DNA from: an uncultured bacterium
GTDB lineage: Bacteria > Patescibacteriota > Minisyncoccia > Phycocordibacterales > Phycocordibacteraceae
Direction of reading: 5' to 3'
NCBI GenBank assembly: GCA_937879955.1
Contig: CALFMK010000001.1
Location: 5,461 to 69,460, forward strand
Length of the DNA: 64,000 bases
Shown piece after piece: positions 1-64,000 of the stretch. The position numbers and the translations under genes are program-made. The notes under the pieces were generated by a model that saw only the letters and a program-made list of their open reading frames with translations, did not search any database and had not been told where the DNA came from. How positions within the stretch are numbered: the stretch's first letter is position 1; every line of letters begins with the position of its first letter.

Positions 1-305
1 TTCTTCTGGAACTGCAGGCTGTTGCGGGCCGGCCACAGCGCGAAGCGGGCGATGAGGAAGCCGAAGAGGACGTTGAGGAGCACGAGGCCGAGGAACGAGT
101 ACAGGTACGCCTCGTCCTTCACGGCGTCGATGGTGTCCGGCAGGCTGCTCGTGGTGGTCGCGTTCTCTGCGAGCGCCTGGGCTATCTGCGTCGTGATGGT
201 CTCCACGGTGCGCTCCTGGGCGTAGTGCACGCCCCACACGAACACCACGATCGAGATCAGGGCGAGCACGATCTGCAGCCCGACGACATGGATCGCCGTC
301 TTCAC
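1..305 (-). CDS. Sensor histidine kinase, N-terminal fragment running off the window. It lies immediately downstream of the OmpR-type regulator on the minus strand.
   Basis: The minus-strand translation after the regulator stop reads VKTAIHVVGLQIVLALISIVVFVWGVHYAQ...FLGLVLLNVLFGFLIARFALWPARNSLQFQK. This is two TM helices around an extracytoplasmic loop, typical of a sensor kinase N-terminus. The probable start is a GTG near 303-305. Confidence 0.4.
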   Translation of the reverse strand, partial: MKTAIHVVGLQIVLALISIVVFVWGVHYAQERTVETITTQIAQALAENATTTSSLPDTIDAVKDEAYLYSFLGLVLLNVLFGFLIARFALWPARNSLQFQK

Positions 306-324
306 GAACAGGTTGTACCGGTAC

Positions 325-999
325 TTATCGATTAAGTCGGTAACCCACGCCGCGGACGGTTTCGAAGAGAGGGGCATCTGCATAGGTATCGAGCTTCTTG
401 CGAAGATTCTTCATGTGTACATCAAGCACGTTCGAGAAGCCAGGGAAGTCGAAGCTCCAGACATGGTCGAGGATGCTCTCGCGCGTGAGGGCCTCGTCCG
501 GGTGGCGCATGAAGTACTCGAGGAGCGAGTACTCCTTGAGCGTGAGGGAGAGCGGCTTGCCGCCCTTGGTCACGGTCCGCGCCCCGGAGTCGAGCTCGAT
601 GTCGCGGACGGAGAGCTTCGACGGGAGGCTCTGCTCAGGACGGCGGAGCACCGCGTTGATGCGGGCCACGAGCTCCTCGAACGAGAACGGCTTCGCGAGG
701 TAGTCGTCGGCGCCGGTGTTGAGGAGCTCCACCTTGTACTCGGTCTCGTCGCGGGCCGTGAGGATGATGATCGGGGTCTTCACGCCCTCCTTCCGAGCCT
801 CGCGCGTGATGGTGGCGCCGTCGACGCCCGGGAGCATGAGGTCGAGCAGGATGAGGTCGTACTCGTCCCGGTAGAGGAGGATGCGGGTCTTCGCCTTCTC
901 GCTCTCCGCGATCCAGTCCACGGCGAAGCCCTTCGACTCGAGGCCGCGCTTCAGGCCCTCGGCGAGCTTCGCTTCGTCTTCAACGATGAGTATGCGCAT
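325..999 (-). CDS. OmpR/PhoB-family response regulator (receiver plus winged-helix output).
   Basis: 224 aa. The receiver has the acidic pocket (VEDE...LLDLMLP) and the conserved K (AKPF). The C-terminal Trans_reg_C-like domain ends ...VRGVGYRLNR. Confidence 0.9.
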   Translation of the reverse strand: MRILIVEDEAKLAEGLKRGLESKGFAVDWIAESEKAKTRILLYRDEYDLILLDLMLPGVDGATITREARKEGVKTPIIILTARDETEYKVELLNTGADDYLAKPFSFEELVARINAVLRRPEQSLPSKLSVRDIELDSGARTVTKGGKPLSLTLKEYSLLEYFMRHPDEALTRESILDHVWSFDFPGFSNVLDVHMKNLRKKLDTYADAPLFETVRGVGYRLNR

Positions 1000-1184
1000 G
1001 GGTAGAGGATTTATGGCTAATCGCGTATGGGAAGACTCTATCTATTAGAGCATGAAGCCTTCATGAAGGATGGTTCAGAAAGGAAAAAGACCCGCAGGAG
1101 CGCGGGTCCTCTGAAGGATCAGGAGACGCAGGACGGGATCGCTGGGCGCGACCCCGTCCTGCCGATATTCCTGCGCGGAACGAT

Positions 1185-1600
1185 GCGCACAGGAATCTAT
1201 CGAGGGTGCGAGCCACCTGCCAGAGGCAGACAGCGGTGCCGCTTCCGCTCGGGTGAGGGCACCATACCACATAAAGAAATCCGCCTCACTGATGAGGCGG
1301 ACTGGACAAGGAAAGAGCGGGGAAGCCGGGCGCAGAACGGAAGCTGCTCGCTAGAGGGAGGAACGAGCTTTCTCCATTCTGCGCCGGGCCCGCGCTTGTC
1401 GTCGCTGGCGGGGCTCATTTCGCCGGCGACTGGCGCGTCGTGCCGGAAGATACGAGGGGTACTCCCGGCACGTGCATCCTCCCATAGGCAGGGCGAGCGT
1501 CAAGCGATGCGGGAAGTCGTATCCATTCGCGCACCGCACCACGATTCCCGGGTCCGTCTATGGGTCAAAAAACGGCCTCACGAAAGGCTTTTTCGAAGTT
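1185..1600 (+). promoter_or_regulatory. Candidate structured 5' leader upstream of nrdA, possibly a cobalamin riboswitch, ending in a weak hairpin plus T-run at about 1571-1595.
   Basis: The untranslated region is 770 nt and any ORFs in it are Arg-rich junk. Blocks resembling cobalamin-riboswitch conserved elements appear in the expected order: AGGAATC...GGGTGCGAGCCACCTGCC...GGTGCC...GGCGGACTGG...GGGGAAGCC. I did not fold it or scan it with a covariance model. Confidence 0.3.
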
Positions 1601-1830
1601 GTGTCTTGCCTCTGTCCGGGAACGTTTCGTGCTGGTTTATGCACAAGGAAGATTGGGTGAAGAGCCCGTATCATACGTAGGTCAACGCAGCCGAATGCAG
1701 TCGGAAGGATGCGGCGGGACGCGCTACGGCGCCCCCGAACGCGGTCCGAAGTGGAGCGAAAACCCTGCCAGCGTCCGAAGCCAAGGCTGACTTATAAATG
1801 TGCCGTGTAACCTACGGGATTACCTACCAT

Positions 1831-4719
1831 ATGAAGCAGGTCAAGAAGCGGAACGGGAGCATCGTCGACTTCGAGGCGACGAAGATTACTGACGCATTGC
1901 GAAAATCCTTCGCGTATTGCGAGGTCGCGATAGACGAGGCGGGGCTCGAGACGCTCACCAAGGGCGTCCTTGAGGACCTCTCGGCGAAGTTCGGCGACGA
2001 GGCGACTCCCTCCGTGGAGCATGTACAGGACCTGGTAGAGCTCGCGCTCATGGAGGCGGGCTACCTCACCGTGGCGAAGCACTACATCGTGTACCGCTAC
2101 GAGCATGCGAAGGTCCGCGAGGAGAAGAAGCAGGAGACCCTCGAGAAGATCGAGGAGGAGGGTCTCCTCATCACCACCGCGTCCGGGAAGCAGGAGCGCT
2201 TCAACGAGACCAAGCTCCGCCAGACCCTCGAGCATCTCGCGAAGGAGGACCAGATGGCGGGCATCGACATCGACCACATCCTCTCCCAGCTCAAGTACGA
2301 GCTCTATGAGGGTATGACCACGGCCGAGGTGGGGAAGGCGCTCATCATGGTGGTCCGCTCGATGATCGAGCGCGACCCGGCGTACTCGCGCCTGGCCGCC
2401 CGTCTCCTCCTGAACCGTCTCTACGCCGAGGTCTTCGGCACGGAGTTCGACAGCAAGAACCCGTACGATTCCGTCGAGCGCGTGTTCGAGGCGAACATGA
2501 AGCGGCTTGTGGCGAACGGCGACCTCGACGAGCGCATGGCCGAGTTCGACCTGAAGAAGCTCGCGCGCGCGATGAAGCTCGAGAACGACCAGCTCTTCGA
2601 GTACATGGGCCTCGAGATCATGATCAGCCGCTACTGCATGGAGGACCCGAAGGCCAAGCGCACCCTCGAGATCCCGCAGATGCTCTGGATGCGCGTGGCC
2701 ATGGGCCTCGCCATCGCCGAGAAGCCGGAGGACCGCGAGCGCGTGGCGCTCGAGTTCTACGACGCGCTCTCGAACTTCTACTACACCCCGGGCGGCCGCA
2801 CCCTCTTCCAGGCAGGCGCGAAGAAGGCGCAGCTTTCCAACTGCTTCCTCAACACCGTGCCTGATTCCCTCGAGGGCATCTTCAAGTCCATCTCGGACAA
2901 CGCCCAGTACCTGAAGTGGTCGGGAGGCACCGGCACCGACTGGACCCCGGTCCGCGCGACGGGTTCCTTCATCAAGGGTACCGGCGTGCCTTCCCAGGGC
3001 ATCGTGCCGTTCCTCAAGATCGCGAACGACGTGAACCTCGCCATCAACCGCTCCGGCAAGCGCCGCGGCGCCGGCTGCGTGTACCTCGAGACCTGGCACC
3101 ACGACATCGAGGACTTCCTCGAGCTCCGCAAGAACACCGGAGACGAGCGCCGCCGCACGCACGACATCAACACCGCGAACTGGATCCCGGACCTGTTCAT
3201 GAAGCGGGTGCGCGACAACGGCATGTGGACCCTCTTCAGCCCGAGCGAGGTGCCTGACCTCCACGACCTCTACGGCGCAGCCTTCGAGAAGCGCTACATG
3301 GAGTACGAGGCTATGGCGGACGCGGGCGGCATGGAGCTCTGGAAGCGCATCCCGGCGACCGACCTCTGGAAGAAGATGATCGGCATGCTCTTCGAGACGG
3401 GTCATCCATGGATCACCTGGAAGGACCCGATCAACGTCCGCTCCCCGCAGGATCACGCGGGCGTCGTGCACAACTCGAACCTCTGCACCGAGATCACCCT
3501 CAATACGAACGAGGACGAGACCGCCGTCTGTACGATCGGCTCCCTCAACTTCGCGAAGTTCGTCGTTACCGGCGAGGACGGCGTGGCTCGCTTCGACCAC
3601 GAGCTCGTGGCGCGCTACACGCGCATCGCGATCCGCATGCTCGACAACGTCATCGACCTCAACTTCTATCCGACGGAGGACGCACGTCGCGGCAACACCC
3701 GCCACCGTCCGGTGGGCCTCGGCGTCCGCGGCTACCATGACGCGCTCTACGGCCTGAACATCCAGTTCGACTCGCCTGAGGCGCTCAACTTCGCCGACGA
3801 GAGCATGGAGGTCGTCGCGTACTACGCGATCCTCGGCTCGTCCGAGCTCGCGAAGGAGCGCGGCACCTACTCGACCTACAAGGGATCGAAGTGGGACCGG
3901 GACATCTTCCCGCAGGACACCCTCGACCTCCTCGAGAAGGAGCGCGGCGAGTCCGTGAAGCTGAAGCGCGGCGGCAAGCTCGACTGGACCCCGGTCCGCG
4001 AGCACGTGAAGAAGTACGGCATGCGCAACAGCAACACCATGGCGATCGCGCCGACCGCGTCGACCGCGAACCTCGTCGGCTGCATCCCGTGCGTCGAGCC
4101 GATCTACAAGAACATCTACGTGAAGTCGAACAAGGAAGGGGAGTTCGTCGTCGTGAACAAGTACCTCGTCGAGGACCTCAAGAAGGCGAACCTCTGGAGC
4201 GCCGGCATGCTCAACCGCATCAAGTACGCGGACGGCAGCATCCAGGGCATCATCGAGATTCCGCGCGCGCTCCGCGAGAAGTACAAGGAGGTCTTCGAGA
4301 TCGACGGCAAGTGGCTCGTCGAGGCGGCGGCTCGTCGCGGCAAGTGGATCGACCAGTCCCAATCCCTGAACATCTTCTATAACGGAACCTCCGGAAAGGA
4401 CCTCTCCGACATCTACTTCCTCGCGTGGGAGATGGGCCTCAAGACGACCTATTACCTCCGCACCCTCGGCGCGTCCCAGGTTGAGAAGGCGACCGTCTCG
4501 ACCGTTGAGTACGGCTCGACCCACATCCGCGGAGGATCGACCCTCGCTGAGGTCGCTGCTGCGACCGTCGTAGAGGAGGTGGCCGTCGCGGCCCCGGTTA
4601 TCGAGGAGGTGCCCGCGCTCAGCGTCCCGAGCGGATTCTCGGCTGCGGAATGGCAGGCCAAGATGGCTCGCGTCGCCGCAGGCGAGGAGGCGGGCGTGTG
4701 CGAATCGTGCGAAAGCTAA
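1831..4719 (+). CDS. nrdA: Ribonucleoside-diphosphate reductase alpha subunit (class I, with an N-terminal ATP-cone).
   Basis: The ATP-cone motif VKKRNGSIVDFEATKI is at the N-terminus. The active-site region NLCTEI is present, and the C-terminal Cys pair is present (CESCES). The start was moved to the ATG at 1831 (MKQVKKRNG). The longer ORF in the same frame begins at 1798. Confidence 0.93.
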   Translation: MKQVKKRNGSIVDFEATKITDALRKSFAYCEVAIDEAGLETLTKGVLEDLSAKFGDEATPSVEHVQDLVELALMEAGYLTVAKHYIVYRYEHAKVREEKKQETLEKIEEEGLLITTASGKQERFNETKLRQTLEHLAKEDQMAGIDIDHILSQLKYELYEGMTTAEVGKALIMVVRSMIERDPAYSRLAARLLLNRLYAEVFGTEFDSKNPYDSVERVFEANMKRLVANGDLDERMAEFDLKKLARAMKLENDQLFEYMGLEIMISRYCMEDPKAKRTLEIPQMLWMRVAMGLAIAEKPEDRERVALEFYDALSNFYYTPGGRTLFQAGAKKAQLSNCFLNTVPDSLEGIFKSISDNAQYLKWSGGTGTDWTPVRATGSFIKGTGVPSQGIVPFLKIANDVNLAINRSGKRRGAGCVYLETWHHDIEDFLELRKNTGDERRRTHDINTANWIPDLFMKRVRDNGMWTLFSPSEVPDLHDLYGAAFEKRYMEYEAMADAGGMELWKRIPATDLWKKMIGMLFETGHPWITWKDPINVRSPQDHAGVVHNSNLCTEITLNTNEDETAVCTIGSLNFAKFVVTGEDGVARFDHELVARYTRIAIRMLDNVIDLNFYPTEDARRGNTRHRPVGLGVRGYHDALYGLNIQFDSPEALNFADESMEVVAYYAILGSSELAKERGTYSTYKGSKWDRDIFPQDTLDLLEKERGESVKLKRGGKLDWTPVREHVKKYGMRNSNTMAIAPTASTANLVGCIPCVEPIYKNIYVKSNKEGEFVVVNKYLVEDLKKANLWSAGMLNRIKYADGSIQGIIEIPRALREKYKEVFEIDGKWLVEAAARRGKWIDQSQSLNIFYNGTSGKDLSDIYFLAWEMGLKTTYYLRTLGASQVEKATVSTVEYGSTHIRGGSTLAEVAAATVVEEVAVAAPVIEEVPALSVPSGFSAAEWQAKMARVAAGEEAGVCESCES

Positions 4720-4767
4720 TAGCTGGCACAAAGGCTGACTTACAAGAAGCGTTAACACTCGCGAACT

Positions 4768-5802
4768 ATGCCCATCAACAAAGGTGCTGCTCCCGTGAAC
4801 ATTAACAACCGCAGGATCATCAACGGCGGAGACGCCGACGTGATGCAGCTCTACCCGATGAAGCACACGTTCGCGTGGGACGCGTACATGGCGGGTAACA
4901 GCAACCACTGGCTTCCGACGGAGATCAGCATGCAGCGCGACATCGAGCAGTGGAAGTCGACGACCGTGCTCTCGGACGACGAGCGCAGGGCGTTCGAGAC
5001 CGTGCTCGGATTCTTCACCACGGCCGATTCGATCGCCGCGAACAACATCGTGCTCGCCATCTACAAGCACATCACGAGCCCGGAGTGCCGCATGTACCTC
5101 CTGCGCCAGGGATACGAGGAGGCGATCCATACGCACGCGTACCAGTACATCGTGGAGTCGCTCGGCATGGACGAGTCGAAAATCTTCAACATGTACCGCG
5201 AGGTGGAGGCGATCTACAACAAGGACAACATGGTGCTGCGCCTCAACGAGGGCATCTTCTCGCCGGACTTCAAGACCGGCACGCTCGAGAACGACCAGCT
5301 CTTCGTGGAGAACCTCTGCGTCTTCTCGCTCATCATGGAAGGCATCTTCTTCTACAGCTCGTTCGCCGTCATGTTCGGCTTCCAGCGCCAGAACAAGCTC
5401 ACGGGCGCCGCGGAGCAGATCCAGTACATCATGCGCGACGAGTCCCAGCACCTTAACTTCGGCGTGAACCTGATTAACACGATCAAGGAGGAGCAGCCTG
5501 AGGTGTGGACCCCTGAGTTCCAGGAGCGCATCATCGGCATGGTGAAGCGCGCGGTGCAGCTCGAGTACGAGTTCGCTACCACGGTCTTCCCGAAGGGCAT
5601 CTTCGGCATGAACGCAGCAGGCTTCAAGCAGTACATCGAGCATATCGCCGACCGCCGTCTCGCGTCGGTAGGCCTTCCGGCGCAGTACAACGTCGAGAAC
5701 CCGTTCCCGTGGATGGGCGAGGCGGTGGACCTGAACAAGGAGAAGAATTTCTTCGAGACCCGCGTGACCGAGTACAAGACGGGCGGGCAGTTGAGCTGGT
5801 AA
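4768..5802 (+). CDS. nrdB: Ribonucleotide reductase beta subunit (class I R2, di-metal/tyrosyl radical protein).
   Basis: 344 aa with the R2 ferritin-like fold motifs (EEAIHTHAY...; EGIFFYSSF; DESQHLNFG). It sits directly downstream of nrdA. Confidence 0.93.
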   Translation: MPINKGAAPVNINNRRIINGGDADVMQLYPMKHTFAWDAYMAGNSNHWLPTEISMQRDIEQWKSTTVLSDDERRAFETVLGFFTTADSIAANNIVLAIYKHITSPECRMYLLRQGYEEAIHTHAYQYIVESLGMDESKIFNMYREVEAIYNKDNMVLRLNEGIFSPDFKTGTLENDQLFVENLCVFSLIMEGIFFYSSFAVMFGFQRQNKLTGAAEQIQYIMRDESQHLNFGVNLINTIKEEQPEVWTPEFQERIIGMVKRAVQLEYEFATTVFPKGIFGMNAAGFKQYIEHIADRRLASVGLPAQYNVENPFPWMGEAVDLNKEKNFFETRVTEYKTGGQLSW

Positions 5803-5824
5803 TCCTTCTTCCCGTGTTCAAAAA

Positions 5825-5853
5825 AGCGCTCCTTTACGGGAGTGCTTTGTTAT
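5825..5853 (+). terminator. Rho-independent terminator after nrdB.
   Basis: AGCGCTCC-TTTAC-GGGAGTGCT hairpin followed by TTTGTTAT. Confidence 0.6.
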
Positions 5854-5863
5854 ACTAATTCCG

Positions 5864-8257
5864 ATGAAACACGTGGGAAGGCTTCTGGTACTGCTTTTTG
5901 GTGCTTTTATCTTTCCGGGGATGGTCTCTGCAGCCACCTACTACGTTGATGCGACTCTCGGTAATAATTCGAATAACGGCACTGCCGCTAGTACCTCGTG
6001 GCAGACGCTCGCCAAAGTAAACGGCACTACATTCTTGGCTGGCGATAATATCCTCTTTAAGAAGGGAGAGACGTTTACTGGTGTGCTCGTAGCAGGCCAG
6101 AGTGGCACTAATGGGAATCCAATCACGTACGGCTCATATGGGGAGGGTGCGCGCCCAATTATTAATGCCGCTGGAAATAATCATGGATTCGACATCCGGA
6201 CAGGTAAGTCTTATATCAATGTAGCTGGCCTCGAAGTTCGAAACGCGACCTTGAACCAGTTTCTTCTGTTCGCTAATAGTTCGAATATATCGCACGTGTC
6301 CATCCAGGACTCGATAGCTGTAGGGGGAACGAGCGGATTCAATTTACAGGGACCAGGAACGTTTCTAGACATAACAATAAGTAGCAGTACCGCAAGCGGG
6401 TACGCGGGAGGTTCTGCGGTTGGTGTTCGCCTTGGTTCAGGAACCACTTTTGATGGAATTACTCTCGATGGAGTATCGGCGGCTTCTGGAAGTGGGTATC
6501 AGGGCTTCAGTACTGGATCGGGAACCTATTCAAATATTTCGATACTGAACTCATCGTTCACTGGGCATCCATCAAACGGTATTGCGTTTCTGTCTGCAAC
6601 GACGACTAACGTGGTCATTAGGGATACTGTAGCGAGCTTGAATGGAGGAAGTGGGATTTATTTCTTTGGTGTGAAGAGTGGAGTTGAGATTGATAACGTA
6701 ACAGCAAACTCAAATACCCAAAACGGAATAGGATTTGAAGCTGGTGCCATGAATCACATATCAATCGAAGACTCCGAGTTCAACAATAATGGACTTAATG
6801 GAATCGCACTTCTCGGAAGCGGAACCGGAACGTCAACAATCGTTTCTCGGTCGATTGCGTCTGGTAATGATAATGACGGTTTTAATATCTCTGGAAACTG
6901 GCAGAATGTCGTATTCGAGGAAGCGATCGCAAGTGATAATGGTGTAGATGGTATTGGCTCGAACGGAGACGGCTTCAGCTTTCACAACTCGAGCACCGGT
7001 GTAATTAGGAATAGCCAGGCACATAATAATTGGAAGTCAGCCGTAACAAACGTGAATACATCGAGCACGACGGTATATAACAACCTCTTTTCGCATGACA
7101 CCAACGGAACGAATGCCCTCATCACATTCCTAGACAGCGGAAGCCATGCTGCTTACAACAATGTGCTCTATAGCCCTGCACAGGTGGGGTATGGATTGGT
7201 CGCGAATGGTACAACGACACTCATAGCGAGGAATAATATTATTCAAGGTTTTCAGTACGGCGTATCGAAGGGGACGAATGCCTTCTTGGTAGAAGATTAC
7301 AATGACGTTTATGGAGCCAGTACGGCCTCCTACATTGGGCTTACTGGAGGTGTACATTCTATCTCTGTGAATCCAAAGTTTGTCGACGCTGAGGATGATG
7401 ATTTCCGACTACTTCAGTCCTCTCTTGCTATAAATGCAGGTACTACGACGCCCTATGTAACCGATTACCTCGGAAATCCACGCGTCGGCATTCCGGATAT
7501 GGGTGCATATGAGTATCAGGGAATACCTGATATAACAGCACCTTCTATCTACATAATTGCACCAGTGGATCCGGCTACGATATCTGGAACTGTAATTATT
7601 ACCGCATCAGCGACGGATGCTATCGGCGTAGAAGAAGTCGAATTTTTTCTAGATGGAGTATCGCTCGGGGATGATGCATCTGATCCTTATTCATTTTCAT
7701 GGAACTCATCTGCAGTTCCCGATGGCGTATACTCACTTCTCGCAGTTGCACATGATGCTGAAGGGAATTATGCCACCTCCTCTCCTGTCTCCGTCACGGT
7801 CTCGAATGTAATTCAGGAAGCGAGCCATCGCTCTGGTAAGTCCGGTCAGAGTGTCGTACGCACTATCTCTCCGCTCGCAGATTCTGTATTAAATGAAGGA
7901 GAAGCAAAGATATCATCAATAAATCGGCTCATACTCGATAATCGCGCACTTTTTATGCTTGCGCAGGAAAAGGGAATAGTAGTTCCTGAATTCATACTCA
8001 ATATGCTCGATCTCCCTTCGGGCTCGACCATTTCGATATTCTTTAATCGTCCTCTTGCGCTTGGAGCAACTGGCCCAGATGTCACTGCACTCCAGCAGAT
8101 TCTTAAGGATAAGGGCTTCTATGTTTATCAGGAGATAACCGGCTACTACGGACAAGCCACACTACAAGCTGTTGCTGACTACCAGAAGTCACTTGGGCTC
8201 GAATCTCTCGGGTATGTAGGTCCAGCAACAAGGGAAGCCTTGAATGCTGGGATTTGA
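5864..8257 (+). CDS. Exported right-handed beta-helix (pectate-lyase-like repeat) protein with an Ig-like domain and a C-terminal peptidoglycan-binding (PG_binding_1-like) domain.
   Basis: Signal peptide MKHVGRLLVLLFGAFIFPGMVSA. Many parallel beta-helix repeats (NxxGIxxxG, NNNGLNGIAL, SGNDNDGFNISGN...), then an Ig-like segment. The C-terminus reads ...ALGATGPDVTALQQILKDKGFYVYQEITGYYGQATLQAVADYQKSLGL. The gene is about 45% GC in a 66% GC genome. There is no SD. A TATACT sits 7 nt upstream of the ATG. Confidence 0.8.
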   Translation: MKHVGRLLVLLFGAFIFPGMVSAATYYVDATLGNNSNNGTAASTSWQTLAKVNGTTFLAGDNILFKKGETFTGVLVAGQSGTNGNPITYGSYGEGARPIINAAGNNHGFDIRTGKSYINVAGLEVRNATLNQFLLFANSSNISHVSIQDSIAVGGTSGFNLQGPGTFLDITISSSTASGYAGGSAVGVRLGSGTTFDGITLDGVSAASGSGYQGFSTGSGTYSNISILNSSFTGHPSNGIAFLSATTTNVVIRDTVASLNGGSGIYFFGVKSGVEIDNVTANSNTQNGIGFEAGAMNHISIEDSEFNNNGLNGIALLGSGTGTSTIVSRSIASGNDNDGFNISGNWQNVVFEEAIASDNGVDGIGSNGDGFSFHNSSTGVIRNSQAHNNWKSAVTNVNTSSTTVYNNLFSHDTNGTNALITFLDSGSHAAYNNVLYSPAQVGYGLVANGTTTLIARNNIIQGFQYGVSKGTNAFLVEDYNDVYGASTASYIGLTGGVHSISVNPKFVDAEDDDFRLLQSSLAINAGTTTPYVTDYLGNPRVGIPDMGAYEYQGIPDITAPSIYIIAPVDPATISGTVIITASATDAIGVEEVEFFLDGVSLGDDASDPYSFSWNSSAVPDGVYSLLAVAHDAEGNYATSSPVSVTVSNVIQEASHRSGKSGQSVVRTISPLADSVLNEGEAKISSINRLILDNRALFMLAQEKGIVVPEFILNMLDLPSGSTISIFFNRPLALGATGPDVTALQQILKDKGFYVYQEITGYYGQATLQAVADYQKSLGLESLGYVGPATREALNAGI

Positions 8258-8284
8258 ATTCTTCTAGAGGACGGCGATAATAAA

Positions 8285-8500
8285 CTATATATAACGTTTA
8301 ATTATCTCAACACTGCCCAAGGTCAGTATGTCTCTACCGACCACTCCGTTCTTACGGGTACTAATTACTTTAATAGCTTCTCGTTCGAGAAAGTACATTA
8401 CCGCAGTGTTCAGAATTAAATTCCTATCCCTCTCCTCTGTAACTAGTAAATCAATCGTTTCAAGGACATCCTCTGGAATATCAAGATTAATTTTAGACAC
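8285..8500 (-). CDS. Small ribbon-helix-helix (CopG/antitoxin-like) DNA-binding protein, tentative.
   Basis: 71 aa. The N-terminal strand-helix-helix pattern is INLDIPEDVLETIDLLVTEE...RNLILNTAVMYFLERE. It has a GTG start and no SD, and lies in the low-GC island. Confidence 0.35.
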   Translation of the reverse strand: MSKINLDIPEDVLETIDLLVTEERDRNLILNTAVMYFLEREAIKVISTRKNGVVGRDILTLGSVEIIKRYI

Positions 8501-8523
8501 TGTAAATTCTAAAAATTAAAGCT

Positions 8524-9003
8524 CTAGCTGAACTTCAGCATTTTCGTTTCTAAATTTTCCAGCAATATCTGATAACGCGCATCGAGAGGATTTAACTTGT
8601 AACGTATTTGACGTATAACGATTTTGTATAATTTCCCAACTTGCCCTCGCGTTTCTATACGAATACGGAAGGCTGCTGTCATTCCTGTTGGTATCTTGCA
8701 GTAAACTATCGTGCCTAGGGCAACTTGAGTTATGTTCTCTCCTCGGCATGAAATATCAGTTTTTAATATTGAACTCTGAGCCGTTCCTTCAATCTGATAT
8801 ACAAAACCGGTTGGCTTCTTGCCCGAGGCAACCGAAAGAGGAACGTATAGATCTTTCCGAGGAGCAGTTATGTTAATGATAAATATAAAATTCCCGATTA
8901 CGCGGTCAGGTCCATTAGGAATTCGCGTTCTCCTAAGATTCTCTTCAGTGTCTTTAATATCGACCAAGACATCTTTCTCCGGTGGAATGATTGGTTTATC
9001 CAT
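8524..9003 (-). CDS. Hypothetical protein (159 aa) in the low-GC island.
   Basis: An intact ORF immediately upstream of the RHH ORF on the same strand. It has no recognisable motifs and AT-rich codon usage like the island. Confidence 0.4.
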   Translation of the reverse strand: MDKPIIPPEKDVLVDIKDTEENLRRTRIPNGPDRVIGNFIFIINITAPRKDLYVPLSVASGKKPTGFVYQIEGTAQSSILKTDISCRGENITQVALGTIVYCKIPTGMTAAFRIRIETRGQVGKLYKIVIRQIRYKLNPLDARYQILLENLETKMLKFS

Positions 9004-9111
9004 ATAATCAGATAGCTCTTTGTATAAGATCAGTATGGGTTTAGGAATATGAAAAATATCTCAAAATTGCATAAAGTAATTATGGAGACAGTGGCAGAAA
9101 GCTGATCTAGT

Positions 9112-9148
9112 CACTTCGAAAAGAAGCACCGGACCACATGTCCGGTGC
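9112..9148 (-). terminator. Rho-independent terminator for the 9182..9484 gene.
   Basis: GCACCGGAC-CACAT-GTCCGGTGC hairpin, followed on the minus strand by CTTCTTTTCG. Confidence 0.55.
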
Positions 9149-9181
9149 TAACTAATATGAATCCTATAAGAAAGAGGCAAA

Positions 9182-9484
9182 TTACTTCTTACCCCAGCGC
9201 CATGATGGCTCTTCGCCAAAGCGTAGGCAGATCCGGTAGAGGGAATAGGAAAGAAGGGCGATAACGCCTGTGAACTCTAAGACTCCGAAAATGATGTCCC
9301 GGGCCCCTACATGGCTCTCGACCGCGGCACCGACCCATCCGAAGAATATAAGGAAGGCGAAGGTGAAGAGGAGGGCATAGAAGACCGTCACGGCCCATCC
9401 CTGCCATGAGACAGGGAACCAGCCCCACCCGAATTCCTTCGCCCGGAACCACAGCTTCCGGGCCTTCCTTTTGTGTTCGCTCAT
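9182..9484 (-). CDS. Small membrane protein (two predicted TM helices), function unknown.
   Basis: 100 aa. It has a basic N-terminus, a Trp-rich motif WFRAKEFGWGWFPVSWQGW and two hydrophobic spans. Confidence 0.6.
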   Translation of the reverse strand: MSEHKRKARKLWFRAKEFGWGWFPVSWQGWAVTVFYALLFTFAFLIFFGWVGAAVESHVGARDIIFGVLEFTGVIALLSYSLYRICLRFGEEPSWRWGKK

Positions 9485-9565
9485 GGGCTTATAATACTGT
9501 AAATAGGCCGTTTTATCCAGGCTTGACTCCTAAAAATGAGGGTCTCCTGAACATGAAGAATTGGC

Positions 9566-9594
9566 TTTCCACGTCTTGACAGTGGTTGTCAACC
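9566..9594 (+). promoter_or_regulatory. Sigma70-type promoter for the 3D-domain gene.
   Basis: TTGACA -35 box at about 9566-9571, a 17-nt spacer, then TACTAT at about 9589-9594. This lies about 50 nt upstream of the ATG at 9644. Confidence 0.5.
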
Positions 9595-9643
9595 CTGCTA
9601 CTATGGGCCTTGTCAGGCCGTCCGCAAGGGCGGTCTTTCATTT

Positions 9644-10258
9644 ATGCCAGTTATTGCAGTAGTAGCCCTTATGGGCTTCCTGTTTTTACCGGGTAGCGCA
9701 GGAGCGCCGGCACAAGCGGAGACGATTTCCGCGCCGGTCGCGATAGCGGGGGCGGCTGAAGAGCCTTCCAAACGCCTGGCCACCTCGAAAGAGGCGGCCC
9801 GGACCTACCAGGTAAGTATGACCGCTTACAATGCCGTTCCCGGCCAGACGGATGCCAACCCATTCGTCACCGCGAGCGGCATGGCCTCGAATCACGAGGT
9901 TGTGGCTGCGCGATCGCGCGATATGGCGGCTGAACTCCCGTTCGGCACCGTCATACGCTTCGAGCGCTCGACGAAGGACACGCCTTCGTGCCGTTTCGGC
10001 GAAGTCGAGCACTTGATGGGGTACCGCATCATCGCGGACACCATGCATGAGCGCTGGAGCCACAAGGTGGACGTGCTCTTCGACCAGACCGATACGGTCA
10101 TGGTCGAGGGACGCATCGTCAACCCGGCGCTCGCCCTCGGTATCTGCGACGACGTGACGATCACGGTCGTGGGAACTGTCGATATGACGGATCCGCCGAC
10201 CACGCAGGCCGAGCTCGCGGCGATGTTCGCCACGCCGACCTACGCGATAGCGAAATAA
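9644..10258 (+). CDS. Exported 3D-domain (YuiC/MltA-like double-psi beta-barrel) cell-wall protein.
   Basis: Signal peptide, then the motif YQVSMTAYNAVPGQTDANPFVTASGMASNHEVVAA...LPFGTVIRFE, which is characteristic of 3D-domain proteins. Confidence 0.72.
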   Translation: MPVIAVVALMGFLFLPGSAGAPAQAETISAPVAIAGAAEEPSKRLATSKEAARTYQVSMTAYNAVPGQTDANPFVTASGMASNHEVVAARSRDMAAELPFGTVIRFERSTKDTPSCRFGEVEHLMGYRIIADTMHERWSHKVDVLFDQTDTVMVEGRIVNPALALGICDDVTITVVGTVDMTDPPTTQAELAAMFATPTYAIAK

Positions 10259-10330
10259 ATGAATCTCCTTCATGAAGAGTCCTGCTCGTAAGAGCCGGGC
10301 TCTTCTTACGTTTGGTATACTGAACCCAGT

Positions 10331-11578
10331 ATGAACATCACCCCGAAGATCCTCGTCGCAGCCGCGCTCATGGCGACGTTCGCGGTCGCAGGCGCTATGC
10401 CCGCTACCGCGCTCGCGGCAAGTAGCAGGTCCTCCTCAAAATCCTCGATAGAGATATCGGGATGGATCCCGTACTGGAGGACGGAGCTCGGCACGAAGGA
10501 CGCGAAGGCGCACATCTCGCAGATGGCAGAGGTGAACCCGTTCGGCTACACGGTGACGAGTACCGGGAATCTGAACGACGCCATGAAGATCGGCGGCGCC
10601 GACTGGCAGAGCCTCATCGCAGCCGCGAAGAAGAAGGGCGTGAAGGTCATCCCGACGGTCATGTGGAGCGATACGGCGTCCATCTATAGCGTCCTCTCGA
10701 ACCCGGTCACGCGCGCGTCGCACGTGAAGGCTATCGCGAAGGCCGTTAAGGACAACGGCTTCGACGGCATCGACATCGACTACGAAGGCAAGACCGCGGA
10801 GACCCGCGTCTACTTCTCTGCGTTCCTCGCCGAGCTCAAGGCCGAGCTCGGCCGCAGCAAGCAGCTCGACTGCACCATCGAGGCCCGCATGCCGCTCGAG
10901 GCGCGCTTCTCGGGAACTCCTCCGGCGAACATCGAGTACGCGAACGACCTCCCGGAGATCAACAAGAGCTGCGATCGCGTGCGCATCATGACCTACGACC
11001 AGCAGACCGCAGACCTGCAGCTGAACGCATCGGCACGCCGCGCAGGCGAGATCTATGCGCCTGTGGCGGACGTGAAGTGGGTGGAGAAGGTCGTTGAGTA
11101 CATGGGCAAGGATATCGACAAGAAGAAGATGGTCCTCGGCGTCCCGACGTACGGCTATATCTACCAGATCATGCCGAACTCGGATGGCAGCGGCTACGGC
11201 TACACGAAGCTCGAGGCCTTCAATCCGGCGTACGCGACGCAGCTCGCGAAGGAGCTCGGCATCACGCCGGAGCGCAACCGCGCGGGCGAGATGTCCTTCA
11301 GCTACGTGCCGAAGGACCAGCCGGCCTCGCTCCCGACGCAGAGCGCGCTCTCGCGGCTCGCGCCGCGGAGCACCTCGTCGGCGAGCCTCGCTGCCGCAGG
11401 TGCCCTCGCGCTTGCGAAGAGCAAGAAGCAGCAGGCCCCGTTCGAGTACATCACCTGGAGCGACGCGGGCGCGATCAAGCAGAAGGTGGACCTCGCGAAG
11501 AAGATGAAGCTCGCGGGCGTGGCGGTCTTCAAGATCGACGGAGGATCCGACCCGAAGATGTGGGACGTGCTGAAGTAG
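10331..11578 (+). CDS. Exported glycoside hydrolase family 18 (chitinase-like) protein.
   Basis: Signal peptide. The GH18 catalytic motif is FDGIDIDYEGK (DxxDxDxE), in a (beta/alpha)8-like context (GWIPYW..., VMWSD...). A TATACT sits 9 nt upstream of the ATG. Confidence 0.8.
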   Translation: MNITPKILVAAALMATFAVAGAMPATALAASSRSSSKSSIEISGWIPYWRTELGTKDAKAHISQMAEVNPFGYTVTSTGNLNDAMKIGGADWQSLIAAAKKKGVKVIPTVMWSDTASIYSVLSNPVTRASHVKAIAKAVKDNGFDGIDIDYEGKTAETRVYFSAFLAELKAELGRSKQLDCTIEARMPLEARFSGTPPANIEYANDLPEINKSCDRVRIMTYDQQTADLQLNASARRAGEIYAPVADVKWVEKVVEYMGKDIDKKKMVLGVPTYGYIYQIMPNSDGSGYGYTKLEAFNPAYATQLAKELGITPERNRAGEMSFSYVPKDQPASLPTQSALSRLAPRSTSSASLAAAGALALAKSKKQQAPFEYITWSDAGAIKQKVDLAKKMKLAGVAVFKIDGGSDPKMWDVLK

Positions 11579-11622
11579 AACGTGAGACACGAGAAAAGCC
11601 CCTGCGCGAGCGGGGGCTTTTC

Positions 11623-11970
11623 CTATTCCGTCGTTTGCTGGATGTCCTGCGTCTGTTCGTCGAGCATGTCGATGAGTGCGGCGTAATAGGTCGGACGCGT
11701 AGCAACCTTCTCTTCCGTAGCTGCGTTAATCGCGCGTATCGCGTCCTCGAGCGTGAATCCGGCAATAGCGGCCCGCGTCTCTTCCTTGCGTGCATCGCTC
11801 CAGAGGGACATATCGGCGCCGGGCCCGTACGTCTCGCCGACCATTCGTCGCACGCTCGCTTCCTTCGCCATGTCCAGAGCGCCGGTCTCTGCGGCCGGAC
11901 TCTCGGAGAGGTTGTCATTCGCTGCGGCATTCGGGAACTGCAGGATCTTTCCGAACGGTCTTCCTTCCAT
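11623..11970 (-). CDS. Hypothetical acidic protein.
   Basis: The ORF was trimmed to an internal ATG (MEGRPFGKILQF...). It has no recognisable domains. Confidence 0.45.
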   Translation of the reverse strand: MEGRPFGKILQFPNAAANDNLSESPAAETGALDMAKEASVRRMVGETYGPGADMSLWSDARKEETRAAIAGFTLEDAIRAINAATEEKVATRPTYYAALIDMLDEQTQDIQQTTE

Positions 11971-11992
11971 GGGTATGTAAATCCTAGTAGTG

Positions 11993-12874
11993 CTAATCGA
12001 ACAGCTCCGCAAGGTACTCGTCGATGGTGCGCTGGTCGAGGTCGTAGAACCACGCGTCATCGTCGTGCAGCCGCTCGGCGAGGTCCCTGCCTACGAAGCG
12101 CCAGTGCCACGGCTCGTACTGGTAGTACGTGTTGCCCTTGGGGTAGGAGAGCACAAAGCCGTACTTCCAGGCGTTCTTCGTGAGCCATTCGTACTCCTCG
12201 GTCTTGTCGAAGCCAGCGAACGTTCCGCCCACCGTCGTCGTCGTGAAGTCGACGGCGGTGCCGAGCTGGTGCTCGGAGTAGCCCTGATCTGCGGAGAACG
12301 AATTGGCTCCGGACCCGTACTTCACGGTGTAGCCGGACTTGAGCGACGCCTGGTTCGCGAACGAGCGGTACGAGGACGCCACCTTGAGGTCGAGGCCGTC
12401 CTCCTTCGCGTCGTCGAGCAGGTCCTCGAGGAACGGGTCTACGTCGGCATGTATCTCGTACGCGCGTCCCTCCTGGAACGCGTACGCGGCATCGATAACG
12501 GTCAGTCTCGACGGGACGTAGTTCTCGTTCAGGAAGTAGACCTTCGAGTACTTCGCGAGCAGCTCGGGATCGGTCTTCGCGAGCTTCTCGAGGGTCCCTA
12601 CGGTCCCCGAGAGGTCCTTGAGCTGGCTCTCGAACTTACCGTTCTTCTGCTGCTCGCGCCGGAGCTCCCCGGCGAGGCTGATGCTCTCCTCGGTCTTCTC
12701 GCCGAGCTTTCCGGTAAGCTCGGCCTCCTTCGCCTCGGCCGTCGCACGGGCCTCGGTAAGCGCGCTCTTCGCCGCCGCCAGCTCTGACGAGAGGGAATAG
12801 AGGCCGTACATCGCGAACCCTGCGAGCGCGAGGACGACGAGGCCGATGAGTGCGAGAAGGGTGCTGCGGGACAT
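11993..12874 (-). CDS. Membrane-anchored VanY-type D,D-carboxypeptidase (peptidase M15B) with a coiled-coil linker.
   Basis: N-terminal TM segment. The M15 motifs are SGYSEHQLGTAVD and EPWHWRFVG, with the Zn-ligand pattern of VanY-like D-Ala-D-Ala carboxypeptidases. Confidence 0.85.
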   Translation of the reverse strand: MSRSTLLALIGLVVLALAGFAMYGLYSLSSELAAAKSALTEARATAEAKEAELTGKLGEKTEESISLAGELRREQQKNGKFESQLKDLSGTVGTLEKLAKTDPELLAKYSKVYFLNENYVPSRLTVIDAAYAFQEGRAYEIHADVDPFLEDLLDDAKEDGLDLKVASSYRSFANQASLKSGYTVKYGSGANSFSADQGYSEHQLGTAVDFTTTTVGGTFAGFDKTEEYEWLTKNAWKYGFVLSYPKGNTYYQYEPWHWRFVGRDLAERLHDDDAWFYDLDQRTIDEYLAELFD

Positions 12875-12897
12875 ATGGCTATTCTCTCACAGGTCCC

Positions 12898-14979
12898 CTA
12901 TGCGCGCTCGATAGTAGCGAGAATCTCCTCGATCTCAGCGAGCCCCGCCGGCTTCGTGAGATGGTGGTCGAACCCGGCCTTCCGGGCCTTCTGTATGTCG
13001 GATTCCTGGCCGTAGCCGGTGAGTGCGACGAGCGTCGCGGCGAACCCATCAGCGCGGAGCGCCGTCGCGACCTCGTAGCCCTCCATGTCCGGCAGGCCGA
13101 TGTCGAGCAGGATCACGTCAGGACGGAACGCGGGCGCGCGGGCGATAGCCTCCTCGCCGGTATATGCGGTTTCGGTACGGTTCCCGCGGAGCGTGAGGAG
13201 CTTCGCGAGCGCGTCGGCCGCGGCGCGGTTGTCGTCCACGACGAGGATGCGGAACCCGTCACGCGCCTTTGGCGCTGCTACGGCCCGTGCCCGCACCCCG
13301 ACGGCTCCCTCCTGCGGGAGCGGGATGCGGACGGTGAACCGGCTCCCGTGTCCGGGCCCGTCGCTCTCGGCCTCGATCGTGCCGTCGTGCATCTCCACCA
13401 GGTTCTTGGTAAGCGAGAGGCCGATGCCGAGACCTGCGTGCATCTTGCCGGGCTGCTCGATCTGGAAGAACGGTTCGAAGACGTGCGCAAGGAGCGCGGC
13501 GTCCATGCCGATGCCGGTGTCCGTCACCGTGACGACGGCCTCGGTCCCGTCCGTGCGTGCCACGAGCTCGATACGGCCTCCGGGCTCGGTGTACTTCGCC
13601 GCGTTGTTGAGGAGGTTCACGAACACCTGCTCGAGACGCACGGGATCGGCCTCGAGGCGGATCGCCTCGTCCGGCATGTCGATCGAGAGCTCGTGCTTGA
13701 GGGACGCCATGAGCGGCGCCACGGTACGCTGGCTCCTTGCGAGCACGGTCTGGAGGTCGATGTGCTCCTTCTGGAGGGAGAGCTTCTCGCGGGTGATGCG
13801 CGAGATGTCGAGCAGGTCGTCGAGGAGATGCCGCATGGTCTTCAGGTGGTCGGTCATGCCTTCGGCGAGCTCGCTCGAGCGAGCGGCATCCGGCCGCTCG
13901 AGCTTCATGATCTCGAGCGAGGACATGAGCGGGGCGAGCGGGTTGCGCAGCTCGTGCGCGAGGGTGGCGATGAAGCGGCTCTTCGCCTCGTCCTCACGGC
14001 GGATCCGCTCCACGGCGTCCTCGAGCCTGCGCACGTTGTCGCGCAGGACGTTCGCGGTGTCCTTGCGCTCCTCCGCGATGGAGACGAGCACGAGGAATAT
14101 GAGGGAGAGCACGATCACGAATATCTCGGTCTGCAGGAGGTCGTATCCGAGCGTCCCTGTACCGGACGCGAGGCTGAGGAACGCGGTGCCGCCGAGCGCG
14201 AGCGCGGCGTTCAGGAAGAGCGCGAGCGTCATGAAGCGCGGGCCGATGCGCAGCGCGATCCAGAGGAACGGGATGAGGATAAGGTATACGAGCGGCACCT
14301 GCGCGATCTCGCGGTATGGGGTCCAGTACAGGAGGAGGCCGGTCCCGACGACGGCCGCTATCGCGACCCAGGCCTCGACGAGCTCGCCCTTCGTGCGCTG
14401 GAACCTGAAGCGCGGCAGCCACTTGATGAGGAGCGGCGTCACGACGAGCATGGAGAGGATGTGCCCGATCCACCACGGGATGAAGGTACCCATGAGGCCG
14501 CGGGGCATGGCGCGCTCGGCCAGGGTGAAGGTGAGGGTTCCGAGCGCCGGGATGAGGATGGTGACGAAGAGCGCGACGAACACGAACATGAGGGTGTCGG
14601 GAGCCTTCGAGAAGGTGTTGCGGTATCCGAGCTTCCGGAGGAGCCAGGTGCCCACGCTTGCCTGTATGGCGTTCGCCGCCGCAAGCCCGAGCGCCACGAA
14701 CAGCACGCTCCCGTTCAGGAGCTGGTGCGCGAGAGCTGCCAGGAATACCGCAGGCCAGAGCGCGATGCCGCCGAGGAGGAGTCCGCCGAGCGCGATGCCG
14801 GATGCCGGCCAGATGAGGGCCGGGGCGGTCGGGACGGAGGAATAGATATGCGAGAAGACCTGGGCGCAGAACAGGTACGCGCAGAACAGCAGCGCCATGT
14901 AGAGGAGCGACCGTCCGGAATAGGGGAAGCGAGGCATAGACGGGTGGATGGCGTTCTCCCTAGGATACATTCTTTTCAT
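12898..14979 (-). CDS. Hybrid sensor histidine kinase: N-terminal polytopic MASE1-like membrane domain, then HisKA, HATPase and a C-terminal receiver.
   Basis: About 8 TM helices (IWPASGIALGGLLLGG...). The H-box is ATLAHELRNPLAP. The N, G1 and G2 boxes are present (DTGIGM..., GLGIGLSL). The C-terminal receiver reads ILVVDDN...DVILLDIGLPDMEG. Confidence 0.9.
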   Translation of the reverse strand: MKRMYPRENAIHPSMPRFPYSGRSLLYMALLFCAYLFCAQVFSHIYSSVPTAPALIWPASGIALGGLLLGGIALWPAVFLAALAHQLLNGSVLFVALGLAAANAIQASVGTWLLRKLGYRNTFSKAPDTLMFVFVALFVTILIPALGTLTFTLAERAMPRGLMGTFIPWWIGHILSMLVVTPLLIKWLPRFRFQRTKGELVEAWVAIAAVVGTGLLLYWTPYREIAQVPLVYLILIPFLWIALRIGPRFMTLALFLNAALALGGTAFLSLASGTGTLGYDLLQTEIFVIVLSLIFLVLVSIAEERKDTANVLRDNVRRLEDAVERIRREDEAKSRFIATLAHELRNPLAPLMSSLEIMKLERPDAARSSELAEGMTDHLKTMRHLLDDLLDISRITREKLSLQKEHIDLQTVLARSQRTVAPLMASLKHELSIDMPDEAIRLEADPVRLEQVFVNLLNNAAKYTEPGGRIELVARTDGTEAVVTVTDTGIGMDAALLAHVFEPFFQIEQPGKMHAGLGIGLSLTKNLVEMHDGTIEAESDGPGHGSRFTVRIPLPQEGAVGVRARAVAAPKARDGFRILVVDDNRAAADALAKLLTLRGNRTETAYTGEEAIARAPAFRPDVILLDIGLPDMEGYEVATALRADGFAATLVALTGYGQESDIQKARKAGFDHHLTKPAGLAEIEEILATIERA

Positions 14980-15044
14980 GAAGCCTACATGAAAGGCCCG
15001 CGCCTTGCTACGGAGCCGTGCTTCGCCGTACTATGGGCTCCACT

Positions 15045-15455
15045 ATGACAGCAAAAGGAAAGTACGTACCCGGCGAGTGGACGCTCGCCGTGAAGCGGTC
15101 GAGCGCCGGCCTCGGCCTGTTCGCGGGCGAGCGCATCCCGAAGGGCGCCTGCGTCATCGAGTATGTCGGACGCACGGTATCGAAGGAGGAGAGCGAGACG
15201 AGCAAGAGCAAGTACCTCTTCGAGATCTCGAAGAACAAGACCATCGACGGGAAGCCGAAGATAAACAAGGCGGGGTACATCAACCATGCCTGCAATCCGA
15301 ACTGCGAGACGGAGATAGCGAAAGGCCGCATCTTCGTGATGGCGATCAAGGACATAAAGCCCGGAGACGAACTCACCTACGACTACGGGAAGGAGTACTG
15401 CCTCGAGCACTGCGTCCCGTGCCGCTGCAGCGCGAAGAAGCACCTGTACGGATAG
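15045..15455 (+). CDS. SET-domain protein (putative protein-lysine methyltransferase).
   Basis: The GxG region is SAGLGLFAGERIPKGACVIEYVG. The NHxCxPN motif is INHACNPNC. The ELxxDY motif is DELTYDYG, and a Cys-rich tail follows (CVPCRCSAKKH). The longest ORF begins at 15018. The start was moved to the ATG at 15045, which sits 10 nt downstream of a TACTAT box. Other candidate starts are 15018 and 15033. Confidence 0.78.
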   Translation: MTAKGKYVPGEWTLAVKRSSAGLGLFAGERIPKGACVIEYVGRTVSKEESETSKSKYLFEISKNKTIDGKPKINKAGYINHACNPNCETEIAKGRIFVMAIKDIKPGDELTYDYGKEYCLEHCVPCRCSAKKHLYG

Positions 15456-15516
15456 GTGCCGCGCATGAGGAACCCGCGCTTCGCGTGAAGCGCGGGTTCC
15501 GTGCTAGCGTACTCCC

Positions 15517-15741
15517 ATGTACGTGAAAGCGAGAGTACAGGCCGGTGCGAAGGCCGAGTCCCTCCGGCAGGTCTCTGATACGCATTTCGCGATAGCGGTC
15601 AGGGAGAAGGCGGAGCGGAACGAGGCGAACCTGCGGGTGATCGCGCTTGTCGCCGGCCACTTCGGCGTTCCTGCGGGGAAGGTGCGGATCGTGAACGGGC
15701 ATCGAAGCCCGTCGAAGCTCCTCTCCGTCGATACGGACTAG
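15517..15741 (+). CDS. DUF167/YggU-family small protein.
   Basis: 74 aa. The pattern V.A...EKAERNEANLRVIALVAGHFGVPAGKVRIVNGHRSPSKLL matches the YggU family. Confidence 0.65.
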   Translation: MYVKARVQAGAKAESLRQVSDTHFAIAVREKAERNEANLRVIALVAGHFGVPAGKVRIVNGHRSPSKLLSVDTD

Positions 15742-16346
15742 CGGATGCGGACGTTCTTCGCGATCGCGCGGACGGTCTCCTCGTCTGCCTCGTCCGCCGA
15801 GAGGTTGAGCGGCGCGCCGATAACGAGCATCTTCGTTGCGGAGGCGCCCGTCGAGAGGACGAACGCGTAGTACGGGCCCTTCTCGACCTCCGTGACGCTT
15901 CCGGTGGCGAGGTCCTTGAGTTCGCCCTTCAGGTAGAGCTCGTAGCCGCTCGCGCCCATGTCCGAGACGAAGGGCGACAGCCGGGTCACGCCCGTGCAGG
16001 AGAAGGAGGCGTCAGGACCGTCTGCGGCGCAGAGGTTCGCGAGCTCGCGCACGGCTGCGTCCGTGAAGGACTCGCCCTCCTTTCCTTCGATGACCTGCAC
16101 GCGCACGTCGGCGACGCTATCGATGCCGCCTTCGATGAGGTGTCCGATCGACGCGATGTCATCGGTGTACTCGAGGATGTCGAGGTCTGCCGGATAGGCG
16201 AGGGAGTATCCGTGATCCGCGTTCTCGTACGCGGTCTCAGGCACCTCCTCCGGCGCAGGCGCGTTCGCCTTCAGGTTGAAGATGAAGCCGCCGAGCGCGA
16301 TGACGAATACGATGCAGATGGCGACGGAGAGGATGCGGTTCAGCAT
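15738..16346 (-). CDS. Membrane-anchored hypothetical protein.
   Basis: N-terminal TM anchor (ILSVAICIVFVIALGGFIF) followed by an acidic extracytoplasmic domain. No motifs recognised. Confidence 0.55.
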   Translation of the reverse strand: MLNRILSVAICIVFVIALGGFIFNLKANAPAPEEVPETAYENADHGYSLAYPADLDILEYTDDIASIGHLIEGGIDSVADVRVQVIEGKEGESFTDAAVRELANLCAADGPDASFSCTGVTRLSPFVSDMGASGYELYLKGELKDLATGSVTEVEKGPYYAFVLSTGASATKMLVIGAPLNLSADEADEETVRAIAKNVRIR

Positions 16347-16391
16347 GGATAGGGATTTAGTGCTATGCCGCGAGTATACCGCGGGGCTGTA

Positions 16392-16793
16392 TCAGCGTGC
16401 CACGACGGCGTAGCAGAGCTGCTTGTGCCCGCAGCTTGCCGTCGGCATGATAGAGCCGCTCCTCACGGCATCAGCGAGCTCCGTGCGCGTCGCAGGGATC
16501 GTGAGAGGGATCTGGCACGTGCCATCGTCCGTGCTGGACCAAGTGCCGTTCGCGAGGATGCAGTCGTACTCAGTCTTCGTTTCGCGGCTGAACTCGTAGT
16601 GTCCGGTACCGGACACCTGATCTCCCGTAACATCGAGGGTGCCGGCATAGGTCCGGCCTCCGCCTGAGCTCGTGAGGTCCGCGCTCAGGGTCATGACGAA
16701 CGAGCGGGGAAGGCCGTCGCCCCTGAGGACGACCGCGGCGAGCACGCCGAGCGCGAGGCAGGCGAGGACGATGAGCGGAATGAGTCTCTTCAT
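16392..16793 (-). CDS. Exported hypothetical protein.
   Basis: Signal peptide MKRLIPLIVLACLALGVLAAVV, then a 110-aa domain with 4 Cys. Confidence 0.55.
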   Translation of the reverse strand: MKRLIPLIVLACLALGVLAAVVLRGDGLPRSFVMTLSADLTSSGGGRTYAGTLDVTGDQVSGTGHYEFSRETKTEYDCILANGTWSSTDDGTCQIPLTIPATRTELADAVRSGSIMPTASCGHKQLCYAVVAR

Positions 16794-16817
16794 GGCGACA
16801 ATGGTACCGCGTATACG

Positions 16818-16848
16818 AAGAAAGCGCCCTCTGGGGGGCGCTTTTCCT
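16818..16848. terminator. GC-rich hairpin (bidirectional terminator candidate).
   Basis: AAAGCGCCC-TCTGGG-GGGCGCTTT, with TTTTCC on the plus side and TTTCTTCG on the minus side. Confidence 0.4.
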
Positions 16849-16849
16849 G

Positions 16850-16963
16850 CTAGCGGACCTTCCGGGCGTCCTTCGCTGCCTGCTTGATAGCGAGACGCTT
16901 CTTGGTCTTCGGAGGACTCTTCCTCGGTTTCTTCGGGCTCACCCCGTGACTGTTTGCTGCCAT
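16850..16963 (-). CDS. Very small basic ORF (37 aa), tentative.
   Basis: MAANSHGVSPKKPRKSPPKTKKRLAIKQAAKDARKVR. It sits between two terminator-like hairpins and was not in the ORF track because it is under 60 aa. Confidence 0.25.
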   Translation of the reverse strand: MAANSHGVSPKKPRKSPPKTKKRLAIKQAAKDARKVR

Positions 16964-17067
16964 AGATATGATTTAGGTGTGCTCACACGATACTACGAAA
17001 TAAGGGAAAAAGCTCGGTGGGGGATATGAAAAAGGCGAGGACGTTCTGTCCTCGCCCTCTGCCAGCG

Positions 17068-17451
17068 TCAGGTGCTGGGATACTGAACCACGATGCGGTC
17101 GGCGTAGATGTCGATGACGGTCGCCGCGCAGACATTCACGCCCATCTTGGTGAGCACCTTGCCGCCGTTGAACTCGACCTTGATGTCGTACCGGCAGGCG
17201 CCGGAGCCGTCGTCGATATTGGCGATCTTCTGCCGGCCAGCGAACAGGACCGTACCGCCGAGCATGTCTTCCTGCCAGCTGTCCACGCCGACCCGCGAGG
17301 CATAGAACCTCCAGACCGAGACCTGCGCGTGGTTATGCAGCGCCACCTCACGGTCCCTGGCGCCGTCGGATTGGGCCAGGGCGGGCTGGGCGGACAAGGC
17401 AACGGCCGCCAGGATGGCGGCAGCGGATACGAATCGTTGGAACGCTCGCAT
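17068..17451 (-). CDS. Exported hypothetical protein.
   Basis: Signal peptide (AAILAAVALSAQPALAQS) followed by a 100-aa domain. No motifs recognised. Confidence 0.55.
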   Translation of the reverse strand: MRAFQRFVSAAAILAAVALSAQPALAQSDGARDREVALHNHAQVSVWRFYASRVGVDSWQEDMLGGTVLFAGRQKIANIDDGSGACRYDIKVEFNGGKVLTKMGVNVCAATVIDIYADRIVVQYPST

Positions 17452-17564
17452 GATATTCCCTCCTTGGAATATGAAAGATCAATGAAACAACCGTGGGAAT
17501 GTAACACACGTTATAGTGCCTGTCATCAGAAAACCGCCGGGTCCAGGGACCCGGCGGGGAAGTT

Positions 17565-18164
17565 CTAGAGGGATGGCGGCACGAAGCATCGGCGGCAGCG
17601 CGGCTCGTACTTGTCCGCGTCGCCGATGACGACCGTCGACGTGTCCTTGCTTAGTCGTTGCGAGAACTGTGCTTCGTCACCGCATTCGCAGATAGCCGTG
17701 ACCTTCAGTATGCGGTCCGCGATGGCGCAGAGCCCGGGCATGCCGTTGAACGGCTTCCCGTCCCAGGTCATGTCGAGGCCGGCGATGTAGGCATGCAGGT
17801 CGTCATTCCGTCGTAGGTAGAGGAGCGTTTCGATAGCGCGCCCGAACCAGCCGAGCTGGTCCCCGTCGAGCGGGAAGAACTGGGCTTCGTCGACGATGAG
17901 GACGTCGAAGTCCTCATTGGCGAAGAGCGCGAGAAGTTCTCGCTCGGTCCTGATCTCGTGCGCCGGGAGGAGTCCCGTGCGCGCGGTGGTGCCGTTCTCC
18001 TGGAGCCTTCGCGGCGCGATGCCGTTAGCGATGCGCGTGTCGGTGACCGGCTTCACGGCGAGCACCCTCTTCTTCGCGATGCGCGCGCGTTCCGCCCGCA
18101 GGAGCAGTACCCCGGACTTCCCGGAGAACATGGGCCCCACGATAACCTCGAGCGTTGCTGGCAT
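17565..18164 (-). CDS. tdk: Thymidine kinase.
   Basis: The P-loop is GPMFSGKS. The C-terminal Zn ribbon reads CECGDEAQFSQR...PRCRRC. About 199 aa. An AAGGAGGG SD sits upstream. Confidence 0.9.
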   Translation of the reverse strand: MPATLEVIVGPMFSGKSGVLLLRAERARIAKKRVLAVKPVTDTRIANGIAPRRLQENGTTARTGLLPAHEIRTERELLALFANEDFDVLIVDEAQFFPLDGDQLGWFGRAIETLLYLRRNDDLHAYIAGLDMTWDGKPFNGMPGLCAIADRILKVTAICECGDEAQFSQRLSKDTSTVVIGDADKYEPRCRRCFVPPSL

Positions 18165-18269
18165 GGAGCCCTCCTTGTTGATGAACGTCTGGAGGCAATG
18201 ATACAGCTCGCGCCTGACAAAGGAAAAGACAGGCCGCGAGGGCCTGTCTTTCCGTGTGTGGTCGGGTTG

Positions 18270-18695
18270 CTAGGCAGCCGGTGCCTCTACCATCCACTCG
18301 ATGCCGTACTTGTCGCGGAACATGCCGAAATGCGTGCCCCACGGGCTCTCGCTCATCGGCGCCTCTACCCGTCCTCCTTGCGAGAGGCCGGAGAATATCC
18401 TATCCGCCTCCTCCTTGCTCTCCGCGCTCACCGCTATCTTGCTGCGGTTCTCGCTCTCGCTCACGGTGCCCATGAACGAGGGAACGTCATTCCCCATGAG
18501 CACGTTCCCTGGGCCGATAGGGAGGGCGATGAGGATGATCTTGTCCGCGTCCGCCTCCGATACCGGGAACTCCGGACTCACGAGCTCCTTGAGGCGGAGC
18601 TTCTTGGTGAACTCGCCGCCGAACACCGACTTATAGAACGTGAACGCTTCTTCGGCGTTGCCGTTGAAGTTTATCCAAGGGTTTATGGTTGCCAT
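18270..18695 (-). CDS. VOC/glyoxalase-fold protein (PhnB-like).
   Basis: MATINPWINFNGNAEEAFTFYKSVFGGEF... matches the PhnB/YjdN-type VOC family. The start was trimmed to an internal ATG. Confidence 0.65.
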   Translation of the reverse strand: MATINPWINFNGNAEEAFTFYKSVFGGEFTKKLRLKELVSPEFPVSEADADKIILIALPIGPGNVLMGNDVPSFMGTVSESENRSKIAVSAESKEEADRIFSGLSQGGRVEAPMSESPWGTHFGMFRDKYGIEWMVEAPAA

Positions 18696-18769
18696 GCGAG
18701 GAGTATAGCAGGGAGGATTTCGCTCCTGCATGAAGGAAAAAGGACCCTCATGGATCCTTGCGTCCTATC

Positions 18770-18844
18770 TGGCTCCGCGGGCAGGATTCGAACCTGCGAC
18801 CAATCGATTAACAGTCGACCGCTCTACCACTGAGCTACCGCGGA
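18770..18844 (-). tRNA. tRNA-Asn (anticodon GUU), with an encoded CCA end.
   Basis: The minus-strand sequence is TCCGCGGTAGCTCAGTGGTAGAGCGGTCGACTGTTAATCGATTGGTCGCAGGTTCGAATCCTGCCCGCGGAGCCA. This gives a 7-bp acceptor stem, a 4-bp D stem, the anticodon loop CTGTTAA and a TTCGAAT T-loop. Confidence 0.9.
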
Positions 18845-18851
18845 ATGCTAT

Positions 18852-18878
18852 GAAGCCCTCCTGGGAGGGCTTTTTCCA
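18852..18878 (+). terminator. Plus-strand intrinsic terminator next to tRNA-Asn.
   Basis: GCCCTC-CTGG-GAGGGC followed by TTTTTCC. There is no plus-strand gene upstream, so it may block antisense read-through into the tRNA. Confidence 0.5.
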
Positions 18879-18954
18879 TACTAGCCGAATTCTCGGATTC
18901 GGCAACGGGTAGGGCCTGGTATGCTTGGTATATATCCCGCTAACCCCATACGCC

Positions 18955-19197
18955 ATGCCTATCCTCTACATACGCCTCGGCTGCCACTACTCCGAGAAGG
19001 TGCTCCATGCGGCAGCCGAGCTCGGCGTGGCCTTCGACCTGAAGACCATCGACAATCCGGAGAGCCTCGCCGAGCTCGTGGCTCGAGGCGGGAAGCAGCA
19101 GGTCCCGTACCTCGTGGACGCCGAGCACGGCGTCGAGATGTACGAGTCCGAGGATATCATCGCCCATCTTCACGCTACCTTTACGTCGGCAGCGTAG
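18955..19197 (+). CDS. Glutaredoxin-like protein (thioredoxin fold, CxxS active site).
   Basis: MPILYIRLGCHYSEKVLHAAAELGVAFDLKTID...VPYLV has a glutaredoxin/NrdH-like layout. The start was trimmed to an internal ATG. Confidence 0.65.
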   Translation: MPILYIRLGCHYSEKVLHAAAELGVAFDLKTIDNPESLAELVARGGKQQVPYLVDAEHGVEMYESEDIIAHLHATFTSAA

Positions 19198-19247
19198 GAT
19201 AGGGCGAGGTGCGCCGTCTTATGAGATTCCGTTAAGTACCAGACTCC

Positions 19248-19616
19248 ATGCAGATCCATTTCAAGGGCACGAATTATGAGCTTCCGGCGAACGTAAGCGC
19301 GCTCGCCAAGCGCAAGGTGGACGGCCTCGCGAAGTATCTCGGGAAGGGGAAGGAGAACGCGCGCGCGTACGTCGACCTCGGGAAGGAGACCGAGGCGCAT
19401 CAGAACGGCGCTATCTGGCGCGCGGACATCAACTTCGACATCGATGGCAGCCGCTTCTACGCGAAGGCCGTGGAGGACAGCATCGAGAAGGCCATAGACC
19501 GGTCCGTGAGCGAGCTCGCGAAGGAGCTGCAGACAGCAAGGAAGCGCGAGCAGAGCCTCGCGCGCAAGGGAGGCAGCCTCATCAAGTCACTGATGCGCCG
19601 CGGGCTCACGTCCTAG
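19248..19616 (+). CDS. hpf: Ribosome hibernation promoting factor / ribosome-associated inhibitor (short HPF/RaiA).
   Basis: MQIHFKGTNYELPANVSALAKRKVDGLAKYL...AHQNGAIWRADINFDIDGSRFYAKA is a typical sigma-54 modulation protein/HPF fold. Confidence 0.85.
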   Translation: MQIHFKGTNYELPANVSALAKRKVDGLAKYLGKGKENARAYVDLGKETEAHQNGAIWRADINFDIDGSRFYAKAVEDSIEKAIDRSVSELAKELQTARKREQSLARKGGSLIKSLMRRGLTS

Positions 19617-20470
19617 AGCGCATTCCAGCCGGAGGATACGAGACCGCGGTATGCGGTCTCGCTCTTTCCTTCGGGCACCACGAGCTCGGGCGCGAAGACG
19701 CCGTCCTCGAATCGCGCGGTCCTTATCTTCACGCGCAGGCGCTTCCCGTCCTTCTCCATGAAGAAGTACGTGCCCGGGGACTCCGCGTACGCGCGGTATC
19801 GGTTCCAGTTCTCCGTAGCGTCACCCCTGAGCGAGAGCTCGCCCATCTCCTTCCGGATCTTCTTCGTGACGGTGGCCTTGGAATCGTCCTGCGGTACGGG
19901 CACCAGCGTACCCTCCTCGAAGGCTGGGAGGATGTCGGCGAGGAGCGCGGCGCCGATCTGCACGAGGCGCGGACGGAGCTCGCGCGTGGTCTCGTCGGAT
20001 TCTATGGCTACGGTCTTCGACGCGAGCACGTCGCCTGCGTCGAGCGCGTAGACCATCCGCTGAATGGCGACGCCGGTCTCGGTCTCGCCCGCGAGGAGCG
20101 CGCCCTCGACAGGAGAGGCGCCGCGGTACTTCGGGAGGAGGGAATAATGGATATTGAGGATGCCGAGCGGGAACGAGTCGATGAGCGCCTGCGGCAGGAT
20201 CTTGCCGTACGCGACCACGATCGCGTACTCGCAACCGTATCCCTTGAGCTCTTCGATGAGCGCATCGTCCGCCTTCTCGGGCGTGAGGACGGGAAGGTCG
20301 TGCTCGAGCGCCCAGGCCTTGGTCTCGCAGGGCGTGAGCGTCATGCCGCGCCCTCTCGGCGCGTCAGGCGAGGTGACCACGACCGCGGGCACGTAGCCCC
20401 GCTCGACGAGGATCGCGAGGGTATCGCGCGCGACGTAGGGAGTGCCGAAGAAGGCGAAGGGCTTAGGCAT
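19613..20470 (-). CDS. fmt: Methionyl-tRNA formyltransferase.
   Basis: Formyltransferase motifs LNIHYSLLPKYRGASPV and an N-terminal Rossmann-like region. It overlaps the def stop by 8 nt. Confidence 0.93.
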   Translation of the reverse strand: MPKPFAFFGTPYVARDTLAILVERGYVPAVVVTSPDAPRGRGMTLTPCETKAWALEHDLPVLTPEKADDALIEELKGYGCEYAIVVAYGKILPQALIDSFPLGILNIHYSLLPKYRGASPVEGALLAGETETGVAIQRMVYALDAGDVLASKTVAIESDETTRELRPRLVQIGAALLADILPAFEEGTLVPVPQDDSKATVTKKIRKEMGELSLRGDATENWNRYRAYAESPGTYFFMEKDGKRLRVKIRTARFEDGVFAPELVVPEGKSETAYRGLVSSGWNAL

Positions 20471-20984
20471 GGCGCGCAGGGTCGGTCTCTACTTTATCAG
20501 TGGCATGGTCGATGAAGAGGATGCCGTTCAGGTGGTCGGTCTCGTGCTGGAAGATCTGCGCGAGTAAGCCGCCGCCGCCGCGCTCGAAGGCCGCGCCCTG
20601 CTCGTCGCGGGCTCGTACCGTGGCGCGATTGTGGCGCATGGTCTTGCCGTAGATGCCGCGTACGGAGAGGCAGCCCTCGTCCATCTCGACCCTGCGCTTC
20701 GAGCTCTTCACGAAGACGGGGTTTATGTAGACGCCCACTTCCACCGGATGGTCCGGGTGCCCGTCAGGCGGGGGAGGCACGGTGCGGTCGTAACGCACGA
20801 TGAAGATGCGCAGGCTGATGCCGATCTGAGGCGCCGCGAGCGCGACGCCGTCCTTCTGAGCGTCGAGGGCCTCGGCCATGTCGGCGAGTATGCGGGCGAG
20901 CTCGGGCGTCCCGAAGAGCTCTTCGGGTACGGGTTCGGCTATCTTTCTGAGGACGGGCGCGCCGTCCTGGACGATCTCGGACAT
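20463..20984 (-). CDS. def: Peptide deformylase.
   Basis: The motifs are GIGLAAPQIG, EGCLS and QHETDHLNG (HExxH). A TATAGT sits 6 nt upstream of the ATG, suggesting a leaderless start. Confidence 0.93.
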   Translation of the reverse strand: MSEIVQDGAPVLRKIAEPVPEELFGTPELARILADMAEALDAQKDGVALAAPQIGISLRIFIVRYDRTVPPPPDGHPDHPVEVGVYINPVFVKSSKRRVEMDEGCLSVRGIYGKTMRHNRATVRARDEQGAAFERGGGGLLAQIFQHETDHLNGILFIDHATDKVETDPARHA

Positions 20985-21000
20985 ACGGGGACTATAGCAA

Positions 21001-21033
21001 AAAAGAAAGCACCGGCCACGAGGGTCGGTGCGG
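21001..21033 (-). terminator. Rho-independent terminator between the 21272..21568 gene and def.
   Basis: On the minus strand, GCACCGACC-CTCGT-GGCCGGTGC followed by TTTCTTTTTT. The def -10 box follows immediately. Confidence 0.6.
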
Positions 21034-21271
21034 GAAGGTGCGAAAGGGCAAGGGTGCGTCGTCGGAGGACGGTGCCAGGGTTGGTGCGCCAGGCGGGGAA
21101 GGCGTGCGAATCGTTCCCCAACGGTACGTAGCCTCTTCTGTGCGAGTCGCTACTCTCTGACGGTCGACTCCGACGACGCGATGATAGCCTCACATGAGAG
21201 GCGAGGTCCTTGGCAGGGATTATGTACCAACGACCTTCTGACTATAGCACTAATATGAATCGAGTCAATGG

Positions 21272-21568
21272 CTAGAACGGCTTGTCCAGCGTCTTGTGCT
21301 TCTCCGGGTCTATCTCCCACCAGAACTTCTTGCTGAAGTTCTTCGCTCTCGAACAGACCGTCTTCAGGTAGTAGAGGTCGTCGGTCGGGATGCCTTCGAG
21401 GATCTTTCCCATGCGGCTCATGGTGAGCTTCGGGAGGCCGTCATGCGCGCGGCTGTGGTTCAGGTGCCGGACGAAGAAGCGCATGAGCTCGCCGCGCTCG
21501 GTCTTGGTGCTCGGCTTCTTGCCGTCCTTGCCGAAGTCCTTCGGGAGGAGGTCCGCGATGCTCTTCAT
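21272..21568 (-). CDS. Hypothetical protein (98 aa).
   Basis: Intact ORF, basic, with no recognisable motif. A 240-nt 3' region follows it. Confidence 0.5.
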   Translation of the reverse strand: MKSIADLLPKDFGKDGKKPSTKTERGELMRFFVRHLNHSRAHDGLPKLTMSRMGKILEGIPTDDLYYLKTVCSRAKNFSKKFWWEIDPEKHKTLDKPF

Positions 21569-21595
21569 AAGGGAATTGTACCAATTCCCGGGACG

Positions 21596-22897
21596 CTACG
21601 CGTGCTCGATTTTCGCGCCGATCGACGTGAGCCTATTCACCAAATCCTCGTATCCGCGGTTGATGCTGTAGACGTTGCGGAGCGTGGAGCGGCCTTCTGC
21701 GGCGAGCATGCCGATGAGGAGGATGGTCGCAGGGCGCAGTGCTGGCGGCGCCACGATCTCGGCGCCGCGCAGGTGCACGGGGCCGTGTATCTGGATGCGG
21801 TGCGGGTCCATGAGGAGCGTGTTCGCGCCGAGGCGGTCGAGCTCGGTGTAGTAGATGGCGCGCTTCTCGTAGACCCAGTCGTGGATCATGGTCTCGCCCT
21901 CGGCCTTCAGCGCCATGACGGCGAAGAACGGGAGGTTGTCGATGTTGAGCCCTGGGTACGGACGCGCATGGATCTTCTCGGGGAAGGCCGTGAGGGTCGA
22001 CGGCTCGATATGGATGTCGGCGAGCTTCGTGATGCCGTTCGCAGATATCGCGTGGCTGTCGACGCTGAACTTCAGTCCCATCTTCTCGAGCACCTCGAGC
22101 TCCACCTCGAGGAACTCGATCGGCGCGTTGCGGATGGTGAGCGCGGAGTTCGTGGTAACGGCGCAGGCGATGAAGAACATGGCATCGATCGGGTCCTCGC
22201 CGATCGCGTAGGTGACGTCGGCGCGGATGTCCTTCTTGCCGGTGATGGTGAGGGTCGTGGTGCCGATGCCTTCAACGGAGACGCCGAGCGCCTTGAGGAA
22301 GCCGCAGACCTCCTGGACCTGGTAGTTCGCGGACGCGTACTTGATGACGCTCGTGCCCTCGATACCTGCGGCTGCCAGCATCGCGTTTATGGTCGCGGTG
22401 TCGCTCGACTCGTAGAGCACTACCTCGGCCGCTGAGAGCCCGTCGTTCGTGATCTGGAAGCTGTCGGTGAGCGCCTCGATCGTGATGCCGAACTTCTCGA
22501 GCGCCCAAAGATGCGAGCGCACGCTCCTGAGACCGAGCGTGCAGCCGCCGGACTGCGGGAGCTCGAACGAAGGGAAGTGATGCACGAGGGAGCCGATGAA
22601 CATGAGGATGCTCCGGGTGCGCACGGCCGCGGCACGGTCGATGCTGTCGAGGTCGATCGTCTCGGGCGGCGTGATGGTCACGTCCTTCCCGTTCCACTCG
22701 ACCGAGACGCCGATGGAGCGGAGCACCTCGATGAGGCGGTTCACCTCCTCGATCTTCGGCATGTTGCGGAGCGTCGTCGTGCCCTTGTTAAGGAGCGACG
22801 CGCCGAGCATGGCCACGGCGCCGTTCTTCGAGCTATTGGTAGTGATGGACCCTGAGAGCGGATGGCCTCCCTCGACGACGAAGTTGTTCTCTGACAT
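21596..22897 (-). CDS. murA: UDP-N-acetylglucosamine 1-carboxyvinyltransferase.
   Basis: The full EPSP-synthase-like fold is present (KNGAVAMLGASLLNKGTTTLRNMP...; active-site region ...GGCTLGLRSVRSH...). The start was trimmed to MSENNFVVEGG. A TACAAT sits 7 nt upstream. Confidence 0.93.
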   Translation of the reverse strand: MSENNFVVEGGHPLSGSITTNSSKNGAVAMLGASLLNKGTTTLRNMPKIEEVNRLIEVLRSIGVSVEWNGKDVTITPPETIDLDSIDRAAAVRTRSILMFIGSLVHHFPSFELPQSGGCTLGLRSVRSHLWALEKFGITIEALTDSFQITNDGLSAAEVVLYESSDTATINAMLAAAGIEGTSVIKYASANYQVQEVCGFLKALGVSVEGIGTTTLTITGKKDIRADVTYAIGEDPIDAMFFIACAVTTNSALTIRNAPIEFLEVELEVLEKMGLKFSVDSHAISANGITKLADIHIEPSTLTAFPEKIHARPYPGLNIDNLPFFAVMALKAEGETMIHDWVYEKRAIYYTELDRLGANTLLMDPHRIQIHGPVHLRGAEIVAPPALRPATILLIGMLAAEGRSTLRNVYSINRGYEDLVNRLTSIGAKIEHA

Positions 22898-22986
22898 GGG
22901 TGGCATTGTAGCAGGCCCCGGACGCGTCCAGCCACAGATTCCATCGGTTTTGCGCACCTCGCCTCACCCGCGGTATGATGGCGCCA

Positions 22987-23997
22987 ATGTCCCTCTTCTC
23001 ACCGCGCATCGGCATCGACCTCGGCACTACCAATGTCCTCGTGTTCGTGCCTGGGAAGGGCGTGGTCCTGAACGAGCCGTCGGTCGTGGCGGTCTCCACC
23101 GAGACGAACAAGGTGGTCGCCATCGGGGTGGAGGCCAAGGCGATGGTAGGCCGCACCCCGGACTCCATCCAGGCGTACCGCCCGATGAAGGATGGCGTCA
23201 TCGCGGACTATCGCGTGACCGAGGCGATGCTCCGCTATTTCATAAAGAAGGCACTCGGCCGGAACCTCTTCAAGCCCACCGTCCTCATCTCCGTGCCTGC
23301 GGGCGTTTCCTCCACCGAGAAGCGCGCCGTGATCGAGGCTGCCGTGAAGGCGGGCGCGGCAGACGCGTACGTCGTGAAGGAGCCGATCCTCGCCGCGATC
23401 GGTGCCGGAATCCCGATCCAGGAACCGATGGGGCGCATGGTGGCTGACATCGGCGGCGGCACCATCGACGTGGCCGTGATCTCGCTCGGCGGCATCGTGG
23501 CGTCCACCTCCGTGAAGGTGGCAGGGAACAAGCTCGACCGCGCGATCATCGACCATGTGAAGAAGCAGTACAACCTCTCCATCGGCGACAAGTCGGCCGA
23601 GGACATCAAGATCCAGATCGGCTCGGCCGTCCCGGTCACCGAGGAGCTCACGATGTCGGTGAAGGGACGCGACCTCCTCTCGGGCCTCCCGCGCACCATC
23701 GAGCTCAAGACCAACGAGGTGGTGCAGGCACTGAACCGCGAGCTGCGCGACATGATGAACGCGGTGCGCAAGGTGCTGCAGGACACGCCGCCTGAGCTCG
23801 CAAGCGACATCATCGACAACGGCATCATCCTTACGGGCGGCACGAGCCAGCTCCGCCATCTCCCCGAGCTCGTGTATAGGCGCACCGGCGTGCAGGCGAA
23901 GCTCGCCGACGACGCCTACTACTGCGTCGTGCGCGGCACGGGCATCGCGCTCAAGCATCTCGATACCTATAAGAAGAGCATCATCTCGAAGCGGTAA
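22987..23997 (+). CDS. mreB: Rod-shape-determining protein MreB (actin homolog), copy 1.
   Basis: MSLFSPRIGIDLGTTNVLVFVPGKGVVLNEPSVVAV... has the phosphate 1/2 and adenosine motifs. The start was chosen at the ATG 7 nt downstream of a TATGAT box. The ORF track starts at 22975. Confidence 0.9.
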   Translation: MSLFSPRIGIDLGTTNVLVFVPGKGVVLNEPSVVAVSTETNKVVAIGVEAKAMVGRTPDSIQAYRPMKDGVIADYRVTEAMLRYFIKKALGRNLFKPTVLISVPAGVSSTEKRAVIEAAVKAGAADAYVVKEPILAAIGAGIPIQEPMGRMVADIGGGTIDVAVISLGGIVASTSVKVAGNKLDRAIIDHVKKQYNLSIGDKSAEDIKIQIGSAVPVTEELTMSVKGRDLLSGLPRTIELKTNEVVQALNRELRDMMNAVRKVLQDTPPELASDIIDNGIILTGGTSQLRHLPELVYRRTGVQAKLADDAYYCVVRGTGIALKHLDTYKKSIISKR

Positions 23998-24006
23998 CAG
24001 GGAAGA

Positions 24007-24037
24007 GCAAAAGGCCCCGCGCATGCGCGGGGCCTTT
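24007..24037. terminator. Bidirectional terminator made of a perfect palindrome (repeat copy 1).
   Basis: CAAAA-GGCCCCGCGCATGCGCGGGGCC-TTT. The 22-nt core is perfectly self-complementary and lies between convergent mreB and the 24044..24328 gene. Confidence 0.6.
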
Positions 24038-24043
24038 CCTGAT

Positions 24044-24328
24044 TCAGGCGCCGGTGCCCGTAGCGGCCCGGTACTCCTTCTCGGTCATGACGACGAACCC
24101 GTCCTTCCCGAGCTCGTCCTTCATGCAGCGGACGTAGTAGCGGTCGCGGTCGTCCGGATCGGTCACGGCGGCGAGACAGGTCGCCTTCGCCTTCAGGTAG
24201 GCCGCGGTCGCGACGCTCTGGTCGGTGACGCCGGGCTTCGTGACGTAGACCGCGGGCGGGTCGTACGGCTCGTGCGCGAGCGCGGAGCCGGCCAGAAGGC
24301 AGGCGAGTGTCAAAAGAGCGATGCGCAT
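24044..24328 (-). CDS. Small exported hypothetical protein (94 aa).
   Basis: Signal peptide MRIALLTLACLLAGSALA. A GGGAGG SD sits 7 nt upstream. Confidence 0.55.
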   Translation of the reverse strand: MRIALLTLACLLAGSALAHEPYDPPAVYVTKPGVTDQSVATAAYLKAKATCLAAVTDPDDRDRYYVRCMKDELGKDGFVVMTEKEYRAATGTGA

Positions 24329-24401
24329 TGGTTTCCTCCCTGTGTGCGCGGCCGATCATGTCGGCGTGGGATGCACTATATACCGTTCCGCGCCCGTGGC
24401 C

Positions 24402-24431
24402 ACAAAAGGCCCCGCGCATGCGCGGGGCCTT
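24402..24431. terminator. Second identical palindromic hairpin (repeat copy 2).
   Basis: ACAAAA-GGCCCCGCGCATGCGCGGGGCC-TTCAGTCTTTC. It shares 29 nt with copy 1 and lies downstream of the 24439..24906 gene. Confidence 0.55.
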
Positions 24432-24438
24432 CAGTCTT

Positions 24439-24906
24439 TCATCGCCTCTTCCATGAGGTCTTCCGGGTGATGCTGATCCCGTAGCTCAGGTCCTTCTCCA
24501 TCCGCGGCATGAACCGCTCGGAGTACTTCGTGAGCCAGGCGCCGGCGTAGAGGGTGGTCCGGTCGTCGATGACTCGGGTGGCGTAGACGCCCTCGAACCG
24601 CTGCTTGGTCCCTTCGCGGAGGTAGTAGGACTTGCTGCGGGTCGTGAGGTCGACGTTCAGGACCGGGATGCGGACCGTGAACCGGCCGTCGTCGATGCGG
24701 TCGCGGAGCGAGTGCTCCGCGAAGCGGTCGAGGAAGAGCGGATCGGAGGCCGTGTCCGTATACCTCGCGGCGAACCGGTCAGCGAGGCCGGTGTCGAACG
24801 TCTTGGCGCTATAGGCGCGCGGCTCGGGCGTGAGCTTGAGCTGCGCGTGCGCTATGCCGCCACCGATCGTGGCGAGGGCGATGATGCTGAAAAGAGCTGC
24901 GCGCAT
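24439..24906 (-). CDS. Exported hypothetical protein (155 aa).
   Basis: Signal peptide MRAALFSIIALATIGGGIAHA. No motifs recognised. Confidence 0.55.
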   Translation of the reverse strand: MRAALFSIIALATIGGGIAHAQLKLTPEPRAYSAKTFDTGLADRFAARYTDTASDPLFLDRFAEHSLRDRIDDGRFTVRIPVLNVDLTTRSKSYYLREGTKQRFEGVYATRVIDDRTTLYAGAWLTKYSERFMPRMEKDLSYGISITRKTSWKRR

Positions 24907-25044
24907 TCGAACGTCCTTTCATGCTGGGTGATACGCACTACTTCCATCATAAGACTCCCGAACAGGGTTGGCGTCAATGCGGCCGGGGTGCAAAAGGAGT
25001 AGCCCGTTAATACGGGCTACTCCTTACTTCTTGCGAGGTGGGCG

Positions 25045-25509
25045 CTACTTCACGCGCGTGAACTCGAGCGAGCCGTTGCCCGAGAGGTAGATCATGGAGA
25101 GGTCGGTCTCCGAGAGGTTCGTGAGCGCGAAGTACATGACCTCCTCGGGGAACTGGAGCTTCAGGACCTTCGCGTCCTTCACGACGGGAAGCTCCGCCTG
25201 CTCCTTCGTCGGGTCCGCCACGAAGCTCCAGGTGCCGCTCACGGTCGCGCTGTCATCGCCCTCGTAGCGGTCGGTGACGGTGCCGTCGGCCGTGAAGCTG
25301 CGGACGAAGCGCGCGTCGTCCGTGCTCTTCCAGGTGCCCTCGATCTTCGCGGCCGTCTCCTCGTTCGGCGTCGCGACATCATTCACGCTCCCGGATGCGG
25401 GGACGTCCTCGCCCATGTCGGCAGGCTTCTGCATGAAGAAGTAATACGCGCCGCCGACCACGATGAGCGCGAGCGCGATGACGATCCCTATAACGACGTT
25501 CCTGTTCAT
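25045..25509 (-). CDS. Membrane-anchored hypothetical protein (154 aa).
   Basis: N-terminal TM (VVIGIVIALALIVVGGAYYFF) followed by an acidic extracytoplasmic domain. Confidence 0.55.
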   Translation of the reverse strand: MNRNVVIGIVIALALIVVGGAYYFFMQKPADMGEDVPASGSVNDVATPNEETAAKIEGTWKSTDDARFVRSFTADGTVTDRYEGDDSATVSGTWSFVADPTKEQAELPVVKDAKVLKLQFPEEVMYFALTNLSETDLSMIYLSGNGSLEFTRVK

Positions 25510-25567
25510 ATGCGCGTTCAGGTTAGTTCCTATGGAGACAAGTCTAGCACCGGGGTAGACTGCCTGT

Positions 25568-26260
25568 ATGGCGCACCATGCGTATGTCTACATAGGGGAC
25601 CGCGAGGCAGGGCTCGCTGCCGCGCGCGCGTACGCGGCGGACGCGCTCGGCCTCCATGGGAGCGACAACCCGAACGTCGCCGTGTTCGAGTTCGGGCTCT
25701 TCTCGGTCGACGACGCGAGACGGGTCGCGAGCTTCGCGTCCCAGTCCCAGGCGACCGGCGACCGGAAGCTCATCGTCATCGCGACAGGACGCCTCTTCCA
25801 CGAGGCGCAGAACGCGCTCCTGAAGCTCTTCGAGGAGCCGACCGAGGGTACGACGCTCGTGCTCGTGGTCCCTGCCGAAGGCATCCTCCTGCCGACGCTC
25901 CGCTCGCGGCTCATCAGGCTTCCGGACGCGTCGGGCGGCGCGAACGCGATAGGGGACGTCGCGCAGGAATTCCTCTCCATGGCGAAGGCCGAGCGCGAGA
26001 AGTACGTCGTGAAGCTCGTCGCGCGCTCAAAGTCAGATAAGGACGCGGAGAAGCAGGCGGCCCGCCTCGAGGCGGCGTCCGTGATCGCGGGCGTCATGCG
26101 CGCGGCACATGCGAAGAACATGAAGACGCCCACAAGAGAGCTTGGCCTCCTCCTGCGCGACCTCGACCGGTTCGCACCCATCGTGCACGAGCGCTCCGCT
26201 CCGCTGAAGCTCATCTTCGAGCATCTCGTCCTCGTGATGCCCGAAGGACTGGGGAAGTGA
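25568..26260 (+). CDS. holB: DNA polymerase III delta-prime-like subunit (short, 230 aa).
   Basis: The motifs are NALLKLFEEP, TLRSRLIRL and an AAA+ lid-like region. It lacks a clear Walker A and is shorter than the canonical HolB of about 330 aa. Confidence 0.65.
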   Translation: MAHHAYVYIGDREAGLAAARAYAADALGLHGSDNPNVAVFEFGLFSVDDARRVASFASQSQATGDRKLIVIATGRLFHEAQNALLKLFEEPTEGTTLVLVVPAEGILLPTLRSRLIRLPDASGGANAIGDVAQEFLSMAKAEREKYVVKLVARSKSDKDAEKQAARLEAASVIAGVMRAAHAKNMKTPTRELGLLLRDLDRFAPIVHERSAPLKLIFEHLVLVMPEGLGK

Positions 26261-26274
26261 TACACTCTCCGCAT

Positions 26275-26829
26275 ATGGCCTCATTCGATTTCAAGACCCT
26301 AGACACCAGCATCAAGGAGACCGAGGAGTGGCTCGTCCGCGAGCTCTCGACGGTGCGCACCGGCCGCGCCACCCCGGCGATCCTCGACACGATAAAGCCC
26401 GAGGTGTACGGCAGCCGCACCCCGATCAACCAGGTCGCGGCCGTCACCATCGAGGACGCGCGCACGCTGCGCATCGTCCCGTGGGACAAGTCCCTCACGA
26501 AGGTGATCGAGCGCGCGATCCAGGACGCCGACCTCGGCATGGGCGTGGGCAGCGACGACCAGGGGCTCCGCGTCTCGTTCCCTGAGCTCACGGCGGAGCG
26601 CCGCACCATGCTCCTCAAGGTAGCCAACGACAAGCTCGAGCAGGCGCGCATCACGCTGCGCGGCCATCGCACCGATACGCTCAAGGCGCTCGACGCTGCG
26701 GAGAAGGAGGGCGGCATGGGAAAGGACGAGCTCGCGCGCCTGAAGGACGAGGTCCAGAAGAAGGTGGATGCCGCCACCGAGGCGCTCGGCGCGCTCGCGA
26801 AGAAGAAGGAAGCAGAGATCGCTGCCTAG
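26275..26829 (+). CDS. frr: Ribosome recycling factor.
   Basis: ...TGRATPAILDTIKPEVYGSRTPINQVAAVTIEDARTLRIVPWDKS... is a typical RRF. The start was trimmed to MASFDFKTL. The ORF track starts at 26257. Confidence 0.9.
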   Translation: MASFDFKTLDTSIKETEEWLVRELSTVRTGRATPAILDTIKPEVYGSRTPINQVAAVTIEDARTLRIVPWDKSLTKVIERAIQDADLGMGVGSDDQGLRVSFPELTAERRTMLLKVANDKLEQARITLRGHRTDTLKALDAAEKEGGMGKDELARLKDEVQKKVDAATEALGALAKKKEAEIAA

Positions 26830-26832
26830 GCC

Positions 26833-27915
26833 ATGACGATTCTTATCTTCGTACTCGTTCTCGTCGCGCTCATCGTGGTGCACGAGTTCGGGCATTTCCT
26901 CGTCGCGAAGTGGTCCGGGATGCGCGTGGACGAGTTCGGCCTCGGCTATCCGCCGAAGGCCTGGGGCAAGAAGATCGGCGAGACCGAGTACACCCTCAAC
27001 TGGCTGCCGTTCGGCGGCTTCGTGAAGATATTCGGCGAGGACCCGGAGCCAGGGGAGAAGCCCGCGCCGCGCTCGTTCGGCTCGCGCCCGCGCGTCCTGC
27101 AGGCCGCGGTGCTCGTCGCAGGCATCGCCATGAACCTGTTGTTCGCGTACGTCCTTCTCACGGCGACCCTTTTCGGCGGCACGACCCGCGCGCTCACCGA
27201 CGAGGAGGCGAAGACCGCGCCTGACGCCGTGCTTGCCGTGGCGAGCGTGCTGCCCGAGTCTCCGGCCGCGGACGCTGGCCTCAGGCCTGGCGACTTCATC
27301 CTCTCTGCGACCGCGGGCGAGGACACCTACGAAGGCGCCGACGCGAAGGCGTTCACGTCCTTCGTCGCGGAGCACGGTGCCGAGGAGATCGTCCTCGACG
27401 TGAAGGGAGAGGAGGTCGTCGTGCGTCCTGAGGCGGGCGTCATCGCGGCGGATCCGGAACGCCTCGCGCTCGGCGTCGGGCTCACTGCCGTGGGCACGGC
27501 ATCGATGCCGTGGTATAGGGCGCCTATCGAGGGCGCGGTGCTCACCTGGGAGCTCACGAAGGAGACCGCCGTCGCGCTCGTGCATTTCTTCACCGGCATA
27601 TTCACGCTCTCCGCGGACCTCTCGCAGGTAGCGGGCCCGGTGGGCATCGCGGGTGCGGTCGGCGACGCGTCGAACAACGGCCTCGCGTCCCTCGCCACCA
27701 TCACGGCACTCATCTCCATCAACCTCGCGCTCATCAACCTGCTGCCAATCCCGGCGCTCGACGGCGGACGCCTCCTCTTCGTGATCATCGAGGCGATAAC
27801 CCGCAGGCCTATCAAGCCGTCCTTCGCGAACGCGGTGAACGGCATCGGGTTCTTCCTCCTCGTCGCGCTCATGCTCGTCGTGACCGCGAGCGACATCTTC
27901 AAGATCGTCGGGTAA
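26833..27915 (+). CDS. rseP: RIP metalloprotease RseP (site-2 protease, M50 family, with PDZ domain).
   Basis: The HExxH motif is HEFGHFLVAKWSG. A PDZ segment follows, and the C-terminal motif is NLLPIPALDGG. Confidence 0.9.
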   Translation: MTILIFVLVLVALIVVHEFGHFLVAKWSGMRVDEFGLGYPPKAWGKKIGETEYTLNWLPFGGFVKIFGEDPEPGEKPAPRSFGSRPRVLQAAVLVAGIAMNLLFAYVLLTATLFGGTTRALTDEEAKTAPDAVLAVASVLPESPAADAGLRPGDFILSATAGEDTYEGADAKAFTSFVAEHGAEEIVLDVKGEEVVVRPEAGVIAADPERLALGVGLTAVGTASMPWYRAPIEGAVLTWELTKETAVALVHFFTGIFTLSADLSQVAGPVGIAGAVGDASNNGLASLATITALISINLALINLLPIPALDGGRLLFVIIEAITRRPIKPSFANAVNGIGFFLLVALMLVVTASDIFKIVG

Positions 27916-27931
27916 AGGAAATGGCCGCTGG

Positions 27932-28207
27932 TTAGGCGGCCATGGGGAGTTCGTGATGCGCTTCGTCGATGCGCTCTTCTCCGTCAAAATCTGGGTCCTC
28001 GAACGGGCAGTACGGATTCAGGTGCTTCTTCCGTACGAGCACGTACCCGTAGCGTCCGTTCTTGCGAATCGTTACGGTGCGCTCATACCTATCCAGGGGA
28101 AAGATCGGATGGTTGCAGCGATCGCAGCGGTGCGTCAGTCTGGCGACGTGCGTGCTGCACGTGGGCTTCGGCATGTGAGCTTCCTTTCCGAGGACGTTGT
28201 AGCACAT
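27932..28207 (-). CDS. Small Cys/His-rich hypothetical protein.
   Basis: The C-terminal 91 aa of the ORF is protein-like (MCYNVLGKEAHMPKPTCSTHVARLTHRCDRCNHP...). The upstream part of the ORF is Arg/Pro-rich junk that overlaps another gene. Confidence 0.4.
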   Translation of the reverse strand: MCYNVLGKEAHMPKPTCSTHVARLTHRCDRCNHPIFPLDRYERTVTIRKNGRYGYVLVRKKHLNPYCPFEDPDFDGEERIDEAHHELPMAA

Positions 28208-28213
28208 GGGGAA

Positions 28214-28260
28214 GTAAAAAGAAGGACGCTCTCCTGAAAGGGAGAGCGTCTGTCTTTTTC
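28214..28260. terminator. Bidirectional rho-independent terminator.
   Basis: GACGCTCTCC-TGAAAG-GGAGAGCGTC, with TGTCTTTTTC on the plus side and CTTCTTTTTAC on the minus side. Confidence 0.6.
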
Positions 28261-28263
28261 CGG

Positions 28264-28569
28264 TCACGCGCGCTTCTTCGCTCCCGAGGGAGCGCGGAAC
28301 GGATTCCGGTCGGGGACGAAGAGCAGGACGAGCGCGATGGCGAGGCCTTCGCCGAAGACGATGCCGGCGGTGAACTGGACGAGCTCCGCGAGCGGGAAGT
28401 CGCCGCGGAGCGTCGGGAGGGCCATCCCGACGAACGGGATGAAGAACCCGGCGAGCACGTTCAGGACGAAGGCCGATTTCTTCGCGCGCCGCGGCGTGAC
28501 GGTCGGCGTGCCGAGCGCTGCGCACGAGAGCCCATGCTGCCTTCTGGGCAGCGCTGCATACGAGGTCAT
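28264..28569 (-). CDS. Small membrane protein (101 aa).
   Basis: Two hydrophobic helices (FVLNVLAGFFIPFVGMAL; AGIVFGEGLAIALVLLFV). Confidence 0.5.
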   Translation of the reverse strand: MTSYAALPRRQHGLSCAALGTPTVTPRRAKKSAFVLNVLAGFFIPFVGMALPTLRGDFPLAELVQFTAGIVFGEGLAIALVLLFVPDRNPFRAPSGAKKRA

Positions 28570-28684
28570 AGCTATTTCTCCCTAGGCTGAAGAGGACGGA
28601 CTGGGACCACTATACTCCTGCCCTGTCCAGTAGGGAACAGCCACTTTTGCGGTGCGCGGGACAGGGCCGTATACTGGACGCACT

Positions 28685-29929
28685 ATGCGCCAGAGTCAGC
28701 TATTCACGAGGACCAGGAAAGACAATCCGTCCGACGAGGAATCGAAGAACGCGCAGCTCCTCATCCGTGCCGGATTCGTCTACAAGGAGATGGCGGGCGC
28801 CTACACGTACCTGCCGCTCGGTCTCCGCACGCTCAACAACCTGAACCGCATCATCCGCGAGGAGATGAACGCGATCGGCGGCCAGGAGCTCGCCATGACC
28901 GCGCTCCAGGACAAGTCGTTGTGGGAGAAGACCGACCGCTGGGACGACGCGAAGGTGGACAACTGGTTCAAGACCGAATTCAAGTCGGGCGGCGAGACCG
29001 GCCTCGGCATCACGCACGAGGAGCCGATCACGCGCATCATGACGGAGCACATCGCCTCGTATCGCGACCTGCCGGTGTACGCGTACCAGTTCCAGAACAA
29101 GTTCCGCAACGAGCTGCGCGCGAAGTCCGGCATCATGCGCGGGAAGGAGTTCCTCATGAAGGACCTCTACTCGTTCTCGAAGGACACGGAGGAGCACGAC
29201 GCCTTCTTCGCGAAGGCGCGCGAGGCGTACCTGAACGTCTTCCGTCGCGCCGGCATCGGAGACCGCACCTACGTCACGTTCGCGTCCGGCGGCATCTTCA
29301 GCGAGTTCTCGGAGGAGTTCCAGACCGAGTCCGAGGCGGGCGAGGACCTCATCTACGTGGACGAGGCGAAGGGCATCGCGGTTAACAAGGAGGTGCTCGA
29401 CGACGCGACCCTCGCGAAGCTCGGCCTTTCTAAGGACGCGCTCGTGGAGAAGAAGGCGATAGAGGCGGGCAACATCTTCAATCTCGGCACCCGCTTCTCG
29501 GAGCCGCTCGGCCTTACCTACACGGCCGAGGACGGCAGCAAGCAGCCCGTCGTGATGGGAAGCTACGGCATCGGTCCGACGCGCCTCATGGGCATCATCG
29601 CGGAGACCCTCTCCGACGATAAGGGGCTCGTGTGGCCGGAGGAGGTCGCGCCGTTCACGTACCATCTCGTCTCGCTCGCCGGCAACGATGATGAACTTGC
29701 TGCGGTCGCGGACGAGCTCTATGCGGACATGGAGAAGAAGGGCATGTCCGTCCTCTATGACGACCGCATTGCTCGCGCCGGCGAGAAGTTCGCGGACGCC
29801 GACCTCATCGGCATCCCGTACCGGATCGTGGTCGGGAAGGAGACGAAGGCGTCAGGACGCGTCGAGCTAGTCTCCCGGGCGACCGGCGAGGTCTCGACGC
29901 TCTCGCGCGAGGAATTACTCAACCGATAG
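28685..29929 (+). CDS. proS: Proline--tRNA ligase (short bacterial-type form without the INS editing domain).
   Basis: Class II aaRS motifs are present. The N-terminus MRQSQLFTRTRKDNPSDEESKNAQLLIRAGF... is a typical ProRS. At about 414 aa it lacks the insertion/editing domain. A TATACT sits 9 nt upstream of the ATG. Confidence 0.93.
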   Translation: MRQSQLFTRTRKDNPSDEESKNAQLLIRAGFVYKEMAGAYTYLPLGLRTLNNLNRIIREEMNAIGGQELAMTALQDKSLWEKTDRWDDAKVDNWFKTEFKSGGETGLGITHEEPITRIMTEHIASYRDLPVYAYQFQNKFRNELRAKSGIMRGKEFLMKDLYSFSKDTEEHDAFFAKAREAYLNVFRRAGIGDRTYVTFASGGIFSEFSEEFQTESEAGEDLIYVDEAKGIAVNKEVLDDATLAKLGLSKDALVEKKAIEAGNIFNLGTRFSEPLGLTYTAEDGSKQPVVMGSYGIGPTRLMGIIAETLSDDKGLVWPEEVAPFTYHLVSLAGNDDELAAVADELYADMEKKGMSVLYDDRIARAGEKFADADLIGIPYRIVVGKETKASGRVELVSRATGEVSTLSREELLNR

Positions 29930-29933
29930 ACAT

Positions 29934-30995
29934 ATGGCAAAAGGAAACCGCTTCTCGAAGAGCTCGCTCTTCTCCACCGACATCGGCATCGACCTCGGCA
30001 CCGGCAATACGCTCGTGTACGTGCGCGGCCGCGGCATCGTGATATCGGAGCCGTCGGTGGTGACGCTCAACGAGAAGACCGGCCAGATGGTGGCGGTCGG
30101 GAAGGAGGCGAAGGCCATGCTCGGCAAGACGCCGCCGCACATCCGCGCGGTGCGTCCCTTGTCGCACGGCGTCATCTCCGACTTCGAGGTGACGGAGGAG
30201 CTGCTCGCGTATTTCATAAACAAGGCGCAGGGCGGACGCTCCAGGCTCTTCGGGCCAAGAGTGGTGGTGGGCGTGCCGACCGGCGTGACGAACGTCGAGT
30301 CGAGAGCGGTGCGCGACGCGGCGATGACGGCGGGCGCGCGCGAGGTGTTCATCCTCGAGGAGCCGATGGCGGGCGCGATCGGCGCGAAGCTCCCGGTCAT
30401 GGAGGCGGTGGGCACCATGGTGCTCGACATCGGCGCAGGCACTACCGACATCGCGGTCATCGCGCTCGGCGGATCGGTAGCAGGGAAGAGCTCGCAGGTC
30501 GCGGGCGACCGGTTCAACGAGAACATCATCGATTTCGTGCGCAGCGAGTTCCAGCTCGCCATCGGCGAGAAGACCGCCGAGGACACCAAGATCGCCATCG
30601 GCGCGGTGCTCCCGCTCGCGACGCCGCTCGAGAAGGCGATCCGCGGACGCGACCTCGCCACCGGCCTCCCGCGCGAGATCACCCTCAACGACTCACACAT
30701 GCGCGACGCGCTCGCGCCGTCCATGGAAGCGCTCATGGAGGCGATGAAAGAGGTCATCGAGAAGACGCCGCCCGAGCTCCTCTCGGACGTGCTCGAGCGC
30801 GGCGTCACCGTGTTCGGCGGCGGCGCCTTGCTCCGCGGCCTGCCTGAGCTCCTCGCGAAGATGCTCGGCGTGCCGGTGCACGTGGCCTCTGATCCTCTCA
30901 CGGCCGTGGTGCGTGGCACCGGCGTCGTGACGGAGGACCCGCGCCCGTGGAATGACGCATTCATGCATGAAGAAGCGATTCTCCCGAAGGCATAA
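29934..30995 (+). CDS. mreB: MreB-family actin homolog, copy 2, immediately upstream of mreC.
   Basis: MAKGNRFSKSSLFSTDIGIDLGTGNTLVYVRGRGIVISEPSVVTL... is full length. It is a paralog of the gene at 22987. Confidence 0.9.
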   Translation: MAKGNRFSKSSLFSTDIGIDLGTGNTLVYVRGRGIVISEPSVVTLNEKTGQMVAVGKEAKAMLGKTPPHIRAVRPLSHGVISDFEVTEELLAYFINKAQGGRSRLFGPRVVVGVPTGVTNVESRAVRDAAMTAGAREVFILEEPMAGAIGAKLPVMEAVGTMVLDIGAGTTDIAVIALGGSVAGKSSQVAGDRFNENIIDFVRSEFQLAIGEKTAEDTKIAIGAVLPLATPLEKAIRGRDLATGLPREITLNDSHMRDALAPSMEALMEAMKEVIEKTPPELLSDVLERGVTVFGGGALLRGLPELLAKMLGVPVHVASDPLTAVVRGTGVVTEDPRPWNDAFMHEEAILPKA

Positions 30996-31755
30996 CTCGT
31001 TCGTCGGCGCGTATCCGTGGGTCGGTCCCGCGCTCATAAGCCTCGTGGCGCTCGTGCTCGTCATGGGCCTCTTCCGCTTCCTCCTCCCGGGCGCGCTTGT
31101 CGCGGTGTCGAAGCCGTTCTGGTCCGCAGGCACCTCGCTCTCCGCGGGCGTCGGGAATGTCGGCTCGTTCTTCACGGACAAGACGAAGCTCGCGAACGAG
31201 CGCGATGCGCTCGCAAGCGAGAACGCCGCGCTGAAGGCTGCCGGCGCGACGAGCGCGGCCCGCATCACGGACCTCGAGCGCCTGCTCGGAGACCGCACGG
31301 AGGCGGGTAACGGCGTCCTTGCGGGTGTCCTCGCGCGTCCGCCCGTATCCCCGTACGACGTGCTCGTCATCGACCAGGGAAGCGATGCGGGCATCAAGGA
31401 GGGCAGCCGCGTGCAGGGGCCGGGCGGCATGCCGCTCGGCGTTATCGAGAGCGTGACGAAGTCGTCCGCGCGCGTCCTCCTGTACTCGGCGCCTGCCAAC
31501 GAGACGGAGAGCTGGATCGGCGAGGCGCGCATCCCCGTGACCGTGGTCGGCGAGGGCGCCGGCAGCCTGAGCGCGGAGGTTGCGCGCGAGGCGGGCGTCG
31601 CCGTGGGCGATCTCGTCTACATGATGGGTCCGGGCGCACGGGCGGTGGGCACGGTCATCGAGGTCGGCAACGACCCGTCCTCGCCGCGCTCGAGGGTCGA
31701 CATCCACCCGCTCCAGAACCCGTTCTCCATCACCTGGGTGACCGTGACGCCATGA
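30967..31755 (+). CDS. mreC: Rod-shape-determining protein MreC.
   Basis: N-terminal TM, a coiled coil (ANERDALASENAALKAAG) and a C-terminal beta-barrel region (GVLAGVLARPPVSPYDVLVIDQGSDAGIKEG). It lies between mreB and mreD. Confidence 0.8.
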   Translation: MKKRFSRRHNSFVGAYPWVGPALISLVALVLVMGLFRFLLPGALVAVSKPFWSAGTSLSAGVGNVGSFFTDKTKLANERDALASENAALKAAGATSAARITDLERLLGDRTEAGNGVLAGVLARPPVSPYDVLVIDQGSDAGIKEGSRVQGPGGMPLGVIESVTKSSARVLLYSAPANETESWIGEARIPVTVVGEGAGSLSAEVAREAGVAVGDLVYMMGPGARAVGTVIEVGNDPSSPRSRVDIHPLQNPFSITWVTVTP

Positions 31756-32006
31756 TCCGCTTCGCAGCCGTAGCCGCCGCCTTCGTCTCGCTCTTCGTAT
31801 TCCCATGGCCGGTCTCGGCCGCCTTCATGCTCGCGGCGAGCCTCTTCCTGCCGCCGGCAGGCATCGCGCTCGGCCTCGTCGCCGACCTTTCGTACTTTGT
31901 CCCGGGTGCGGCCCTCTTTCCGTACCTCTCCGTCTGGGGCGTCGCCTGCACGCTCGCGAGCCTGCTCGTGCATCGTTTCGTGAAGACGCGTATCATCAAC
32001 GGATGA
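31752..32006 (+). CDS. mreD: Small polytopic membrane protein in the MreD position.
   Basis: 84 aa, hydrophobic. Its stop overlaps the pbp2 start (ATGA). Confidence 0.55.
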   Translation: MIRFAAVAAAFVSLFVFPWPVSAAFMLAASLFLPPAGIALGLVADLSYFVPGAALFPYLSVWGVACTLASLLVHRFVKTRIING

Positions 32007-33673
32007 TCCTCAGGCGGCGCAGGCGAAGACGGGGGCTCGAGCTCGATCCGGACGAGATCTTCCTCGATTCCTCGAACACCTCGGGCTTCGACAGGAGCCA
32101 GCTGGAAGGGAGGCTCGAGAAGCCCATCGACCGCACCACGTTCGCGGGCATCGGCATCGTGATAGCGCTCATGTTCACGACCCTGCTCACGCAGGCCGCG
32201 AACCTCCAGATACACCAAGGAGACGAGTACGCGGCGCGCTCGGAGCGCAACCGCCTCCGCCCCCAGGTGCTCTTCGCCGAGCGCGGCGCCATCGTGGACC
32301 GCAACGGCGAGCCGCTCGTCTACAACGAGGAAGGCGAGGACGGGTTCGTGAAGCGCGTGTACGCGTACCCGGGATTCTCGCACCTCCTCGGCTACGTGTC
32401 GTACCCGAAGAAGGACTCCTCGGGCAATTTCTACGAGACGAAGATCGAGGGACTGAACGGCGTGGAGGAGGCGTTCGACCTGGCGCTCTCGGGCGAGAAC
32501 GGCACGCTGCTCGTGGAAGAGGATGCGCACGGCGACATCCAGTCGTCAGGCACCGTGAAGCCTGCCACGAAGGGGCAGACCGTGACGCTCTCGATAGACG
32601 CGCGGGCGCAGCGGGCCTTCGCGCACTCCATCAGCGAGCTCGCCGACCGCATCCCGTTCATGGGCGGCTCCGCCATCCTCATGGACGTGAACACGGGCGA
32701 GGTGCGCGCGCTCGTCTCCTATCCCGAGTACGACCCGAACGTGCTCTCGTCCGGCGGGCCGTCGAACGTGATCGCGGGATACCAGACCAACCCGCGCCGC
32801 GTCTATCTCGACCGCGCGGTCTCCGGCATCTATACGCCAGGCTCGATCGTGAAGCCGATGGAGGCGGCGGGCGCGATCAGTGACGGCGTGGTGACGCCTG
32901 AGTGGGGCATCGTCTCGACGGGTTCCATCTCCATCCCGAACCCGTACAACCCGGACAAGCCGAGCATCTTCAAGGACTGGAAGGCGCACGGCTGGGTGGA
33001 CGCGCGCCGCGCCATCGCGGTCTCCTCCGACGTGTACTTCTACGCCGTGGGCGGCGGGTACGGCGACGTGAAGGGCCTCGGCATCGAGCGCCTCAAGTAC
33101 TGGTTCGAGGCATTCGGCTTCACGAGCCCGACGGGCATCGAGCTCTCGGGCGAGGCCTCGGGCTTCGTGCCGGATCCGGCCTGGAAGGAGGCGAAGTACG
33201 ACGAGCCATGGCGCCTCGGCGACACGTACAACACCTCGATCGGGCAGTACGCGATGCAGATAACGCCGCTCGAGGCCGCGCGCGCGGTGGCGGCGGTCGC
33301 CAACGGCGGGAAGCTCGTTAAGCCCACCCTCATCAAGGACGCGCCGCTCCAGGGGCAGACCATTCCGATCAGCCAGGACGCGCTTAAGGTCGCGCGCGAG
33401 GGCATGCGCCTCGGCGCGGTCGAAGGCACGTCGGTGGGCCTCGCGCCGCTCTCGTTCGTGAAGCTCGCCGGAAAGACCGGCACGGCGCAGCTCGGCGTGA
33501 ACAACGAGTTCTACAACTCGTGGGCGGTGGGGTACTTCCCGTACGACAACCCGAAGTACGTGTACGTGGTGGTGATGGAGCGCGGTCCCTCCACCAACGC
33601 GATCGGCGGCATCTACGCGACGTATCAGGCGCTCGCGGAGCTGCATCGGACGGCGCCGGAGTACTTCGAGTAG
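32003..33673 (+). CDS. mrdA: Penicillin-binding protein 2 (elongasome transpeptidase).
   Basis: N-terminal TM. The motifs are SxxK (GSIVKP), SxN and KTG (KTGTAQ). It is in the mreBCD operon. The start was trimmed to MILRRRRRRRG. Confidence 0.9.
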   Translation: MILRRRRRRRGLELDPDEIFLDSSNTSGFDRSQLEGRLEKPIDRTTFAGIGIVIALMFTTLLTQAANLQIHQGDEYAARSERNRLRPQVLFAERGAIVDRNGEPLVYNEEGEDGFVKRVYAYPGFSHLLGYVSYPKKDSSGNFYETKIEGLNGVEEAFDLALSGENGTLLVEEDAHGDIQSSGTVKPATKGQTVTLSIDARAQRAFAHSISELADRIPFMGGSAILMDVNTGEVRALVSYPEYDPNVLSSGGPSNVIAGYQTNPRRVYLDRAVSGIYTPGSIVKPMEAAGAISDGVVTPEWGIVSTGSISIPNPYNPDKPSIFKDWKAHGWVDARRAIAVSSDVYFYAVGGGYGDVKGLGIERLKYWFEAFGFTSPTGIELSGEASGFVPDPAWKEAKYDEPWRLGDTYNTSIGQYAMQITPLEAARAVAAVANGGKLVKPTLIKDAPLQGQTIPISQDALKVAREGMRLGAVEGTSVGLAPLSFVKLAGKTGTAQLGVNNEFYNSWAVGYFPYDNPKYVYVVVMERGPSTNAIGGIYATYQALAELHRTAPEYFE

Positions 33674-33764
33674 CCAATTACGACCCGAAACAGGGAAGAT
33701 TGACGCCAGGGTGGCACCCCGTACAATACTCATACCAAACAGCGTTCATTACTGATTCATACCC

Positions 33765-34235
33765 ATGACCGAACAGGATACTGTCGTAAGCCAGGAGAAA
33801 TTCGACGAGATGATAAAGGAGCTCGAGAACCTCAAGACCGTCCGCCGCACCGAGATCGCGGAGAATCTTGAGTATGCTCGCTCTCTCGGCGACCTGTCGG
33901 AGAACGCGGAGTACCAGGAGGCGCGCGAGCTCCAGGCCGCTACCGAGGAGCGCATCCGCAAGCTCGAGGAGCTCGTGAAGCGCGCGAAGATCGTCACGGA
34001 CGGCAAGAAGAAGGACGTCGTGGGATTCAGCTCCACCGTCACGATAAAGAAGGAGGGAAGCAGCGAGTCGCACGAGTACACCATCGTCGGCAGCGAGGAG
34101 GCGGACATGCGCGTGCACAAGCTCTCGCACGTGTCGCCGCTCGGCGCCGCGCTCATGGGCAAGAAGAAGGGGGACGTCTTCACGTTCGAGACGCCGAACG
34201 GGAAGCAGACGTACTCCGTCGAGAAGGTCTCCTAG
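33765..34235 (+). CDS. greA: Transcription elongation factor GreA.
   Basis: N-terminal coiled coil with the conserved acidic tip (LSENAEYQEARE), followed by a C-terminal FKBP-like domain. Confidence 0.93.
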   Translation: MTEQDTVVSQEKFDEMIKELENLKTVRRTEIAENLEYARSLGDLSENAEYQEARELQAATEERIRKLEELVKRAKIVTDGKKKDVVGFSSTVTIKKEGSSESHEYTIVGSEEADMRVHKLSHVSPLGAALMGKKKGDVFTFETPNGKQTYSVEKVS

Positions 34236-34254
34236 GCATCCTCGGAGATAAGGG

Positions 34255-34285
34255 AAAGGGCGGTCCTTCGGGACCGCCCTTCGAC
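34255..34285. terminator. Hairpin terminator after greA.
   Basis: GGGCGGTCC-TTCG-GGACCGCCC. Confidence 0.5.
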
Positions 34286-34290
34286 GTATC

Positions 34291-34671
34291 TCATGCGACG
34301 TTCTTTTTCGCCGTATCGAACCATGTCAGGACCAGGTTCGCGGCGTGCTTGAAGCGCTCGTCCCGCAGGCGGACCAGCGGACGATCGAGGTTCCTCGCCT
34401 CCTCGAGGTCCCGCACGCAGACGTAGCACGGGGCCTGCGGGCACCAGGGCTTCGGAGCGAGGCCGAGGGCCGGGAGTCCGGCGCGTTCGAGCCGCTGGAA
34501 CGGGTGCTTGAGGCCCTTCTTCGCGTACAGGATGGGAATCTCGCCGTCTCTGGGGCCTGCGGCTTCCTTCGCCGTGAGCACGCGGACCTCTAGCTGCGTA
34601 CGCAGGATGAGCTTCAGGATCTCATCGGGCAGCTCATCCTGGTGAGTGACGAACCTGATACTGGCGCACAT
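34291..34671 (-). CDS. Hypothetical protein with a CxxxxxCxxC motif.
   Basis: 126 aa. It contains KPWCPQAPCYVCVRDL. No confident family assignment. Confidence 0.45.
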   Translation of the reverse strand: MCASIRFVTHQDELPDEILKLILRTQLEVRVLTAKEAAGPRDGEIPILYAKKGLKHPFQRLERAGLPALGLAPKPWCPQAPCYVCVRDLEEARNLDRPLVRLRDERFKHAANLVLTWFDTAKKNVA

Positions 34672-34934
34672 GGCGTCCTCCTTCTGTTTCTGGTTGAAAG
34701 AACAAACGAAATCGAGCCCCTGCCGTTTCCGGTCAGAGGCTCGTTTCAGGTTTCTCTCTGCTAGCTCTTGGCTGGGGAAACCTCAAATGAACCTCCGACC
34801 TTCGTAAGAAGGACGTAGGTAATCGTAAAGAGGATTCCCGCGAGCATGCTTATCATGTAGCCCGAGTATAGCGGGACAGGCATGCCTGTCAAAGGAAGGT
34901 TATACACAACTTTCTGTAGGGCGGATGAACCGAG

Positions 34935-34980
34935 TGGGGCAAAGTGTCATATACTGACCTATACGTGGGATGAAGTGGGA
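34935..34980 (+). promoter_or_regulatory. Putative MraZ operator/promoter: a TGGGR repeat array around a TATACT -10 box.
   Basis: TGGGG at about 34935, then TATACT at about 34950, then TGGGA at 34966 and TGGGA at 34976. The last two are spaced 10 bp apart. All lie 50-90 nt upstream of mraZ. Confidence 0.4.
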
Positions 34981-35025
34981 ACACGTTCCCTTCATCTTTC
35001 TCCCGCCAAAACCCTTCGTATCACT

Positions 35026-35460
35026 ATGTTCATCGGAGAATACCGCCACACTCTGGACGCGAAGAACCGCCTCTCGCTCCCGGCGAAGTTCCGCAAGGAG
35101 CTCGGCTCTTCGGTGATCGTGACGCGTGGTCTCGACCACTGCCTCTTCGTGTACCCGAAGGCGGCATGGAAGAAGGAGGCGCAGAAGTTCGCGGAGCACT
35201 CCTCGGGCGGACAGGCCGGCCGCGCGTTCGCGCGCCTCATGCTCGCGGGCGCGAACGAGGTCGACGTCGATACGGCCGGCCGCGTGCTCGTGCCTGACTA
35301 CCTCAAGACCTACGGCGCCCTCACGGGGAAGTGCGTGGTCGCGGGCGTCTCGGACCGCATCGAGATCTGGGACGAGGCGGCATGGGAGACCTACACGAAG
35401 GAGATCGAGCGCGATGCCGATTCCTTCGCGGAGACCCTCGGGGCCAAGGCGCTCGCATAA
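35026..35460 (+). CDS. mraZ: Transcriptional regulator MraZ.
   Basis: MFIGEYRHTLDAKNRLSLPAKFRKELG... shows the duplicated MraZ fold. The start was trimmed from the ORF track. Confidence 0.9.
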   Translation: MFIGEYRHTLDAKNRLSLPAKFRKELGSSVIVTRGLDHCLFVYPKAAWKKEAQKFAEHSSGGQAGRAFARLMLAGANEVDVDTAGRVLVPDYLKTYGALTGKCVVAGVSDRIEIWDEAAWETYTKEIERDADSFAETLGAKALA

Positions 35461-35464
35461 CGGT

Positions 35465-36427
35465 ATGGATATGGCACCGGTACAGCGTCACGACACCGTC
35501 CTCCTCAAGGAGGCGGTCGACGCGCTCGAGGTCACGGCCGGCGACGTCGTCGTCGACGCGACGCTCGGCGGGGCAGGGCACTTCGGGGCGCTCCTCGCGC
35601 TGCTTGGCAAGGAGGGCACGCTCGTCGGCATCGACGCGGACAAGGATGCGCTCGTGCGCGCCCAGGCGGTCGTGGATGCGGTTCCGGAGGACGTCCGTCC
35701 GACGGTGCACCTCGTGAACGGGAACTTCCGCGACCTCGCGGTGATCCTCGACGAGCTCGAGCTCACGCCGACGAAGGTCCTCTTCGACCTCGGCTGGAGC
35801 GCCTTCCACCTCACGAGCGGGCGCGGCTTCTCGTTCCGTACGGACGAGCCGCTCCTCATGACCTACGGCGATCCTGAGGGCGTAACGACGGCAGCCGACC
35901 TCGTGAATCATCTCTCGGAGTCCTCGCTCGCCGATCTGCTCTGGTCGCTCGGCGAGGAGCGCTTCGCCCGGTCCATCGCGAAGTCCATCGTCGCCGTGCG
36001 CGAGGAGAAGCCGATCGAGACCACCGCGGACCTCGTCGCCGCGATCGGCGAGGGCGCGCCGTCCTGGTACCAGCATCGCAAGATCCATCCCGCCACGAAG
36101 ACCTTCCAGGCGCTCCGCATCGCCGTGAACGACGAGCTCGGCGCGCTGCGCGAGGGCCTTTCGGTGGCGCTAGAGCGGGTGCCTGCGGGCGGCCGCGTCG
36201 CCGTCATAACCTTCCACAGCACCGAGGACCGCATCGTGAAGACGATGCTCCGCGAGGCGGTGGACGAGGGGAGAGGGACGCTCGCGTCCCGGAAGCCGGT
36301 GGCGCCGTCGGCTGCCGAGCTCGAGAAGAACCCTCGGGCCCGCAGCGCGAAGCTCCGGACGTTCGTCGCCGGTGCGCCTGCCGTTAAGAACCGTATCAAC
36401 CTGACCTCATTTCCAGCCTATGCCTAA
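35465..36427 (+). CDS. rsmH: 16S rRNA (cytosine1402-N4)-methyltransferase RsmH (MraW).
   Basis: The SAM-binding region is VDATLGGAGH. The F-box is ITFHSTEDRIVK. Confidence 0.93.
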   Translation: MDMAPVQRHDTVLLKEAVDALEVTAGDVVVDATLGGAGHFGALLALLGKEGTLVGIDADKDALVRAQAVVDAVPEDVRPTVHLVNGNFRDLAVILDELELTPTKVLFDLGWSAFHLTSGRGFSFRTDEPLLMTYGDPEGVTTAADLVNHLSESSLADLLWSLGEERFARSIAKSIVAVREEKPIETTADLVAAIGEGAPSWYQHRKIHPATKTFQALRIAVNDELGALREGLSVALERVPAGGRVAVITFHSTEDRIVKTMLREAVDEGRGTLASRKPVAPSAAELEKNPRARSAKLRTFVAGAPAVKNRINLTSFPAYA

Positions 36428-36698
36428 GCTCGCCATCCCCGTCCTCGGATACTCCATCGCCGCCCTCGTCGCGACGTACCTCGTCCTGATCGTGGCCACG
36501 GTCTCGATGGCGGCATGGCAGACGAACCTCGCCATGGAGGTGCATGAGACCGAGTCGGACATCGCACGCCTCGAGTCCCGCTACTACGACATGGTGGCGC
36601 AGATCGACCGCCGGGACCCGGCGAGCATGGGCTTAGTCGCGCCGAAGGCCGTCTCCTACGCGCCGACGAAGGCCGCGCCGACATTCTCGCTCCGCTAG
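36420..36698 (+). CDS. ftsL: Cell division protein FtsL-like (TM plus coiled coil).
   Basis: 92 aa, with a single TM then a coiled coil. It sits between rsmH and ftsI. Confidence 0.6.
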   Translation: MPKLAIPVLGYSIAALVATYLVLIVATVSMAAWQTNLAMEVHETESDIARLESRYYDMVAQIDRRDPASMGLVAPKAVSYAPTKAAPTFSLR

Positions 36699-36702
36699 TC
36701 CT

Positions 36703-38430
36703 ATGCGCCGGGCGATACGAGGACGGCTCCGCATACTGACCATCGGTCTCGCTGCGGTCGCATTGCTGCTCGTCGTGCGGCTCTATTTCGTACAGGTGGT
36801 GCATGGCAGCGAGTTCGCGCTGCGCGCCGAGCGGCAGTACGTCTCGGCGAGCCAGGAGCTCTACGACCGCGGGACGATCTATTTCACCAGGAAGGACGGG
36901 ACGGTGCTCTCGGCCGCCACGCTCGCGAACGGCTTCACGGTCTCGATGAGCCCGAAGCTCGTGAAGGATCCGGAGGCGGCGTACCTGGCCATCTCCGCGC
37001 TCACGCCGATCGACCGCGACGCGTTCATGGCGTCCGCCGCACGGAAGGAGGATCCGTACGAGGTGGTGGCACGCCGTGTCGACGACGATGCGGGCCGCGC
37101 CATCGAGGCGCTCGAGATTCCAGGCATCTCGGTCTCGCGCGAGCGGTGGCGCTCTTATCCGGGAGAGACGCGCGCCGCGCAGTCCATCGGGTTCGTGGCG
37201 TTCGACGACGACGATACGCTCGCCGGCCGCTTCGGCCTCGAGCGCTACTATAACGACGTCCTGTCCCGGGATTCCGTCGGCGTGTTCGGCAACTTCTTCG
37301 CAGAGCTCTTCGCGAACGTGGACAACGCGACGTCCGAGGCGCGCGAGACCCGCGAAGGCGACCTCATAACCTCCATCGAGCCCGTGGTGCAGGAGAAGCT
37401 CGACCAGGTGCTCGCCTCCGTGAACGCGCAGTACGGCTCCCTCGAGACCGGCGGCATCGTCATGGATCCTGCCACCGGCGAGATCATCGCGCTCGACACG
37501 GCGCCCTCATTCGACGCGAACGACTTCGCGAACGGGGACTCGTCGCATTTCGGAAACCCGCTCGTGGAGCACCGCTACGAGTTCGGGTCGATCGTGAAGG
37601 CGCTCACCATGACCGCGGGGCTCGACTCGGGCGTCGTGACCGCGGACTCGACCTATAACGACACCGGCTGCACGACGCTCAACAACAAGACGTTCTGCAA
37701 CTACGACCTCAAGGCGCGCGGCATAACGCCGATGCAGGAGGTGCTCTCGCAGTCCCTGAACATGGGCGCGTCCTACATCGCGCTCAAGGTCGGGCACGAG
37801 AAGCTGCGGACGTACTTCAAGGACCTCGGCATGGCTACCGAGACCGGCGTCGACCTGCCGAGCGAGATCCGTGGCGACCTCGCGAACATCGAGACGTCCC
37901 CGCGCGACATCGAGTACGCCACGGCCTCCTACGGGCAGGGCATCGCGCAGACCCCGATGCAGATGGTGCGGGCGCTGGGCGCCTTGGCCAACGGCGGACA
38001 GGTGGTGACACCGCACCTCGTCTCGAAGATCCGCCTCGAGTCCGGCATCGAGAAGCAGCTCTCCTGGGGCACGCCCGAGCGCGTCTTCAGCGCGAAGGCT
38101 ACCGAAGAGACCACGCGCATGCTCGTGAAGGTGGTGGACACGAAGCTCGCGAACGGGACCGTGAAGATCCCGGAGATGAGCGTGGCCGCGAAGACCGGCA
38201 CCGCCCAGATCGCGGGCCCGGGCGGCAAGTACGCGGAGGGGAAGTACTTCCACTCCTTCTTCGGGTACTTCCCGGCGTACGACCCGAAGTTCATCATCGT
38301 CCTTTACACGCGCGAGCCGCAGGGCGTACAGTACGCCTCTGAGACGCTGACGCTGCCCTTCATGGATCTGACACACTTCCTCATCAATTATTACGAGATC
38401 CCGCCCGACCGGGCCGACTATCCCGCCTAG
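36703..38430 (+). CDS. ftsI: Division-specific penicillin-binding protein (FtsI/PBP3-like transpeptidase).
   Basis: N-terminal TM. The motifs are SxxK (GSIVKALT) and KTG (KTGTAQ). Confidence 0.9.
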   Translation: MRRAIRGRLRILTIGLAAVALLLVVRLYFVQVVHGSEFALRAERQYVSASQELYDRGTIYFTRKDGTVLSAATLANGFTVSMSPKLVKDPEAAYLAISALTPIDRDAFMASAARKEDPYEVVARRVDDDAGRAIEALEIPGISVSRERWRSYPGETRAAQSIGFVAFDDDDTLAGRFGLERYYNDVLSRDSVGVFGNFFAELFANVDNATSEARETREGDLITSIEPVVQEKLDQVLASVNAQYGSLETGGIVMDPATGEIIALDTAPSFDANDFANGDSSHFGNPLVEHRYEFGSIVKALTMTAGLDSGVVTADSTYNDTGCTTLNNKTFCNYDLKARGITPMQEVLSQSLNMGASYIALKVGHEKLRTYFKDLGMATETGVDLPSEIRGDLANIETSPRDIEYATASYGQGIAQTPMQMVRALGALANGGQVVTPHLVSKIRLESGIEKQLSWGTPERVFSAKATEETTRMLVKVVDTKLANGTVKIPEMSVAAKTGTAQIAGPGGKYAEGKYFHSFFGYFPAYDPKFIIVLYTREPQGVQYASETLTLPFMDLTHFLINYYEIPPDRADYPA

Positions 38431-38433
38431 ACC

Positions 38434-39717
38434 ATGAAAACCTTCCTGAAGTCCGTCGTCGCCATGCTCCTCGCGGTCCTCGCGAAAGCGGTTGTGCGCA
38501 AGTACCGCCCGCTCGTCGTGATGGTGACCGGAAGCGTCGGGAAGACCTCCACGAAGGATGCGCTCGCGTCCGTGCTCGCCGCCCGCTACCACCTGCGCGC
38601 GAGCGAGAAGAGCTATAACAGCGAGTTCGGCGTCCCGCTCACGATCCTCGGCAGCAAGAACCCGTGGGAGAAGCCGGCGGCATGGCTGCGTGTGGTCGAG
38701 GAGGCGTTCGCGCTCCTCCTCCTTCCGAACCATTACCCGAAGCTCCTCGTGCTCGAGGTGGGTGCGGACCGTCCCGGCGATCTCGCGCGCATCCTGCGCA
38801 TCGTGCGCCCTGACGCGGTGGTGGTCACGCGCCTGCCGGACGTGCCGGTGCACGTGGAGGCGTACGCGAGTCCGCAGGCCGTGCGCGACGAGGAGTTCAC
38901 GCCTGCCTATGCGCTCATCGCGGGCAGCCCGCTCGTGGTCTCCGCCGACGATCCGAACGCCATGACCATGGCGAGCCTGCTGCCGCTCTCCATTAGCACC
39001 TTCGGCTTCTCGGACGGCAGCGACGTCAGGCTCGAGGGGTACTCGTTCTTCGAGGACGGGGAGGTCTGCGGCATGGAGGCCACGCTCAACGTGCGCGGCA
39101 CCTCCTGCACGCTGCGGGTGCCGGGCGCGCTCGGGAAGAGCCAGCTGTACGCGCCTGCCGCCGCCATCGCCTGCGCGCTCACCCTCGACCTCACGCTCGA
39201 AGAGGCACTCAAGGGTGCGGAGAGCTACGTGCCGCCGGCCGGCCGCGGCCGCATCCTGGCCGGCAAGAACGGCTCGCTCCTCATAGACGATTCCTATAAC
39301 GCCTCCCCGGCCGCGGTCGAGGAGGCGCTTTCCGCGCTCCAGCTCCTGACGGGCCGCAAGCGCCGCATCGCGGTGCTCGGCGACATGCTCGAGCTCGGCC
39401 GGTACTCGGCGGAAGAGCACGAGCGCGTGGGAGCGCTCGCGGCAGGGAAGGTGGACGTGGTGGCCGCGGTAGGGACCCGCTCCCGCGCTACCGCCGCCGC
39501 CGCGATCAGCGCCGGGATGAAGGAAGAGGCCGTGTTCTCGTTCGATACCGCGAAGGACGCGGCAGACATGCTCGAGGGCTTTCTCGAGGAGGGGGACGCG
39601 GTGCTCGTGAAGGGCTCGCAGGGCATCCGTACGGAGCGGGTCGTGGAGCGCCTCCTCAAGGACCCGGCTGACTTGCCGAAACTGGTGCGTCAGGAGCGGG
39701 AGTGGAAGAGGCGATAG
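38434..39717 (+). CDS. murF: UDP-N-acetylmuramoyl-tripeptide--D-alanyl-D-alanine ligase.
   Basis: The P-loop is VTGSVGKTSTKD. The Mur ligase C-terminus reads DDSYNASPAAVEEAL. There is no murE between ftsI and murF. Confidence 0.9.
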   Translation: MKTFLKSVVAMLLAVLAKAVVRKYRPLVVMVTGSVGKTSTKDALASVLAARYHLRASEKSYNSEFGVPLTILGSKNPWEKPAAWLRVVEEAFALLLLPNHYPKLLVLEVGADRPGDLARILRIVRPDAVVVTRLPDVPVHVEAYASPQAVRDEEFTPAYALIAGSPLVVSADDPNAMTMASLLPLSISTFGFSDGSDVRLEGYSFFEDGEVCGMEATLNVRGTSCTLRVPGALGKSQLYAPAAAIACALTLDLTLEEALKGAESYVPPAGRGRILAGKNGSLLIDDSYNASPAAVEEALSALQLLTGRKRRIAVLGDMLELGRYSAEEHERVGALAAGKVDVVAAVGTRSRATAAAAISAGMKEEAVFSFDTAKDAADMLEGFLEEGDAVLVKGSQGIRTERVVERLLKDPADLPKLVRQEREWKRR

Positions 39718-39771
39718 ATTGACTTTCTATTTTAGATACGTATAGTTCAGGCAGAAGAAAAGGAGCATCAG

Positions 39772-40137
39772 ATGCTTTCAGAAGAAGTGCGCGTACGTCT
39801 GCGCGAGATGGGAGTCTTCCCGACTGACGAGGACATGCATCGGCGAAAGGACGCCAACCCCTTCTTCGAGATCCGGCCTGACAGCGAATCTCCGACCGAG
39901 ACAGAACTGAATCGTCTGACCGCTCTGACCGAGGCCTATCGGGAATGCTTCGGCGACGCCGCGACGATCAGGACGTTCTGGGGCGTGATGGCGAATACCA
40001 TTACGCTTTGGAAGTGTAAGGGTACCTGGCGCATGCGTCGCATGACGTGGACCGACAAGGGAGAGTGGACACCAGCACCGAATGGCGTCAGTATCGAAGA
40101 ACTGTTCCTAAAGGTTGCCCGCGGCACGACCGCCTGA
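39772..40137 (+). CDS. Hypothetical protein (121 aa).
   Basis: It has its own TATAGT box and AAGGAG SD. GC is lower, about 52%. No motifs recognised. Confidence 0.5.
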   Translation: MLSEEVRVRLREMGVFPTDEDMHRRKDANPFFEIRPDSESPTETELNRLTALTEAYRECFGDAATIRTFWGVMANTITLWKCKGTWRMRRMTWTDKGEWTPAPNGVSIEELFLKVARGTTA

Positions 40138-40140
40138 CCA

Positions 40141-40180
40141 GAGAGACCGCACGGCTCTCGGGTCGGGCGGTTTTCTTTTA
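40141..40180 (+). terminator. GC-rich structure plus TTTTCTTTT after the 39772 gene.
   Basis: GAGAGACCGCACGGCTCTCGGGTCGGGCGG followed by TTTTCTTTT. Confidence 0.4.
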
Positions 40181-40189
40181 TGGAAACGA

Positions 40190-40217
40190 GCAAAGCCGCC
40201 CTTTCGGACGGCTTTGC
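40190..40217 (-). terminator. Hairpin downstream of tRNA-Glu.
   Basis: GCAAAGCCG-(ccctttcgga)-CGGCTTTGC. Confidence 0.4.
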
Positions 40218-40221
40218 TGCT

Positions 40222-40296
40222 TGGTGACCTCACGGGGAATCGAACCCCGATTTGATCCGTGAGAGGGATCTGTCCTAGCCGTTAGACGATGAGGCC
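40222..40296 (-). tRNA. tRNA-Glu (anticodon CUC), with an encoded CCA end.
   Basis: The minus-strand sequence is GGCCTCATCGTCTAACGGCTAGGACAGATCCCTCTCACGGATCAAATCGGGGTTCGATTCCCCGTGAGGTCACCA. The D-loop is Glu-type (TCTAACGGCTAGGAC), the anticodon loop is CTCTCAC and the T-loop is TTCGATT. Confidence 0.85.
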
Positions 40297-40409
40297 GTGC
40301 AAGATTTATACCAGATTCCTCTGGGGAATTCAAACCAGTCCAGCACCCTCAGGAGATTGATTTACCCTCGTCGGAGGGTATAGTCCTCGAGGAGAGAGAA
40401 GGAGGAGAG

Positions 40410-40817
40410 ATGCACGATTATTTCGAGATCGTCGTCCCGCGCCAGACGCAGGATCCGATCGCATATATCGAGTTAGCGGAATGGGGAACGGCCACGGTCC
40501 TCTGTGCCCGAAAACGGGTCCGCATCACGTTCGAGATGACCTTCCCGTCGCAGGAGCACATGGACTCGTTCCTCGAAGCGCGTCGCACGCACCGATACGC
40601 GCAGTATGGCGGCCGCATCACGGCGCTCACGCCGACGCACCTGAGCGAGCAAATCCCGTCATCTGAGAGCGAAGATGGGGACAGTCTGGTACTCGGGATA
40701 CGGCAGCTGGCCGAGGTGTTCGGCGTAACGGAGAAGGAGTTCAAGGCGGCGAGGACGCTCGCGGAGTCCGCCATCCTCTCGAAGTACCGTTTCGGAAGAA
40801 GGAGAGCGTCTACCTAA
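40410..40817 (+). CDS. Hypothetical protein (135 aa).
   Basis: Strong SD GGAGGAGAG. No motifs recognised. Confidence 0.55.
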   Translation: MHDYFEIVVPRQTQDPIAYIELAEWGTATVLCARKRVRITFEMTFPSQEHMDSFLEARRTHRYAQYGGRITALTPTHLSEQIPSSESEDGDSLVLGIRQLAEVFGVTEKEFKAARTLAESAILSKYRFGRRRAST

Positions 40818-40855
40818 TCGACCCCTGCCGCATGGCACGGGGTCGATTTCTTCAT
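40815..40855 (+). terminator. Terminator after the 40410 gene.
   Basis: ATCGACCCC-(tgccgcatggcac)-GGGGTCGAT followed by TTCTTC. Confidence 0.5.
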
Positions 40856-40858
40856 GGC

Positions 40859-41686
40859 TCAGCGGTATTCCCGGATCCAGCATCCCATGCCGAGGATCTG
40901 CCGGTAGGTGCCGATCCTCGTCCTCCGGATGGAGAGCGCCATGCCTCGGGTGCCGAGCGCGCGGCCGATGCGCTCGGCAAGCGAGCGCATGTAGGTTCCT
41001 GACGCGCAGGTCACGCGGAGCCGCATGCTAGCGAAGCTGCGATCAGCCATGTCGTCGAACGTGTCCTTCCATGCGGCGCGTATCTCGTCCTGCCTGAAGT
41101 CCCGTCCGAGCGCTTTCGACTCATCGTCGGTGCGTGGTGCCAGATCGAGCATCGCCATGACGCGCTTCTCGAGGTCCTTCGCATCGATCTTCAGGATGTC
41201 GAGATCCGCTATGCGATAGATGGTCTCGGTGTGCGTCGGCATATCGACGGCATCGAGCGTGCCCTCGAGCGCGTGCAGGAAGAGCGGCCTGCCGCCTACG
41301 GTCTTCGACGAGTAGGGCGGGTACGGGATATCCTTCGCGCCCGTTTCCGCCTTGAGCGCCTTCCGGACCGTCCTGCCATCGGGATGGGACGCAGTTCCTG
41401 CGTAGGACGGCATGCCGAGCACGTCCCCCGTGTCAGTCGCCAGATCGAGCAGGACCTCAACCTCGTATTCCTTGTCGAGCCCGAGATATGCCTCCTTGCG
41501 CTTGCACTCGTCGCCGAGCAGCACGAGGAGCGCTCCTTCGGCCATCGGATCGAGCCTGCCGGCGTAGGTGGCCGGGAGGTGCGCGTATCGGGGATTTTCC
41601 CGCTTCCAGTCCTGAAGCGCTTGGAGCGGCGTCTGGCCGATTTTCTTATGGAGTACGATCGGGCCGGTCGGCTGGATGCTCTGCAT
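40859..41686 (-). CDS. truB: tRNA pseudouridine(55) synthase TruB.
   Basis: The catalytic Asp motif is YAGRLDPMAEGALLVLLG, in a TruB-family fold. The start was trimmed to MQSIQPTGPI. Confidence 0.9.
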   Translation of the reverse strand: MQSIQPTGPIVLHKKIGQTPLQALQDWKRENPRYAHLPATYAGRLDPMAEGALLVLLGDECKRKEAYLGLDKEYEVEVLLDLATDTGDVLGMPSYAGTASHPDGRTVRKALKAETGAKDIPYPPYSSKTVGGRPLFLHALEGTLDAVDMPTHTETIYRIADLDILKIDAKDLEKRVMAMLDLAPRTDDESKALGRDFRQDEIRAAWKDTFDDMADRSFASMRLRVTCASGTYMRSLAERIGRALGTRGMALSIRRTRIGTYRQILGMGCWIREYR

Positions 41687-41758
41687 GGTGGGTTGATGAT
41701 ACCGGCAACAGCCAGGAAAAGAAAAAGGCCCCGACATGATGTCGGGGCCAATGCTGCC

Positions 41759-42766
41759 TCATATAGGGGCGGAAAGTGCGTAGTCTCCGGTCCTCGTGGT
41801 GCGAAGCGCGCTGAGGCCGTGGCTGTGATAGAGCGCCCTCCATTCGGCATACTCCGCCGCGCTCAGTCCCGGATACTTTGCCAGGACGTAGGGAAGCGGG
41901 ATGCCGCCCTTCTCGACGAGCAGGACGATCACCGCCTTGCGGCGTATGACCCATCGCGTGTCCTGCGCTTCGGACGGGAGGTCCTCGGCGCAGATCTTCA
42001 TTCCCAGGGGGCCCGTGATCGTCTTCTTCGGGTCGAAGCAGACCGTCGGGTTCGCGCTCGGATCGAGCCTGAGCTCGCCGAAGTAGTAGCCGCGGCCCCA
42101 GACGGTCCTGAGCGGAGGGTTACCCGGGAAGAACGCCCCGAGAGCCTTCCGCATCCTGCACGCATGCACGTCGATTATCTTCGGATCGACATGCGTGCCT
42201 TCCTCGTGCCTCGCATCCAGCAGCATCTGCCGCGTATGGATGATCCCGGACTTCGAGATGAGGGTCGTGAGCAGGCGGGCCTCGTCAGGGGTGATGCGCG
42301 CGCGCTGGCCCCCGATGAAGACCTCGTCGAGCCCGTTGATGACGATCGGAACGCCTTCGTGCACGGACTCGAGCTTGGTCGCGACGGATTGCAGCTCGGC
42401 TCCGTCTTCAAGCGCGAGCATGTAGCCCCTCCTGGGATGCGTGCTGATGACCTGCCTTGCGGCGGGGTGGCACGCGGCGAGCCGCATGCGGATATGGTGG
42501 ATATGGGTGTCGATCACCTTATCGAGCGGAGGATGCTCCTTGTTGCCGTCGATGACGCGCTTGAGGCTCGCCTTCGACTGCAGATGGCCACGCCGATCCA
42601 TCATGTAGAGGAAGAGCTTCTGCTCCGAAGGCGTGAACTTGGCGGAGATCTCGTTTACTGAGACCTGGCCGCTCGAGGCGATCTTGAACACCAGCTCTCC
42701 GTACGTAAGCTGGATAGGGTCTCGCTGGGGAGCCGCGTGGGTTCCCGTACGTTCGACGACGCTCAT
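41759..42766 (-). CDS. Receiver-less transcription regulator with two tandem CtrA/OmpR-type winged-helix DNA-binding domains fused to a C-terminal DUF1153-like HTH domain.
   Basis: Domain 1 contains ...DKVIDTHIHHIRMRL...VISTHPRRGYML. Domain 2 contains ...DPKIIDVHACRMRKALG...LRTVWGRGYYF, which closely matches the CtrA recognition helix/wing ([13 protein letters not shown]...[10 protein letters not shown]). The C-terminus DTRWVIRRKAVIVLLVEKGGIPLPYVLAKYPGLSAAEYAEWRALYHSHGLSALRTTR matches the DUF1153 pattern. The start was set at the ATG with an AGGAG SD 9 nt upstream. The ORF-track TTG at 42820 lies inside the promoter/5'UTR. Confidence 0.75.
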   Translation of the reverse strand: MSVVERTGTHAAPQRDPIQLTYGELVFKIASSGQVSVNEISAKFTPSEQKLFLYMMDRRGHLQSKASLKRVIDGNKEHPPLDKVIDTHIHHIRMRLAACHPAARQVISTHPRRGYMLALEDGAELQSVATKLESVHEGVPIVINGLDEVFIGGQRARITPDEARLLTTLISKSGIIHTRQMLLDARHEEGTHVDPKIIDVHACRMRKALGAFFPGNPPLRTVWGRGYYFGELRLDPSANPTVCFDPKKTITGPLGMKICAEDLPSEAQDTRWVIRRKAVIVLLVEKGGIPLPYVLAKYPGLSAAEYAEWRALYHSHGLSALRTTRTGDYALSAPI

Positions 42767-42808
42767 GTACTTGCTCCTAGATACCTTGGTTTCAACGAAT
42801 CCAGAGCC

Positions 42809-42837
42809 AGTAAATGACAAGAAGGAGGCCGTGTCAA
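42809..42837 (-). promoter_or_regulatory. Sigma70-type promoter of the double-wHTH/DUF1153 gene.
   Basis: On the minus strand, TTGACA, a 17-nt spacer, then TTTACT. This sits about 45 nt upstream of the SD/ATG. Confidence 0.45.
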
Positions 42838-42844
42838 TAAATAG

Positions 42845-42885
42845 GACAATGGAAAGAGCCGCCCTTCATGGAAGGGCGGCTCTGC
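42845..42885 (-). terminator. Terminator after the first ctrA paralog.
   Basis: AGAGCCGCCCTTC-ATG-GAAGGGCGGCTCT, followed on the minus strand by TTTCCATTGTCCTATTTATT. Confidence 0.55.
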
Positions 42886-42912
42886 TTGAAGCACGCACTG
42901 CTGATACTGCTC

Positions 42913-43683
42913 TCAGGCCATCGGCGCCGGACTCGGGGCGCCGGAGCCGTTCGTGAAGGCCGGTCTCGCGGCCTCGGCGATCGGAAGATCTTCTGCCATC
43001 ACGCGCTCGTTCGGGTCGCGCAGCACGTAGCCGCGGCCCCAGACGGTCTCGATGTGGTGCCTGCCGCTGTTACCGGAAGCGAGCTTCCTGCGCAGCTTGC
43101 AGACGAACACGTCCACGATCTTGAGTTCCGGCTCGTCCATGCCGCCGTACAGGTGGTTCAGGAACATCTCCTTGGTGAGGGTGGTGCCCTTGCGCAAGGA
43201 GAGGAGCTCCAGTATCTGGTACTCCTTGCCGGTCAGGTGCACGTGCTTCCCGCCGATCTCGACGGTCTTCGCGTCGAGGTTCACGACGATCTCGCCGGTC
43301 TTGATGACCGACTGGGCATGACCCCGCGAGCGCCGCACGATCGCGTGGATGCGCGCGATCATCTCGTCCTTGTGGAACGGCTTGGTCATGTAGTCGTCGG
43401 CGCCGCCCGCGAAGGTCTTCACCTTCATGTCGATCTCGGCGGATCGCGCCAGGATCATGATCGGCGTGTTGACCTTCGCGACCCTGATGGTGCGAAGCAC
43501 GTCGATCGCTGACATGTCGAGCAGGTCGAGACTGAGTACGATCATGTCGTAGTCATATATCTTTGCCAGATCGACGCCCTCCTCGCCCAGGTCGGTCACG
43601 TAGACGTTGAAGCCTTCCGACTTCAGCATCAGCTCGATCGTCTGGGCGGTAGCGCTGTCGTCTTCGATCAGGAGAATACGCAC
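42913..43683 (-). CDS. CtrA-family response regulator paralog with the phospho-acceptor Asp replaced by Ser, plus a C-terminal extension.
   Basis: 256 aa. [28 protein letters not shown]...[20 protein letters not shown]...[53 protein letters not shown]...[17 protein letters not shown] matches CtrA along its whole length. The receiver position that aligns with CtrA D51 is Ser ([16 protein letters not shown]). It has a GTG start with a GAGGAG SD. Confidence 0.88.
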
Positions 43684-43736
43684 GCTTAGCTCTCCTCTGT
43701 GTCTGTTTGATTATCGGGAACGCATGTCTGGGATTG

Positions 43737-43764
43737 ATGATAGTGATTATCCGGGCATTGTCAA
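43737..43764 (-). promoter_or_regulatory. Sigma70-type promoter of the first ctrA paralog.
   Basis: On the minus strand, TTTTGACAAT, a 16-nt spacer, then TATCAT. A leader of about 60 nt with the SD follows. Confidence 0.5.
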
Positions 43765-43788
43765 AAGTAGCGAATGCTCCTGTCCCTC

Positions 43789-43826
43789 AGGTAAGAAATT
43801 GGCCGCCCTTCGTGAGAAGGACGGCC
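43789..43826 (-). terminator. Terminator after the second ctrA gene.
   Basis: GGCCGTCCTTC-TCACG-AAGGGCGGCC, followed on the minus strand by AATTTCTTACC. Confidence 0.5.
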
Positions 43827-43851
43827 AGGTATCTTCGGATGGGTGATGCTA

Positions 43852-44547
43852 CTACGCCGCGGATACCATCTCGTTCTCGTCGCGCAGCACGTAGCCGCGG
43901 CCCCAGACGGTATCGATGTGATGCTTGCCGCCGTTGCCCGAGCCGAGCTTCTTGCGAAGCTTGCAGATAAAGACGTCCACGATCTTGATCTCGGGAACAT
44001 CGATGCCGCCGTACAGGTGATTCAAGAACATCTCCTTGGAAAGGGCGGTGCCCTTGCGTAGCGACAGGAGCTCGAGCATCTGGTACTCCTTGCCGGTCAG
44101 GTGCACGCGCGTGCCGCCGACCTCGACGGTCTTCATGTCGAGGTTCACGACGATCTCGCCGGTCTTGATGACCGAATGAACGAGACCCTTCGAGCGCCGT
44201 ACGATCGCATAGATGCGAGCCACGAGCTCGTCCTTATGGAACGGCTTGGTCATGTAGTCGTCGGCGCCGAGGTTCAGCGCCTTCACCTTCGTCTCGATGC
44301 GGGTGTCGCCGGTCGAGATCATGACGAGCGTCTCGATCTTCTCGGCGCGGAGCGTCCGGAGAACGTCGAGGCCGTACATGTCAGGCAGGTTAAGGTCGAG
44401 CAGGATCAGGTCGTAGTCGTAGGACCTCGCGAGATCGAGACCCTCCTCGCCCAGGTCGGTCGTCTGGACGCTGAAACCTTCCGACATCAGCATCAGCTCC
44501 ACCGTTTGGGCAGTGGCGCCGTCATCTTCGATCTGGAGAACGCGCAT
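43852..44547 (-). CDS. ctrA: CtrA-family response regulator (canonical receiver with phospho-Asp).
   Basis: 231 aa. [25 protein letters not shown]...[24 protein letters not shown]...[20 protein letters not shown]...[53 protein letters not shown]...[17 protein letters not shown]. The AGGAGG SD sits 8 nt upstream. The start was trimmed from the longer ORF. Confidence 0.88.
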
Positions 44548-44596
44548 TATGAAATCCTCCTGTTTCCGTTGTCTGGATGGAACGTGTCTGATTTTG

Positions 44597-44624
44597 ATAC
44601 TACGACTACTCCATGGATTGTCAA
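44597..44624 (-). promoter_or_regulatory. Sigma70-type promoter of the second ctrA gene.
   Basis: On the minus strand, TTTGACAAT, a 16-nt spacer, then TAGTAT. This is the same architecture and the same -35-extended motif as the ctrA paralog promoter. Confidence 0.5.
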
Positions 44625-44644
44625 ACGAGCGCACGTGAGGAATA

Positions 44645-44675
44645 GGGAAAGGCGGCCATGCGTGGCCGCCTTTGC
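44645..44675 (-). terminator. Hairpin terminator after the 44675..44974 gene.
   Basis: AAAGGCGGCCA-TGCG-TGGCCGCCTTT. Confidence 0.45.
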
Positions 44676-44974
44676 TAGGGAGGTGGGAAGAGCGGCAGCT
44701 GTCGTGCATCCTGCGCCGCTCGCGCTTCGGCGCGCTCACGCTTCTTGCTGTTTCTCGAACGCGTCGCGCCCGCTTTCTTGCCGTACCGCTGACGGAGTCT
44801 CGCGACGAGGCCTTCGGGCGTATCGGCATCGGGCCAGCAGGTGCTGTTCAGGAACTCGTTCGCCTTTTGTACGAGCTCCTTATTCGTGAATCGGTTAAGG
44901 TCCTTCGGGCCGTGCCGCCTCCGGAAGCGCAGGTTCCGCTCGAATGCGTCGAGACGCTCTTCAGGGGACAGCAT
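44675..44974 (-). CDS. Hypothetical basic protein (99 aa).
   Basis: Intact ORF. It overlaps the upstream small ORF by 14 nt. No recognisable motif. Confidence 0.4.
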
Positions 44975-45176
44975 GCCGTCTCCTTTTCGGGGCGCGTATG
45001 ATGCCGCGATTCCGGAGTTCGGCGAGGACTTCCGCCACGCGTCTCCTTATATCGGGAGCATGGCGGATATTCTTCCCTTCGATTGCCTTGATCGCCGCGA
45101 GCGGCCACCCGACGCTCTTGTCGGAACGCTGCTTCACGCGGATAGTCGCCTCGGTAAGCTCTGCAATGCTTAACAT
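44961..45176 (-). CDS. Small hypothetical protein (71 aa), possibly HTH/excisionase-like.
   Basis: MLSIAELTEATIRVKQRSDKSVGWPLAAIKAIEG... loosely resembles an AlpA/Xis-type HTH. This is a weak resemblance. Confidence 0.3.
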   Translation of the reverse strand: MLSIAELTEATIRVKQRSDKSVGWPLAAIKAIEGKNIRHAPDIRRRVAEVLAELRNRGIIRAPKRRRHAVP

Positions 45177-45250
45177 CTGACACCTCTCAAAGATCCAGAT
45201 ATCGTGCTGGAAAAACTATACCGAACGGAGAAAGGGCATGTCAAACCTCT

Positions 45251-45706
45251 CTAGGAAAGGAGGGAATCGATCACCGCCTTCACGGCAGCGCCGTCCGCGC
45301 GTCCCTTAATCTCCTGCATGACGGCGCCCGTGAACTTGCCGGCGTCCTTCTTCTCGGAGATCCCGAGCTCTGCCATCTTCGCCTTCACCACGGCCTCGAT
45401 CTCCTCGGTGCTCATCTGCGCAGGGAGGAACGACTCGATCACGGCGAGCTCCTCCTTCTCGGGCGCGGCGAGCTCGTCACGCCCTGCGGCCGTGAACTGC
45501 TCGATGGAGTCCTTGCGCTGGTTCGCTGCGCGCTTCACAACCGCGAGCGCCTCATCGTCCGTGAGGAACTCGTCAGGCTTGCGCTTCTTCGCGACGACCT
45601 CGTTGGTCATCATGGTAGCGAGCGAACGGAGGGTGCGGAGGCGGATTTCGTCCTTTGCGCGCAGCGCATCAGGGATGCCGGCCTTTATGGTCTGATGTAG
45701 GGTCAT
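45251..45706 (-). CDS. GatB/YqeY-domain protein.
   Basis: 151 aa with a YqeY-like helical domain (…LRSLATMMTNEVV...LAVIESFLP...). Confidence 0.8.
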   Translation of the reverse strand: MTLHQTIKAGIPDALRAKDEIRLRTLRSLATMMTNEVVAKKRKPDEFLTDDEALAVVKRAANQRKDSIEQFTAAGRDELAAPEKEELAVIESFLPAQMSTEEIEAVVKAKMAELGISEKKDAGKFTGAVMQEIKGRADGAAVKAVIDSLLS

Positions 45707-45733
45707 GCGGAAATCGTACCATCCCCGGGCGCG

Positions 45734-46546
45734 TCAGGCACTCCGGTGCGCATAGGACGCGGGTACGCTCGCGTACGCGTCCCTGGTCACGATGACATGG
45801 TCGACGAGCTCGATGCCGAGCAGGCGCCCGGCCTCGATGACCTGTTCCGTGACCCTGAGGTCGGCCACAGAGGGAGCCACTTCTCCGGAGGGATGGTTGT
45901 GGACCAGGATTACGGCTGCGGCCAGGTGTTCAACCGCCGGACGGAACACCTCGCGCGGATGCACGAGGTTCGCGTCGATAGTGCCCATGGAGAGTATCTC
46001 GTCATGGACGACCTTGTAATGCGCGTTCAGGTAGAGGCCGCGCAGGTGCTCCTTCGGCAGCATGCGCATGTCCGCGACATGCTCGAAGACGTCGCGTGCG
46101 GTCCGTACGACCGGCAGCGCCTTGTCGTTGCGCGCGTAGAAGCGGCGCCCGAGCTCGGCGGCAGCGACCACCTGCATGGCCTTGCCGATAGGGAGGCCGA
46201 TCTCCCGTGCGAGGCGCTCCGGATCGGCTTCGTGCATCATGGCGCGCTCGCCATACTCCCGCGTGATGCGGGATGCCATCGAGAGCACATTCTCCTTCTT
46301 GGTGCCGGACGAGAGGAGCACTGCTACGAGCTCGGCGGTGCTGAGCGCCTTGGGCCCGTGCTCGAGCAATCGCTCGCGCGGACGGTCCTCGTCCGGCAGG
46401 TCGTGGATAGTAAGGACATAGGTGCGCTCGGCATCGGACACGAGGGCATCCATCGGCGCGATGGCATAGGGCGTGAGCGTCTCCATGAGGACATCGTACT
46501 GCGCTTCGTGCGGAGCGCCTGAAAAGAAATCCCCAAAAGATTTCAT
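45734..46546 (-). CDS. radC: RadC-family JAB-domain protein (UPF0758).
   Basis: The JAMM motif region is HNHPSGEVAPSVADLRVT. An N-terminal HhH-like region is present. The start was trimmed to MKSFGDFF. Confidence 0.85.
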   Translation of the reverse strand: MKSFGDFFSGAPHEAQYDVLMETLTPYAIAPMDALVSDAERTYVLTIHDLPDEDRPRERLLEHGPKALSTAELVAVLLSSGTKKENVLSMASRITREYGERAMMHEADPERLAREIGLPIGKAMQVVAAAELGRRFYARNDKALPVVRTARDVFEHVADMRMLPKEHLRGLYLNAHYKVVHDEILSMGTIDANLVHPREVFRPAVEHLAAAVILVHNHPSGEVAPSVADLRVTEQVIEAGRLLGIELVDHVIVTRDAYASVPASYAHRSA

Positions 46547-46676
46547 ATTCTCGTTATCTTTTAGACGTCCGATGTCACTGAAATCGGAAACGGACCAACG
46601 GATACAATAAGGAATGCATTCCCGAACGAGGCCCCTGTCCTCAGGGCTCGATTTCTTCGTCGGGTATACTGGCAGC

Positions 46677-49343
46677 ATGAAAGACACGGCAACGTGGCAC
46701 GCCCTTGCGCTATCGGATGCGGCCGAGTACCTGGAGACTGATCATGTGAGAGGGCTCTCGCGTGACGAAGCGGCGAAGCGCCTCCTTCAGGGTGCGAATC
46801 GCATGCCCGAGCCCGAACGGGATGGCTTTCTCATGCGGCTCCTAAAGCAGTTCGCGAGCCCCATAACGCTCGTGCTCGTGGCGGCGAGCATCGCGACCCT
46901 GCTGCTCTCGCACGTGACCGACTCGCTCGTCATCCTCGCTGCGCTCCTCGTGAACGTCGTCATGGGGCTCGTACAGGAGGGGAGGGCCTCCCGCGCGTTC
47001 GAAGCGCTCAAGGAAGGCGAGGCGCGCTTCGCGATGGTGATCCGCGGCGGCGAGCCGCTGCGCATCCCCGCCGAGGAGCTCGTGCCAGGCGATCTCGTCA
47101 TGCTCTCGACCGGGAACGCGGTCCCTGCCGACCTGCGCCTCGTGGAGACGCACGGGCTCTCCGTCAACGAGTCCGCGCTCTCGGGCGAATGGATGGCGGT
47201 CGAGAAGGATACTGAAGGAACGCATGAGGAAGCCCCGCTCGTGGAGCGCACCGGCATGGCGTACGCGGGGACGCTCATCGCAGCGGGCGCGGGTAAGGGC
47301 ATCGTCGTCGCGACCGGAAGCAAGACCGAGCTCGGCAAGATCGCGCTCGAGCTCGGGAAGAAGGACGAGTCCGTCACGCCGCTCATGCGCGACATACGGC
47401 AGGTGGCCCGCCTTATCCTGATCGTCGTCTCCTTCGTTATCGTGGGAATCGTCGCGCTCGGCCTGTTGCGCGGGCTCCCGCTCGACGAGTCCCTGTTCAC
47501 GGCTATCGCGCTCGCGGTGGCGTCCGTCCCCGAGGGGCTCCCGGCCGCGGTGACGGTCGTGCTCGCGCTCGGCATGGAGCGCATCCTCACGTCCGGCGGC
47601 CTCGTCCGCAACCTGCTCGCGGCCGAGACGCTCGGGACGACGAGCATCATCCTCACCGACAAGACCGGTACGCTCACCGAAGGCCGCATGACGCTCGAGC
47701 GGTACGTCGGGAAGTCAGGATCGGCGGGAGCGGCAGACGACACCGAGCCCGCCATGCTCCTCACGGGCGCGGTCCTGGCATCGAACGCGTACGTGGAGGA
47801 GGTCCAGGGCGCCCCGGAGAGCGAGCGGCTCGTGGTGCACGGCAGGCCCATCGAGGCGGCCATCGTCACGGCGGGCCTCGCGTACGGCGTCGAGCAGCAC
47901 GTGCTCCTTTTGGAGCGTCCGCGCATCGACGAGCTGCACTTCGATTCCTCCCGCCGCTTCGGCGGCATGATCGTACGGGAAGGAGGCGTGCCTGTCGCGT
48001 ACGTGACCGGCGCGCCTGAGCTCTTCCTCGCCTCCGTGAAGACGGTGCGGGACGGGGACGGTACGGACCATCCGATCGCGGGCGCGGCCCTTTCGCACTT
48101 CGAGGACGCGCTCTCCGAAGCTGCCGCGAGCGGAAAGCGCGTGATCGCGGTGGCGCGCATCCCTGCGGGAGACGCGTTCCCGTCTGAGGATGCGCTCCCG
48201 GCGTTCCTCGCGACAGGCTCTTTGCTCGGGCTCCTCGTCTTCTCGGACGTCATACGCCCTGAGGCGGCGCGCGCGATACAGGACATGCGCGCGGCAGGCG
48301 CGCGCGTGATCATGCTCACGGGGGACAATCCGGAGACTGCGCTCTCCATCGCGCGCACGGTCGGCATCGCCACGGACGCCGAGGAGCGCGCCTATACGGG
48401 TGCCGAGCTCTCCGGTCTCTCGGATGCCGAGCTCCTCTCTGTGCTGCGCGAGCATGTCGTCTTCGCGCGCGTGGCGCCTGCCGAGAAGCTCCGCATCGCA
48501 ACCGTGCTCAAGGACGCGGGCGAGGTCGTCGCCATGACGGGCGACGGCGTGAACGACGCGCCCGCGCTGCGCTCCGCCGCCATCGGCATCGCGCTCGGCT
48601 CCGGCACCGACGTCGCGAAGGAGGCTTCGGACCTCGTACTCCTCGACAACGGCTTCTCCGTGATAACGGCGGCGATACGCGAAGGGCGCCGCCTGCGTGA
48701 CAATTTCAAGAAGATATTCGCGTACATGCTCTCGACGAACTTCAGCGAGGTCTCGCTCATCGCGTTCTCGCTCATCGTCGGACTGCCGCTCCCGATCCTG
48801 CCGACGCAGATCCTCTGGTCCAACCTCGTGGAGGGCGGGCTCATGAACTTCGCGTTCGCGTTCGAGCCCCTGTATCCGGACGCCATGAAGCGCGGCCCGA
48901 AGGACCCGGAGACCGCGCGCGTGCTCTCGCCGAAGCTCCTCCGGCTCATCGGCGTGGTGGGTACCATAACCTCGGTCACGCTCATCGGCGTCTATACGTA
49001 TCTCATCTATCTCACGGACCTCGCCCTGCCTGAGATCCAGACGCTCATGTTCGTCGCGGTCTCCGTGAACTGCATCTTCATGGCGTTCTCGATGAAGAGC
49101 TTCGGCACGCCGCTCTGGAAGCTCCCGCTCTTCTCGAACATGTTCCTCCTCGTCTCGCTGCTCGGCAGCGCAGCGCTCCTCTTCGCCGCGCTCTACGTCC
49201 CGATGCTCCAGATGCTCGTGCACGTGTCTCCGCCGACCGTGCTTCAGATTCTGATGCTCGTTGGATTCGGCTTCGTGAACCTCGCCACCATCGAGCTCGC
49301 GAAATGGATCGTGTTCATACGCCCGCAGCGGAATCCGGTATAA
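46677..49343 (+). CDS. P-type cation-transporting ATPase (type II, Ca2+/Mg2+-like).
   Basis: The phosphorylation motif is DKTGTLT. The hinge is TGDGVNDAPAL. A Cation_ATPase_N-like N-terminus is present, and there are about 10 TM helices. A TATACT sits 6 nt upstream of the ATG. Confidence 0.9.
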   Translation: MKDTATWHALALSDAAEYLETDHVRGLSRDEAAKRLLQGANRMPEPERDGFLMRLLKQFASPITLVLVAASIATLLLSHVTDSLVILAALLVNVVMGLVQEGRASRAFEALKEGEARFAMVIRGGEPLRIPAEELVPGDLVMLSTGNAVPADLRLVETHGLSVNESALSGEWMAVEKDTEGTHEEAPLVERTGMAYAGTLIAAGAGKGIVVATGSKTELGKIALELGKKDESVTPLMRDIRQVARLILIVVSFVIVGIVALGLLRGLPLDESLFTAIALAVASVPEGLPAAVTVVLALGMERILTSGGLVRNLLAAETLGTTSIILTDKTGTLTEGRMTLERYVGKSGSAGAADDTEPAMLLTGAVLASNAYVEEVQGAPESERLVVHGRPIEAAIVTAGLAYGVEQHVLLLERPRIDELHFDSSRRFGGMIVREGGVPVAYVTGAPELFLASVKTVRDGDGTDHPIAGAALSHFEDALSEAAASGKRVIAVARIPAGDAFPSEDALPAFLATGSLLGLLVFSDVIRPEAARAIQDMRAAGARVIMLTGDNPETALSIARTVGIATDAEERAYTGAELSGLSDAELLSVLREHVVFARVAPAEKLRIATVLKDAGEVVAMTGDGVNDAPALRSAAIGIALGSGTDVAKEASDLVLLDNGFSVITAAIREGRRLRDNFKKIFAYMLSTNFSEVSLIAFSLIVGLPLPILPTQILWSNLVEGGLMNFAFAFEPLYPDAMKRGPKDPETARVLSPKLLRLIGVVGTITSVTLIGVYTYLIYLTDLALPEIQTLMFVAVSVNCIFMAFSMKSFGTPLWKLPLFSNMFLLVSLLGSAALLFAALYVPMLQMLVHVSPPTVLQILMLVGFGFVNLATIELAKWIVFIRPQRNPV

Positions 49344-49350
49344 TCAGGGC

Positions 49351-50427
49351 ATGGACGTCATAACCGTAGTCATCATCGTCGCCGTCGTCATGGTCCTGCA
49401 GGGGGTCGGGCTGTACCTGGTCCTGCGGCGCCGGGAGAACGACGCGCCCAAGGAGGACAACGGCGGCCTGCTTCTGATCCAGAACCAGATGGAGAAGCTC
49501 GAGCGCGCGCTCGACACCCGCATGGCCGAGAGCCAGCGCGCCGCGCACGAAGCGATGCGTTCGCAGAACGAGACGATGCGCAGCGCGAACTCCGAGACCG
49601 CGCAGCTCATCAAGGAGATCACGGCGGAGATCACCTCGGTGAAGGAGATCGGCCGCGAGACGGGAAAGTTCGCCGAGCAGCTAAAGTCCCTCCAGGACAT
49701 CCTGAAGAACCCGAAGCAGCGCGGCATCCTCGGCGAGTACTACCTCGAGACCGTGCTCAAGAACGTGCTGCCGCCTGGCATGTTCCAGATGCAGTACCCG
49801 TTCCCGAACGGGGAGATCGTGGACGCGGCGGTGTTCGTGAACGAGAAGGTGGTGCCGATCGATTCGAAGTTCTCGCTCGACAACTACAACCGGTTCATCC
49901 ATGCGGAGGGCGCCGAGCGCACGGCCCTCGAGAAGGCGTTCGTGAACGACCTCAAGCTCCGCATCACGGAGACGGCGAAGTACATCCGCCCGGAGGAGGG
50001 GACCATGGACTTCGCGTTCATGTTCATCCCGTCCGAGGGCATCTACTACGACCTCCTCACGAATCAGGTGGGCGCGGGCGAGGACGAGAACCTCATCCAG
50101 CGCGCGGCCGGGAAGTACAAGGTGATCATCGTGTCGCCGACCTCCTTCCTCGCGTACCTCCAGACCGTCATGCAGGGCCTGAAGGCCCTCCAGATCGAGA
50201 AGCGGGCCGAGGAGATCCAGAAGCGCGTGGGGGAGCTCGGGAAGCATCTCGGCGCCTACGAGACCTACTATCAGAAGCTCGGCGCTTCGCTCGGGACCGC
50301 CGTCTCCCATTACAACGCCGGCTACAAGGAGCTCGGGAAGGTGGAGAAGGACGTGTACCGCATCGCCGAGGAGAAGATCGGGCTCGAGGTGACCTTGCTC
50401 GACAAGCCGTCCGCGGGGGACGAGTAA
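49351..50427 (+). CDS. rmuC: DNA recombination protein RmuC.
   Basis: N-terminal TM, a coiled coil and the RmuC C-terminal region (KQRGILGEYYLETVLKNVLPPGMFQMQYPFPNGEIVDAAVF...). Confidence 0.9.
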   Translation: MDVITVVIIVAVVMVLQGVGLYLVLRRRENDAPKEDNGGLLLIQNQMEKLERALDTRMAESQRAAHEAMRSQNETMRSANSETAQLIKEITAEITSVKEIGRETGKFAEQLKSLQDILKNPKQRGILGEYYLETVLKNVLPPGMFQMQYPFPNGEIVDAAVFVNEKVVPIDSKFSLDNYNRFIHAEGAERTALEKAFVNDLKLRITETAKYIRPEEGTMDFAFMFIPSEGIYYDLLTNQVGAGEDENLIQRAAGKYKVIIVSPTSFLAYLQTVMQGLKALQIEKRAEEIQKRVGELGKHLGAYETYYQKLGASLGTAVSHYNAGYKELGKVEKDVYRIAEEKIGLEVTLLDKPSAGDE

Positions 50428-50491
50428 TTGACGCTTCTCCGCGCCAGTCGCATAGTGCTCCCGGAATGACCGCTTCGGGGGAGGAATAGCC

Positions 50492-50698
50492 ATGAAGCCC
50501 TTACGTGAGGACAGGCAGGAAGCCATACGGGACAAGGGGATCGCCATAGGCTCGATCGTGAGCTTCGCCGCGGGACCCGGGCTTCCGGCGGGCCGCGGGG
50601 AGGTCCTCGGCATCGACGAGGACGATCTCGGGCTCTATATCGAAGGCCGGAAGGACCCGCTCTGTCCGCTCGAGGTCCAGAAGGTCCTCAGTACCTAG
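50492..50698 (+). CDS. Small hypothetical protein (68 aa).
   Basis: It has a GGAGGAA SD and a terminator at about 50725-50758. Confidence 0.5.
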   Translation: MKPLREDRQEAIRDKGIAIGSIVSFAAGPGLPAGRGEVLGIDEDDLGLYIEGRKDPLCPLEVQKVLST

Positions 50699-50724
50699 GC
50701 GCCTATTCGCCGAGATGCGCCCCA

Positions 50725-50758
50725 CAGGCCGCCGCTAACCCCGGCGGCCTTGCTTTCT
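50725..50758 (+). terminator. Rho-independent terminator.
   Basis: AGGCCGCCG-CTAACCC-CGGCGGCCT followed by TGCTTTCT. Confidence 0.55.
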
Positions 50759-50787
50759 AGGGCCTATTTCGGTACTATACGGGGACT

Positions 50788-51117
50788 ATGGAACTCGCAG
50801 TAATCAAGACCGGAGGCAAGCAGTACGTCGTCTCCCCAGGCGCTCTCGTAACCATCGAGAAGCTCGGCCGCGGCATCAACACCGTGGCGCTCAAGAAGGG
50901 AGATACCGTCACCTTCGACGAGGTGCTCATGAAGGATAACGGCACCCTCAGCCTCGGCACTCCGGTGCTCGCGGGCGCGAAGGTAACCGGTACTGTCCAG
51001 TCGGTAGGCCGCAACAAGAAGGTGGAGGTGGTGAAGTACAAGGCGAAGAGCAACTACCTCAAGCGCCGCGGACACCGCCAGCCGCACATCAAGGTCAAGA
51101 TCGACGCGATCGCGTAA
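50788..51117 (+). CDS. rplU: 50S ribosomal protein L21.
   Basis: MELAVIKTGGKQYVVSPGALVTIEKL...VKYKAKSNYLKRRGHRQPHIKVKI. A TACTAT sits 9 nt upstream of the ATG. Confidence 0.95.
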   Translation: MELAVIKTGGKQYVVSPGALVTIEKLGRGINTVALKKGDTVTFDEVLMKDNGTLSLGTPVLAGAKVTGTVQSVGRNKKVEVVKYKAKSNYLKRRGHRQPHIKVKIDAIA

Positions 51118-51121
51118 GCAC

Positions 51122-51147
51122 GAGCCGCCCGGAAGGGCGGTTTTGCG
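51122..51147 (+). terminator. Terminator after rplU.
   Basis: CCGCCC-GGAA-GGGCGG followed by TTTTG. Confidence 0.7.
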
Positions 51148-51204
51148 TTACGCAGGCCTCGTGGCATATTAGGGAAAGCATTTTGTACAACAGGGAGGAA
51201 TACC

Positions 51205-51447
51205 ATGCGTAGCGAGCGGCTCATGAAAGTCATCGCGATCAGGGGGACCGGGGAGGTGAATATGCCCCTCGGTGAGCACAGCCTGCCGGACGATCTCGTG
51301 CCGGGCGTCACGTTCACGCTCACCGACTATCCCGACGTGCAGTTCACGACCATGAACATCGTTCACGGCGTGGTCCGCGGCCGTGTCGCGGTCGACGTCT
51401 ATGATCGCACATTCGCCGGCAAGGGAGCGCAGGGCGTCGCAGCCTGA
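51205..51447 (+). CDS. Small hypothetical protein (80 aa).
   Basis: GGGAGG SD. It is flanked by terminators on both sides, so it is a stand-alone gene. Confidence 0.5.
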   Translation: MRSERLMKVIAIRGTGEVNMPLGEHSLPDDLVPGVTFTLTDYPDVQFTTMNIVHGVVRGRVAVDVYDRTFAGKGAQGVAA

Positions 51448-51451
51448 CATC

Positions 51452-51489
51452 AAAACCCCGCTCGGACATCTGTCCGGGCGGGGTTTTCT
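51452..51489. terminator. Bidirectional terminator between the 51205 gene and recR.
   Basis: AAAA-CCCCGCTCGGACA-TC-TGTCCGGGCGGGG-TTTTCTC. Confidence 0.7.
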
Positions 51490-52095
51490 CTATGTCTCCT
51501 TCCGGTTCTGGAGCGCCGCCGAGAGGGTAGCGGAATCGGCGTACTCGAGCTCGGAGCCCGTGGCGAGCCCGCGGCCGAGCTCGGAGATGAGGATGGGGCC
51601 GCGCAGGGGCGCGAGCAGCTCGCGGACACGGTCCGCGGTGTGCTCGCCCTCAGAAGTCGCCGAGAGCGCGAGGACGATCTCCGAGAGGCCGTTGCGGGAT
51701 CGCTCCTCCACGACGCGCACGAGGTCGCGCTCGCGGATGGCGCCCTTGCCGGAGAGCGTGAGGACGCCGCCGAGGACGAAGTACCGTCCGCGATAGGTGC
51801 CTGCGCGCTCCACGGCTACCAGGTCCTGGTCCTTCTCGAGGATCATGAGGATAGCGTCTTCCCGGCCCTGGTCCGCGCAGTAGTTGCAGAGGGCGTCCGC
51901 GTTCACGGGCGCAAAGCGCATGCACATGCGGCACTGCGCGACGTCCTGCCCGAGGTTCGCGATGAGGTCGGCGAGGCGGTTCCGGTCGCCCTGCGAGACG
52001 GCGAGAAGGTGATAGACGAAGCGCTTCGCCTGGCGGGGTCCGATGCCCGGGAAGCGGTTGAACGCTGCGGAGAGGTCTTCAATCCGGTCGCGCAT
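51490..52095 (-). CDS. recR: Recombination protein RecR.
   Basis: N-terminal HhH, a C4 zinc finger (CRMCMRFAPVNADALCNYC) and a Toprim domain. Confidence 0.95.
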   Translation of the reverse strand: MRDRIEDLSAAFNRFPGIGPRQAKRFVYHLLAVSQGDRNRLADLIANLGQDVAQCRMCMRFAPVNADALCNYCADQGREDAILMILEKDQDLVAVERAGTYRGRYFVLGGVLTLSGKGAIRERDLVRVVEERSRNGLSEIVLALSATSEGEHTADRVRELLAPLRGPILISELGRGLATGSELEYADSATLSAALQNRKET

Positions 52096-52097
52096 GG

Positions 52098-53468
52098 CTA
52101 GAATTCGTCAGCGAGCTCGCCGTAGCCGGTCTTGTCCATCGGCATGAAGCTCGTGCGCTTCTCGTCGAAGTAGAGCTCCACCGAGCCTGTCGGGCCGTTA
52201 CGGTGCTTCTCGATGAGGATCTCGGCGATGTTCGGGCGGTCGCTGTCCTTGTTTATCTTGTCCTCGCGATGGATGAACATAACCACGTCCGCGTCCTGCT
52301 CGATCGATCCCGAGTCGCGGAGGTCGGAGAGGCGGGGCTTGCCGCCGCGCTGCTCCACGGCGCGCGAGAGCTGCGAGAGCGCGATGACAGGCACCTCGAT
52401 CTCGCGGGCGAGCTGCTTCAGGGAGCGGGAGATCTCCGTGACCTGCTGCACCATGGAATCCGACGCCTTCGTGTTGGTCGGCGCCATGAGCTGGAGGTAG
52501 TCCACGACGATGAGGCCGATGCCGCGCTCGCGCTTCAGGCGGCGCGCCACGGCGCGCATGGAAAGGATGTTCTGGGCCGGCTTGTCGTCGATGTAGATCG
52601 GCGCCTTCGAGAGGGTCTCGAGCGCGTCGCGGATCTTCGCGAAGTCGTCCTCGCTGCTGATGGCGCCCGTGCGCATCTTCCAGGAATTCACGAAGGACTC
52701 CGCGGAGAGCATGCGGTCCACGAGCTGCTCCGAGCTCATCTCGAGCGAGAAGATGCCCACCGGCGTGTCGTGCCGCACGGCGACGTTGCGCGCGATGTCG
52801 AGCGCGAACGACGTCTTACCCATGGACGGACGGGCGGCGAGGATGATGAGGTCGGACTTATGGAGTCCGGACATGAGGTTGTCGAGGTCCGGGAAGCCGG
52901 TCGGCACGCCCCGGACGGCGCCCTTGTTCTTCGAGAGCTGCTCGATGCGGTCCCAGGCGTCGTCCACCTTGTCCTTGATGGCTACGAACTTGTGAACGGC
53001 CGACGAGTTGCCGATGGCATAGATCGCTTTCTCGGCCGCGTCGAGCGCTACCGCCGTGTCCACGGAATCGTCATAGGCGGACTCGGTGATCTCGCTCGCG
53101 GTCTCGATGAGGGAGCGCATGATGTGCTTCCGGACCACGAGCTCCGCGTAGTGGTTGAAGTTGCCCGGAGTAGGCGAGGAGCCCGCGAGCTCGGCGAGGT
53201 ACGCGCGTCCGCCGGCGCGCTCGAGCAGCCCCTTCGCGTTCAGGCGCTCGCCCAAGGAGAGCATGTCGATCGGCTCGCCGCGCTCGACGAGCTCGCGCAT
53301 GGTGTCGAAGATGTGGCGGTGCTTGTCCGCGTAGAAGGACTCCGGACGGATGAGGTCCGAGACGTCGTGGATGGCGTCAGGCTTGAGCAGGAGCGAGCCC
53401 AGGAGCGCGCGTTCAGACTCGAGGCTCTGCGGAGGTACGCGGTGGGTGGGGTCGGTAGGGGTGGCCAT
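52098..53468 (-). CDS. dnaB: Replicative DNA helicase DnaB.
   Basis: The N-terminal domain is ESERALLGSLLLKPDAI. The Walker A is ARPSMGKTSFAL, with RecA-like motifs H2-H4. A TAGAAT sits 5 nt upstream of the ATG. Confidence 0.95.
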   Translation of the reverse strand: MATPTDPTHRVPPQSLESERALLGSLLLKPDAIHDVSDLIRPESFYADKHRHIFDTMRELVERGEPIDMLSLGERLNAKGLLERAGGRAYLAELAGSSPTPGNFNHYAELVVRKHIMRSLIETASEITESAYDDSVDTAVALDAAEKAIYAIGNSSAVHKFVAIKDKVDDAWDRIEQLSKNKGAVRGVPTGFPDLDNLMSGLHKSDLIILAARPSMGKTSFALDIARNVAVRHDTPVGIFSLEMSSEQLVDRMLSAESFVNSWKMRTGAISSEDDFAKIRDALETLSKAPIYIDDKPAQNILSMRAVARRLKRERGIGLIVVDYLQLMAPTNTKASDSMVQQVTEISRSLKQLAREIEVPVIALSQLSRAVEQRGGKPRLSDLRDSGSIEQDADVVMFIHREDKINKDSDRPNIAEILIEKHRNGPTGSVELYFDEKRTSFMPMDKTGYGELADEF

Positions 53469-53480
53469 GCCCCCATTCTA

Positions 53481-54941
53481 TCAACCGCGCCTCCTGGTGA
53501 CTACGGTCCCGGAAGGGCCGTCTTCAACATGATATCCACTCTCCTCTATGTGGATACGGAGCGCGTCTGACTTCGCGAAATCCCGGGAAATGCGCGCGAT
53601 ATCGCGCTCCTTGAGGAGCGCCTCGATATGGGCAGGGATAGCGGCCTCCTTGGCAAGGAGCGAGAGGCCGAACACGGCGTCCGCGGCCTCGATGACGGCG
53701 AGCTGCTCCTCGCGTCCCATGTCCTCGTCCTTCACGGCCTCCCAGAGGAGCGCGAGCGCGGCGGGGGTGGCGAGGTCATCCCGCAGGAGGGCGATAACGC
53801 GGCGGCTCGCGTCGGACTGCCGGGCCACGCCCTTCGCTTCCGCATGGATGGTGCGTGCGATGCGCTGCAGGCGCTCGAGCGCCGCATCCGCGGCCGCGAG
53901 CGACTCCCAGGTGAACGAGAGCGGGGAGCGGTAATGAGCCTGGAGGAACAGGTAGCGGAGCGCGAGGGGGCTGTAGCCGCGCTCGACGACGTCGGAGACG
54001 TAGTAGGTATTCCCGAGGGACTTCGCGATCTTCTCGCCGTCTATCGTGAGGAACCCGCCGTGCATCCAGAAGCGCGCGAGCGGCTTGTCGAAGGCGGCCT
54101 CGGACTGCGCGATCTCGTTGGTGTGATGGACCGGGATGTGATCGATGCCGCCGGTATGGATGTCGAGCGGCTGGCCGAGGAGGCTGCGTGCCATCGCGGA
54201 GCACTCGATGTGCCAGCCCGGGAACCCGACGCCCCACGGACTCTTCCATTCCTGTTCGCGCCGCGCGCCGCGGGGCGAGAACTTCCAGAGCGCGAAGTCC
54301 GCAGGATGCCTCTTCTCGTCGTTGCCGGCGATGCGGCGGCCGATCTCCGCGAACGCCTCTTCGCGCATCTTCGCGCCCGAGTGGTCCAGCACGCCGTAGG
54401 CAGGGAACTGCTTCGTATCGAAATAGATGCCGTCGGAGGTGCGATAGGTATAGCCGCGCTGCTCGAGCCGCTTCACGATGTCGATCTGCTCCTCGATGTA
54501 GTCGGTGGCCTTCGGGAAGCTGATGTCGTCGACGTCCACGCCGAGCATGCGGACGTCGTCGAGGTACATCTTCGTGTAGCGCGCGGCGATGTCCTGCGCG
54601 CGGAGCCCCTCCTTCTTCGCGCCCATCTCCATCTTGTCCTCGCCGTCGTCCGCGTCCGAAACGAGGTGGCCGACGTCCGTGATGTTTATCACGCGGCGCA
54701 CGTGATAGTCCGCGCTCTTGAGCGTGCGGGCGAGGAGGTCGGAGAACACGACGGCCCGCATGTTCCCGATGTGCTGCTTGCTGTAGACGGTGGGTCCGCA
54801 GGAGTAGAGCGTCACGGACCCGGCGCGTATCGGGGAGAAGATCTCCTTCTTCCCGGAAAGGGTATTCGTGAGGAGGACGGGCGCGTCGCTCCGGGCAGGC
54901 TCGCTCGCACGAGGACGGAAGAGGGAGGCGAGCCAGTTCAT
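53481..54941 (-). CDS. cysS: Cysteine--tRNA ligase.
   Basis: Class I motifs HIGN (HIGNMRAVV) and KMSKS-like (KIAKSLGN), in a CysRS layout. A TAGAAT sits 6 nt upstream of the ATG. Confidence 0.95.
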   Translation of the reverse strand: MNWLASLFRPRASEPARSDAPVLLTNTLSGKKEIFSPIRAGSVTLYSCGPTVYSKQHIGNMRAVVFSDLLARTLKSADYHVRRVINITDVGHLVSDADDGEDKMEMGAKKEGLRAQDIAARYTKMYLDDVRMLGVDVDDISFPKATDYIEEQIDIVKRLEQRGYTYRTSDGIYFDTKQFPAYGVLDHSGAKMREEAFAEIGRRIAGNDEKRHPADFALWKFSPRGARREQEWKSPWGVGFPGWHIECSAMARSLLGQPLDIHTGGIDHIPVHHTNEIAQSEAAFDKPLARFWMHGGFLTIDGEKIAKSLGNTYYVSDVVERGYSPLALRYLFLQAHYRSPLSFTWESLAAADAALERLQRIARTIHAEAKGVARQSDASRRVIALLRDDLATPAALALLWEAVKDEDMGREEQLAVIEAADAVFGLSLLAKEAAIPAHIEALLKERDIARISRDFAKSDALRIHIEESGYHVEDGPSGTVVTRRRG

Positions 54942-55043
54942 GCCCGTATTCTACCCTAGAGTCCCTGGCGTTTGACAGGCCTCCTTGGCAGGAGCACTCT
55001 ACGGAAAGCACCTTGTCCTTACGTAGTTTCTGAGGAGGTAGAG

Positions 55044-55589
55044 ATGAATACGCTTGTCGAAGAGCGGCCCGTCGCGGCCGCCGAGCCCATCCAGGTCCTC
55101 GAGCGCGTCGGTCCGGTCGTCACGCTCCCTGAGGTCCAGAACTCTCACATGTCCGGCCTCTTCTCCGTGAGCGGCGTCGAGCCCGTCCCGTTCTCTGAGA
55201 TCTGCAAGGCGTTCAAGAGGTTGATGCCGAGCCAGTCGAGCGCCCCGTCGATAACGGTCAGCGCGCGGCGCCTCACCGGCGGGTGGACCGACGAGGAGGT
55301 CATCGCGGCGCTCAGGAGCGCAGGCTCCTCGCCGTATGTCGCGCTGATTCACGTGTACGAGTACCTGAAGCATGCCGAGCGCCGGCCGGCCGATCTCGAG
55401 GTCGACCGCCGTCCCCACTGGCATATCTTCTACTACAGGACGGACCATCCTGACCCGAAGAAACGGGAAGACTGGGTGATCCGCGCGCTCTGGCAGGAAG
55501 GCGGCTGGTCCATGGCCGCGGGCCGTACGGACGCGGAGAGGCCCTGGGACGAGGACGAGGAGATACTCGTCATCGCTCCTGACTCCTGA
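55044..55589 (+). CDS. Hypothetical protein (181 aa).
   Basis: The start was trimmed to the ATG after a GAGGAGG SD. No motifs recognised. Confidence 0.55.
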   Translation: MNTLVEERPVAAAEPIQVLERVGPVVTLPEVQNSHMSGLFSVSGVEPVPFSEICKAFKRLMPSQSSAPSITVSARRLTGGWTDEEVIAALRSAGSSPYVALIHVYEYLKHAERRPADLEVDRRPHWHIFYYRTDHPDPKKREDWVIRALWQEGGWSMAAGRTDAERPWDEDEEILVIAPDS

Positions 55590-55645
55590 ACGAAAGAAGG
55601 CCCGCATCTCTCCGGAGAGATGCGGGCCTTTTCCTTATTCTTTAG

Positions 55646-56563
55646 CTACAGCCACTTCTTCAGCTTGAAGAACGCGAGGAGCGCGAGGCCCGTGAGCGTC
55701 ATGATGCCGAGGATGATCCAGAAGCCGTTCTGTCCGTGCACGACAGGCATGTACTCCGCGTTCATGCCGAATACGGACGCGATGAGGGTGAGCGGCACCC
55801 CGACGAACGCCATCACCGTGAGGGTCTTGGTCACCTGGTTCTGGCTCGCCGAGAGGAGGGAGTCGTTGGTGATGCGGAGCTCCTGCGCCACGGCGCGATA
55901 CGAGGACACGAGCCCTGCGGCGTGGGTGCGCCTCGCCTCGATATGCGCGGCATGCTCCTCGAAGGCGGTGCCGAAGAAGACCGGCGTTGAGAGCGCCGCG
56001 AGGAAGTCCGCGAGCGGCTCCTTGTGACGCGAGAGGGAGGTCTCGAACCGCAGGAGGATGCGGCCGGTCTCGGAGATCGGACGGACCGTCTCCTGTTCCT
56101 TGCCGGAGAAGATGTCGCGCTCGATGCGCTCGAGCCGGTATCCGGCCTGCTCGATGTCCTCGCTGATGGAGGCGTAGAGGCGGCTCATGACGCGCTCGAG
56201 CAGCTCGCCGGTGCGCAGCAGGCCGCCGCGCAGCTCGAGCATCTCCTCGGCCTCGAGCACCTTATGCAGGTTATGGAGCGACTCGATGCTCTCGTACCTG
56301 GCGGTTATGAGGAAGTGCTTGCCGACGATGAAGTCGATCTCCTGGGAGCGGGTGCCGTCCTCGGAGCCCGCGATCGGGAAGTGCAGGATGAGATAGGTGT
56401 AGCCCGGGAAGGAGATGGAGAGCGGGTAGGCGGTCGGCGTCGAGATCTCCTGGTGGATGCGCTCGTCGATGTCGAACTCCCGCATCACCTCGCTCACTTC
56501 CTCGTCGGTCGGGCACTCAAGGTCGACCCAGACGGTCTTGCCGCGCGTATGCCTGGTTATCAT
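55646..56563 (-). CDS. corA: Magnesium/cobalt transporter CorA.
   Basis: The C-terminal two TM helices carry the GMN motif (VFGMNAEYMP). The cytoplasmic funnel domain is present. Confidence 0.9.
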   Translation of the reverse strand: MITRHTRGKTVWVDLECPTDEEVSEVMREFDIDERIHQEISTPTAYPLSISFPGYTYLILHFPIAGSEDGTRSQEIDFIVGKHFLITARYESIESLHNLHKVLEAEEMLELRGGLLRTGELLERVMSRLYASISEDIEQAGYRLERIERDIFSGKEQETVRPISETGRILLRFETSLSRHKEPLADFLAALSTPVFFGTAFEEHAAHIEARRTHAAGLVSSYRAVAQELRITNDSLLSASQNQVTKTLTVMAFVGVPLTLIASVFGMNAEYMPVVHGQNGFWIILGIMTLTGLALLAFFKLKKWL

Positions 56564-56650
56564 GCCAGTAAGTATACGCGCTCCGCGTACGTCTTAAGCG
56601 GCATAGCCTCTCGCATCAGTGGATATGCGCGGCATGATAGAATTTCTCCC

Positions 56651-57922
56651 ATGAACCCATTCGAAGAATCCGAGGCGCCGATCCGCTCCTCCAGCCCGTT
56701 ACCGAAGATCGCGAAGCTCGGCATCGCGTCCGCGCTCATGCTCGCCGTCGGATTCATCGGCGGCATCTCGGTAGGCGCCGCGAACGCGAGCAACCTGATC
56801 GCGAACGTGCCGCTGCTCGGCGACGGGCTCGACGCGACCCCGGACGCCGATGCCGACCTCACGGACTTCTGGAAGGCATGGAACACGCTCGACTCGCGGT
56901 TCGTCGAGACGCACTCGACCTCGAGCCTTCCGACATCGGAGAACAAGATCTGGGGCGCTATCCAGGGTCTCGCCGCATCGTACGGCGACCCGTACACGAT
57001 ATTCATGCCGCCGTCGGAAGCGAAGCAGTTCCAGGACGATATCCGGGGCGACTTCTCGGGCGTAGGCATGGAGCTCGGCGTGAAGGACGGCGTCCTCACC
57101 GTCATCGCACCCTTGAAGGGTACGCCGGCAGAGCGCGCAGGCCTCCGCTCCGGCGACATGATCATCGCGATCGACAAGGCCTCCACCGACGGCCTCTCGA
57201 CCGACGAGGCGGTGAAGCTCATCCGCGGCGAGAAGGGCACGACCGTCACCTTCACCATCATCCGGGACGGCAAGTCGTCCGAGATACCTGTCGTGCGCGA
57301 CACCATCGTCGTGCCGACCATCGAGACGGAGACCAAGGACGGCGTGTTCGTCATCTCCTTCTACAGCTTCACGGCTAACTCGAGCCAGCTCTTCGCGAAG
57401 GCTATCGCCGAGTTCCGCGCTTCCGGCTCTAAGAAGCTCGTCATCGACCTGCGCAGCAATCCGGGCGGCTACCTCGAGTCCGCGGTGGCTATAGCGGGCC
57501 ACTTCCTCCCGAAGGGAGCTAGCGTCGTCACCGAGGACTATAAGGGGAAGGGGAATCAGGAGAACGTCGTGCATCGCAGCCGCGGCATCGGCGGCTTGCC
57601 TGAGGGCGCGAAGGTCGCGATCCTCATCGATCAGGGCTCCGCGTCAGCGTCCGAGATCCTCGCGGGAGCGCTGCAGGACGCGCACGTAGCGACGCTCATC
57701 GGCACTCGCTCGTTCGGAAAGGGCTCGGTCCAGGAGCTCGTCGATATCAACGGCGGCGCGCTCAAGGTCACGATCGCGCGCTGGCTCACCCCGAGCGGCC
57801 GTTCCATCTCCGACGGCGGCCTCACGCCTGACATCGAGGTCGAGTACACCGCGAAGGACCGCGATGCGGACGCCGATCCGCAGATGGACCGCGCGATACG
57901 GTTCCTGAACACGGGGAAGTAG
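56651..57922 (+). CDS. Carboxyl-terminal processing peptidase (S41 family, with PDZ domain).
   Basis: A TM anchor, a PDZ domain (GVGMELGVKDGVLTVIAPLKGTPAERAGLRSGDMIIAID) and the S41 catalytic region (DLRSNPGGYL...ILIDQGSASASE). The start was trimmed to MNPFEES. Confidence 0.9.
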   Translation: MNPFEESEAPIRSSSPLPKIAKLGIASALMLAVGFIGGISVGAANASNLIANVPLLGDGLDATPDADADLTDFWKAWNTLDSRFVETHSTSSLPTSENKIWGAIQGLAASYGDPYTIFMPPSEAKQFQDDIRGDFSGVGMELGVKDGVLTVIAPLKGTPAERAGLRSGDMIIAIDKASTDGLSTDEAVKLIRGEKGTTVTFTIIRDGKSSEIPVVRDTIVVPTIETETKDGVFVISFYSFTANSSQLFAKAIAEFRASGSKKLVIDLRSNPGGYLESAVAIAGHFLPKGASVVTEDYKGKGNQENVVHRSRGIGGLPEGAKVAILIDQGSASASEILAGALQDAHVATLIGTRSFGKGSVQELVDINGGALKVTIARWLTPSGRSISDGGLTPDIEVEYTAKDRDADADPQMDRAIRFLNTGK

Positions 57923-57937
57923 GTTCTGCATCGCAGT

Positions 57938-57970
57938 AACAGCCCCGCATACGCGGGGCTGTTCTATTGA
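57938..57970 (+). terminator. Terminator after the S41 peptidase gene.
   Basis: CAGCCCCGC-ATAC-GCGGGGCTG followed by TTCTATTG. Confidence 0.6.
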
Positions 57971-58052
57971 CGTTATCTAGATATAGAGGTATAACCATCC
58001 CAGACGTTCTCTCCATGAATGGTCATGAGAGACAGATCGATGGGAGGAATAC

Positions 58053-58412
58053 ATGCTCCGTTCGCTTCAAGACCTGGAAACCGGGATCATCATCCCCGAT
58101 ACGGTCGCGTACCACGTCCGCGCGTTCGACATCGTCGGCCGCTGGACGGGCCGCGACATCGACGGCGCGATGCACGCCCGGTCCCTGATTCGGATCACGG
58201 ATCCGGACATCATCGCGCTGATCCGCGACGACGACCTGCTCGATCGCAGCGGCATGCCGAACCTGATCCCGCAGGACGATATCCTGGCCCTGAGCCTGGT
58301 CTACTCGCGCAACGACCGCGGCATCACGACCGATCGCGCGAGCATGACCTCGCGGATCCCGTGGACGGGCGGCCGCCTGTTCGTGCTCGCCGCCGGCGCC
58401 TGTCCGAACTGA
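58053..58412 (+). CDS. Hypothetical protein (119 aa).
   Basis: GGGAGG SD with a terminator downstream. No motifs recognised. Confidence 0.5.
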   Translation: MLRSLQDLETGIIIPDTVAYHVRAFDIVGRWTGRDIDGAMHARSLIRITDPDIIALIRDDDLLDRSGMPNLIPQDDILALSLVYSRNDRGITTDRASMTSRIPWTGGRLFVLAAGACPN

Positions 58413-58432
58413 CGGCGTCCTGACCCGCATAC

Positions 58433-58467
58433 AAACCCCGGCTACCAAGGTAGCCGGGGTTTTCTCT
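58433..58467 (+). terminator. Rho-independent terminator.
   Basis: CCCCGGCTACC-AAG-GTAGCCGGGG followed by TTTTCTCT. Confidence 0.7.
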
Positions 58468-58508
58468 GTCGTTGCGCGGCCCTATCTTTGCCGGTAGGAT
58501 GGTCCTAT

Positions 58509-58934
58509 ATGAAAGTCGTACTACTCAAAGACGTGAAGAATACGGGCCGTGCGGGAGCGGTCATCGAGTGCTCTGACGGGCACGCGCAGAACTTCCTCAT
58601 ACCGCGCGGCATGGCCGCGCTCGCGACGCCCGCGAACCTCAAGCAGGCCGAGCTCCGCCTCAAGCAGGAAGGCGAGCGCAAGGCGCTCGACGTGAAGCTC
58701 ATCCAGGACCGCCTCGCCGCGCTCGCGGAGGAGCGCATCGTCATCCTGAAGAAGACGAACGAGAAGGGTCACCTCTACGACGCGGTCGACGCGGCGGATA
58801 TCGCGAAGGCGACGCAGCTTCCGGTAGAGGCCATCAAGCTCGAGAAGCCGTTCAAGGAGGTCGGCACGTTCGACGTCCCGGTAGCGCTCGGAGAGAGTTT
58901 CGGGAAGCTCTCCATCACGGTCGAGGCCGAGTAA
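58509..58934 (+). CDS. rplI: 50S ribosomal protein L9.
   Basis: MKVVLLKDVKNTGRAGAVIECSDGHAQNFLIPRGMA... is a typical L9. The start was trimmed from the ORF track. A TAGGAT sits 8 nt upstream. Confidence 0.92.
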   Translation: MKVVLLKDVKNTGRAGAVIECSDGHAQNFLIPRGMAALATPANLKQAELRLKQEGERKALDVKLIQDRLAALAEERIVILKKTNEKGHLYDAVDAADIAKATQLPVEAIKLEKPFKEVGTFDVPVALGESFGKLSITVEAE

Positions 58935-58953
58935 GAGAAGGGAGATAAAAGAT

Positions 58954-58987
58954 AACGGCGTCCCATGCGGGACGCCGTTCTTTTGTG
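58954..58987. terminator. Bidirectional terminator after rplI and the 58997 gene.
   Basis: AACGGCGTCCC-ATGC-GGGACGCCGTT, with CTTTTGT on the plus side and ATCTTTTATC on the minus side. Confidence 0.7.
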
Positions 58988-58996
58988 CCTGCGCGG

Positions 58997-59419
58997 CTAC
59001 CGCCTGCGGCCCATCCTTCCGGCGACGAAGCCGAGAAGCAGGGAGAGCAGGATGACGAACGCGCACCAGCCAACCCACCCGAGATTGTAGTGCCGCTTGA
59101 AGTAGTTCGTGTCGCCGACCCGCAGCTTCAGCTGGTCGACCTCGGCGCTCAGTGCGCTGATCCGGGCCTTCTGGTCCCTGATCATCGCATCCTTCGCGTC
59201 CATGGCCGACTTCGCCTTGTCGGCTTTCGCGCAGATGCTCTGCGCGCTTTCGCCGGGCCTGACGAAGTACTCGGCGTTCTCGAACAGGATCGCCGTGTTC
59301 GCGACGAGTCCCGTCGGCGAGAGCCCCTGCGCGGCGAACCGTTCCTCGCAGGTCTTCGCATTCGCGGCGGATGCCGCGAATGCCATGATCGCTACTGCGA
59401 CCACCATCCTGTACTTCAT
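58997..59419 (-). CDS. Hypothetical protein with an N-terminal signal/anchor and a C-terminal TM helix.
   Basis: MKYRMVVAVAIMAFAASAANA... then a coiled coil, with the C-terminus WVGWCAFVILLSLLLGFVAG. The GGGAGG SD sits 6 nt upstream. Confidence 0.5.
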   Translation of the reverse strand: MKYRMVVAVAIMAFAASAANAKTCEERFAAQGLSPTGLVANTAILFENAEYFVRPGESAQSICAKADKAKSAMDAKDAMIRDQKARISALSAEVDQLKLRVGDTNYFKRHYNLGWVGWCAFVILLSLLLGFVAGRMGRRR

Positions 59420-59514
59420 GGAACCCCTCCCTAGAGAAAACAATGATCCGGTGCAGCCGGATGTCTGGGAGCATTATGCATTAAAATTCAATATGTTCAA
59501 TGCTTGGCATAGAA

Positions 59515-59546
59515 AGAGAAAAACCGCCCAGAGAGGCGGTTTTTCG
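59515..59546. terminator. Terminator downstream of rpmA.
   Basis: AAACCGCC-CAGAGA-GGCGGTTT flanked by A/T runs. Confidence 0.6.
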
Positions 59547-59558
59547 GAGGAGGATGGC

Positions 59559-59837
59559 TTATGCCGGCACGACGTCCACGACCTTCTTCTGGACGACGCG
59601 TCCGTCGAAGTTGGTCTTGCGGCGGCTGCGAAAGAGGACCTTGCCCGCGATCATCGAGTAGAGGGTGTGGTCATGGCCGACCTTCACGTTGTGGCCTGCC
59701 TCGATCTTGGTGCCGCGCTGGCGCACGATAACCATGCCCGGGCGCGCTGCCTGGCCGTCATAGAGCTTAACGCCCAGGAACTTTGGTCCTGAGTCGCGCC
59801 CGTTCTTAGTCGATCCTCCGGCTTTTGTGTGTGCCAT
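59559..59837 (-). CDS. rpmA: 50S ribosomal protein L27.
   Basis: [29 protein letters not shown]...GHDHTLYS. Confidence 0.95.
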
Positions 59838-59860
59838 ACTGCTATACTTTTTAGGTTGCT

Positions 59861-60289
59861 ATGACTATATCAGAGGAGCAGGTACAGGGCAAGGCGTATA
59901 TAGGCCGTATACCCCCGGATATCCTCATCCTCCTGGTGCTCGTGCTCTCCTCGACCCTGGCGTTCGGGCTCGGGATCCTGGCAGGGAAGGATATGGCAAA
60001 GACGGACGGGAAGGACGGATTCTGGATAGAACAGCTCCCGGAACAGCCCGGAAGTGCTGCGGGAGGGCCTGCCGCGGCCATCGAGGCCGTTACGCCCGCG
60101 AAGGCTGCCGAGCCGGCACCGGCTCCTGGGCCCCAGGTCTACATGGCCTCGAAGAACGGCACTAAGTACTACCTGCCGTCCTGCGGGTCCGCGAAGCGCA
60201 TTAAGGAGGAGAACCGGATCTGGTTCGCTACCAAGGACGAGGCGGAGGCGGCAGGGTACGGCCCGGCGGCGAACTGCCCGGGGCTCTAG
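59861..60289 (+). CDS. Membrane-anchored protein with a Pro/Ala-rich linker and a C-terminal Cys-containing domain.
   Basis: TM anchor (ILILLVLVLSSTLAFGLGILAG), then a linker. The C-terminus GTKYYLPSCGSAKRIKEENRIWFATKDEAEAAGYGPAANC resembles small metal/DNA-associated C-terminal domains found on exported bacterial proteins. No family is named with confidence. Confidence 0.5.
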   Translation: MTISEEQVQGKAYIGRIPPDILILLVLVLSSTLAFGLGILAGKDMAKTDGKDGFWIEQLPEQPGSAAGGPAAAIEAVTPAKAAEPAPAPGPQVYMASKNGTKYYLPSCGSAKRIKEENRIWFATKDEAEAAGYGPAANCPGL

Positions 60290-60303
60290 GGTAGAATAGG
60301 CGC

Positions 60304-60909
60304 ATGATAGTCCTCGACGTCGAAGGGACCGGGCTCGACCCGCAGAAGCATTCCATCGTATCCATCGGCGCGCTCGACCTCGACGATCCCACGAACCAGT
60401 TCTACGAGGAGTGCCAGGTGTGGGACGGCGCGGAGATCGAGGATGCGGCGCTCATGGTTAACGGCTTTGCGCGCGAGGAGATAACCGGACAGGGAACCCG
60501 AAAGCAGACCGAGGCTGAGCTCATCGCGTCCTTCGTCACGTGGGCCATGGATCGCCCGAAGGACCGCACGCTCGCGGCGCAGAACGTCACGTTCGACCGG
60601 TTGTTCGTCGAGGCGGCGTGCAGGCGCGCCGGGATCGAGTGCCCGTTCGCGCACCGGACGCTCGACGTGCACAGCCTCGTGTGGCTGCACATGGTCTCGA
60701 ACGGGAAGGTGCCGCCGACGAAGAACGCGCACTCGGGCATCGATCTCGGGTTCGCGCTCAACTACGCCGGGCTCCCTGAAGAGCCCCGGCCGCACAATGC
60801 ACTCACAGGCGCCTTCTGCCATGCCGAAGTGATATCGCGCATAGCGTATACTAAGAAACTACTACCAGACTTCAGCGACTTCGACATTCCATGGGAGACG
60901 AACCGATAA
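60304..60909 (+). CDS. DnaQ-like (DEDD) 3'-5' exonuclease domain protein.
   Basis: Exo I is VLDVEGTGLDP. Exo II is NVTFDRLFV. Exo III is HNALTGAFCHAE (partial). Confidence 0.72.
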   Translation: MIVLDVEGTGLDPQKHSIVSIGALDLDDPTNQFYEECQVWDGAEIEDAALMVNGFAREEITGQGTRKQTEAELIASFVTWAMDRPKDRTLAAQNVTFDRLFVEAACRRAGIECPFAHRTLDVHSLVWLHMVSNGKVPPTKNAHSGIDLGFALNYAGLPEEPRPHNALTGAFCHAEVISRIAYTKKLLPDFSDFDIPWETNR

Positions 60910-61685
60910 TCACGACGCCGACGACGAGCCTCTATACCCCTGACGAAGGGGAGCCGAAGGCCGAGCGCAACCGCGAGATGGGCAACGTGCTCACGCGCGC
61001 CATCGAGGAAGGGAAGCATGTGGTCCCGGAGAATCCGGCGCCCTTGGTGTGCAAGCCGGCGCAGCTCGAGAGCTGGCGGGTGTTCAAGATCATGGCAGAG
61101 TTCGTGGACGGCTTCGAGATCCTCAAGAAGTACGGACTCGCCGCGACCTTCTTCGGCAGCGTCCGCCTCACGCCCGAGGACCGCTACTACCAGGAAGCAT
61201 CCGCGCTCGCGGGCCTCATGGCGAAGGCAGGCTACGCGATCATCACGGGCGGGTCGGCCGGCATCATGGAGGCGGGGAACAAGGGCGCGCACGACGCGGG
61301 CGGCTCCTCGGTCGGCCTCAACATCCGTCTCTCGGACAGCCAGGCGTACAACGGCTACCTCACCGATTCCTTCACCTTCGACCACTTCTTCGTGCGCAAG
61401 GTGATGCTCGCGTTCGCGTCCGAGGTATACGTGTACTTCCCGGGTGGCTTCGGTACGCTCGACGAGTTCTCGGAGATCGTCACGCTCGTACAGACGAAGA
61501 AGATAAAGCCGGTGCCGATCGTCCTCTACGGGAAGGAGTTCTGGGACCCGATCGTCGAGCTCTTCAAGACGCATCTCCTCGGGAAGTACAAGACCATCAG
61601 CGAGGAGGACATGGACCTCTTCCATGTCGTGGACTCGGTGGACGAGGCGTTCGCGTATATCCAGAAGAACGTCACGGCCTGCTAG
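60891..61685 (+). CDS. LOG-family (TIGR00730, lysine-decarboxylase-like) nucleotide-binding protein.
   Basis: The motifs are IITGGSAGIMEAGNKGA and PGGFGTLDEFSEIVT (PGGxGTxxE), in a Rossmann fold. Confidence 0.85.
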   Translation: MGDEPIITTPTTSLYTPDEGEPKAERNREMGNVLTRAIEEGKHVVPENPAPLVCKPAQLESWRVFKIMAEFVDGFEILKKYGLAATFFGSVRLTPEDRYYQEASALAGLMAKAGYAIITGGSAGIMEAGNKGAHDAGGSSVGLNIRLSDSQAYNGYLTDSFTFDHFFVRKVMLAFASEVYVYFPGGFGTLDEFSEIVTLVQTKKIKPVPIVLYGKEFWDPIVELFKTHLLGKYKTISEEDMDLFHVVDSVDEAFAYIQKNVTAC

Positions 61686-61694
61686 CGCATCACC

Positions 61695-61856
61695 ATGGGA
61701 CTCGACTATAGCCAGAAGCGCCTCGTCTCCGCGCCGCTCCATCACCGGGGGCGCGAGAGCGCGCACACCAAGCGCCTTAAGCTCTACGCGTTCCTCACGG
61801 GCCTCATGAGCACCTGCATATCGCTCGCGCAGCTGGTTATCACGGCGATGAAATAG
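61695..61856 (+). CDS. Small tail-anchored hydrophobic peptide (53 aa), paralog A.
   Basis: MGLDYSQKRLVSAPLHHRGRESAHTKRLKLYAFLTGLMSTCISLAQLVITAMK. It was not in the ORF track because it is under 60 aa. It has a clear paralog 30 nt downstream. Confidence 0.4.
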   Translation: MGLDYSQKRLVSAPLHHRGRESAHTKRLKLYAFLTGLMSTCISLAQLVITAMK

Positions 61857-61886
61857 GCGTGCTATCCTAGTACCCATACATTCCTT

Positions 61887-62006
61887 ATGGCACGCCGAGC
61901 AAAGAAACATTCCAAGGGACCGGGGCTCGAGGTCTACGCGTTCTGGACCGGGTTCGCGAGCACTATCATCAGCCTCCTGCACGTGCTCATCGTGGCGAGC
62001 AAGTAG
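61887..62006 (+). CDS. Small tail-anchored hydrophobic peptide (39 aa), paralog B.
   Basis: MARRAKKHSKGPGLEVYAFWTGFASTIISLLHVLIVASK. It aligns with paralog A over the core (K..L.LYAF.TG..ST.ISL..L.I.A.K-stop). Confidence 0.4.
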   Translation: MARRAKKHSKGPGLEVYAFWTGFASTIISLLHVLIVASK

Positions 62007-62010
62007 CGCC

Positions 62011-62130
62011 ATGGCAGAGAATAAGCCTGCACCATCGTTCCGTGACCCGAAGCGCGGCATGAGCGCGTTCTCGAGCAAGGGCGTGAAGAAGCCTGTACGC
62101 GCGTCGTATTTCGGAAAGAAGGCGCGATAG
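62011..62130 (+). CDS. Small basic ORF (39 aa), tentative.
   Basis: MAENKPAPSFRDPKRGMSAFSSKGVKKPVRASYFGKKAR. It is the third in the tandem series, immediately before a terminator. Confidence 0.25.
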   Translation: MAENKPAPSFRDPKRGMSAFSSKGVKKPVRASYFGKKAR

Positions 62131-62136
62131 GGAAGG

Positions 62137-62170
62137 GAAAAGCCGGAGTAGGGATGCTCCGGCTTTTACG
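62137..62170. terminator. Bidirectional terminator.
   Basis: AGCCGGAG-TAGGGATG-CTCCGGCT flanked by AAAA and TTTT. Confidence 0.65.
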
Positions 62171-62182
62171 TAGGTGGATGCG

Positions 62183-62368
62183 TCATCGGGTGCGGCCGCT
62201 GTAGGTGAGCACGCCGGCGATTATGATCGCGACGGTGACAGTCCGTCCGGCGATCTGTACGACAGGGTCCGGATGGAGATTCGCCGCGAGCGAGCAGAGC
62301 AGCATCACGAGAGCGACGGTGTACAGAATGATCGAGATACCCCTACTTTCAGGACTATGACGCGACAT
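62183..62368 (-). CDS. Small membrane protein (61 aa, two TM helices).
   Basis: IILYTVALVMLLCSLAANL...VAIIIAGVLTY. An AGGAAAGG SD sits upstream. Confidence 0.45.
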   Translation of the reverse strand: MSRHSPESRGISIILYTVALVMLLCSLAANLHPDPVVQIAGRTVTVAIIIAGVLTYSGRTR

Positions 62369-62552
62369 GGCACGGACCTTTCCTAAAGAGCGATACCGAG
62401 CTCTTCCGCTAGTATGCGCTCCGCCGGGGATTTGTTAAGCAGAAAGGCACTCGACTTTATCTTTTCTTTATCTCTCGTACATACACTGAGCCGGGTAGTT
62501 CTTTCATCCTGCAAGGTCGCCCGTAGCGACTGCGCATGAATACCCGCATAGG

Positions 62553-62590
62553 GGAGAGCGAACCGTCCGTCAGGGCGGTTCGCTCTTTAG
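62553..62590 (+). terminator. Rho-independent terminator ending a possible small RNA.
   Basis: AGAGCGAACCG-(tccgtcaggg)-CGGTTCGCTCT followed by TTAG. The next gene has its own TATAGT box 10 nt upstream of its ATG. Confidence 0.6.
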
Positions 62591-62648
62591 TGGTGTAATA
62601 TTTTAGCCCTAAACACGGTACGCGCACGGTGCTATAGTCGAGGTATCT

Positions 62649-63014
62649 ATGCCTTGGCCACGAGTGGGGGACTGGTTGGAGAGGATCAGTAAATCGAACG
62701 CGCTCTATCCGCTCCTCATAGCGCTATGCCTCTCCGTCGCGTTCGCCGGTACGGTCATAGCATTCGTACCGAACGTTCTCATCCAGGTCATCGTCTGTAT
62801 ACCAGTGCTGATGATCGTATTCCAGATCGTCCGGAGCTTCGAGTACTTCTCCAAGAACAACCCGGACATGCTCCGGACCGAGACGCATGTGATCCAGCAG
62901 CGCGTCCTCGAGATGATGGGGGACGAGTCCGGCGTCGTGCACGCGACTGCGGCCGACCTGGTAGCCATAACGAATCCTGCGAATACCCAGGATAGAATCG
63001 AAAACCATGGCTAA
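62649..63014 (+). CDS. Membrane protein (121 aa).
   Basis: Two TM helices (LYPLLIALCLSVAFAGTVIAFV; IQVIVCIPVLMIVFQIV). Confidence 0.55.
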   Translation: MPWPRVGDWLERISKSNALYPLLIALCLSVAFAGTVIAFVPNVLIQVIVCIPVLMIVFQIVRSFEYFSKNNPDMLRTETHVIQQRVLEMMGDESGVVHATAADLVAITNPANTQDRIENHG

Positions 63015-63294
63015 CATCTATCTTATCGCCGTAAAGAATGATGATTCCTTCAATGTTAAGGAATTCCATAAATTTGTTAAGGAAAAACTCTATCCTGAGC
63101 ATGTGGGCGGTTGGTGGCATTACGTTTCTGGACCAACCTATCTCGTTAAGTCGGAAACACTTGATGCTAAGGGAATATCCGAAATCATCACCCAGTTCAC
63201 TGGCAAGCAGAGTCATCTTGTTACCAAGATCGATCTAGAAGATATCGAAGGAATGTTGCCGGCTCGCGCATGGGACTGGCTCGGACTCTACTAA
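63007..63294 (+). CDS. Hypothetical protein in the terminal low-GC island (95 aa).
   Basis: Intact ORF at about 40% GC. No motifs recognised. Confidence 0.45.
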   Translation: MANIYLIAVKNDDSFNVKEFHKFVKEKLYPEHVGGWWHYVSGPTYLVKSETLDAKGISEIITQFTGKQSHLVTKIDLEDIEGMLPARAWDWLGLY

Positions 63295-63512
63295 TGGAGC
63301 ACATCACACTTCAAGAGTATGAAGATACTGATGGAACGAGGATGGAGCTCGGTATCCAGTATGACGAAGCTACCTACCAGTTCATCGTTTCCGGAACGCC
63401 AATTAATGGCAATGGGGCGTATGAGGCAGGGAAGACGCCCATTTTCGCATCCTTCCCGACCCTCGAAGAAGCAAGGATGTTCGTAGAAAAGAGTTTCACT
63501 AAGATCTCCTAG
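63295..63512 (+). CDS. Hypothetical protein in the terminal low-GC island (72 aa).
   Basis: Its ATG directly follows the upstream stop (TAATGG). No motifs recognised. Confidence 0.4.
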
Positions 63513-63571
63513 GAATCTTCGGTTTATTTTTTCTCCAGGATTCCTTTATCCGGGGCTGGTAGGGTTCGGAT

Positions 63572-64000
63572 ATGGCAATGGTAGAAGAAAATCTGATACT
63601 TTCCCTCTTGAAGAAAGAGTTTCCGAAGGCGCCCGAACAGGTATTGAGACAATGGCTTGCTCCAGCTGTTAAGAAGGACGGTTGGCCACCGACCGGACTT
63701 CATTGGATCGGTGTATTGGGGAAAAGGGATCTGGATTTCTGGAAAAAGAAGGAATGGTCCCTTAAGGACGTTAACCTCGAAGAAGCTTCCTGGGATTACG
63801 ATACTAGGTACGCGGCAGAAAAGGTGCTCGAAGGGTTTGTTGCATCTCAAGAATCTGAAGTCCTCTTCTCTGATTCTCATGAGAAGCAGAAGGTCATACG
63901 AGCACTTAAGCACCTTTCAGTCGAAGGAAGCTTCTTCGAGCCGATAACCGCATTTCTCGTAGAAAACGAATCTGGTGGCTACTCGCTCGTAGACGGATTC
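63572..64000 (+). CDS. Hypothetical protein, 5' fragment running off the window. Its reading frame stays open to the window end.
   Basis: A 143-codon open frame (MAMVEENLILSLLKKEFPKAPEQVLRQWLAPAVKKDGWPP...) with no stop before 64000. It is low GC. I prefer it over the overlapping minus-strand ORF 63524..63913, which has low-complexity, junk-like composition. Confidence 0.4.
   Translation, partial: MAMVEENLILSLLKKEFPKAPEQVLRQWLAPAVKKDGWPPTGLHWIGVLGKRDLDFWKKKEWSLKDVNLEEASWDYDTRYAAEKVLEGFVASQESEVLFSDSHEKQKVIRALKHLSVEGSFFEPITAFLVENESGGYSLVDGF

What the first reader, a model, noticed from the sequence alone, without database searches (positions are those of the whole stretch)
5853..9180. Low-GC island encoding a beta-helix/Ig/PG-binding surface protein plus two small ORFs
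GC drops from about 66% to about 45% exactly after the nrdB terminator. It recovers at about 9.2 kb. The island genes lack SD sequences, and no integrase or tRNA is adjacent. The cargo is a 797-aa exported parallel beta-helix protein. Its fold is like polysaccharide lyases, depolymerases and adhesins. It is tethered by a C-terminal peptidoglycan-binding domain. There is also an RHH-like 71-aa ORF and an unknown 159-aa ORF. This is probable horizontal acquisition of a cell-surface or wall-modifying function.
Basis: seen in the sequence. Interest (0 to 1): 0.6.

Follow-up and report, generated by a model that had tools for sequence, protein, structure and literature searches.

The report
Swappable low-GC surface-protein cassette in Paceibacteria
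A 3.4-kb low-GC stretch in a tiny high-GC candidate-phyla-radiation bacterium is a real foreign-looking cassette that encodes a wall-anchored beta-helix surface protein; related strains carry very different versions at the same spot, so it is an ordinary variable genomic island, not a new kind of system.

Summary
The low-GC segment is real. Window 5803-9181 has 44.6% GC (GC3 0.36-0.43). The rest has about 64% (GC3 about 0.9), and the island's 1-kb windows lie 6.5-8.7 SD below background. It sits between the convergent terminators of nrdB and a 100-aa membrane-protein gene, in a roughly 0.59-Mb Paceibacteria (Parcubacteria, CPR) contig.

The contents are confirmed: a 797-aa protein (signal peptide, beta-helix, Big_7, PG_binding_1) and a 159-aa + 71-aa gene pair on the other strand, both under purifying selection.

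More distant relatives have nrdB abutting the membrane gene (one 34-bp hairpin), small ORFs, or a type IV pilus operon at this site. The cassette therefore occupies a variable slot.

A sibling with about 95% DNA identity carries the same three genes in the same order, equally low in GC. Island dS there is 0.7 to saturated, against 0.05-0.19 in the flanks. The genealogy of the 159-aa gene also conflicts with the adjacent core gene. This is a recombining, hypervariable surface-protein cassette, not a one-off recent import.

There is no integrase, tRNA, flanking repeat or phage gene. Lack of SD is common among the host genes too. The RHH call is unproven. It is a known kind of feature (flexible genomic island), of modest interest for CPR host-interaction biology.

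The parts
4768..5802 (+). nrdB (left core flank), GC3 0.92
   Evidence: Pfam Ribonuc_red_sm 2.7e-88. It is 99.4% identical to the L084 protein, dS 0.19.
5823..5848 (+). nrdB terminator hairpin; left edge of the divergent low-GC segment
   Evidence: RNA fold -18.3 kcal/mol, z -5.15. DNA identity to L084 drops from 0.92 to 0.50 at 5800. This hairpin is absent in L084, where the beta-helix gene starts 17 bp after nrdB.
5864..8257 (+). 797-aa exported beta-helix / Big_7 / PG_binding_1 protein (BH797). Predicted signal peptide aa 1-23 (5864-5932), beta-helix aa 24-555 (5933-7528), Ig-like Big_7 aa 560-647 (7541-7804), disordered and helical linker aa 650-730, PG_binding_1 aa 736-793 (8069-8242).
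   Evidence: Pfam. AlphaFold2 model pLDDT 86.9. Foldseek matches to GH136, PL9 and PL6 enzymes and to phage tailspikes. GC3 0.43. The signal peptide is read from the sequence (K/R n-region, hydrophobic core, VSA|A); an A-x-A motif before ATYYVD is conserved in homologues.
8285..8500 (-). 71-aa gene (o71), GTG start; possible ribbon-helix-helix regulator (unproven)
   Evidence: Only two homologues in 5.8 billion proteins, both beside o159 alleles. dN/dS 0.13 against L084. The best PDB profile hit is CopG 7by2, E 0.79. No significant Pfam hit.
8524..9003 (-). 159-aa gene (o159): conserved Paceibacteria beta-sandwich protein of unknown function
   Evidence: At least 176 homologues at 45-88% identity, none with a Pfam domain. 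dN/dS 0.11. AF2 pLDDT 88.2, all-beta. No PDB match at E<1e-3. The domain recurs in large PG_binding_1/PKD proteins.
9033..9088 (-). Conserved non-coding element upstream of o159. It holds an AATTAC-N5-GYAATT inverted repeat and is a candidate promoter/operator.
   Evidence: Nearly invariant in four alleles whose coding dS is 0.3-1.3. The 30-nt core at 9052-9081 is unique in the window, with 0 expected by chance. It is found only upstream of the four linked o159 alleles among 131 loci.
9125..9149 (-). Terminator of the 100-aa membrane-protein gene; right edge of the divergent segment
   Evidence: Terminator scan: 10-pair stem plus T-run. Fold. Identity to L084 is 0.56 at 9100-9200 and 0.98 from 9200.
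9182..9484 (-). 100-aa membrane-protein gene (m100), right core flank
   Evidence: 100% identical to the L084 protein, dS 0.09. Its homologue abuts nrdB in L098, L096, L091, L092 and L005.

Best explanation
The segment is a flexible ('replacement-type') genomic island. It occupies a variable slot between the convergent core genes nrdB and a 100-aa membrane-protein gene, in a high-GC Paceibacteria (Parcubacteria, CPR) genome.

**Cargo**
1. A protein with a Sec-type signal peptide, a roughly 530-residue right-handed beta-helix, an Ig-like spacer, a flexible linker and a C-terminal PG_binding_1 domain.
2. A two-gene operon on the opposite strand: o159 (a conserved beta-sandwich protein) followed by o71 (a small, possibly DNA-binding protein). 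A strongly conserved palindromic upstream element precedes it.

**Origin (shown)**
- The cassette is absent from the same site in more distant relatives.
- It is present in the nearest relatives as highly divergent alleles.
- Its gene genealogy disagrees with the flanking core gene.

**Origin (inferred)**
The cassette entered this clade horizontally. It has since been swapped between lineages by homologous recombination through the conserved flanks, drawing on a gene pool of lower GC.

**Function (inferred)**
The beta-helix protein is exported. It is held at peptidoglycan by its C-terminal domain, either the cell's own wall or a partner's. It presents a depolymerase-like groove that binds or cleaves a surface polysaccharide. 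Allelic turnover reflects diversifying pressure on that interaction, from host or partner specificity or from phage or host recognition.
For: **Composition**
- 44.6% against about 64% GC; GC3 0.36-0.43 against about 0.9; z -6.5 to -8.7.

**State of the same site in relatives**
- Empty or nearly empty in L098 (34-bp hairpin), L096, L091, L092 and L005.
- A 7-kb type IV pilus operon in L089/L102 and L006.
- Unrelated low-GC ORFs directly after nrdB in L008 and L012.

**Same cassette in the closest relative, L084**
- Flanks are 94.7-95.4% identical in DNA.
- DNA identity falls exactly at the nrdB stop to 0.5-0.7, is 0.78-0.90 across o71 and o159, and returns to 0.98-1.00 at the m100 stop.
- dS is 0.05-0.19 in six flanking genes, 0.72 (o159), 0.84 (o71) and saturated in the beta-helix gene. 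dN/dS is about 0.1 for the small genes.

**Genealogical conflict**
- m100: window-L084 dS 0.09, window-L104 dS 0.78.
- o159: window-L104 dS 0.31, window-L084 dS 0.72.

**Beta-helix homologues elsewhere**
- They sit at other loci in other Paceibacteria: ddl-yceG in L001 and L002, the dcw cluster in L106.
- Their GC3 is 0.43-0.56 whatever the host GC3 (0.45-0.9).
- The Ig module is swapped between alleles: Big_7, DUF5123-like or Bact_surface_Ig-like.

**Fold and function**
- Pfam domains and an AF2 model at pLDDT 86.9.
- Foldseek hits to GH136, PL9 and PL6 enzymes and to phage tailspike depolymerases.
- A conserved polar cluster D338/D362/D369/H374/K391 in the helix.
- Highly expressed PG-binding extracellular proteins of Paceibacteria have been proposed as host-attachment factors (PMC10936435).
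- Genomic islands, and transfers mostly between Patescibacteria, have been reported (PMC12455944).
Against: - No mobility gene, tRNA, att-like repeat or phage gene was found, so the transfer route is unknown.
- No close donor was sampled. The best homologue of the beta-helix protein is only 62% identical.
- The cassette stays low in GC in four lineages whose neighbouring core gene differs by dS 0.6-0.9. Polarised substitutions on the window branch show no drift toward high GC: 8 AT>GC against 10 GC>AT, small numbers. Long residence with a local compositional equilibrium is therefore not excluded.
- No catalytic residues were verified, and no family-specific CAZy-type Pfam model hit the window protein. 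It could be a non-enzymatic adhesin.
- The roles of o159 and o71 are unknown. o159 occurs alone in other contexts (L086, L131).
Confidence: 0.7

Rival explanations
1. This is a single recent horizontal acquisition private to this genome. That is the first reader's reading: a foreign block dropped in after nrdB.
For: Strong, unameliorated GC3 contrast. Empty sites in several relatives.
Against: The same three genes, in the same order, at the same site and at the same low GC, are present in the roughly 95%-identical relative L084. Parts of the cassette are present in L085 and L104. Allele divergence of dS 0.3-1.3 shows a long history at this locus.
Confidence: 0.08
2. The locus is ancestral and vertically inherited. 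It merely evolves fast under positive selection, and its low GC has a local cause such as expression or silencing constraints. No horizontal exchange is involved.
For: Same position and architecture in four lineages. Low GC3 is maintained in all of them. No amelioration signal on the window branch. No mobility genes.
Against: Positive selection raises dN, not dS. Here dS is 4-10 times the flank value or saturated, while dN/dS is about 0.1 for o71 and o159. The o159 genealogy contradicts that of the adjacent m100. The site is empty in five relatives spanning 47-63% GC. Beta-helix homologues lie at unrelated loci elsewhere.
Confidence: 0.15
3. This is a prophage remnant or phage-derived tailspike/depolymerase module.
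For: Foldseek lists phage tailspikes and depolymerases among the matches. The PG_binding_1 domain matches PHROG endolysin families.
Against: No other phage-like gene lies in or beside the island. o159 has no relative in IMG/VR. Beta-helix hits in IMG/VR are only remote, at 26-32% over the helix. The PHROG hits cover only the PG-binding domain. The closest homologues are chromosomal Paceibacteria genes with the same architecture.
Confidence: 0.04
4. This is a metagenome assembly chimera that joins a low-GC organism's fragment into a high-GC contig.
For: The composition change is abrupt and falls at intergenic hairpins.
Against: The nrdB/beta-helix and m100/o159 junctions recur in independent assemblies from different runs: SRR14271336, SRR8426596, SRR14366756 and ERZ27297709. 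The identical 797-aa protein is recorded on a single 591-kb contig from NCBI, ENA and Logan.
Confidence: 0.02

Closest known systems
Replacement-type flexible genomic islands / hypervariable cell-surface loci (for example O-antigen, capsule or surface-protein islands exchanged by homologous recombination through conserved flanks). This comparison is from general knowledge.
   Same: Fixed chromosomal position between conserved core genes. Very divergent alleles in near-identical genomes. Deviant GC. Cell-envelope function. No integrase or tRNA. Genealogy incongruent with the flanks.
   Different: The cargo is a single modular surface protein plus a two-gene operon of unknown function, not a glycosyltransferase cluster. 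The host is a roughly 0.6-Mb CPR bacterium. The same slot holds a type IV pilus operon in other lineages.
Genomic islands of Patescibacteria reported from aquifer MAGs (PMC12455944)
   Same: Composition-deviant blocks in streamlined CPR genomes. Most transfers are inferred to be between Patescibacteria.
   Different: That survey used IslandViewer/MetaCHIP predictions. It did not describe this locus or allelic replacement at a fixed site.
Right-handed parallel beta-helix carbohydrate-active enzymes (GH136 lacto-N-biosidase LnbX/TnX, PL9 pectate lyase Pel9A and rhamnogalacturonan lyase, PL6 alginate lyases) and phage tailspike depolymerases
   Same: Fold: Foldseek E 7e-14 to 1e-4, probability 1.0. 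N-terminal cap sequence similarity to 7v6m and 6kqs. A conserved Asp/His/Lys cluster in the middle of the helix.
   Different: Sequence identity is only 9-18%. No family-specific HMM hit for the window protein. Catalytic residues were not verified. The C-terminal Ig plus PG_binding_1 anchor is not part of those enzymes.
Highly expressed extracellular PG-binding-domain proteins of archaea-parasitising Paceibacteria (PMC10936435)
   Same: Same bacterial class. Secreted multi-domain proteins with PG-binding and Ig-like domains, proposed to mediate host attachment.
   Different: That paper does not mention a beta-helix (0 occurrences of 'helix' in its text).
CopG/Arc/MetJ ribbon-helix-helix regulators
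   Same: o71 has the size and the N-terminal strand-helix-helix pattern. The top PDB profile hit is a CopG regulator aligned over residues 1-41. A palindromic conserved element lies upstream of the operon.
   Different: The match is not significant (E 0.79). There is no Pfam RHH hit. No structure was predicted for o71.

Membership tests
Classical integrase-mediated genomic island | Deviant base composition and sporadic distribution among relatives | tested here: met
   GC 44.6% against 64%, GC3 0.4 against 0.9. Absent from the site in L098, L096, L091, L092 and L005.
Classical integrase-mediated genomic island | Integrase or recombinase gene, insertion at a tRNA/tmRNA gene, flanking direct repeats | tested here: not met
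   No integrase domain in the neighbours scanned. Nearest tRNA at 18.77 kb. No boundary repeats.
Replacement-type flexible genomic island | Same chromosomal slot in closely related genomes, with conserved flanks and highly divergent content | tested here: met
   Window against L084: flanks 95-100% identical, island 50-87%, with breakpoints at the nrdB and m100 stop codons. dS 0.05-0.19 in flanks against 0.7 to saturated in the island.
Replacement-type flexible genomic island | Island genealogy incongruent with the flanking core genes (recombination) | tested here: met
   m100 and o159 pairwise dS rank the four lineages differently. Only pairwise distances on two short genes were used; no formal recombination test was run.
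Replacement-type flexible genomic island | Cargo acts at the cell surface | tested here: inconclusive
   The signal peptide (by inspection), the PG_binding_1 domain and the beta-helix fold support this for the 797-aa protein. Localisation was not measured, and the roles of o159 and o71 are unknown.
Right-handed parallel beta-helix fold (Pfam clan Pec_lyase-like) | Beta_helix repeats and a three-faced parallel helix | tested here: met
   PF13229 1e-13. The AF2 model has regular three-strand coils across residues 25-550, pLDDT mostly >90. Foldseek probability 1.0 to many beta-helix enzymes.
PL9 pectate lyase / GH136 / PL6 enzymes | Family-specific profile match and the family's catalytic residues (Ca2+-binding Asp residues with a Lys base in PL9; catalytic Asp pair in GH136) | tested here: inconclusive
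PG_binding_1 (PF01471) wall-binding module | Significant match to the three-helix PG-binding domain | tested here: met
   E 1e-13, residues 736-793, full-length profile match. PDB matches to 4lpq and SleB 6tci. The AF2 model has three helices at 738-795. Actual binding was not tested.
Ribbon-helix-helix (CopG/Arc/MetJ) regulator (o71) | Significant profile match or a predicted RHH fold | tested here: inconclusive
   Best hit CopG 7by2, E 0.79. No Pfam RHH hit at E<=10.
Type II toxin-antitoxin pair (o159/o71) | Recognisable toxin family, obligate pairing of the two genes | tested here: not met
   No Pfam, PADLOC, NCBIfam or PHROG toxin match. o159 occurs without any o71 partner in L086 and L131.
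Prophage / phage tailspike | Neighbouring phage structural or lysis genes, close viral homologues | tested here: not met
   None adjacent. o159 is absent from IMG/VR. Only remote beta-helix hits there.
Diversity-generating retroelement target | Template/variable repeat pair and a reverse transcriptase nearby | tested here: not met
   The longest repeat in 5600-9600 is 27 nt at 70% identity. Divergence spans the whole island, not a short variable region.

The most novel reading that the evidence does not exclude
The cassette is a dedicated, horizontally circulating 'host-range module' of episymbiotic Paceibacteria. In this reading it is a wall-anchored, tailspike-like polysaccharide depolymerase whose receptor-binding part is swapped between lineages much as phages swap tailspikes. 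It would travel with its own regulatory pair (o71 acting on the conserved palindrome, plus the o159 beta-sandwich). It would belong to a pan-lineage gene pool that keeps its own low-GC composition inside genomes of up to 64% GC.
Probability: 0.2. Interest if true: 0.6.

Novelty: new member of a known kind. Interest (0 to 1): 0.38.

Why it matters
CPR/Patescibacteria are thought to live attached to other cells, but the proteins that set partner specificity are largely unknown. This locus differs strongly between near-identical genomes, encodes a wall-anchored depolymerase-like protein, and shares its chromosomal slot with a type IV pilus operon in sister lineages. That makes it a concrete candidate for a specificity determinant and a marker for strain-level tracking in metagenomes. 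It also gives a clean case of allelic replacement by recombination in a roughly 0.6-Mb streamlined genome. Finally, it poses a small compositional puzzle: low GC3 persists beside GC3 of about 0.9. As a genomic phenomenon it is of a familiar kind.

Tried and rejected
- **Exact look-up of the 797-aa protein's contig.** This failed twice, although the identical protein is in the collection on a 591-kb contig. The source record and organism name were not obtained.
- **Phage origin.** IMG/VR scans found no o159 relative and only remote beta-helix proteins. PHROG hits cover only the PG-binding domain.
- **Defence system.** No credible PADLOC hit.
- **Toxin-antitoxin reading of o159/o71.** No toxin family matched, and o159 stands alone elsewhere.
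- **DGR-driven hypervariation.** No template/variable repeat was found.
- **att sites or transposon ends.** None at the boundaries.
- **Rfam.** Only two tRNAs in the whole window, nothing in the island.
- **Fold of o159.** No PDB match at E<1e-3. The best BFVD hit is an uncharacterised giant-virus protein at TM 0.47.
- **Paralogues.** No second copy of any island gene occurs in the 64-kb window.
- **SD analysis.** The ORF set used includes spurious antisense ORFs, so the 14/70 figure is only indicative.


Full report
**1.

In 400-nt windows GC is 0.58-0.66 up to 5.8 kb. It is 0.45-0.49 from 5.8 to 8.4 kb and 0.375-0.41 from 8.2 to 9.2 kb. It returns to 0.62 by 9.6 kb.

The segment 5853-9180 is 44.6% GC, against 63.7% for the rest of the window. 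Its three 1-kb windows lie 6.5-8.7 SD below 57 background windows, whose lowest value is 0.592.

The contrast is synonymous. GC3 is 0.43, 0.36 and 0.38 for the three island genes. It is 0.89-0.92 for nrdA, nrdB, GH18 and VanY, while GC1 and GC2 barely differ.

The edges are two hairpins:
- The nrdB terminator at 5823-5848 (-18.3 kcal/mol, z -5.15).
- The terminator of the convergent 100-aa gene at 9149-9125.

No tRNA lies nearer than 18.77 kb. No integrase domain was found in the neighbours, and there are no boundary repeats.

**2. The organism**

The identical 797-aa protein is recorded on one 591,393-bp contig. NrdB relatives at 80-93% identity, and the o159 homologues that carry names, come from Patescibacteria: Paceibacteria, Parcubacteria, Kaiserbacteria and Minisyncoccia MAGs.

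SD-like motifs are uncommon in host-composition genes as well. nrdA, nrdB, GH18 and VanY have none, and about 14 of 70 ORFs in a crude set have one. Many genes, including the 797-aa gene (TATACT, 7 nt before the ATG), carry a -10-like hexamer 5-9 nt upstream of the start codon. This suggests leaderless transcripts (inference). Lack of SD therefore does not mark the island as foreign.

**3. The genes**

*BH797 (5864-8257, + strand)*
- Pfam: Beta_helix (1e-13), Big_7 (1.6e-18) and PG_binding_1 (1e-13).
- The N-terminus reads as a Sec signal peptide, MKHVGRLLVLLFGAFIFPGMVSA|AT (by inspection). An A-x-A motif before ATYYVD is conserved in homologues.
- An AlphaFold2 model built on 29 homologues has pLDDT 86.9. 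It shows a regular beta-helix (25-550), an Ig domain (560-647), a disordered linker (650-684) and a three-helix PG-binding domain (738-795).
- Foldseek finds GH136 lacto-N-biosidases (E 7e-14), PL9 Pel9A and rhamnogalacturonan lyase, PL6 alginate lyases, mannuronan epimerases, and phage tailspikes and depolymerases. All are at 9-18% identity. Sequence similarity to GH136 covers only the N-terminal cap.
- D338, D362, D369, H374 and K391 are conserved across the family. That pattern is compatible with an active site, but it was not superposed on any enzyme.

*o159 (8524-9003, - strand)*
- It belongs to a family of at least 176 clusters at 45-88% identity, with no Pfam domain.
- Its model (pLDDT 88.2) is an all-beta sandwich with no informative structural match.
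- A profile search of 1.84 billion representatives finds 75 hits. They include 600-1200-aa proteins in which the module sits beside PG_binding_1, PKD and Ig-like domains.

*o71 (8285-8500, - strand)*
- It has only two homologues, each next to an o159 allele.
- Its best PDB profile match is a CopG regulator at E 0.79, so the RHH reading is a lead, not a result.

Both small genes are under purifying selection against L084: dN/dS 0.11 and 0.13.

**4. Comparative evidence**

Using NrdB and the 204-aa neighbour as anchors, I fetched loci from genomes and metagenomes. The core order nrdA-nrdB | m100-p204-GH18-VanY recurs widely.

The slot between nrdB and m100 holds different things in different lineages:

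| Locus or loci | Content of the slot |
|---|---|
| L098 | a 34-bp hairpin only |
| L096, L091, L092, L005 | 0.4-0.7 kb |
| L089/L102, L006 | about 7 kb: a type IV pilus operon (PilB, PilC, pilins); L089 also has an HTH_17/Fic pair |
| Window, L084 | the beta-helix cassette |

L084 changes the picture. Its flanks match the window at 94.7-95.4% DNA identity. NrdA is 99.5%, NrdB 99.4%, m100 100% and GH18 98% identical. Yet it holds the same three genes in the same order:
- a beta-helix protein only 45% identical over the helix, with a different Ig-type module;
- o71 at 82% identity;
- o159 at 84% identity.

DNA identity drops from 0.92 to 0.50 exactly at the nrdB stop. It is 0.78-0.90 over o71 and o159, and jumps back to 0.98-1.00 at the m100 stop.

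Synonymous divergence is 0.05-0.19 in six flanking genes. It is 0.72 in o159, 0.84 in o71 and saturated in the beta-helix gene. Selection on protein sequence cannot produce that. The island alleles coalesce much deeper than the backbone.

L085 and L104 also have o159 beside m100. Pairwise dS ranks the lineages differently for the two adjacent genes:

| Gene | Window-L084 | Window-L104 |
|---|---|---|
| m100 | 0.09 | 0.78 |
| o159 | 0.72 | 0.31 |

This is the signature of recombinational exchange of the cassette between lineages.

**5. The wider beta-helix family**

Proteins with the same architecture (signal peptide, beta-helix, Ig-type domain, PG_binding_1) occur in other Paceibacteria at other loci:
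- between ddl and yceG/ATP synthase in L001 and L002;
- within the dcw cluster in L106;
- elsewhere in L105.

Their GC3 stays at 0.43-0.56 whether the host genes are at 0.45 or 0.9. In the 50%-GC genome L001 the gene looks native. In high-GC genomes it always looks foreign. Relatives that share this backbone range from 46% to 63% GC, so lower-GC donors exist within the group.

**6. What remains unexplained**

- In all four lineages o159 keeps GC3 at 0.36-0.46, next to m100 at 0.69-0.74. Polarised changes on the window branch are balanced: 8 AT>GC against 10 GC>AT (small numbers). Either alleles arrive repeatedly from mid-GC donors, or the cassette has its own compositional equilibrium.
- A 56-nt element upstream of o159 (9033-9088, - strand) is almost invariant in four alleles. 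It contains an AATTAC-N5-GTAATT palindrome and is unique in the window. It may be an operator for o71. This is untested.
- o159 has no signal peptide, although its domain occurs in wall-associated proteins.

**7. Verdict**

The cassette is a shared, recombining, hypervariable locus in a variable slot, of the familiar 'replacement flexible island' kind. It has no integrase, tRNA, repeats or phage genes. Genomic islands in Patescibacteria and PG-binding extracellular proteins in Paceibacteria have already been described (PMC12455944, PMC10936435).

I rate it a new member of a known kind, with moderate-to-low interest. Its main value is as a candidate partner-specificity determinant in CPR bacteria.

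Noticed in passing
window 62400-64000: A second lower-GC zone (0.44-0.55 against about 0.64) begins near 62.4 kb and runs off the end of the window. It holds only small ORFs (121, 95 and 80 aa). It may be another island.
   Followed up: partly
L089 2407-9544, L102, L006 7113-14528: In other lineages the same nrdB/m100 slot holds a roughly 7-kb type IV pilus operon: PilB-like ATPase, PilC-like T2SSF and four or five pilins. In L089 there is also an HTH_17 + Fic pair next to m100.
   Followed up: yes
L084 3683-4893 (corresponds to window 10259-10330): The near-identical relative has an extra 1.2-kb low-GC insert (GC3 0.43-0.47) between p204 and GH18. It encodes 97-aa and 153-aa (UCP014422) proteins and is absent from the window. 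This is a second variable spot 1 kb away.
   Followed up: partly
window 9033-9088 (- strand): A 56-nt non-coding element upstream of o159 is almost invariant in four alleles and contains an AATTAC-N5-GYAATT inverted repeat. It is far more conserved than the synonymous sites of the adjacent gene.
   Followed up: partly
window-wide, e.g. 5850-5863, 10316-10330, 49336-49350, 28670-28684: Many genes have a -10-like hexamer (TATACT, TATAAT, TAGAAT) 5-9 nt before the start codon and no SD. This suggests widespread leaderless mRNAs in this genome.
   Followed up: partly
proteins P0260, P0266, P0270, P0276 (not in the window): The o159 beta-sandwich occurs as a module, sometimes repeated, in 600-1200-aa proteins that carry N-terminal PG_binding_1 plus PKD or Ig-like domains. 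This hints at a cell-wall-associated role for the fold.
   Followed up: partly
L002 5000-13000: Another high-GC Paceibacteria genome (GC3 about 0.8) has an 8-kb low-GC island (GC3 0.29-0.44) between ddl and yceG. It combines Zn-ribbon, TPR and trypsin-like genes with a 904-aa homologue of the beta-helix protein.
   Followed up: partly
L008 11036-13400, L012 11036-12800: Two further relatives carry unrelated low-GC ORFs directly after nrdB, mostly membrane or unknown proteins. The 3' side of nrdB is therefore variable across the group.
   Followed up: partly
loci L005, L089, L092, L091, L096, L098 against the window: Genomes that share this gene order, with 87-95% NrdB identity, range from 46% to 63% GC. 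Base composition is unusually labile among these relatives.
   Followed up: no
window 9644-12874: The core neighbours of the island are wall-related: a secreted 204-aa protein with no Pfam hit, a GH18 family protein (7.4e-33) and a VanY D,D-carboxypeptidase (8.2e-33).
   Followed up: partly

What the first reader, a model, noticed from the sequence alone, without database searches (positions are those of the whole stretch)
15045..15455. Bacterial SET-domain protein
The complete SET signature is present: GxG, NHxCxPN and ELxxDY, plus a Cys-rich post-SET-like tail. The ORF is 136-145 aa. SET-domain methyltransferases are uncommon in bacteria and are often host-targeting effectors or nucleoid-protein modifiers. 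This one sits between a hybrid histidine kinase and a YggU-family gene.
Basis: seen in the sequence. Interest (0 to 1): 0.6.

Follow-up and report, generated by a model that had tools for sequence, protein, structure and literature searches.

The report
Small bacterial SET-domain lysine methyltransferase
This is an intact 136-residue SET-domain protein lysine methyltransferase gene in a candidate-phyla-radiation (Parcubacteria-type) bacterium; it belongs to a widespread family of small bacterial SET enzymes that databases already label, so the find is solid but fairly ordinary, and its substrate is unknown.

Summary
ORF 15045-15455 (+) encodes a 136-aa protein that matches Pfam SET over the whole profile (E=2e-24). 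It carries GxG, NHxCxPN and ELxYDY motifs and a Cys/His-rich post-SET tail. Its best solved relatives are KMT2/MLL, NSD and SET1 SET domains (E~1e-16), and an AlphaFold model matches MLL1, G9a and vSET.

The gene looks native: GC3 is 0.875, dN/dS is about 0.1, and it is the most conserved gene in its neighbourhood. The host is a 62% GC Patescibacteria genome. Hundreds of 50-99% identical homologues exist in Patescibacteria metagenomes, and 52-64% identical ones occur in Hyphomonadaceae/Caulobacterales, so the family is not rare.

No neighbouring gene is conserved across phyla. There are lineage-specific links: a SWIB gene directly upstream in a sister Patescibacteria clade, a topoisomerase (with a SWIB domain or a polybasic tail) next to three betaproteobacterial relatives, and polybasic tails on roughly 18-28% of homologues. 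These favour an endogenous DNA-associated substrate over a host-targeting effector role, but nothing here tests that.

The post-SET motif is CxCx4H rather than the canonical CxCx4C.

Verdict: a new member of a known kind, of modest interest.

The parts
15045..15455 (+). Coding sequence of the 136-aa SET plus post-SET protein lysine methyltransferase (15.1 kDa, pI 9.0), stop codon included
   Evidence: Pfam SET E=2e-24 over the full profile. PDB hits to KMT2D, KMT2C, NSD2, SET1 and MLL1 at E about 1e-16. GC3 0.875 and dN/dS 0.09-0.12. The start codon is conserved across 7 genomes.
15108..15116 (+). GxG motif (G22-L23-G24), the SAM-binding motif I of SET domains
   Evidence: G22 and G24 are invariant in alignments A1 and A3. 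The motif aligns to GLGL of KMT2D.
15282..15302 (+). NHxCxPN motif (N80-H81-A82-C83-N84-P85-N86), one strand of the pseudoknot. C83 is the expected SET-core zinc ligand of the post-SET cluster.
   Evidence: N80, H81 and N86 are invariant and C83 and P85 nearly invariant. The motif aligns to YINHSCAPNC of KMT2D. Model pLDDT for residues 81-90 is 84.
15369..15386 (+). ELxYDY motif (E109-L-T-Y112-D-Y114). Y114 is the catalytic or lysine-channel Tyr. Y112 sits at the Phe/Tyr-switch position.
   Evidence: Y112 and Y114 are invariant. All 185 homologues (of 200 scanned) in which the ELxYDY-type motif was found have Tyr at the switch position. The motif aligns to ELTYDY of KMT2D. Model pLDDT for residues 101-110 is 93.
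15399..15443 (+). Post-SET-like Cys/His tail C119-L-E-H122-C123-V-P-C126-R-C128-S-A-K-K-H133. The motif is CxCx4H, with His where canonical post-SET domains have the third Cys.
   Evidence: C126 and C128 are invariant. Among 200 homologues the tail is CxCx2C in 92, CxCx4H in 85, CxCx2H in 7 and CxCx4C in 1. The HMMER alignment to KMT2D extends into ..IPCHCGA.
15005..15034 (+). Putative sigma-70-type promoter of the SET gene: -35 TTGCTA (15005-15010), 18-nt spacer, -10 TACTAT (15029-15034). It predicts a leaderless or near-leaderless mRNA that starts a few nt before ATG 15045.
   Evidence: Both hexamers are conserved blocks in 7 genomes whose flanking bases vary (alignment A2). No Shine-Dalgarno sequence precedes 15045. 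The strict consensus scan did not call it, so this is an inference from conservation.
14975..14993 (.). Conserved 15-19 nt box TTCATGAAGCCTACATGAA (CATGAA-N5-CATGAA, 11-bp period) in the divergent HK/SET control region. It is a putative response-regulator operator.
   Evidence: The 15-mer is invariant in 7 genomes. A second copy lies at 1053-1067, upstream of the OmpR-type response regulator gene 325-999 (0.23 matches expected by chance). Its function is inferred and was not tested.
15469..15500 (+). Perfect 14-bp GC-rich hairpin (loop GCGT) starting 14 nt after the SET stop codon. It is a likely transcript-end or stabilising hairpin without a U-tract.
   Evidence: Fold energy is -40.9 kcal/mol for 15450-15520, z=-5.1. 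The sequence is unique in the window. The terminator scan did not call it because no T-run follows.

Best explanation
The gene encodes a native, functional, stand-alone SET-domain enzyme that transfers methyl groups from S-adenosylmethionine to the epsilon-amino group of a protein lysine. The 136-residue protein is close to the minimal catalytic unit. It has SET-N with GxG, a very short SET-I insert, SET-C with the NHxCxPN/ELxYDY pseudoknot, and a post-SET zinc knuckle. I infer the knuckle ligands to be C83, C126, C128 and H133. Tyr at the Phe/Tyr-switch position (Y112) predicts a mono- or di-methylating enzyme rather than a tri-methylating one. The protein has no signal peptide and no secretion-related neighbours, so it most likely acts inside the bacterium. 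The most likely substrate is an abundant basic DNA-associated protein (a nucleoid or SWIB-type protein), by analogy with cpnSET acting on Hc1 and Go1-SET acting on MC1-alpha. Transcription probably starts from a conserved promoter as a leaderless mRNA. That promoter shares a roughly 100-bp divergent control region, containing a putative response-regulator box, with a MASE1 hybrid histidine kinase gene. What is shown: domain identity, motif integrity, purifying selection, distribution and gene contexts. What is inferred: catalytic activity, zinc ligands, product specificity, intracellular action, substrate class and regulation.
For: Domain and motifs: Pfam SET E=2e-24 over the full profile. PDB phmmer hits to KMT2D, KMT2C, NSD2 and SET1 at E=1e-16 to 1e-15, with GLGL, IEYxG, YINHxCxPNC, ELTYDY and PCxC aligned. 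All catalytic motif residues are invariant in 44 and 33 homologues.

Fold: AF2 model with pLDDT 72, rising to 84-93 over the knot motifs. Foldseek top hits are MLL1, G9a, MLL3 and vSET at probability 1.00 and TM 0.6-0.7.

Native gene under selection: GC3 0.875, and dN/dS 0.12 against L001. There is 1 nonsynonymous and 3 synonymous changes against a strain with 95.6% nucleotide identity. The SET protein is 84% identical to its L001 orthologue, against 78%, 69% and 68% for the flanking GH18, VanY and HK genes. Local GC equals the genome background.

Nucleic-acid link in relatives: a SWIB gene (PF02201, E about 1e-30) lies 43-105 bp upstream on the same strand in L056, L067 and L071, and within 2.5 kb in L063, L070 and L093. 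A type IA topoisomerase, with a SWIB domain or a Lys/Ala-rich tail, is the divergent neighbour of all three betaproteobacterial relatives. Polybasic low-complexity tails occur on 22 of 78 genome-derived homologues and 39 of 213 library homologues.

Precedents: cpnSET methylates Hc1 and Go1-SET methylates MC1-alpha (PMC3980110). A SWIB-only protein binds all along the Waddlia genome, and a SET/SWIB/TopoI-SWIB trio is noted in Chlamydiae (PMC6426960).

Not an effector, defence or phage gene: no PADLOC hit and only a weak PHROG hit. The LegAS4 equivalog model scores 33.8 bits against a cutoff of 550.
Against: No activity, cofactor binding or substrate was tested. The window's own protein has no polybasic tail. 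No SWIB gene lies within the 64-kb window. No neighbour is conserved across phyla, so the nucleoid link rests on relatives that are only 37-57% identical. SET enzymes also methylate non-chromatin proteins, for example Rubisco LSMT and yeast ribosomal-protein KMTs (established knowledge). The model is only moderate overall (pLDDT 72), and the SET-I region falls below 60. The promoter and box are inferred from conservation alone, and the consensus scan found no promoter.
Confidence: 0.55

Rival explanations
1. The enzyme is an intracellular lysine methyltransferase, but its substrate is not chromatin-like. Candidates are ribosomal proteins, translation factors, or a signalling protein such as the adjacent hybrid kinase or its response regulator.
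For: In this genome the SET gene has no DNA-related neighbour or fused tail. Polybasic tails in relatives would serve ribosome or RNA targeting as well as DNA targeting. A MASE1 hybrid HK is the adjacent divergent gene in three separate Patescibacteria lineages: the window clade, L067/L071 and L101. SET-family enzymes with ribosomal and other non-histone substrates are well known (established knowledge).
Against: The SWIB and topoisomerase neighbourhoods in relatives point to DNA. Both characterised prokaryotic SET enzymes with endogenous substrates act on DNA-binding proteins (PMC3980110). HK adjacency can be explained by a shared control region or by inherited synteny.
Confidence: 0.28
2. 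It is an exported effector (nucleomodulin-like) that the episymbiotic CPR cell delivers to its host to methylate host histones or other host proteins, as NUE, RomA/LegAS4, BtSET and BaSET do.
For: CPR bacteria are generally host-dependent (established knowledge). The closest solved relatives are eukaryotic H3K4 and H3K36 methyltransferases. All functionally studied bacterial SET proteins from pathogens are secreted effectors (PMC3980110; PMC10117894).
Against: The protein has no signal peptide or N-terminal extension, and homologues start at the same Met. There are no secretion genes nearby. Purifying selection is very strong, and vertical synteny near VanY and RNR is conserved across the clade. 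Orthologues at 52-64% identity sit on 3.7-4.6 Mb chromosomes of Hyphomonadaceae/Caulobacterales-type (Terricaulis) Alphaproteobacteria, lineages not known to depend on a host, next to housekeeping genes that look like glmU and rpiA by sequence inspection. The LegAS4 equivalog model fails.
Confidence: 0.12
3. It is a catalytically dead or purely structural SET-fold protein, for example a reader or scaffold, because the post-SET zinc site is non-canonical.
For: His replaces the third post-SET Cys. The SET-I region is very short and modelled with low confidence.
Against: Every residue known to be needed for SAM binding and catalysis is invariant across the family. CxCx4H, CxCx2C and CxCx2H all keep a metal-ligating residue at the third position. 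vSET is active with no post-SET at all (established knowledge; vSET appears among the fold hits).
Confidence: 0.04

Closest known systems
Eukaryotic KMT2/MLL, SET1 and NSD catalytic SET plus post-SET modules
   Same: These are the best sequence and fold matches (E=1e-16; Foldseek probability 1.00; about 30-32% identity). They share GLGL, IEYxG, YINHxCxPNC, ELTYDY and a PCxC post-SET start, with Tyr at the Phe/Tyr switch as in MLL1.
   Different: This protein is a single 136-aa domain with no N-SET, WIN, PHD or AWS modules. Its SET-I insert is about 8 residues shorter (gaps in the alignment). Its post-SET motif is CxCx4H rather than CxCx4C. It is encoded in a histone-less CPR bacterium.
Go1-SET (Methanosarcina mazei) and cpnSET (Chlamydophila pneumoniae): prokaryotic SET enzymes with endogenous chromatin-protein substrates
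   Same: They are small prokaryotic SET proteins reported to methylate the cell's own DNA-binding proteins, MC1-alpha and Hc1 (PMC3980110). This is the mode of action proposed here. The SET/SWIB/topoisomerase association noted for Chlamydiae (PMC6426960) recurs around relatives of this gene.
   Different: No MC1 or Hc1 homologue was identified in the window. The substrate here is unknown.
Secreted bacterial SET effectors: NUE, RomA/LegAS4, BtSET, BaSET
   Same: They share the SET catalytic core. The NCBIfam LegAS4 model gives a partial hit over the SET region (E=1.6e-8). Betaproteobacterial relatives at 37% identity carry the canonical post-SET motif.
   Different: This protein has no secretion signal, no ankyrin or other accessory domains, and no T3SS or T4SS context. 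The LegAS4 model scores 33.8 bits against a cutoff of 550. The gene is strongly conserved and vertically inherited, not a fast-evolving accessory gene.
vSET (Paramecium bursaria chlorella virus 1), the minimal 119-aa SET enzyme
   Same: It has a comparable minimal size and a short SET-I, and it appears among the fold hits (3kma, TM 0.63 on the query and 0.80 on the target).
   Different: vSET lacks a post-SET zinc knuckle and works as a dimer (established knowledge). This protein keeps a Cys/His post-SET tail.

Membership tests
SET domain superfamily (Pfam PF00856), protein lysine methyltransferases | Match to the SET profile HMM above the curated gathering threshold | tested here: met
   86.5 bits against a cutoff of 22.4, E=2e-24, covering profile positions 1-105 of 105.
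SET domain superfamily (Pfam PF00856), protein lysine methyltransferases | Conserved SAM-binding and catalytic motifs: GxG, (E)YxG, NHxCxPN and ELxF/YDY with the catalytic Tyr | tested here: met
   G22-L-G24, E39-Y40-V-G42, N80-H-A-C-N-P-N86 and E109-L-T-Y-D-Y114 are present. They are invariant or nearly invariant in the family and align residue for residue to KMT2D and KMT2C.
SET domain superfamily (Pfam PF00856), protein lysine methyltransferases | Beta-rich SET fold with the C-terminal pseudoknot that brings NHxCxPN and ELxYDY together | tested here: inconclusive
   The AF2 model (pLDDT 72, rising to 84-93 over both motifs) matches MLL1, G9a, MLL3 and vSET at TM 0.6-0.7 and probability 1.00.
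SET domain superfamily (Pfam PF00856), protein lysine methyltransferases | SAM-dependent methyl transfer to protein lysine | not testable with these tools
   This needs a biochemical assay.
Post-SET zinc-binding module (CxCx4C plus the Cys of NHxC) | Three C-terminal Cys with spacing CxCx4C that complete a Zn(Cys)4 site with the SET-core Cys | tested here: not met
   The tail is C126-x-C128-x4-H133, so the third ligand is His. The SET-core C83 is present. Across 200 homologues the counts are CxCx2C 92, CxCx4H 85, CxCx2H 7 and CxCx4C 1. A ligand-competent residue is always kept, so the tail probably works like a post-SET module, but it is a variant. Metal binding was not tested.
KMT2/SET1 (Trithorax/COMPASS) family | SET domain embedded in a large multidomain protein with N-SET and WIN motifs, dependent on the WRAD complex | tested here: not met
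   The whole protein is 136 aa with SET as the only domain. Identity to MLL1, MLL3 and MLL4 SET domains is about 29-34%.
Dot/Icm effector AnkI/LegAS4 (NCBIfam NF043024) and related secreted SET nucleomodulins | Equivalog-level match, accessory domains (ankyrin), a secretion signal and a secretion system | tested here: not met
   33.8 bits against a cutoff of 550, with only the SET region matching. There is no N-terminal extension and there are no secretion genes among the neighbours.
Prokaryotic endogenous chromatin-protein SET methyltransferases (Go1-SET and cpnSET type) | Methylates the organism's own DNA-binding or nucleoid protein | not testable with these tools
   Only contextual support exists: SWIB and topoisomerase neighbours and polybasic tails in relatives. 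None of these is present in this window.

The most novel reading that the evidence does not exclude
The SET enzyme could be the writer of an endogenous, signal-controlled lysine-methylation system for nucleoid proteins in Patescibacteria. The other components would be the SWIB protein encoded directly upstream in sister clades and the recurrently adjacent MASE1 hybrid kinase, with an OmpR-type regulator acting through the conserved CATGAA-N5-CATGAA box. That would amount to a bacterial 'chromatin mark' pathway retained in ultra-small genomes and exchanged horizontally with Hyphomonadaceae/Caulobacterales.
Probability: 0.15. Interest if true: 0.65.

Novelty: new member of a known kind. Interest (0 to 1): 0.3.

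Why it matters
Bacterial SET enzymes have been studied almost only as secreted effectors of pathogens. Their role in non-pathogenic bacteria is largely unknown. A SET gene that is retained under strong purifying selection in a CPR lineage, whose genomes are typically very small, argues for a housekeeping role. So do its links in relatives to SWIB, topoisomerase and polybasic tails. Identifying the substrate would show whether lysine methylation of nucleoid proteins is a general bacterial mechanism. It would also bear on the proposal (Aravind et al., cited in PMC3980110) that SET enzymes were already chromatin-related in prokaryotes before eukaryotes acquired them. As it stands, the finding adds a well-supported family member and a CxCx4H post-SET variant, not a new kind of system.

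Tried and rejected
1. Operon partner: I looked for a conserved operon partner across 163 related loci by ORF clustering. None is conserved across phyla. GH18, VanY and YggT adjacency is clade-level synteny only.

2. YggU/DUF167 link: rejected. In relatives (L003, L006-L008, L011) the DUF167 gene lies 1.4-1.9 kb downstream of SET, and an M23-like peptidase gene and/or a YggT gene follows SET in several relatives. The window lineage appears to have lost them (inference).

3. Phage, defence or mobile origin: rejected. PADLOC gave no hit, PHROGs gave one weak hit (E=9e-5), and local GC matches the genome background.

4. Antisense ORFs 14985-15443 and 15008-15376 (minus strand): rejected as shadows of a high-GC gene, because GC3 marks the + frame.

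5. Longer start codons (GTG 15018, ATG 15033): rejected. They overlap the conserved -10 element and are not conserved in frame.

6. Literature: no paper in the library links SET domains with Patescibacteria, Parcubacteria or CPR.

7. Exact-sequence lookup of the window protein: not on record. A near-identical strain was found instead.

8. Rfam search around the gene and the hairpin: nothing significant.

9. Zinc-site and knot geometry: could not be checked because model coordinates are not exposed.

10. The first greedy ORF picking missed the SWIB genes because longer antisense ORFs masked them. tblastn and Pfam corrected this.

Full report
**Observation.** The window holds an ORF on the + strand that ends at TAG 15453-15455. 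Possible starts are GTG 15018, ATG 15033 and ATG 15045. From ATG 15045 the product is 136 aa: MTAKGKYVPGEWTLAVKRSSAGLGLFAGERIPKGACVIEYVGRTVSKEESETSKSKYLFEISKNKTIDGKPKINKAGYINHACNPNCETEIAKGRIFVMAIKDIKPGDELTYDYGKEYCLEHCVPCRCSAKKHLYG.

- Pfam SET (PF00856) matches the whole 105-position profile with 86.5 bits (cutoff 22.4), E=2e-24. The related PRDM2_PR model also passes its cutoff.
- GC at codon positions 1/2/3 is 0.49/0.42/0.875. This identifies the coding frame in a 62% GC genome and explains the long antisense ORFs as shadows.

**Start codon and expression signals.** I aligned the region upstream of the gene with six related genomes whose SET proteins are about 70-99% identical. Three blocks are conserved in an otherwise variable spacer.

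- An invariant 15-mer, TGAAGCCTACATGAA, lies at 14979-14993.
- A -35-like cTTGCt lies at 15004-15010.
- A -10-like CCGTA(C/G)TAT lies at 15026-15034, separated from the -35 by an 18-nt spacer.
- The conserved ATG follows about 10 nt after the -10 element, with no Shine-Dalgarno sequence. I therefore infer a leaderless or near-leaderless mRNA that starts at 15045.
- The upstream in-frame ATG and GTG overlap the -10 element and are not conserved in frame.
- The strict consensus scan did not call this promoter, so it rests on conservation only.
- A perfect 14-bp GC hairpin (15469-15500) starts 14 nt after the stop codon. It folds at -40.9 kcal/mol with z=-5.1 and is unique in the window. No T-run follows it.

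**What the protein is.** The best solved relatives are KMT2D, KMT2C, NSD2, yeast SET1, MLL1, NSD1, NSD3 and ASH1L SET domains (E=1.6e-16 to 1e-12).

- The alignments pair GLGL, IEYxG, YxF, YINHxCxPNC, G(D/E)ELTYDY and the PCxC start of the post-SET.
- The only sizeable gaps are in the SET-I insert, which is about 8 residues shorter here.
- An AlphaFold2 model built from 44 homologues has mean pLDDT 72 and pTM 0.67. Confidence is high over the two knot-forming motifs (84 for residues 81-90, 93 for 101-110) and low over SET-I.
- Foldseek against the PDB returns MLL1, G9a, MLL3, MLL4, COMPASS and vSET at probability 1.00 and TM 0.6-0.7.

**Post-SET tail.** Canonical post-SET modules use CxCx4C plus the Cys of NHxC to bind one zinc ion (established knowledge).

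- Here the spacing is kept, but the third ligand is His: C126-R-C128-S-A-K-K-H133.
- Among 200 homologues the tail is CxCx2C in 92, CxCx4H in 85, CxCx2H in 7 and canonical CxCx4C in one betaproteobacterial relative; in the other 15 the ELxYDY anchor used for the scan was not found.
- A ligand-competent residue is always retained, so I infer a Cys3His (or Cys4) zinc knuckle. This is a variant of the module, not its loss.
- The residue at the Phe/Tyr-switch position (fourth residue of ELxYDY) is Tyr in every homologue where the motif was found. By the known switch rule this predicts mono- or di-methylation.

**Organism and distribution.** The named homologues are from Patescibacteria, Parcubacteria and Paceibacterota MAGs. 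They are 132-172 aa long and 65-99% identical. The search returned 1970 hits.

- The window itself carries typical CPR-style housekeeping genes and two tRNAs.
- A scan of one genome per GTDB species found 126 relatives. They fall in Paceibacterota, Adlerbacteria, Nomurabacteria, Kaiserbacteria and Minisyncoccia at 53-84% identity. They also occur in Alphaproteobacteria at 52-64% identity: Hyphomonadaceae, Terricaulis, Vitreimonas, Caulobacterales, and a few Rhizobium, Azorhizobium and Methyloceanibacter MAGs. Some of these alphaproteobacterial copies sit on 3.7-4.6 Mb chromosomes. Three Betaproteobacteria have relatives at 37% identity.
- An exhaustive phmmer search of 1.84 billion representatives gave 9404 clusters at E<=1e-3, 1224 at E<=1e-10 and 17 at E<=1e-30.
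- A 2014 review already listed more than 500 bacterial genomes with SET genes (PMC3980110).
- The family is therefore not rare, and its members already carry automatic 'SET domain-containing protein' labels. No paper in the searchable library discusses SET domains in CPR bacteria.

**Native and constrained.** Local GC matches the genome background, unlike a 41-47% GC island at about 5.9-9.1 kb.

- Against L001 the SET protein is 84% identical, while the flanking GH18, VanY and kinase genes are 78%, 69% and 68% identical. dN/dS is 0.12.
- Against a strain with 95.6% nucleotide identity the gene has 3 synonymous and 1 nonsynonymous change.
- The chromosomal neighbourhood (RNR ... GH18 - VanY - [kinase] - SET) is kept across the clade, which indicates vertical inheritance.

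**Gene context.** No neighbour is conserved across phyla. The gene is a stand-alone unit.

- The YggU/DUF167 adjacency is specific to this lineage. In relatives DUF167 lies 1.4-1.9 kb downstream of SET, and an M23-like peptidase gene and/or a YggT gene follows SET in several of them.
- In a second Patescibacteria clade (SET about 53-57% identical) a SWIB/MDM2 gene (PF02201, E about 1e-30) lies 43-105 bp upstream on the same strand in L056, L067 and L071. It lies within 2.5 kb in L063, L070 and L093.
- In all three betaproteobacterial relatives the divergent neighbour is a type IA topoisomerase. It ends in a SWIB domain in L080 and a Lys/Ala-rich tail in L078. This reproduces the SET/SWIB/TopoI-SWIB trio noted for Chlamydiae, where a SWIB-only protein binds all along the genome (PMC6426960).
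- 22 of 78 genome-derived homologues and 39 of 213 library homologues carry Lys/Arg/Ala-rich low-complexity C-terminal tails. A few carry such tails at the N-terminus. Tandem SET-SET proteins occur, and by sequence inspection one protein looks like a SET-acetyltransferase (GNAT-like) fusion.
- A full-length MASE1 hybrid kinase is the adjacent divergent gene in the window clade. It is also adjacent in L067, L071 and L101, whose SET proteins are only 52-53% identical to this one.

**Mechanism.** I commit to the following model. The protein is a catalytically competent SAM-dependent protein-lysine methyltransferase (probability about 0.9). It has no signal peptide, no N-terminal extension and no secretion context, so it acts inside the cell. 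The most likely substrate class is an abundant basic DNA-associated protein (probability about 0.4-0.45).

- The substrate inference rests on the SWIB and topoisomerase neighbourhoods, on the polybasic tails of relatives, and on the precedents of cpnSET with Hc1 and Go1-SET with MC1-alpha (PMC3980110).
- The main rival is a non-chromatin endogenous substrate, such as ribosomal, translation or signalling proteins (about 0.28).
- A secreted host-targeting effector is unlikely (about 0.12). The gene is under strong purifying selection, shows vertical synteny, has orthologues in alphaproteobacterial lineages not known to be host-dependent, and fails the LegAS4 equivalog model at 33.8 bits against a cutoff of 550.
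- A catalytically dead protein is very unlikely, because every catalytic residue is invariant.

**Comparison with known families.**

- It is a member of the SET superfamily. The HMM and motif tests are met and the fold match is consistent.
- It works like a KMT2/NSD-type SET plus post-SET module but is not a KMT2 family member. It is a single domain at about 30% identity, with a short SET-I.
- It does not meet the strict CxCx4C definition of post-SET.
- It is not a LegAS4/NUE-type effector.
- Functionally it most resembles Go1-SET and cpnSET. Membership in that functional class cannot be tested here.

**Verdict.** This is a real, intact, native SET-domain lysine methyltransferase. It is a new member of a known kind with a minor post-SET variant. 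Interest is modest at 0.3. It would rise if the SWIB, kinase and nucleoid connection were shown experimentally.

Noticed in passing
window 14975-14993 and 1049-1067: A conserved box, CATGAA-N5-CATGAA (15-mer TGAAGCCTNCATGAA), occurs twice in the window. One copy lies between the hybrid histidine kinase and SET genes and is invariant in 7 genomes. The other lies 54-68 nt upstream of the OmpR-type response regulator gene 325-999 (minus strand). Both have the same orientation relative to the kinase and regulator genes. It is probably the regulator's operator and ties that regulator to the MASE1 hybrid kinase. It also implies that the kinase's true start is the ATG at 14937 (Met15 of the longest ORF) rather than 14979. 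Chance expectation is 0.23 matches per window.
   Followed up: partly
window 1070-1797: An ORF-free stretch of about 730 nt lies between the response regulator gene and the ribonucleotide reductase large-subunit gene (1798-4719). It folds far better than shuffled sequence (-333 kcal/mol, z=-7.4 on 20 shuffles). It has no Rfam match and no phage match. It may be an undescribed structured leader or non-coding RNA upstream of the RNR gene.
   Followed up: partly
window 5860-9100 (also 63000-64000): A low-GC island (41-47% against a 62% background) encodes a 797-aa protein with a hydrophobic, signal-like N-terminus and right-handed beta-helix, Big_7 and PG_binding_1 domains (5864-8257), plus a 159-aa orphan (8524-9003, minus strand). 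The PG-binding end resembles phage endolysins. This is probably horizontally acquired cell-wall-targeting equipment. The last 1 kb of the window is also 46% GC.
   Followed up: partly
L056 2570-2830; L067 5712-5954; L071 3232-3474; L063, L070, L093; L078 3016-5823; L080 1858-4842: A sister Patescibacteria clade has a SWIB-SET gene pair on the same strand. Betaproteobacterial SET relatives have a divergent type IA topoisomerase that ends in a SWIB domain or a Lys/Ala-rich tail. This is the same SET/SWIB/Topo-SWIB trio described for Chlamydiae.
   Followed up: yes
homologues P0125, P0136, P0156, P0157, P0176, L024-L065 and others; P0121, P0126, P0139, P0166; P0198; L069 5111-5701 and 5950-6402: Many small bacterial SET proteins carry histone-H1-like Lys/Ala/Arg-rich tails. 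Some are tandem SET-SET proteins. By sequence inspection one (P0198) looks like a SET-acetyltransferase (GNAT-like) fusion; I did not check this with Pfam. One locus (L069) has two divergent SET paralogues.
   Followed up: partly
loci L014-L073 (alphaproteobacterial) compared with the Patescibacteria loci: In a neighbour-joining tree without support values, rooted on the betaproteobacterial sequences, the Hyphomonadaceae/Caulobacterales SET clade and a few stray proteobacterial sequences nest inside Patescibacteria diversity. This suggests horizontal transfer between CPR bacteria and Alphaproteobacteria.
   Followed up: partly
window 15469-15500: A perfect 14-bp GC-rich hairpin with no U-tract lies between SET and DUF167. 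It sits where relatives carry extra genes (an M23-like peptidase gene and/or a YggT gene). It may be a U-tract-less terminator or may mark the deletion scar.
   Followed up: partly
window 17016-17527: A 512-bp segment carrying a 127-aa gene with a signal-peptide-like N-terminus (17068-17451, minus strand) is absent from a strain with 95.6% nucleotide identity (L081). This is a strain-level indel with native-like codon composition.
   Followed up: partly
L018 3808-6423: In an Adlerbacteria MAG the SET gene overlaps by 4 nt the end of an RNase T/GIY-YIG exonuclease gene, which itself follows a LexA-like S24 peptidase gene on the same strand. This is a DNA-damage-type context for a SET orthologue.
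   Followed up: no
window 41759-42820 (minus strand): A 353-aa protein combines Trans_reg_C winged-helix matches (2 stretches) with a C-terminal DUF1153 domain and has no receiver domain. It sits next to two OmpR-type response regulator genes (42913-43683 and 43852-44829), which is an unusual regulator cluster for a small genome.
   Followed up: no
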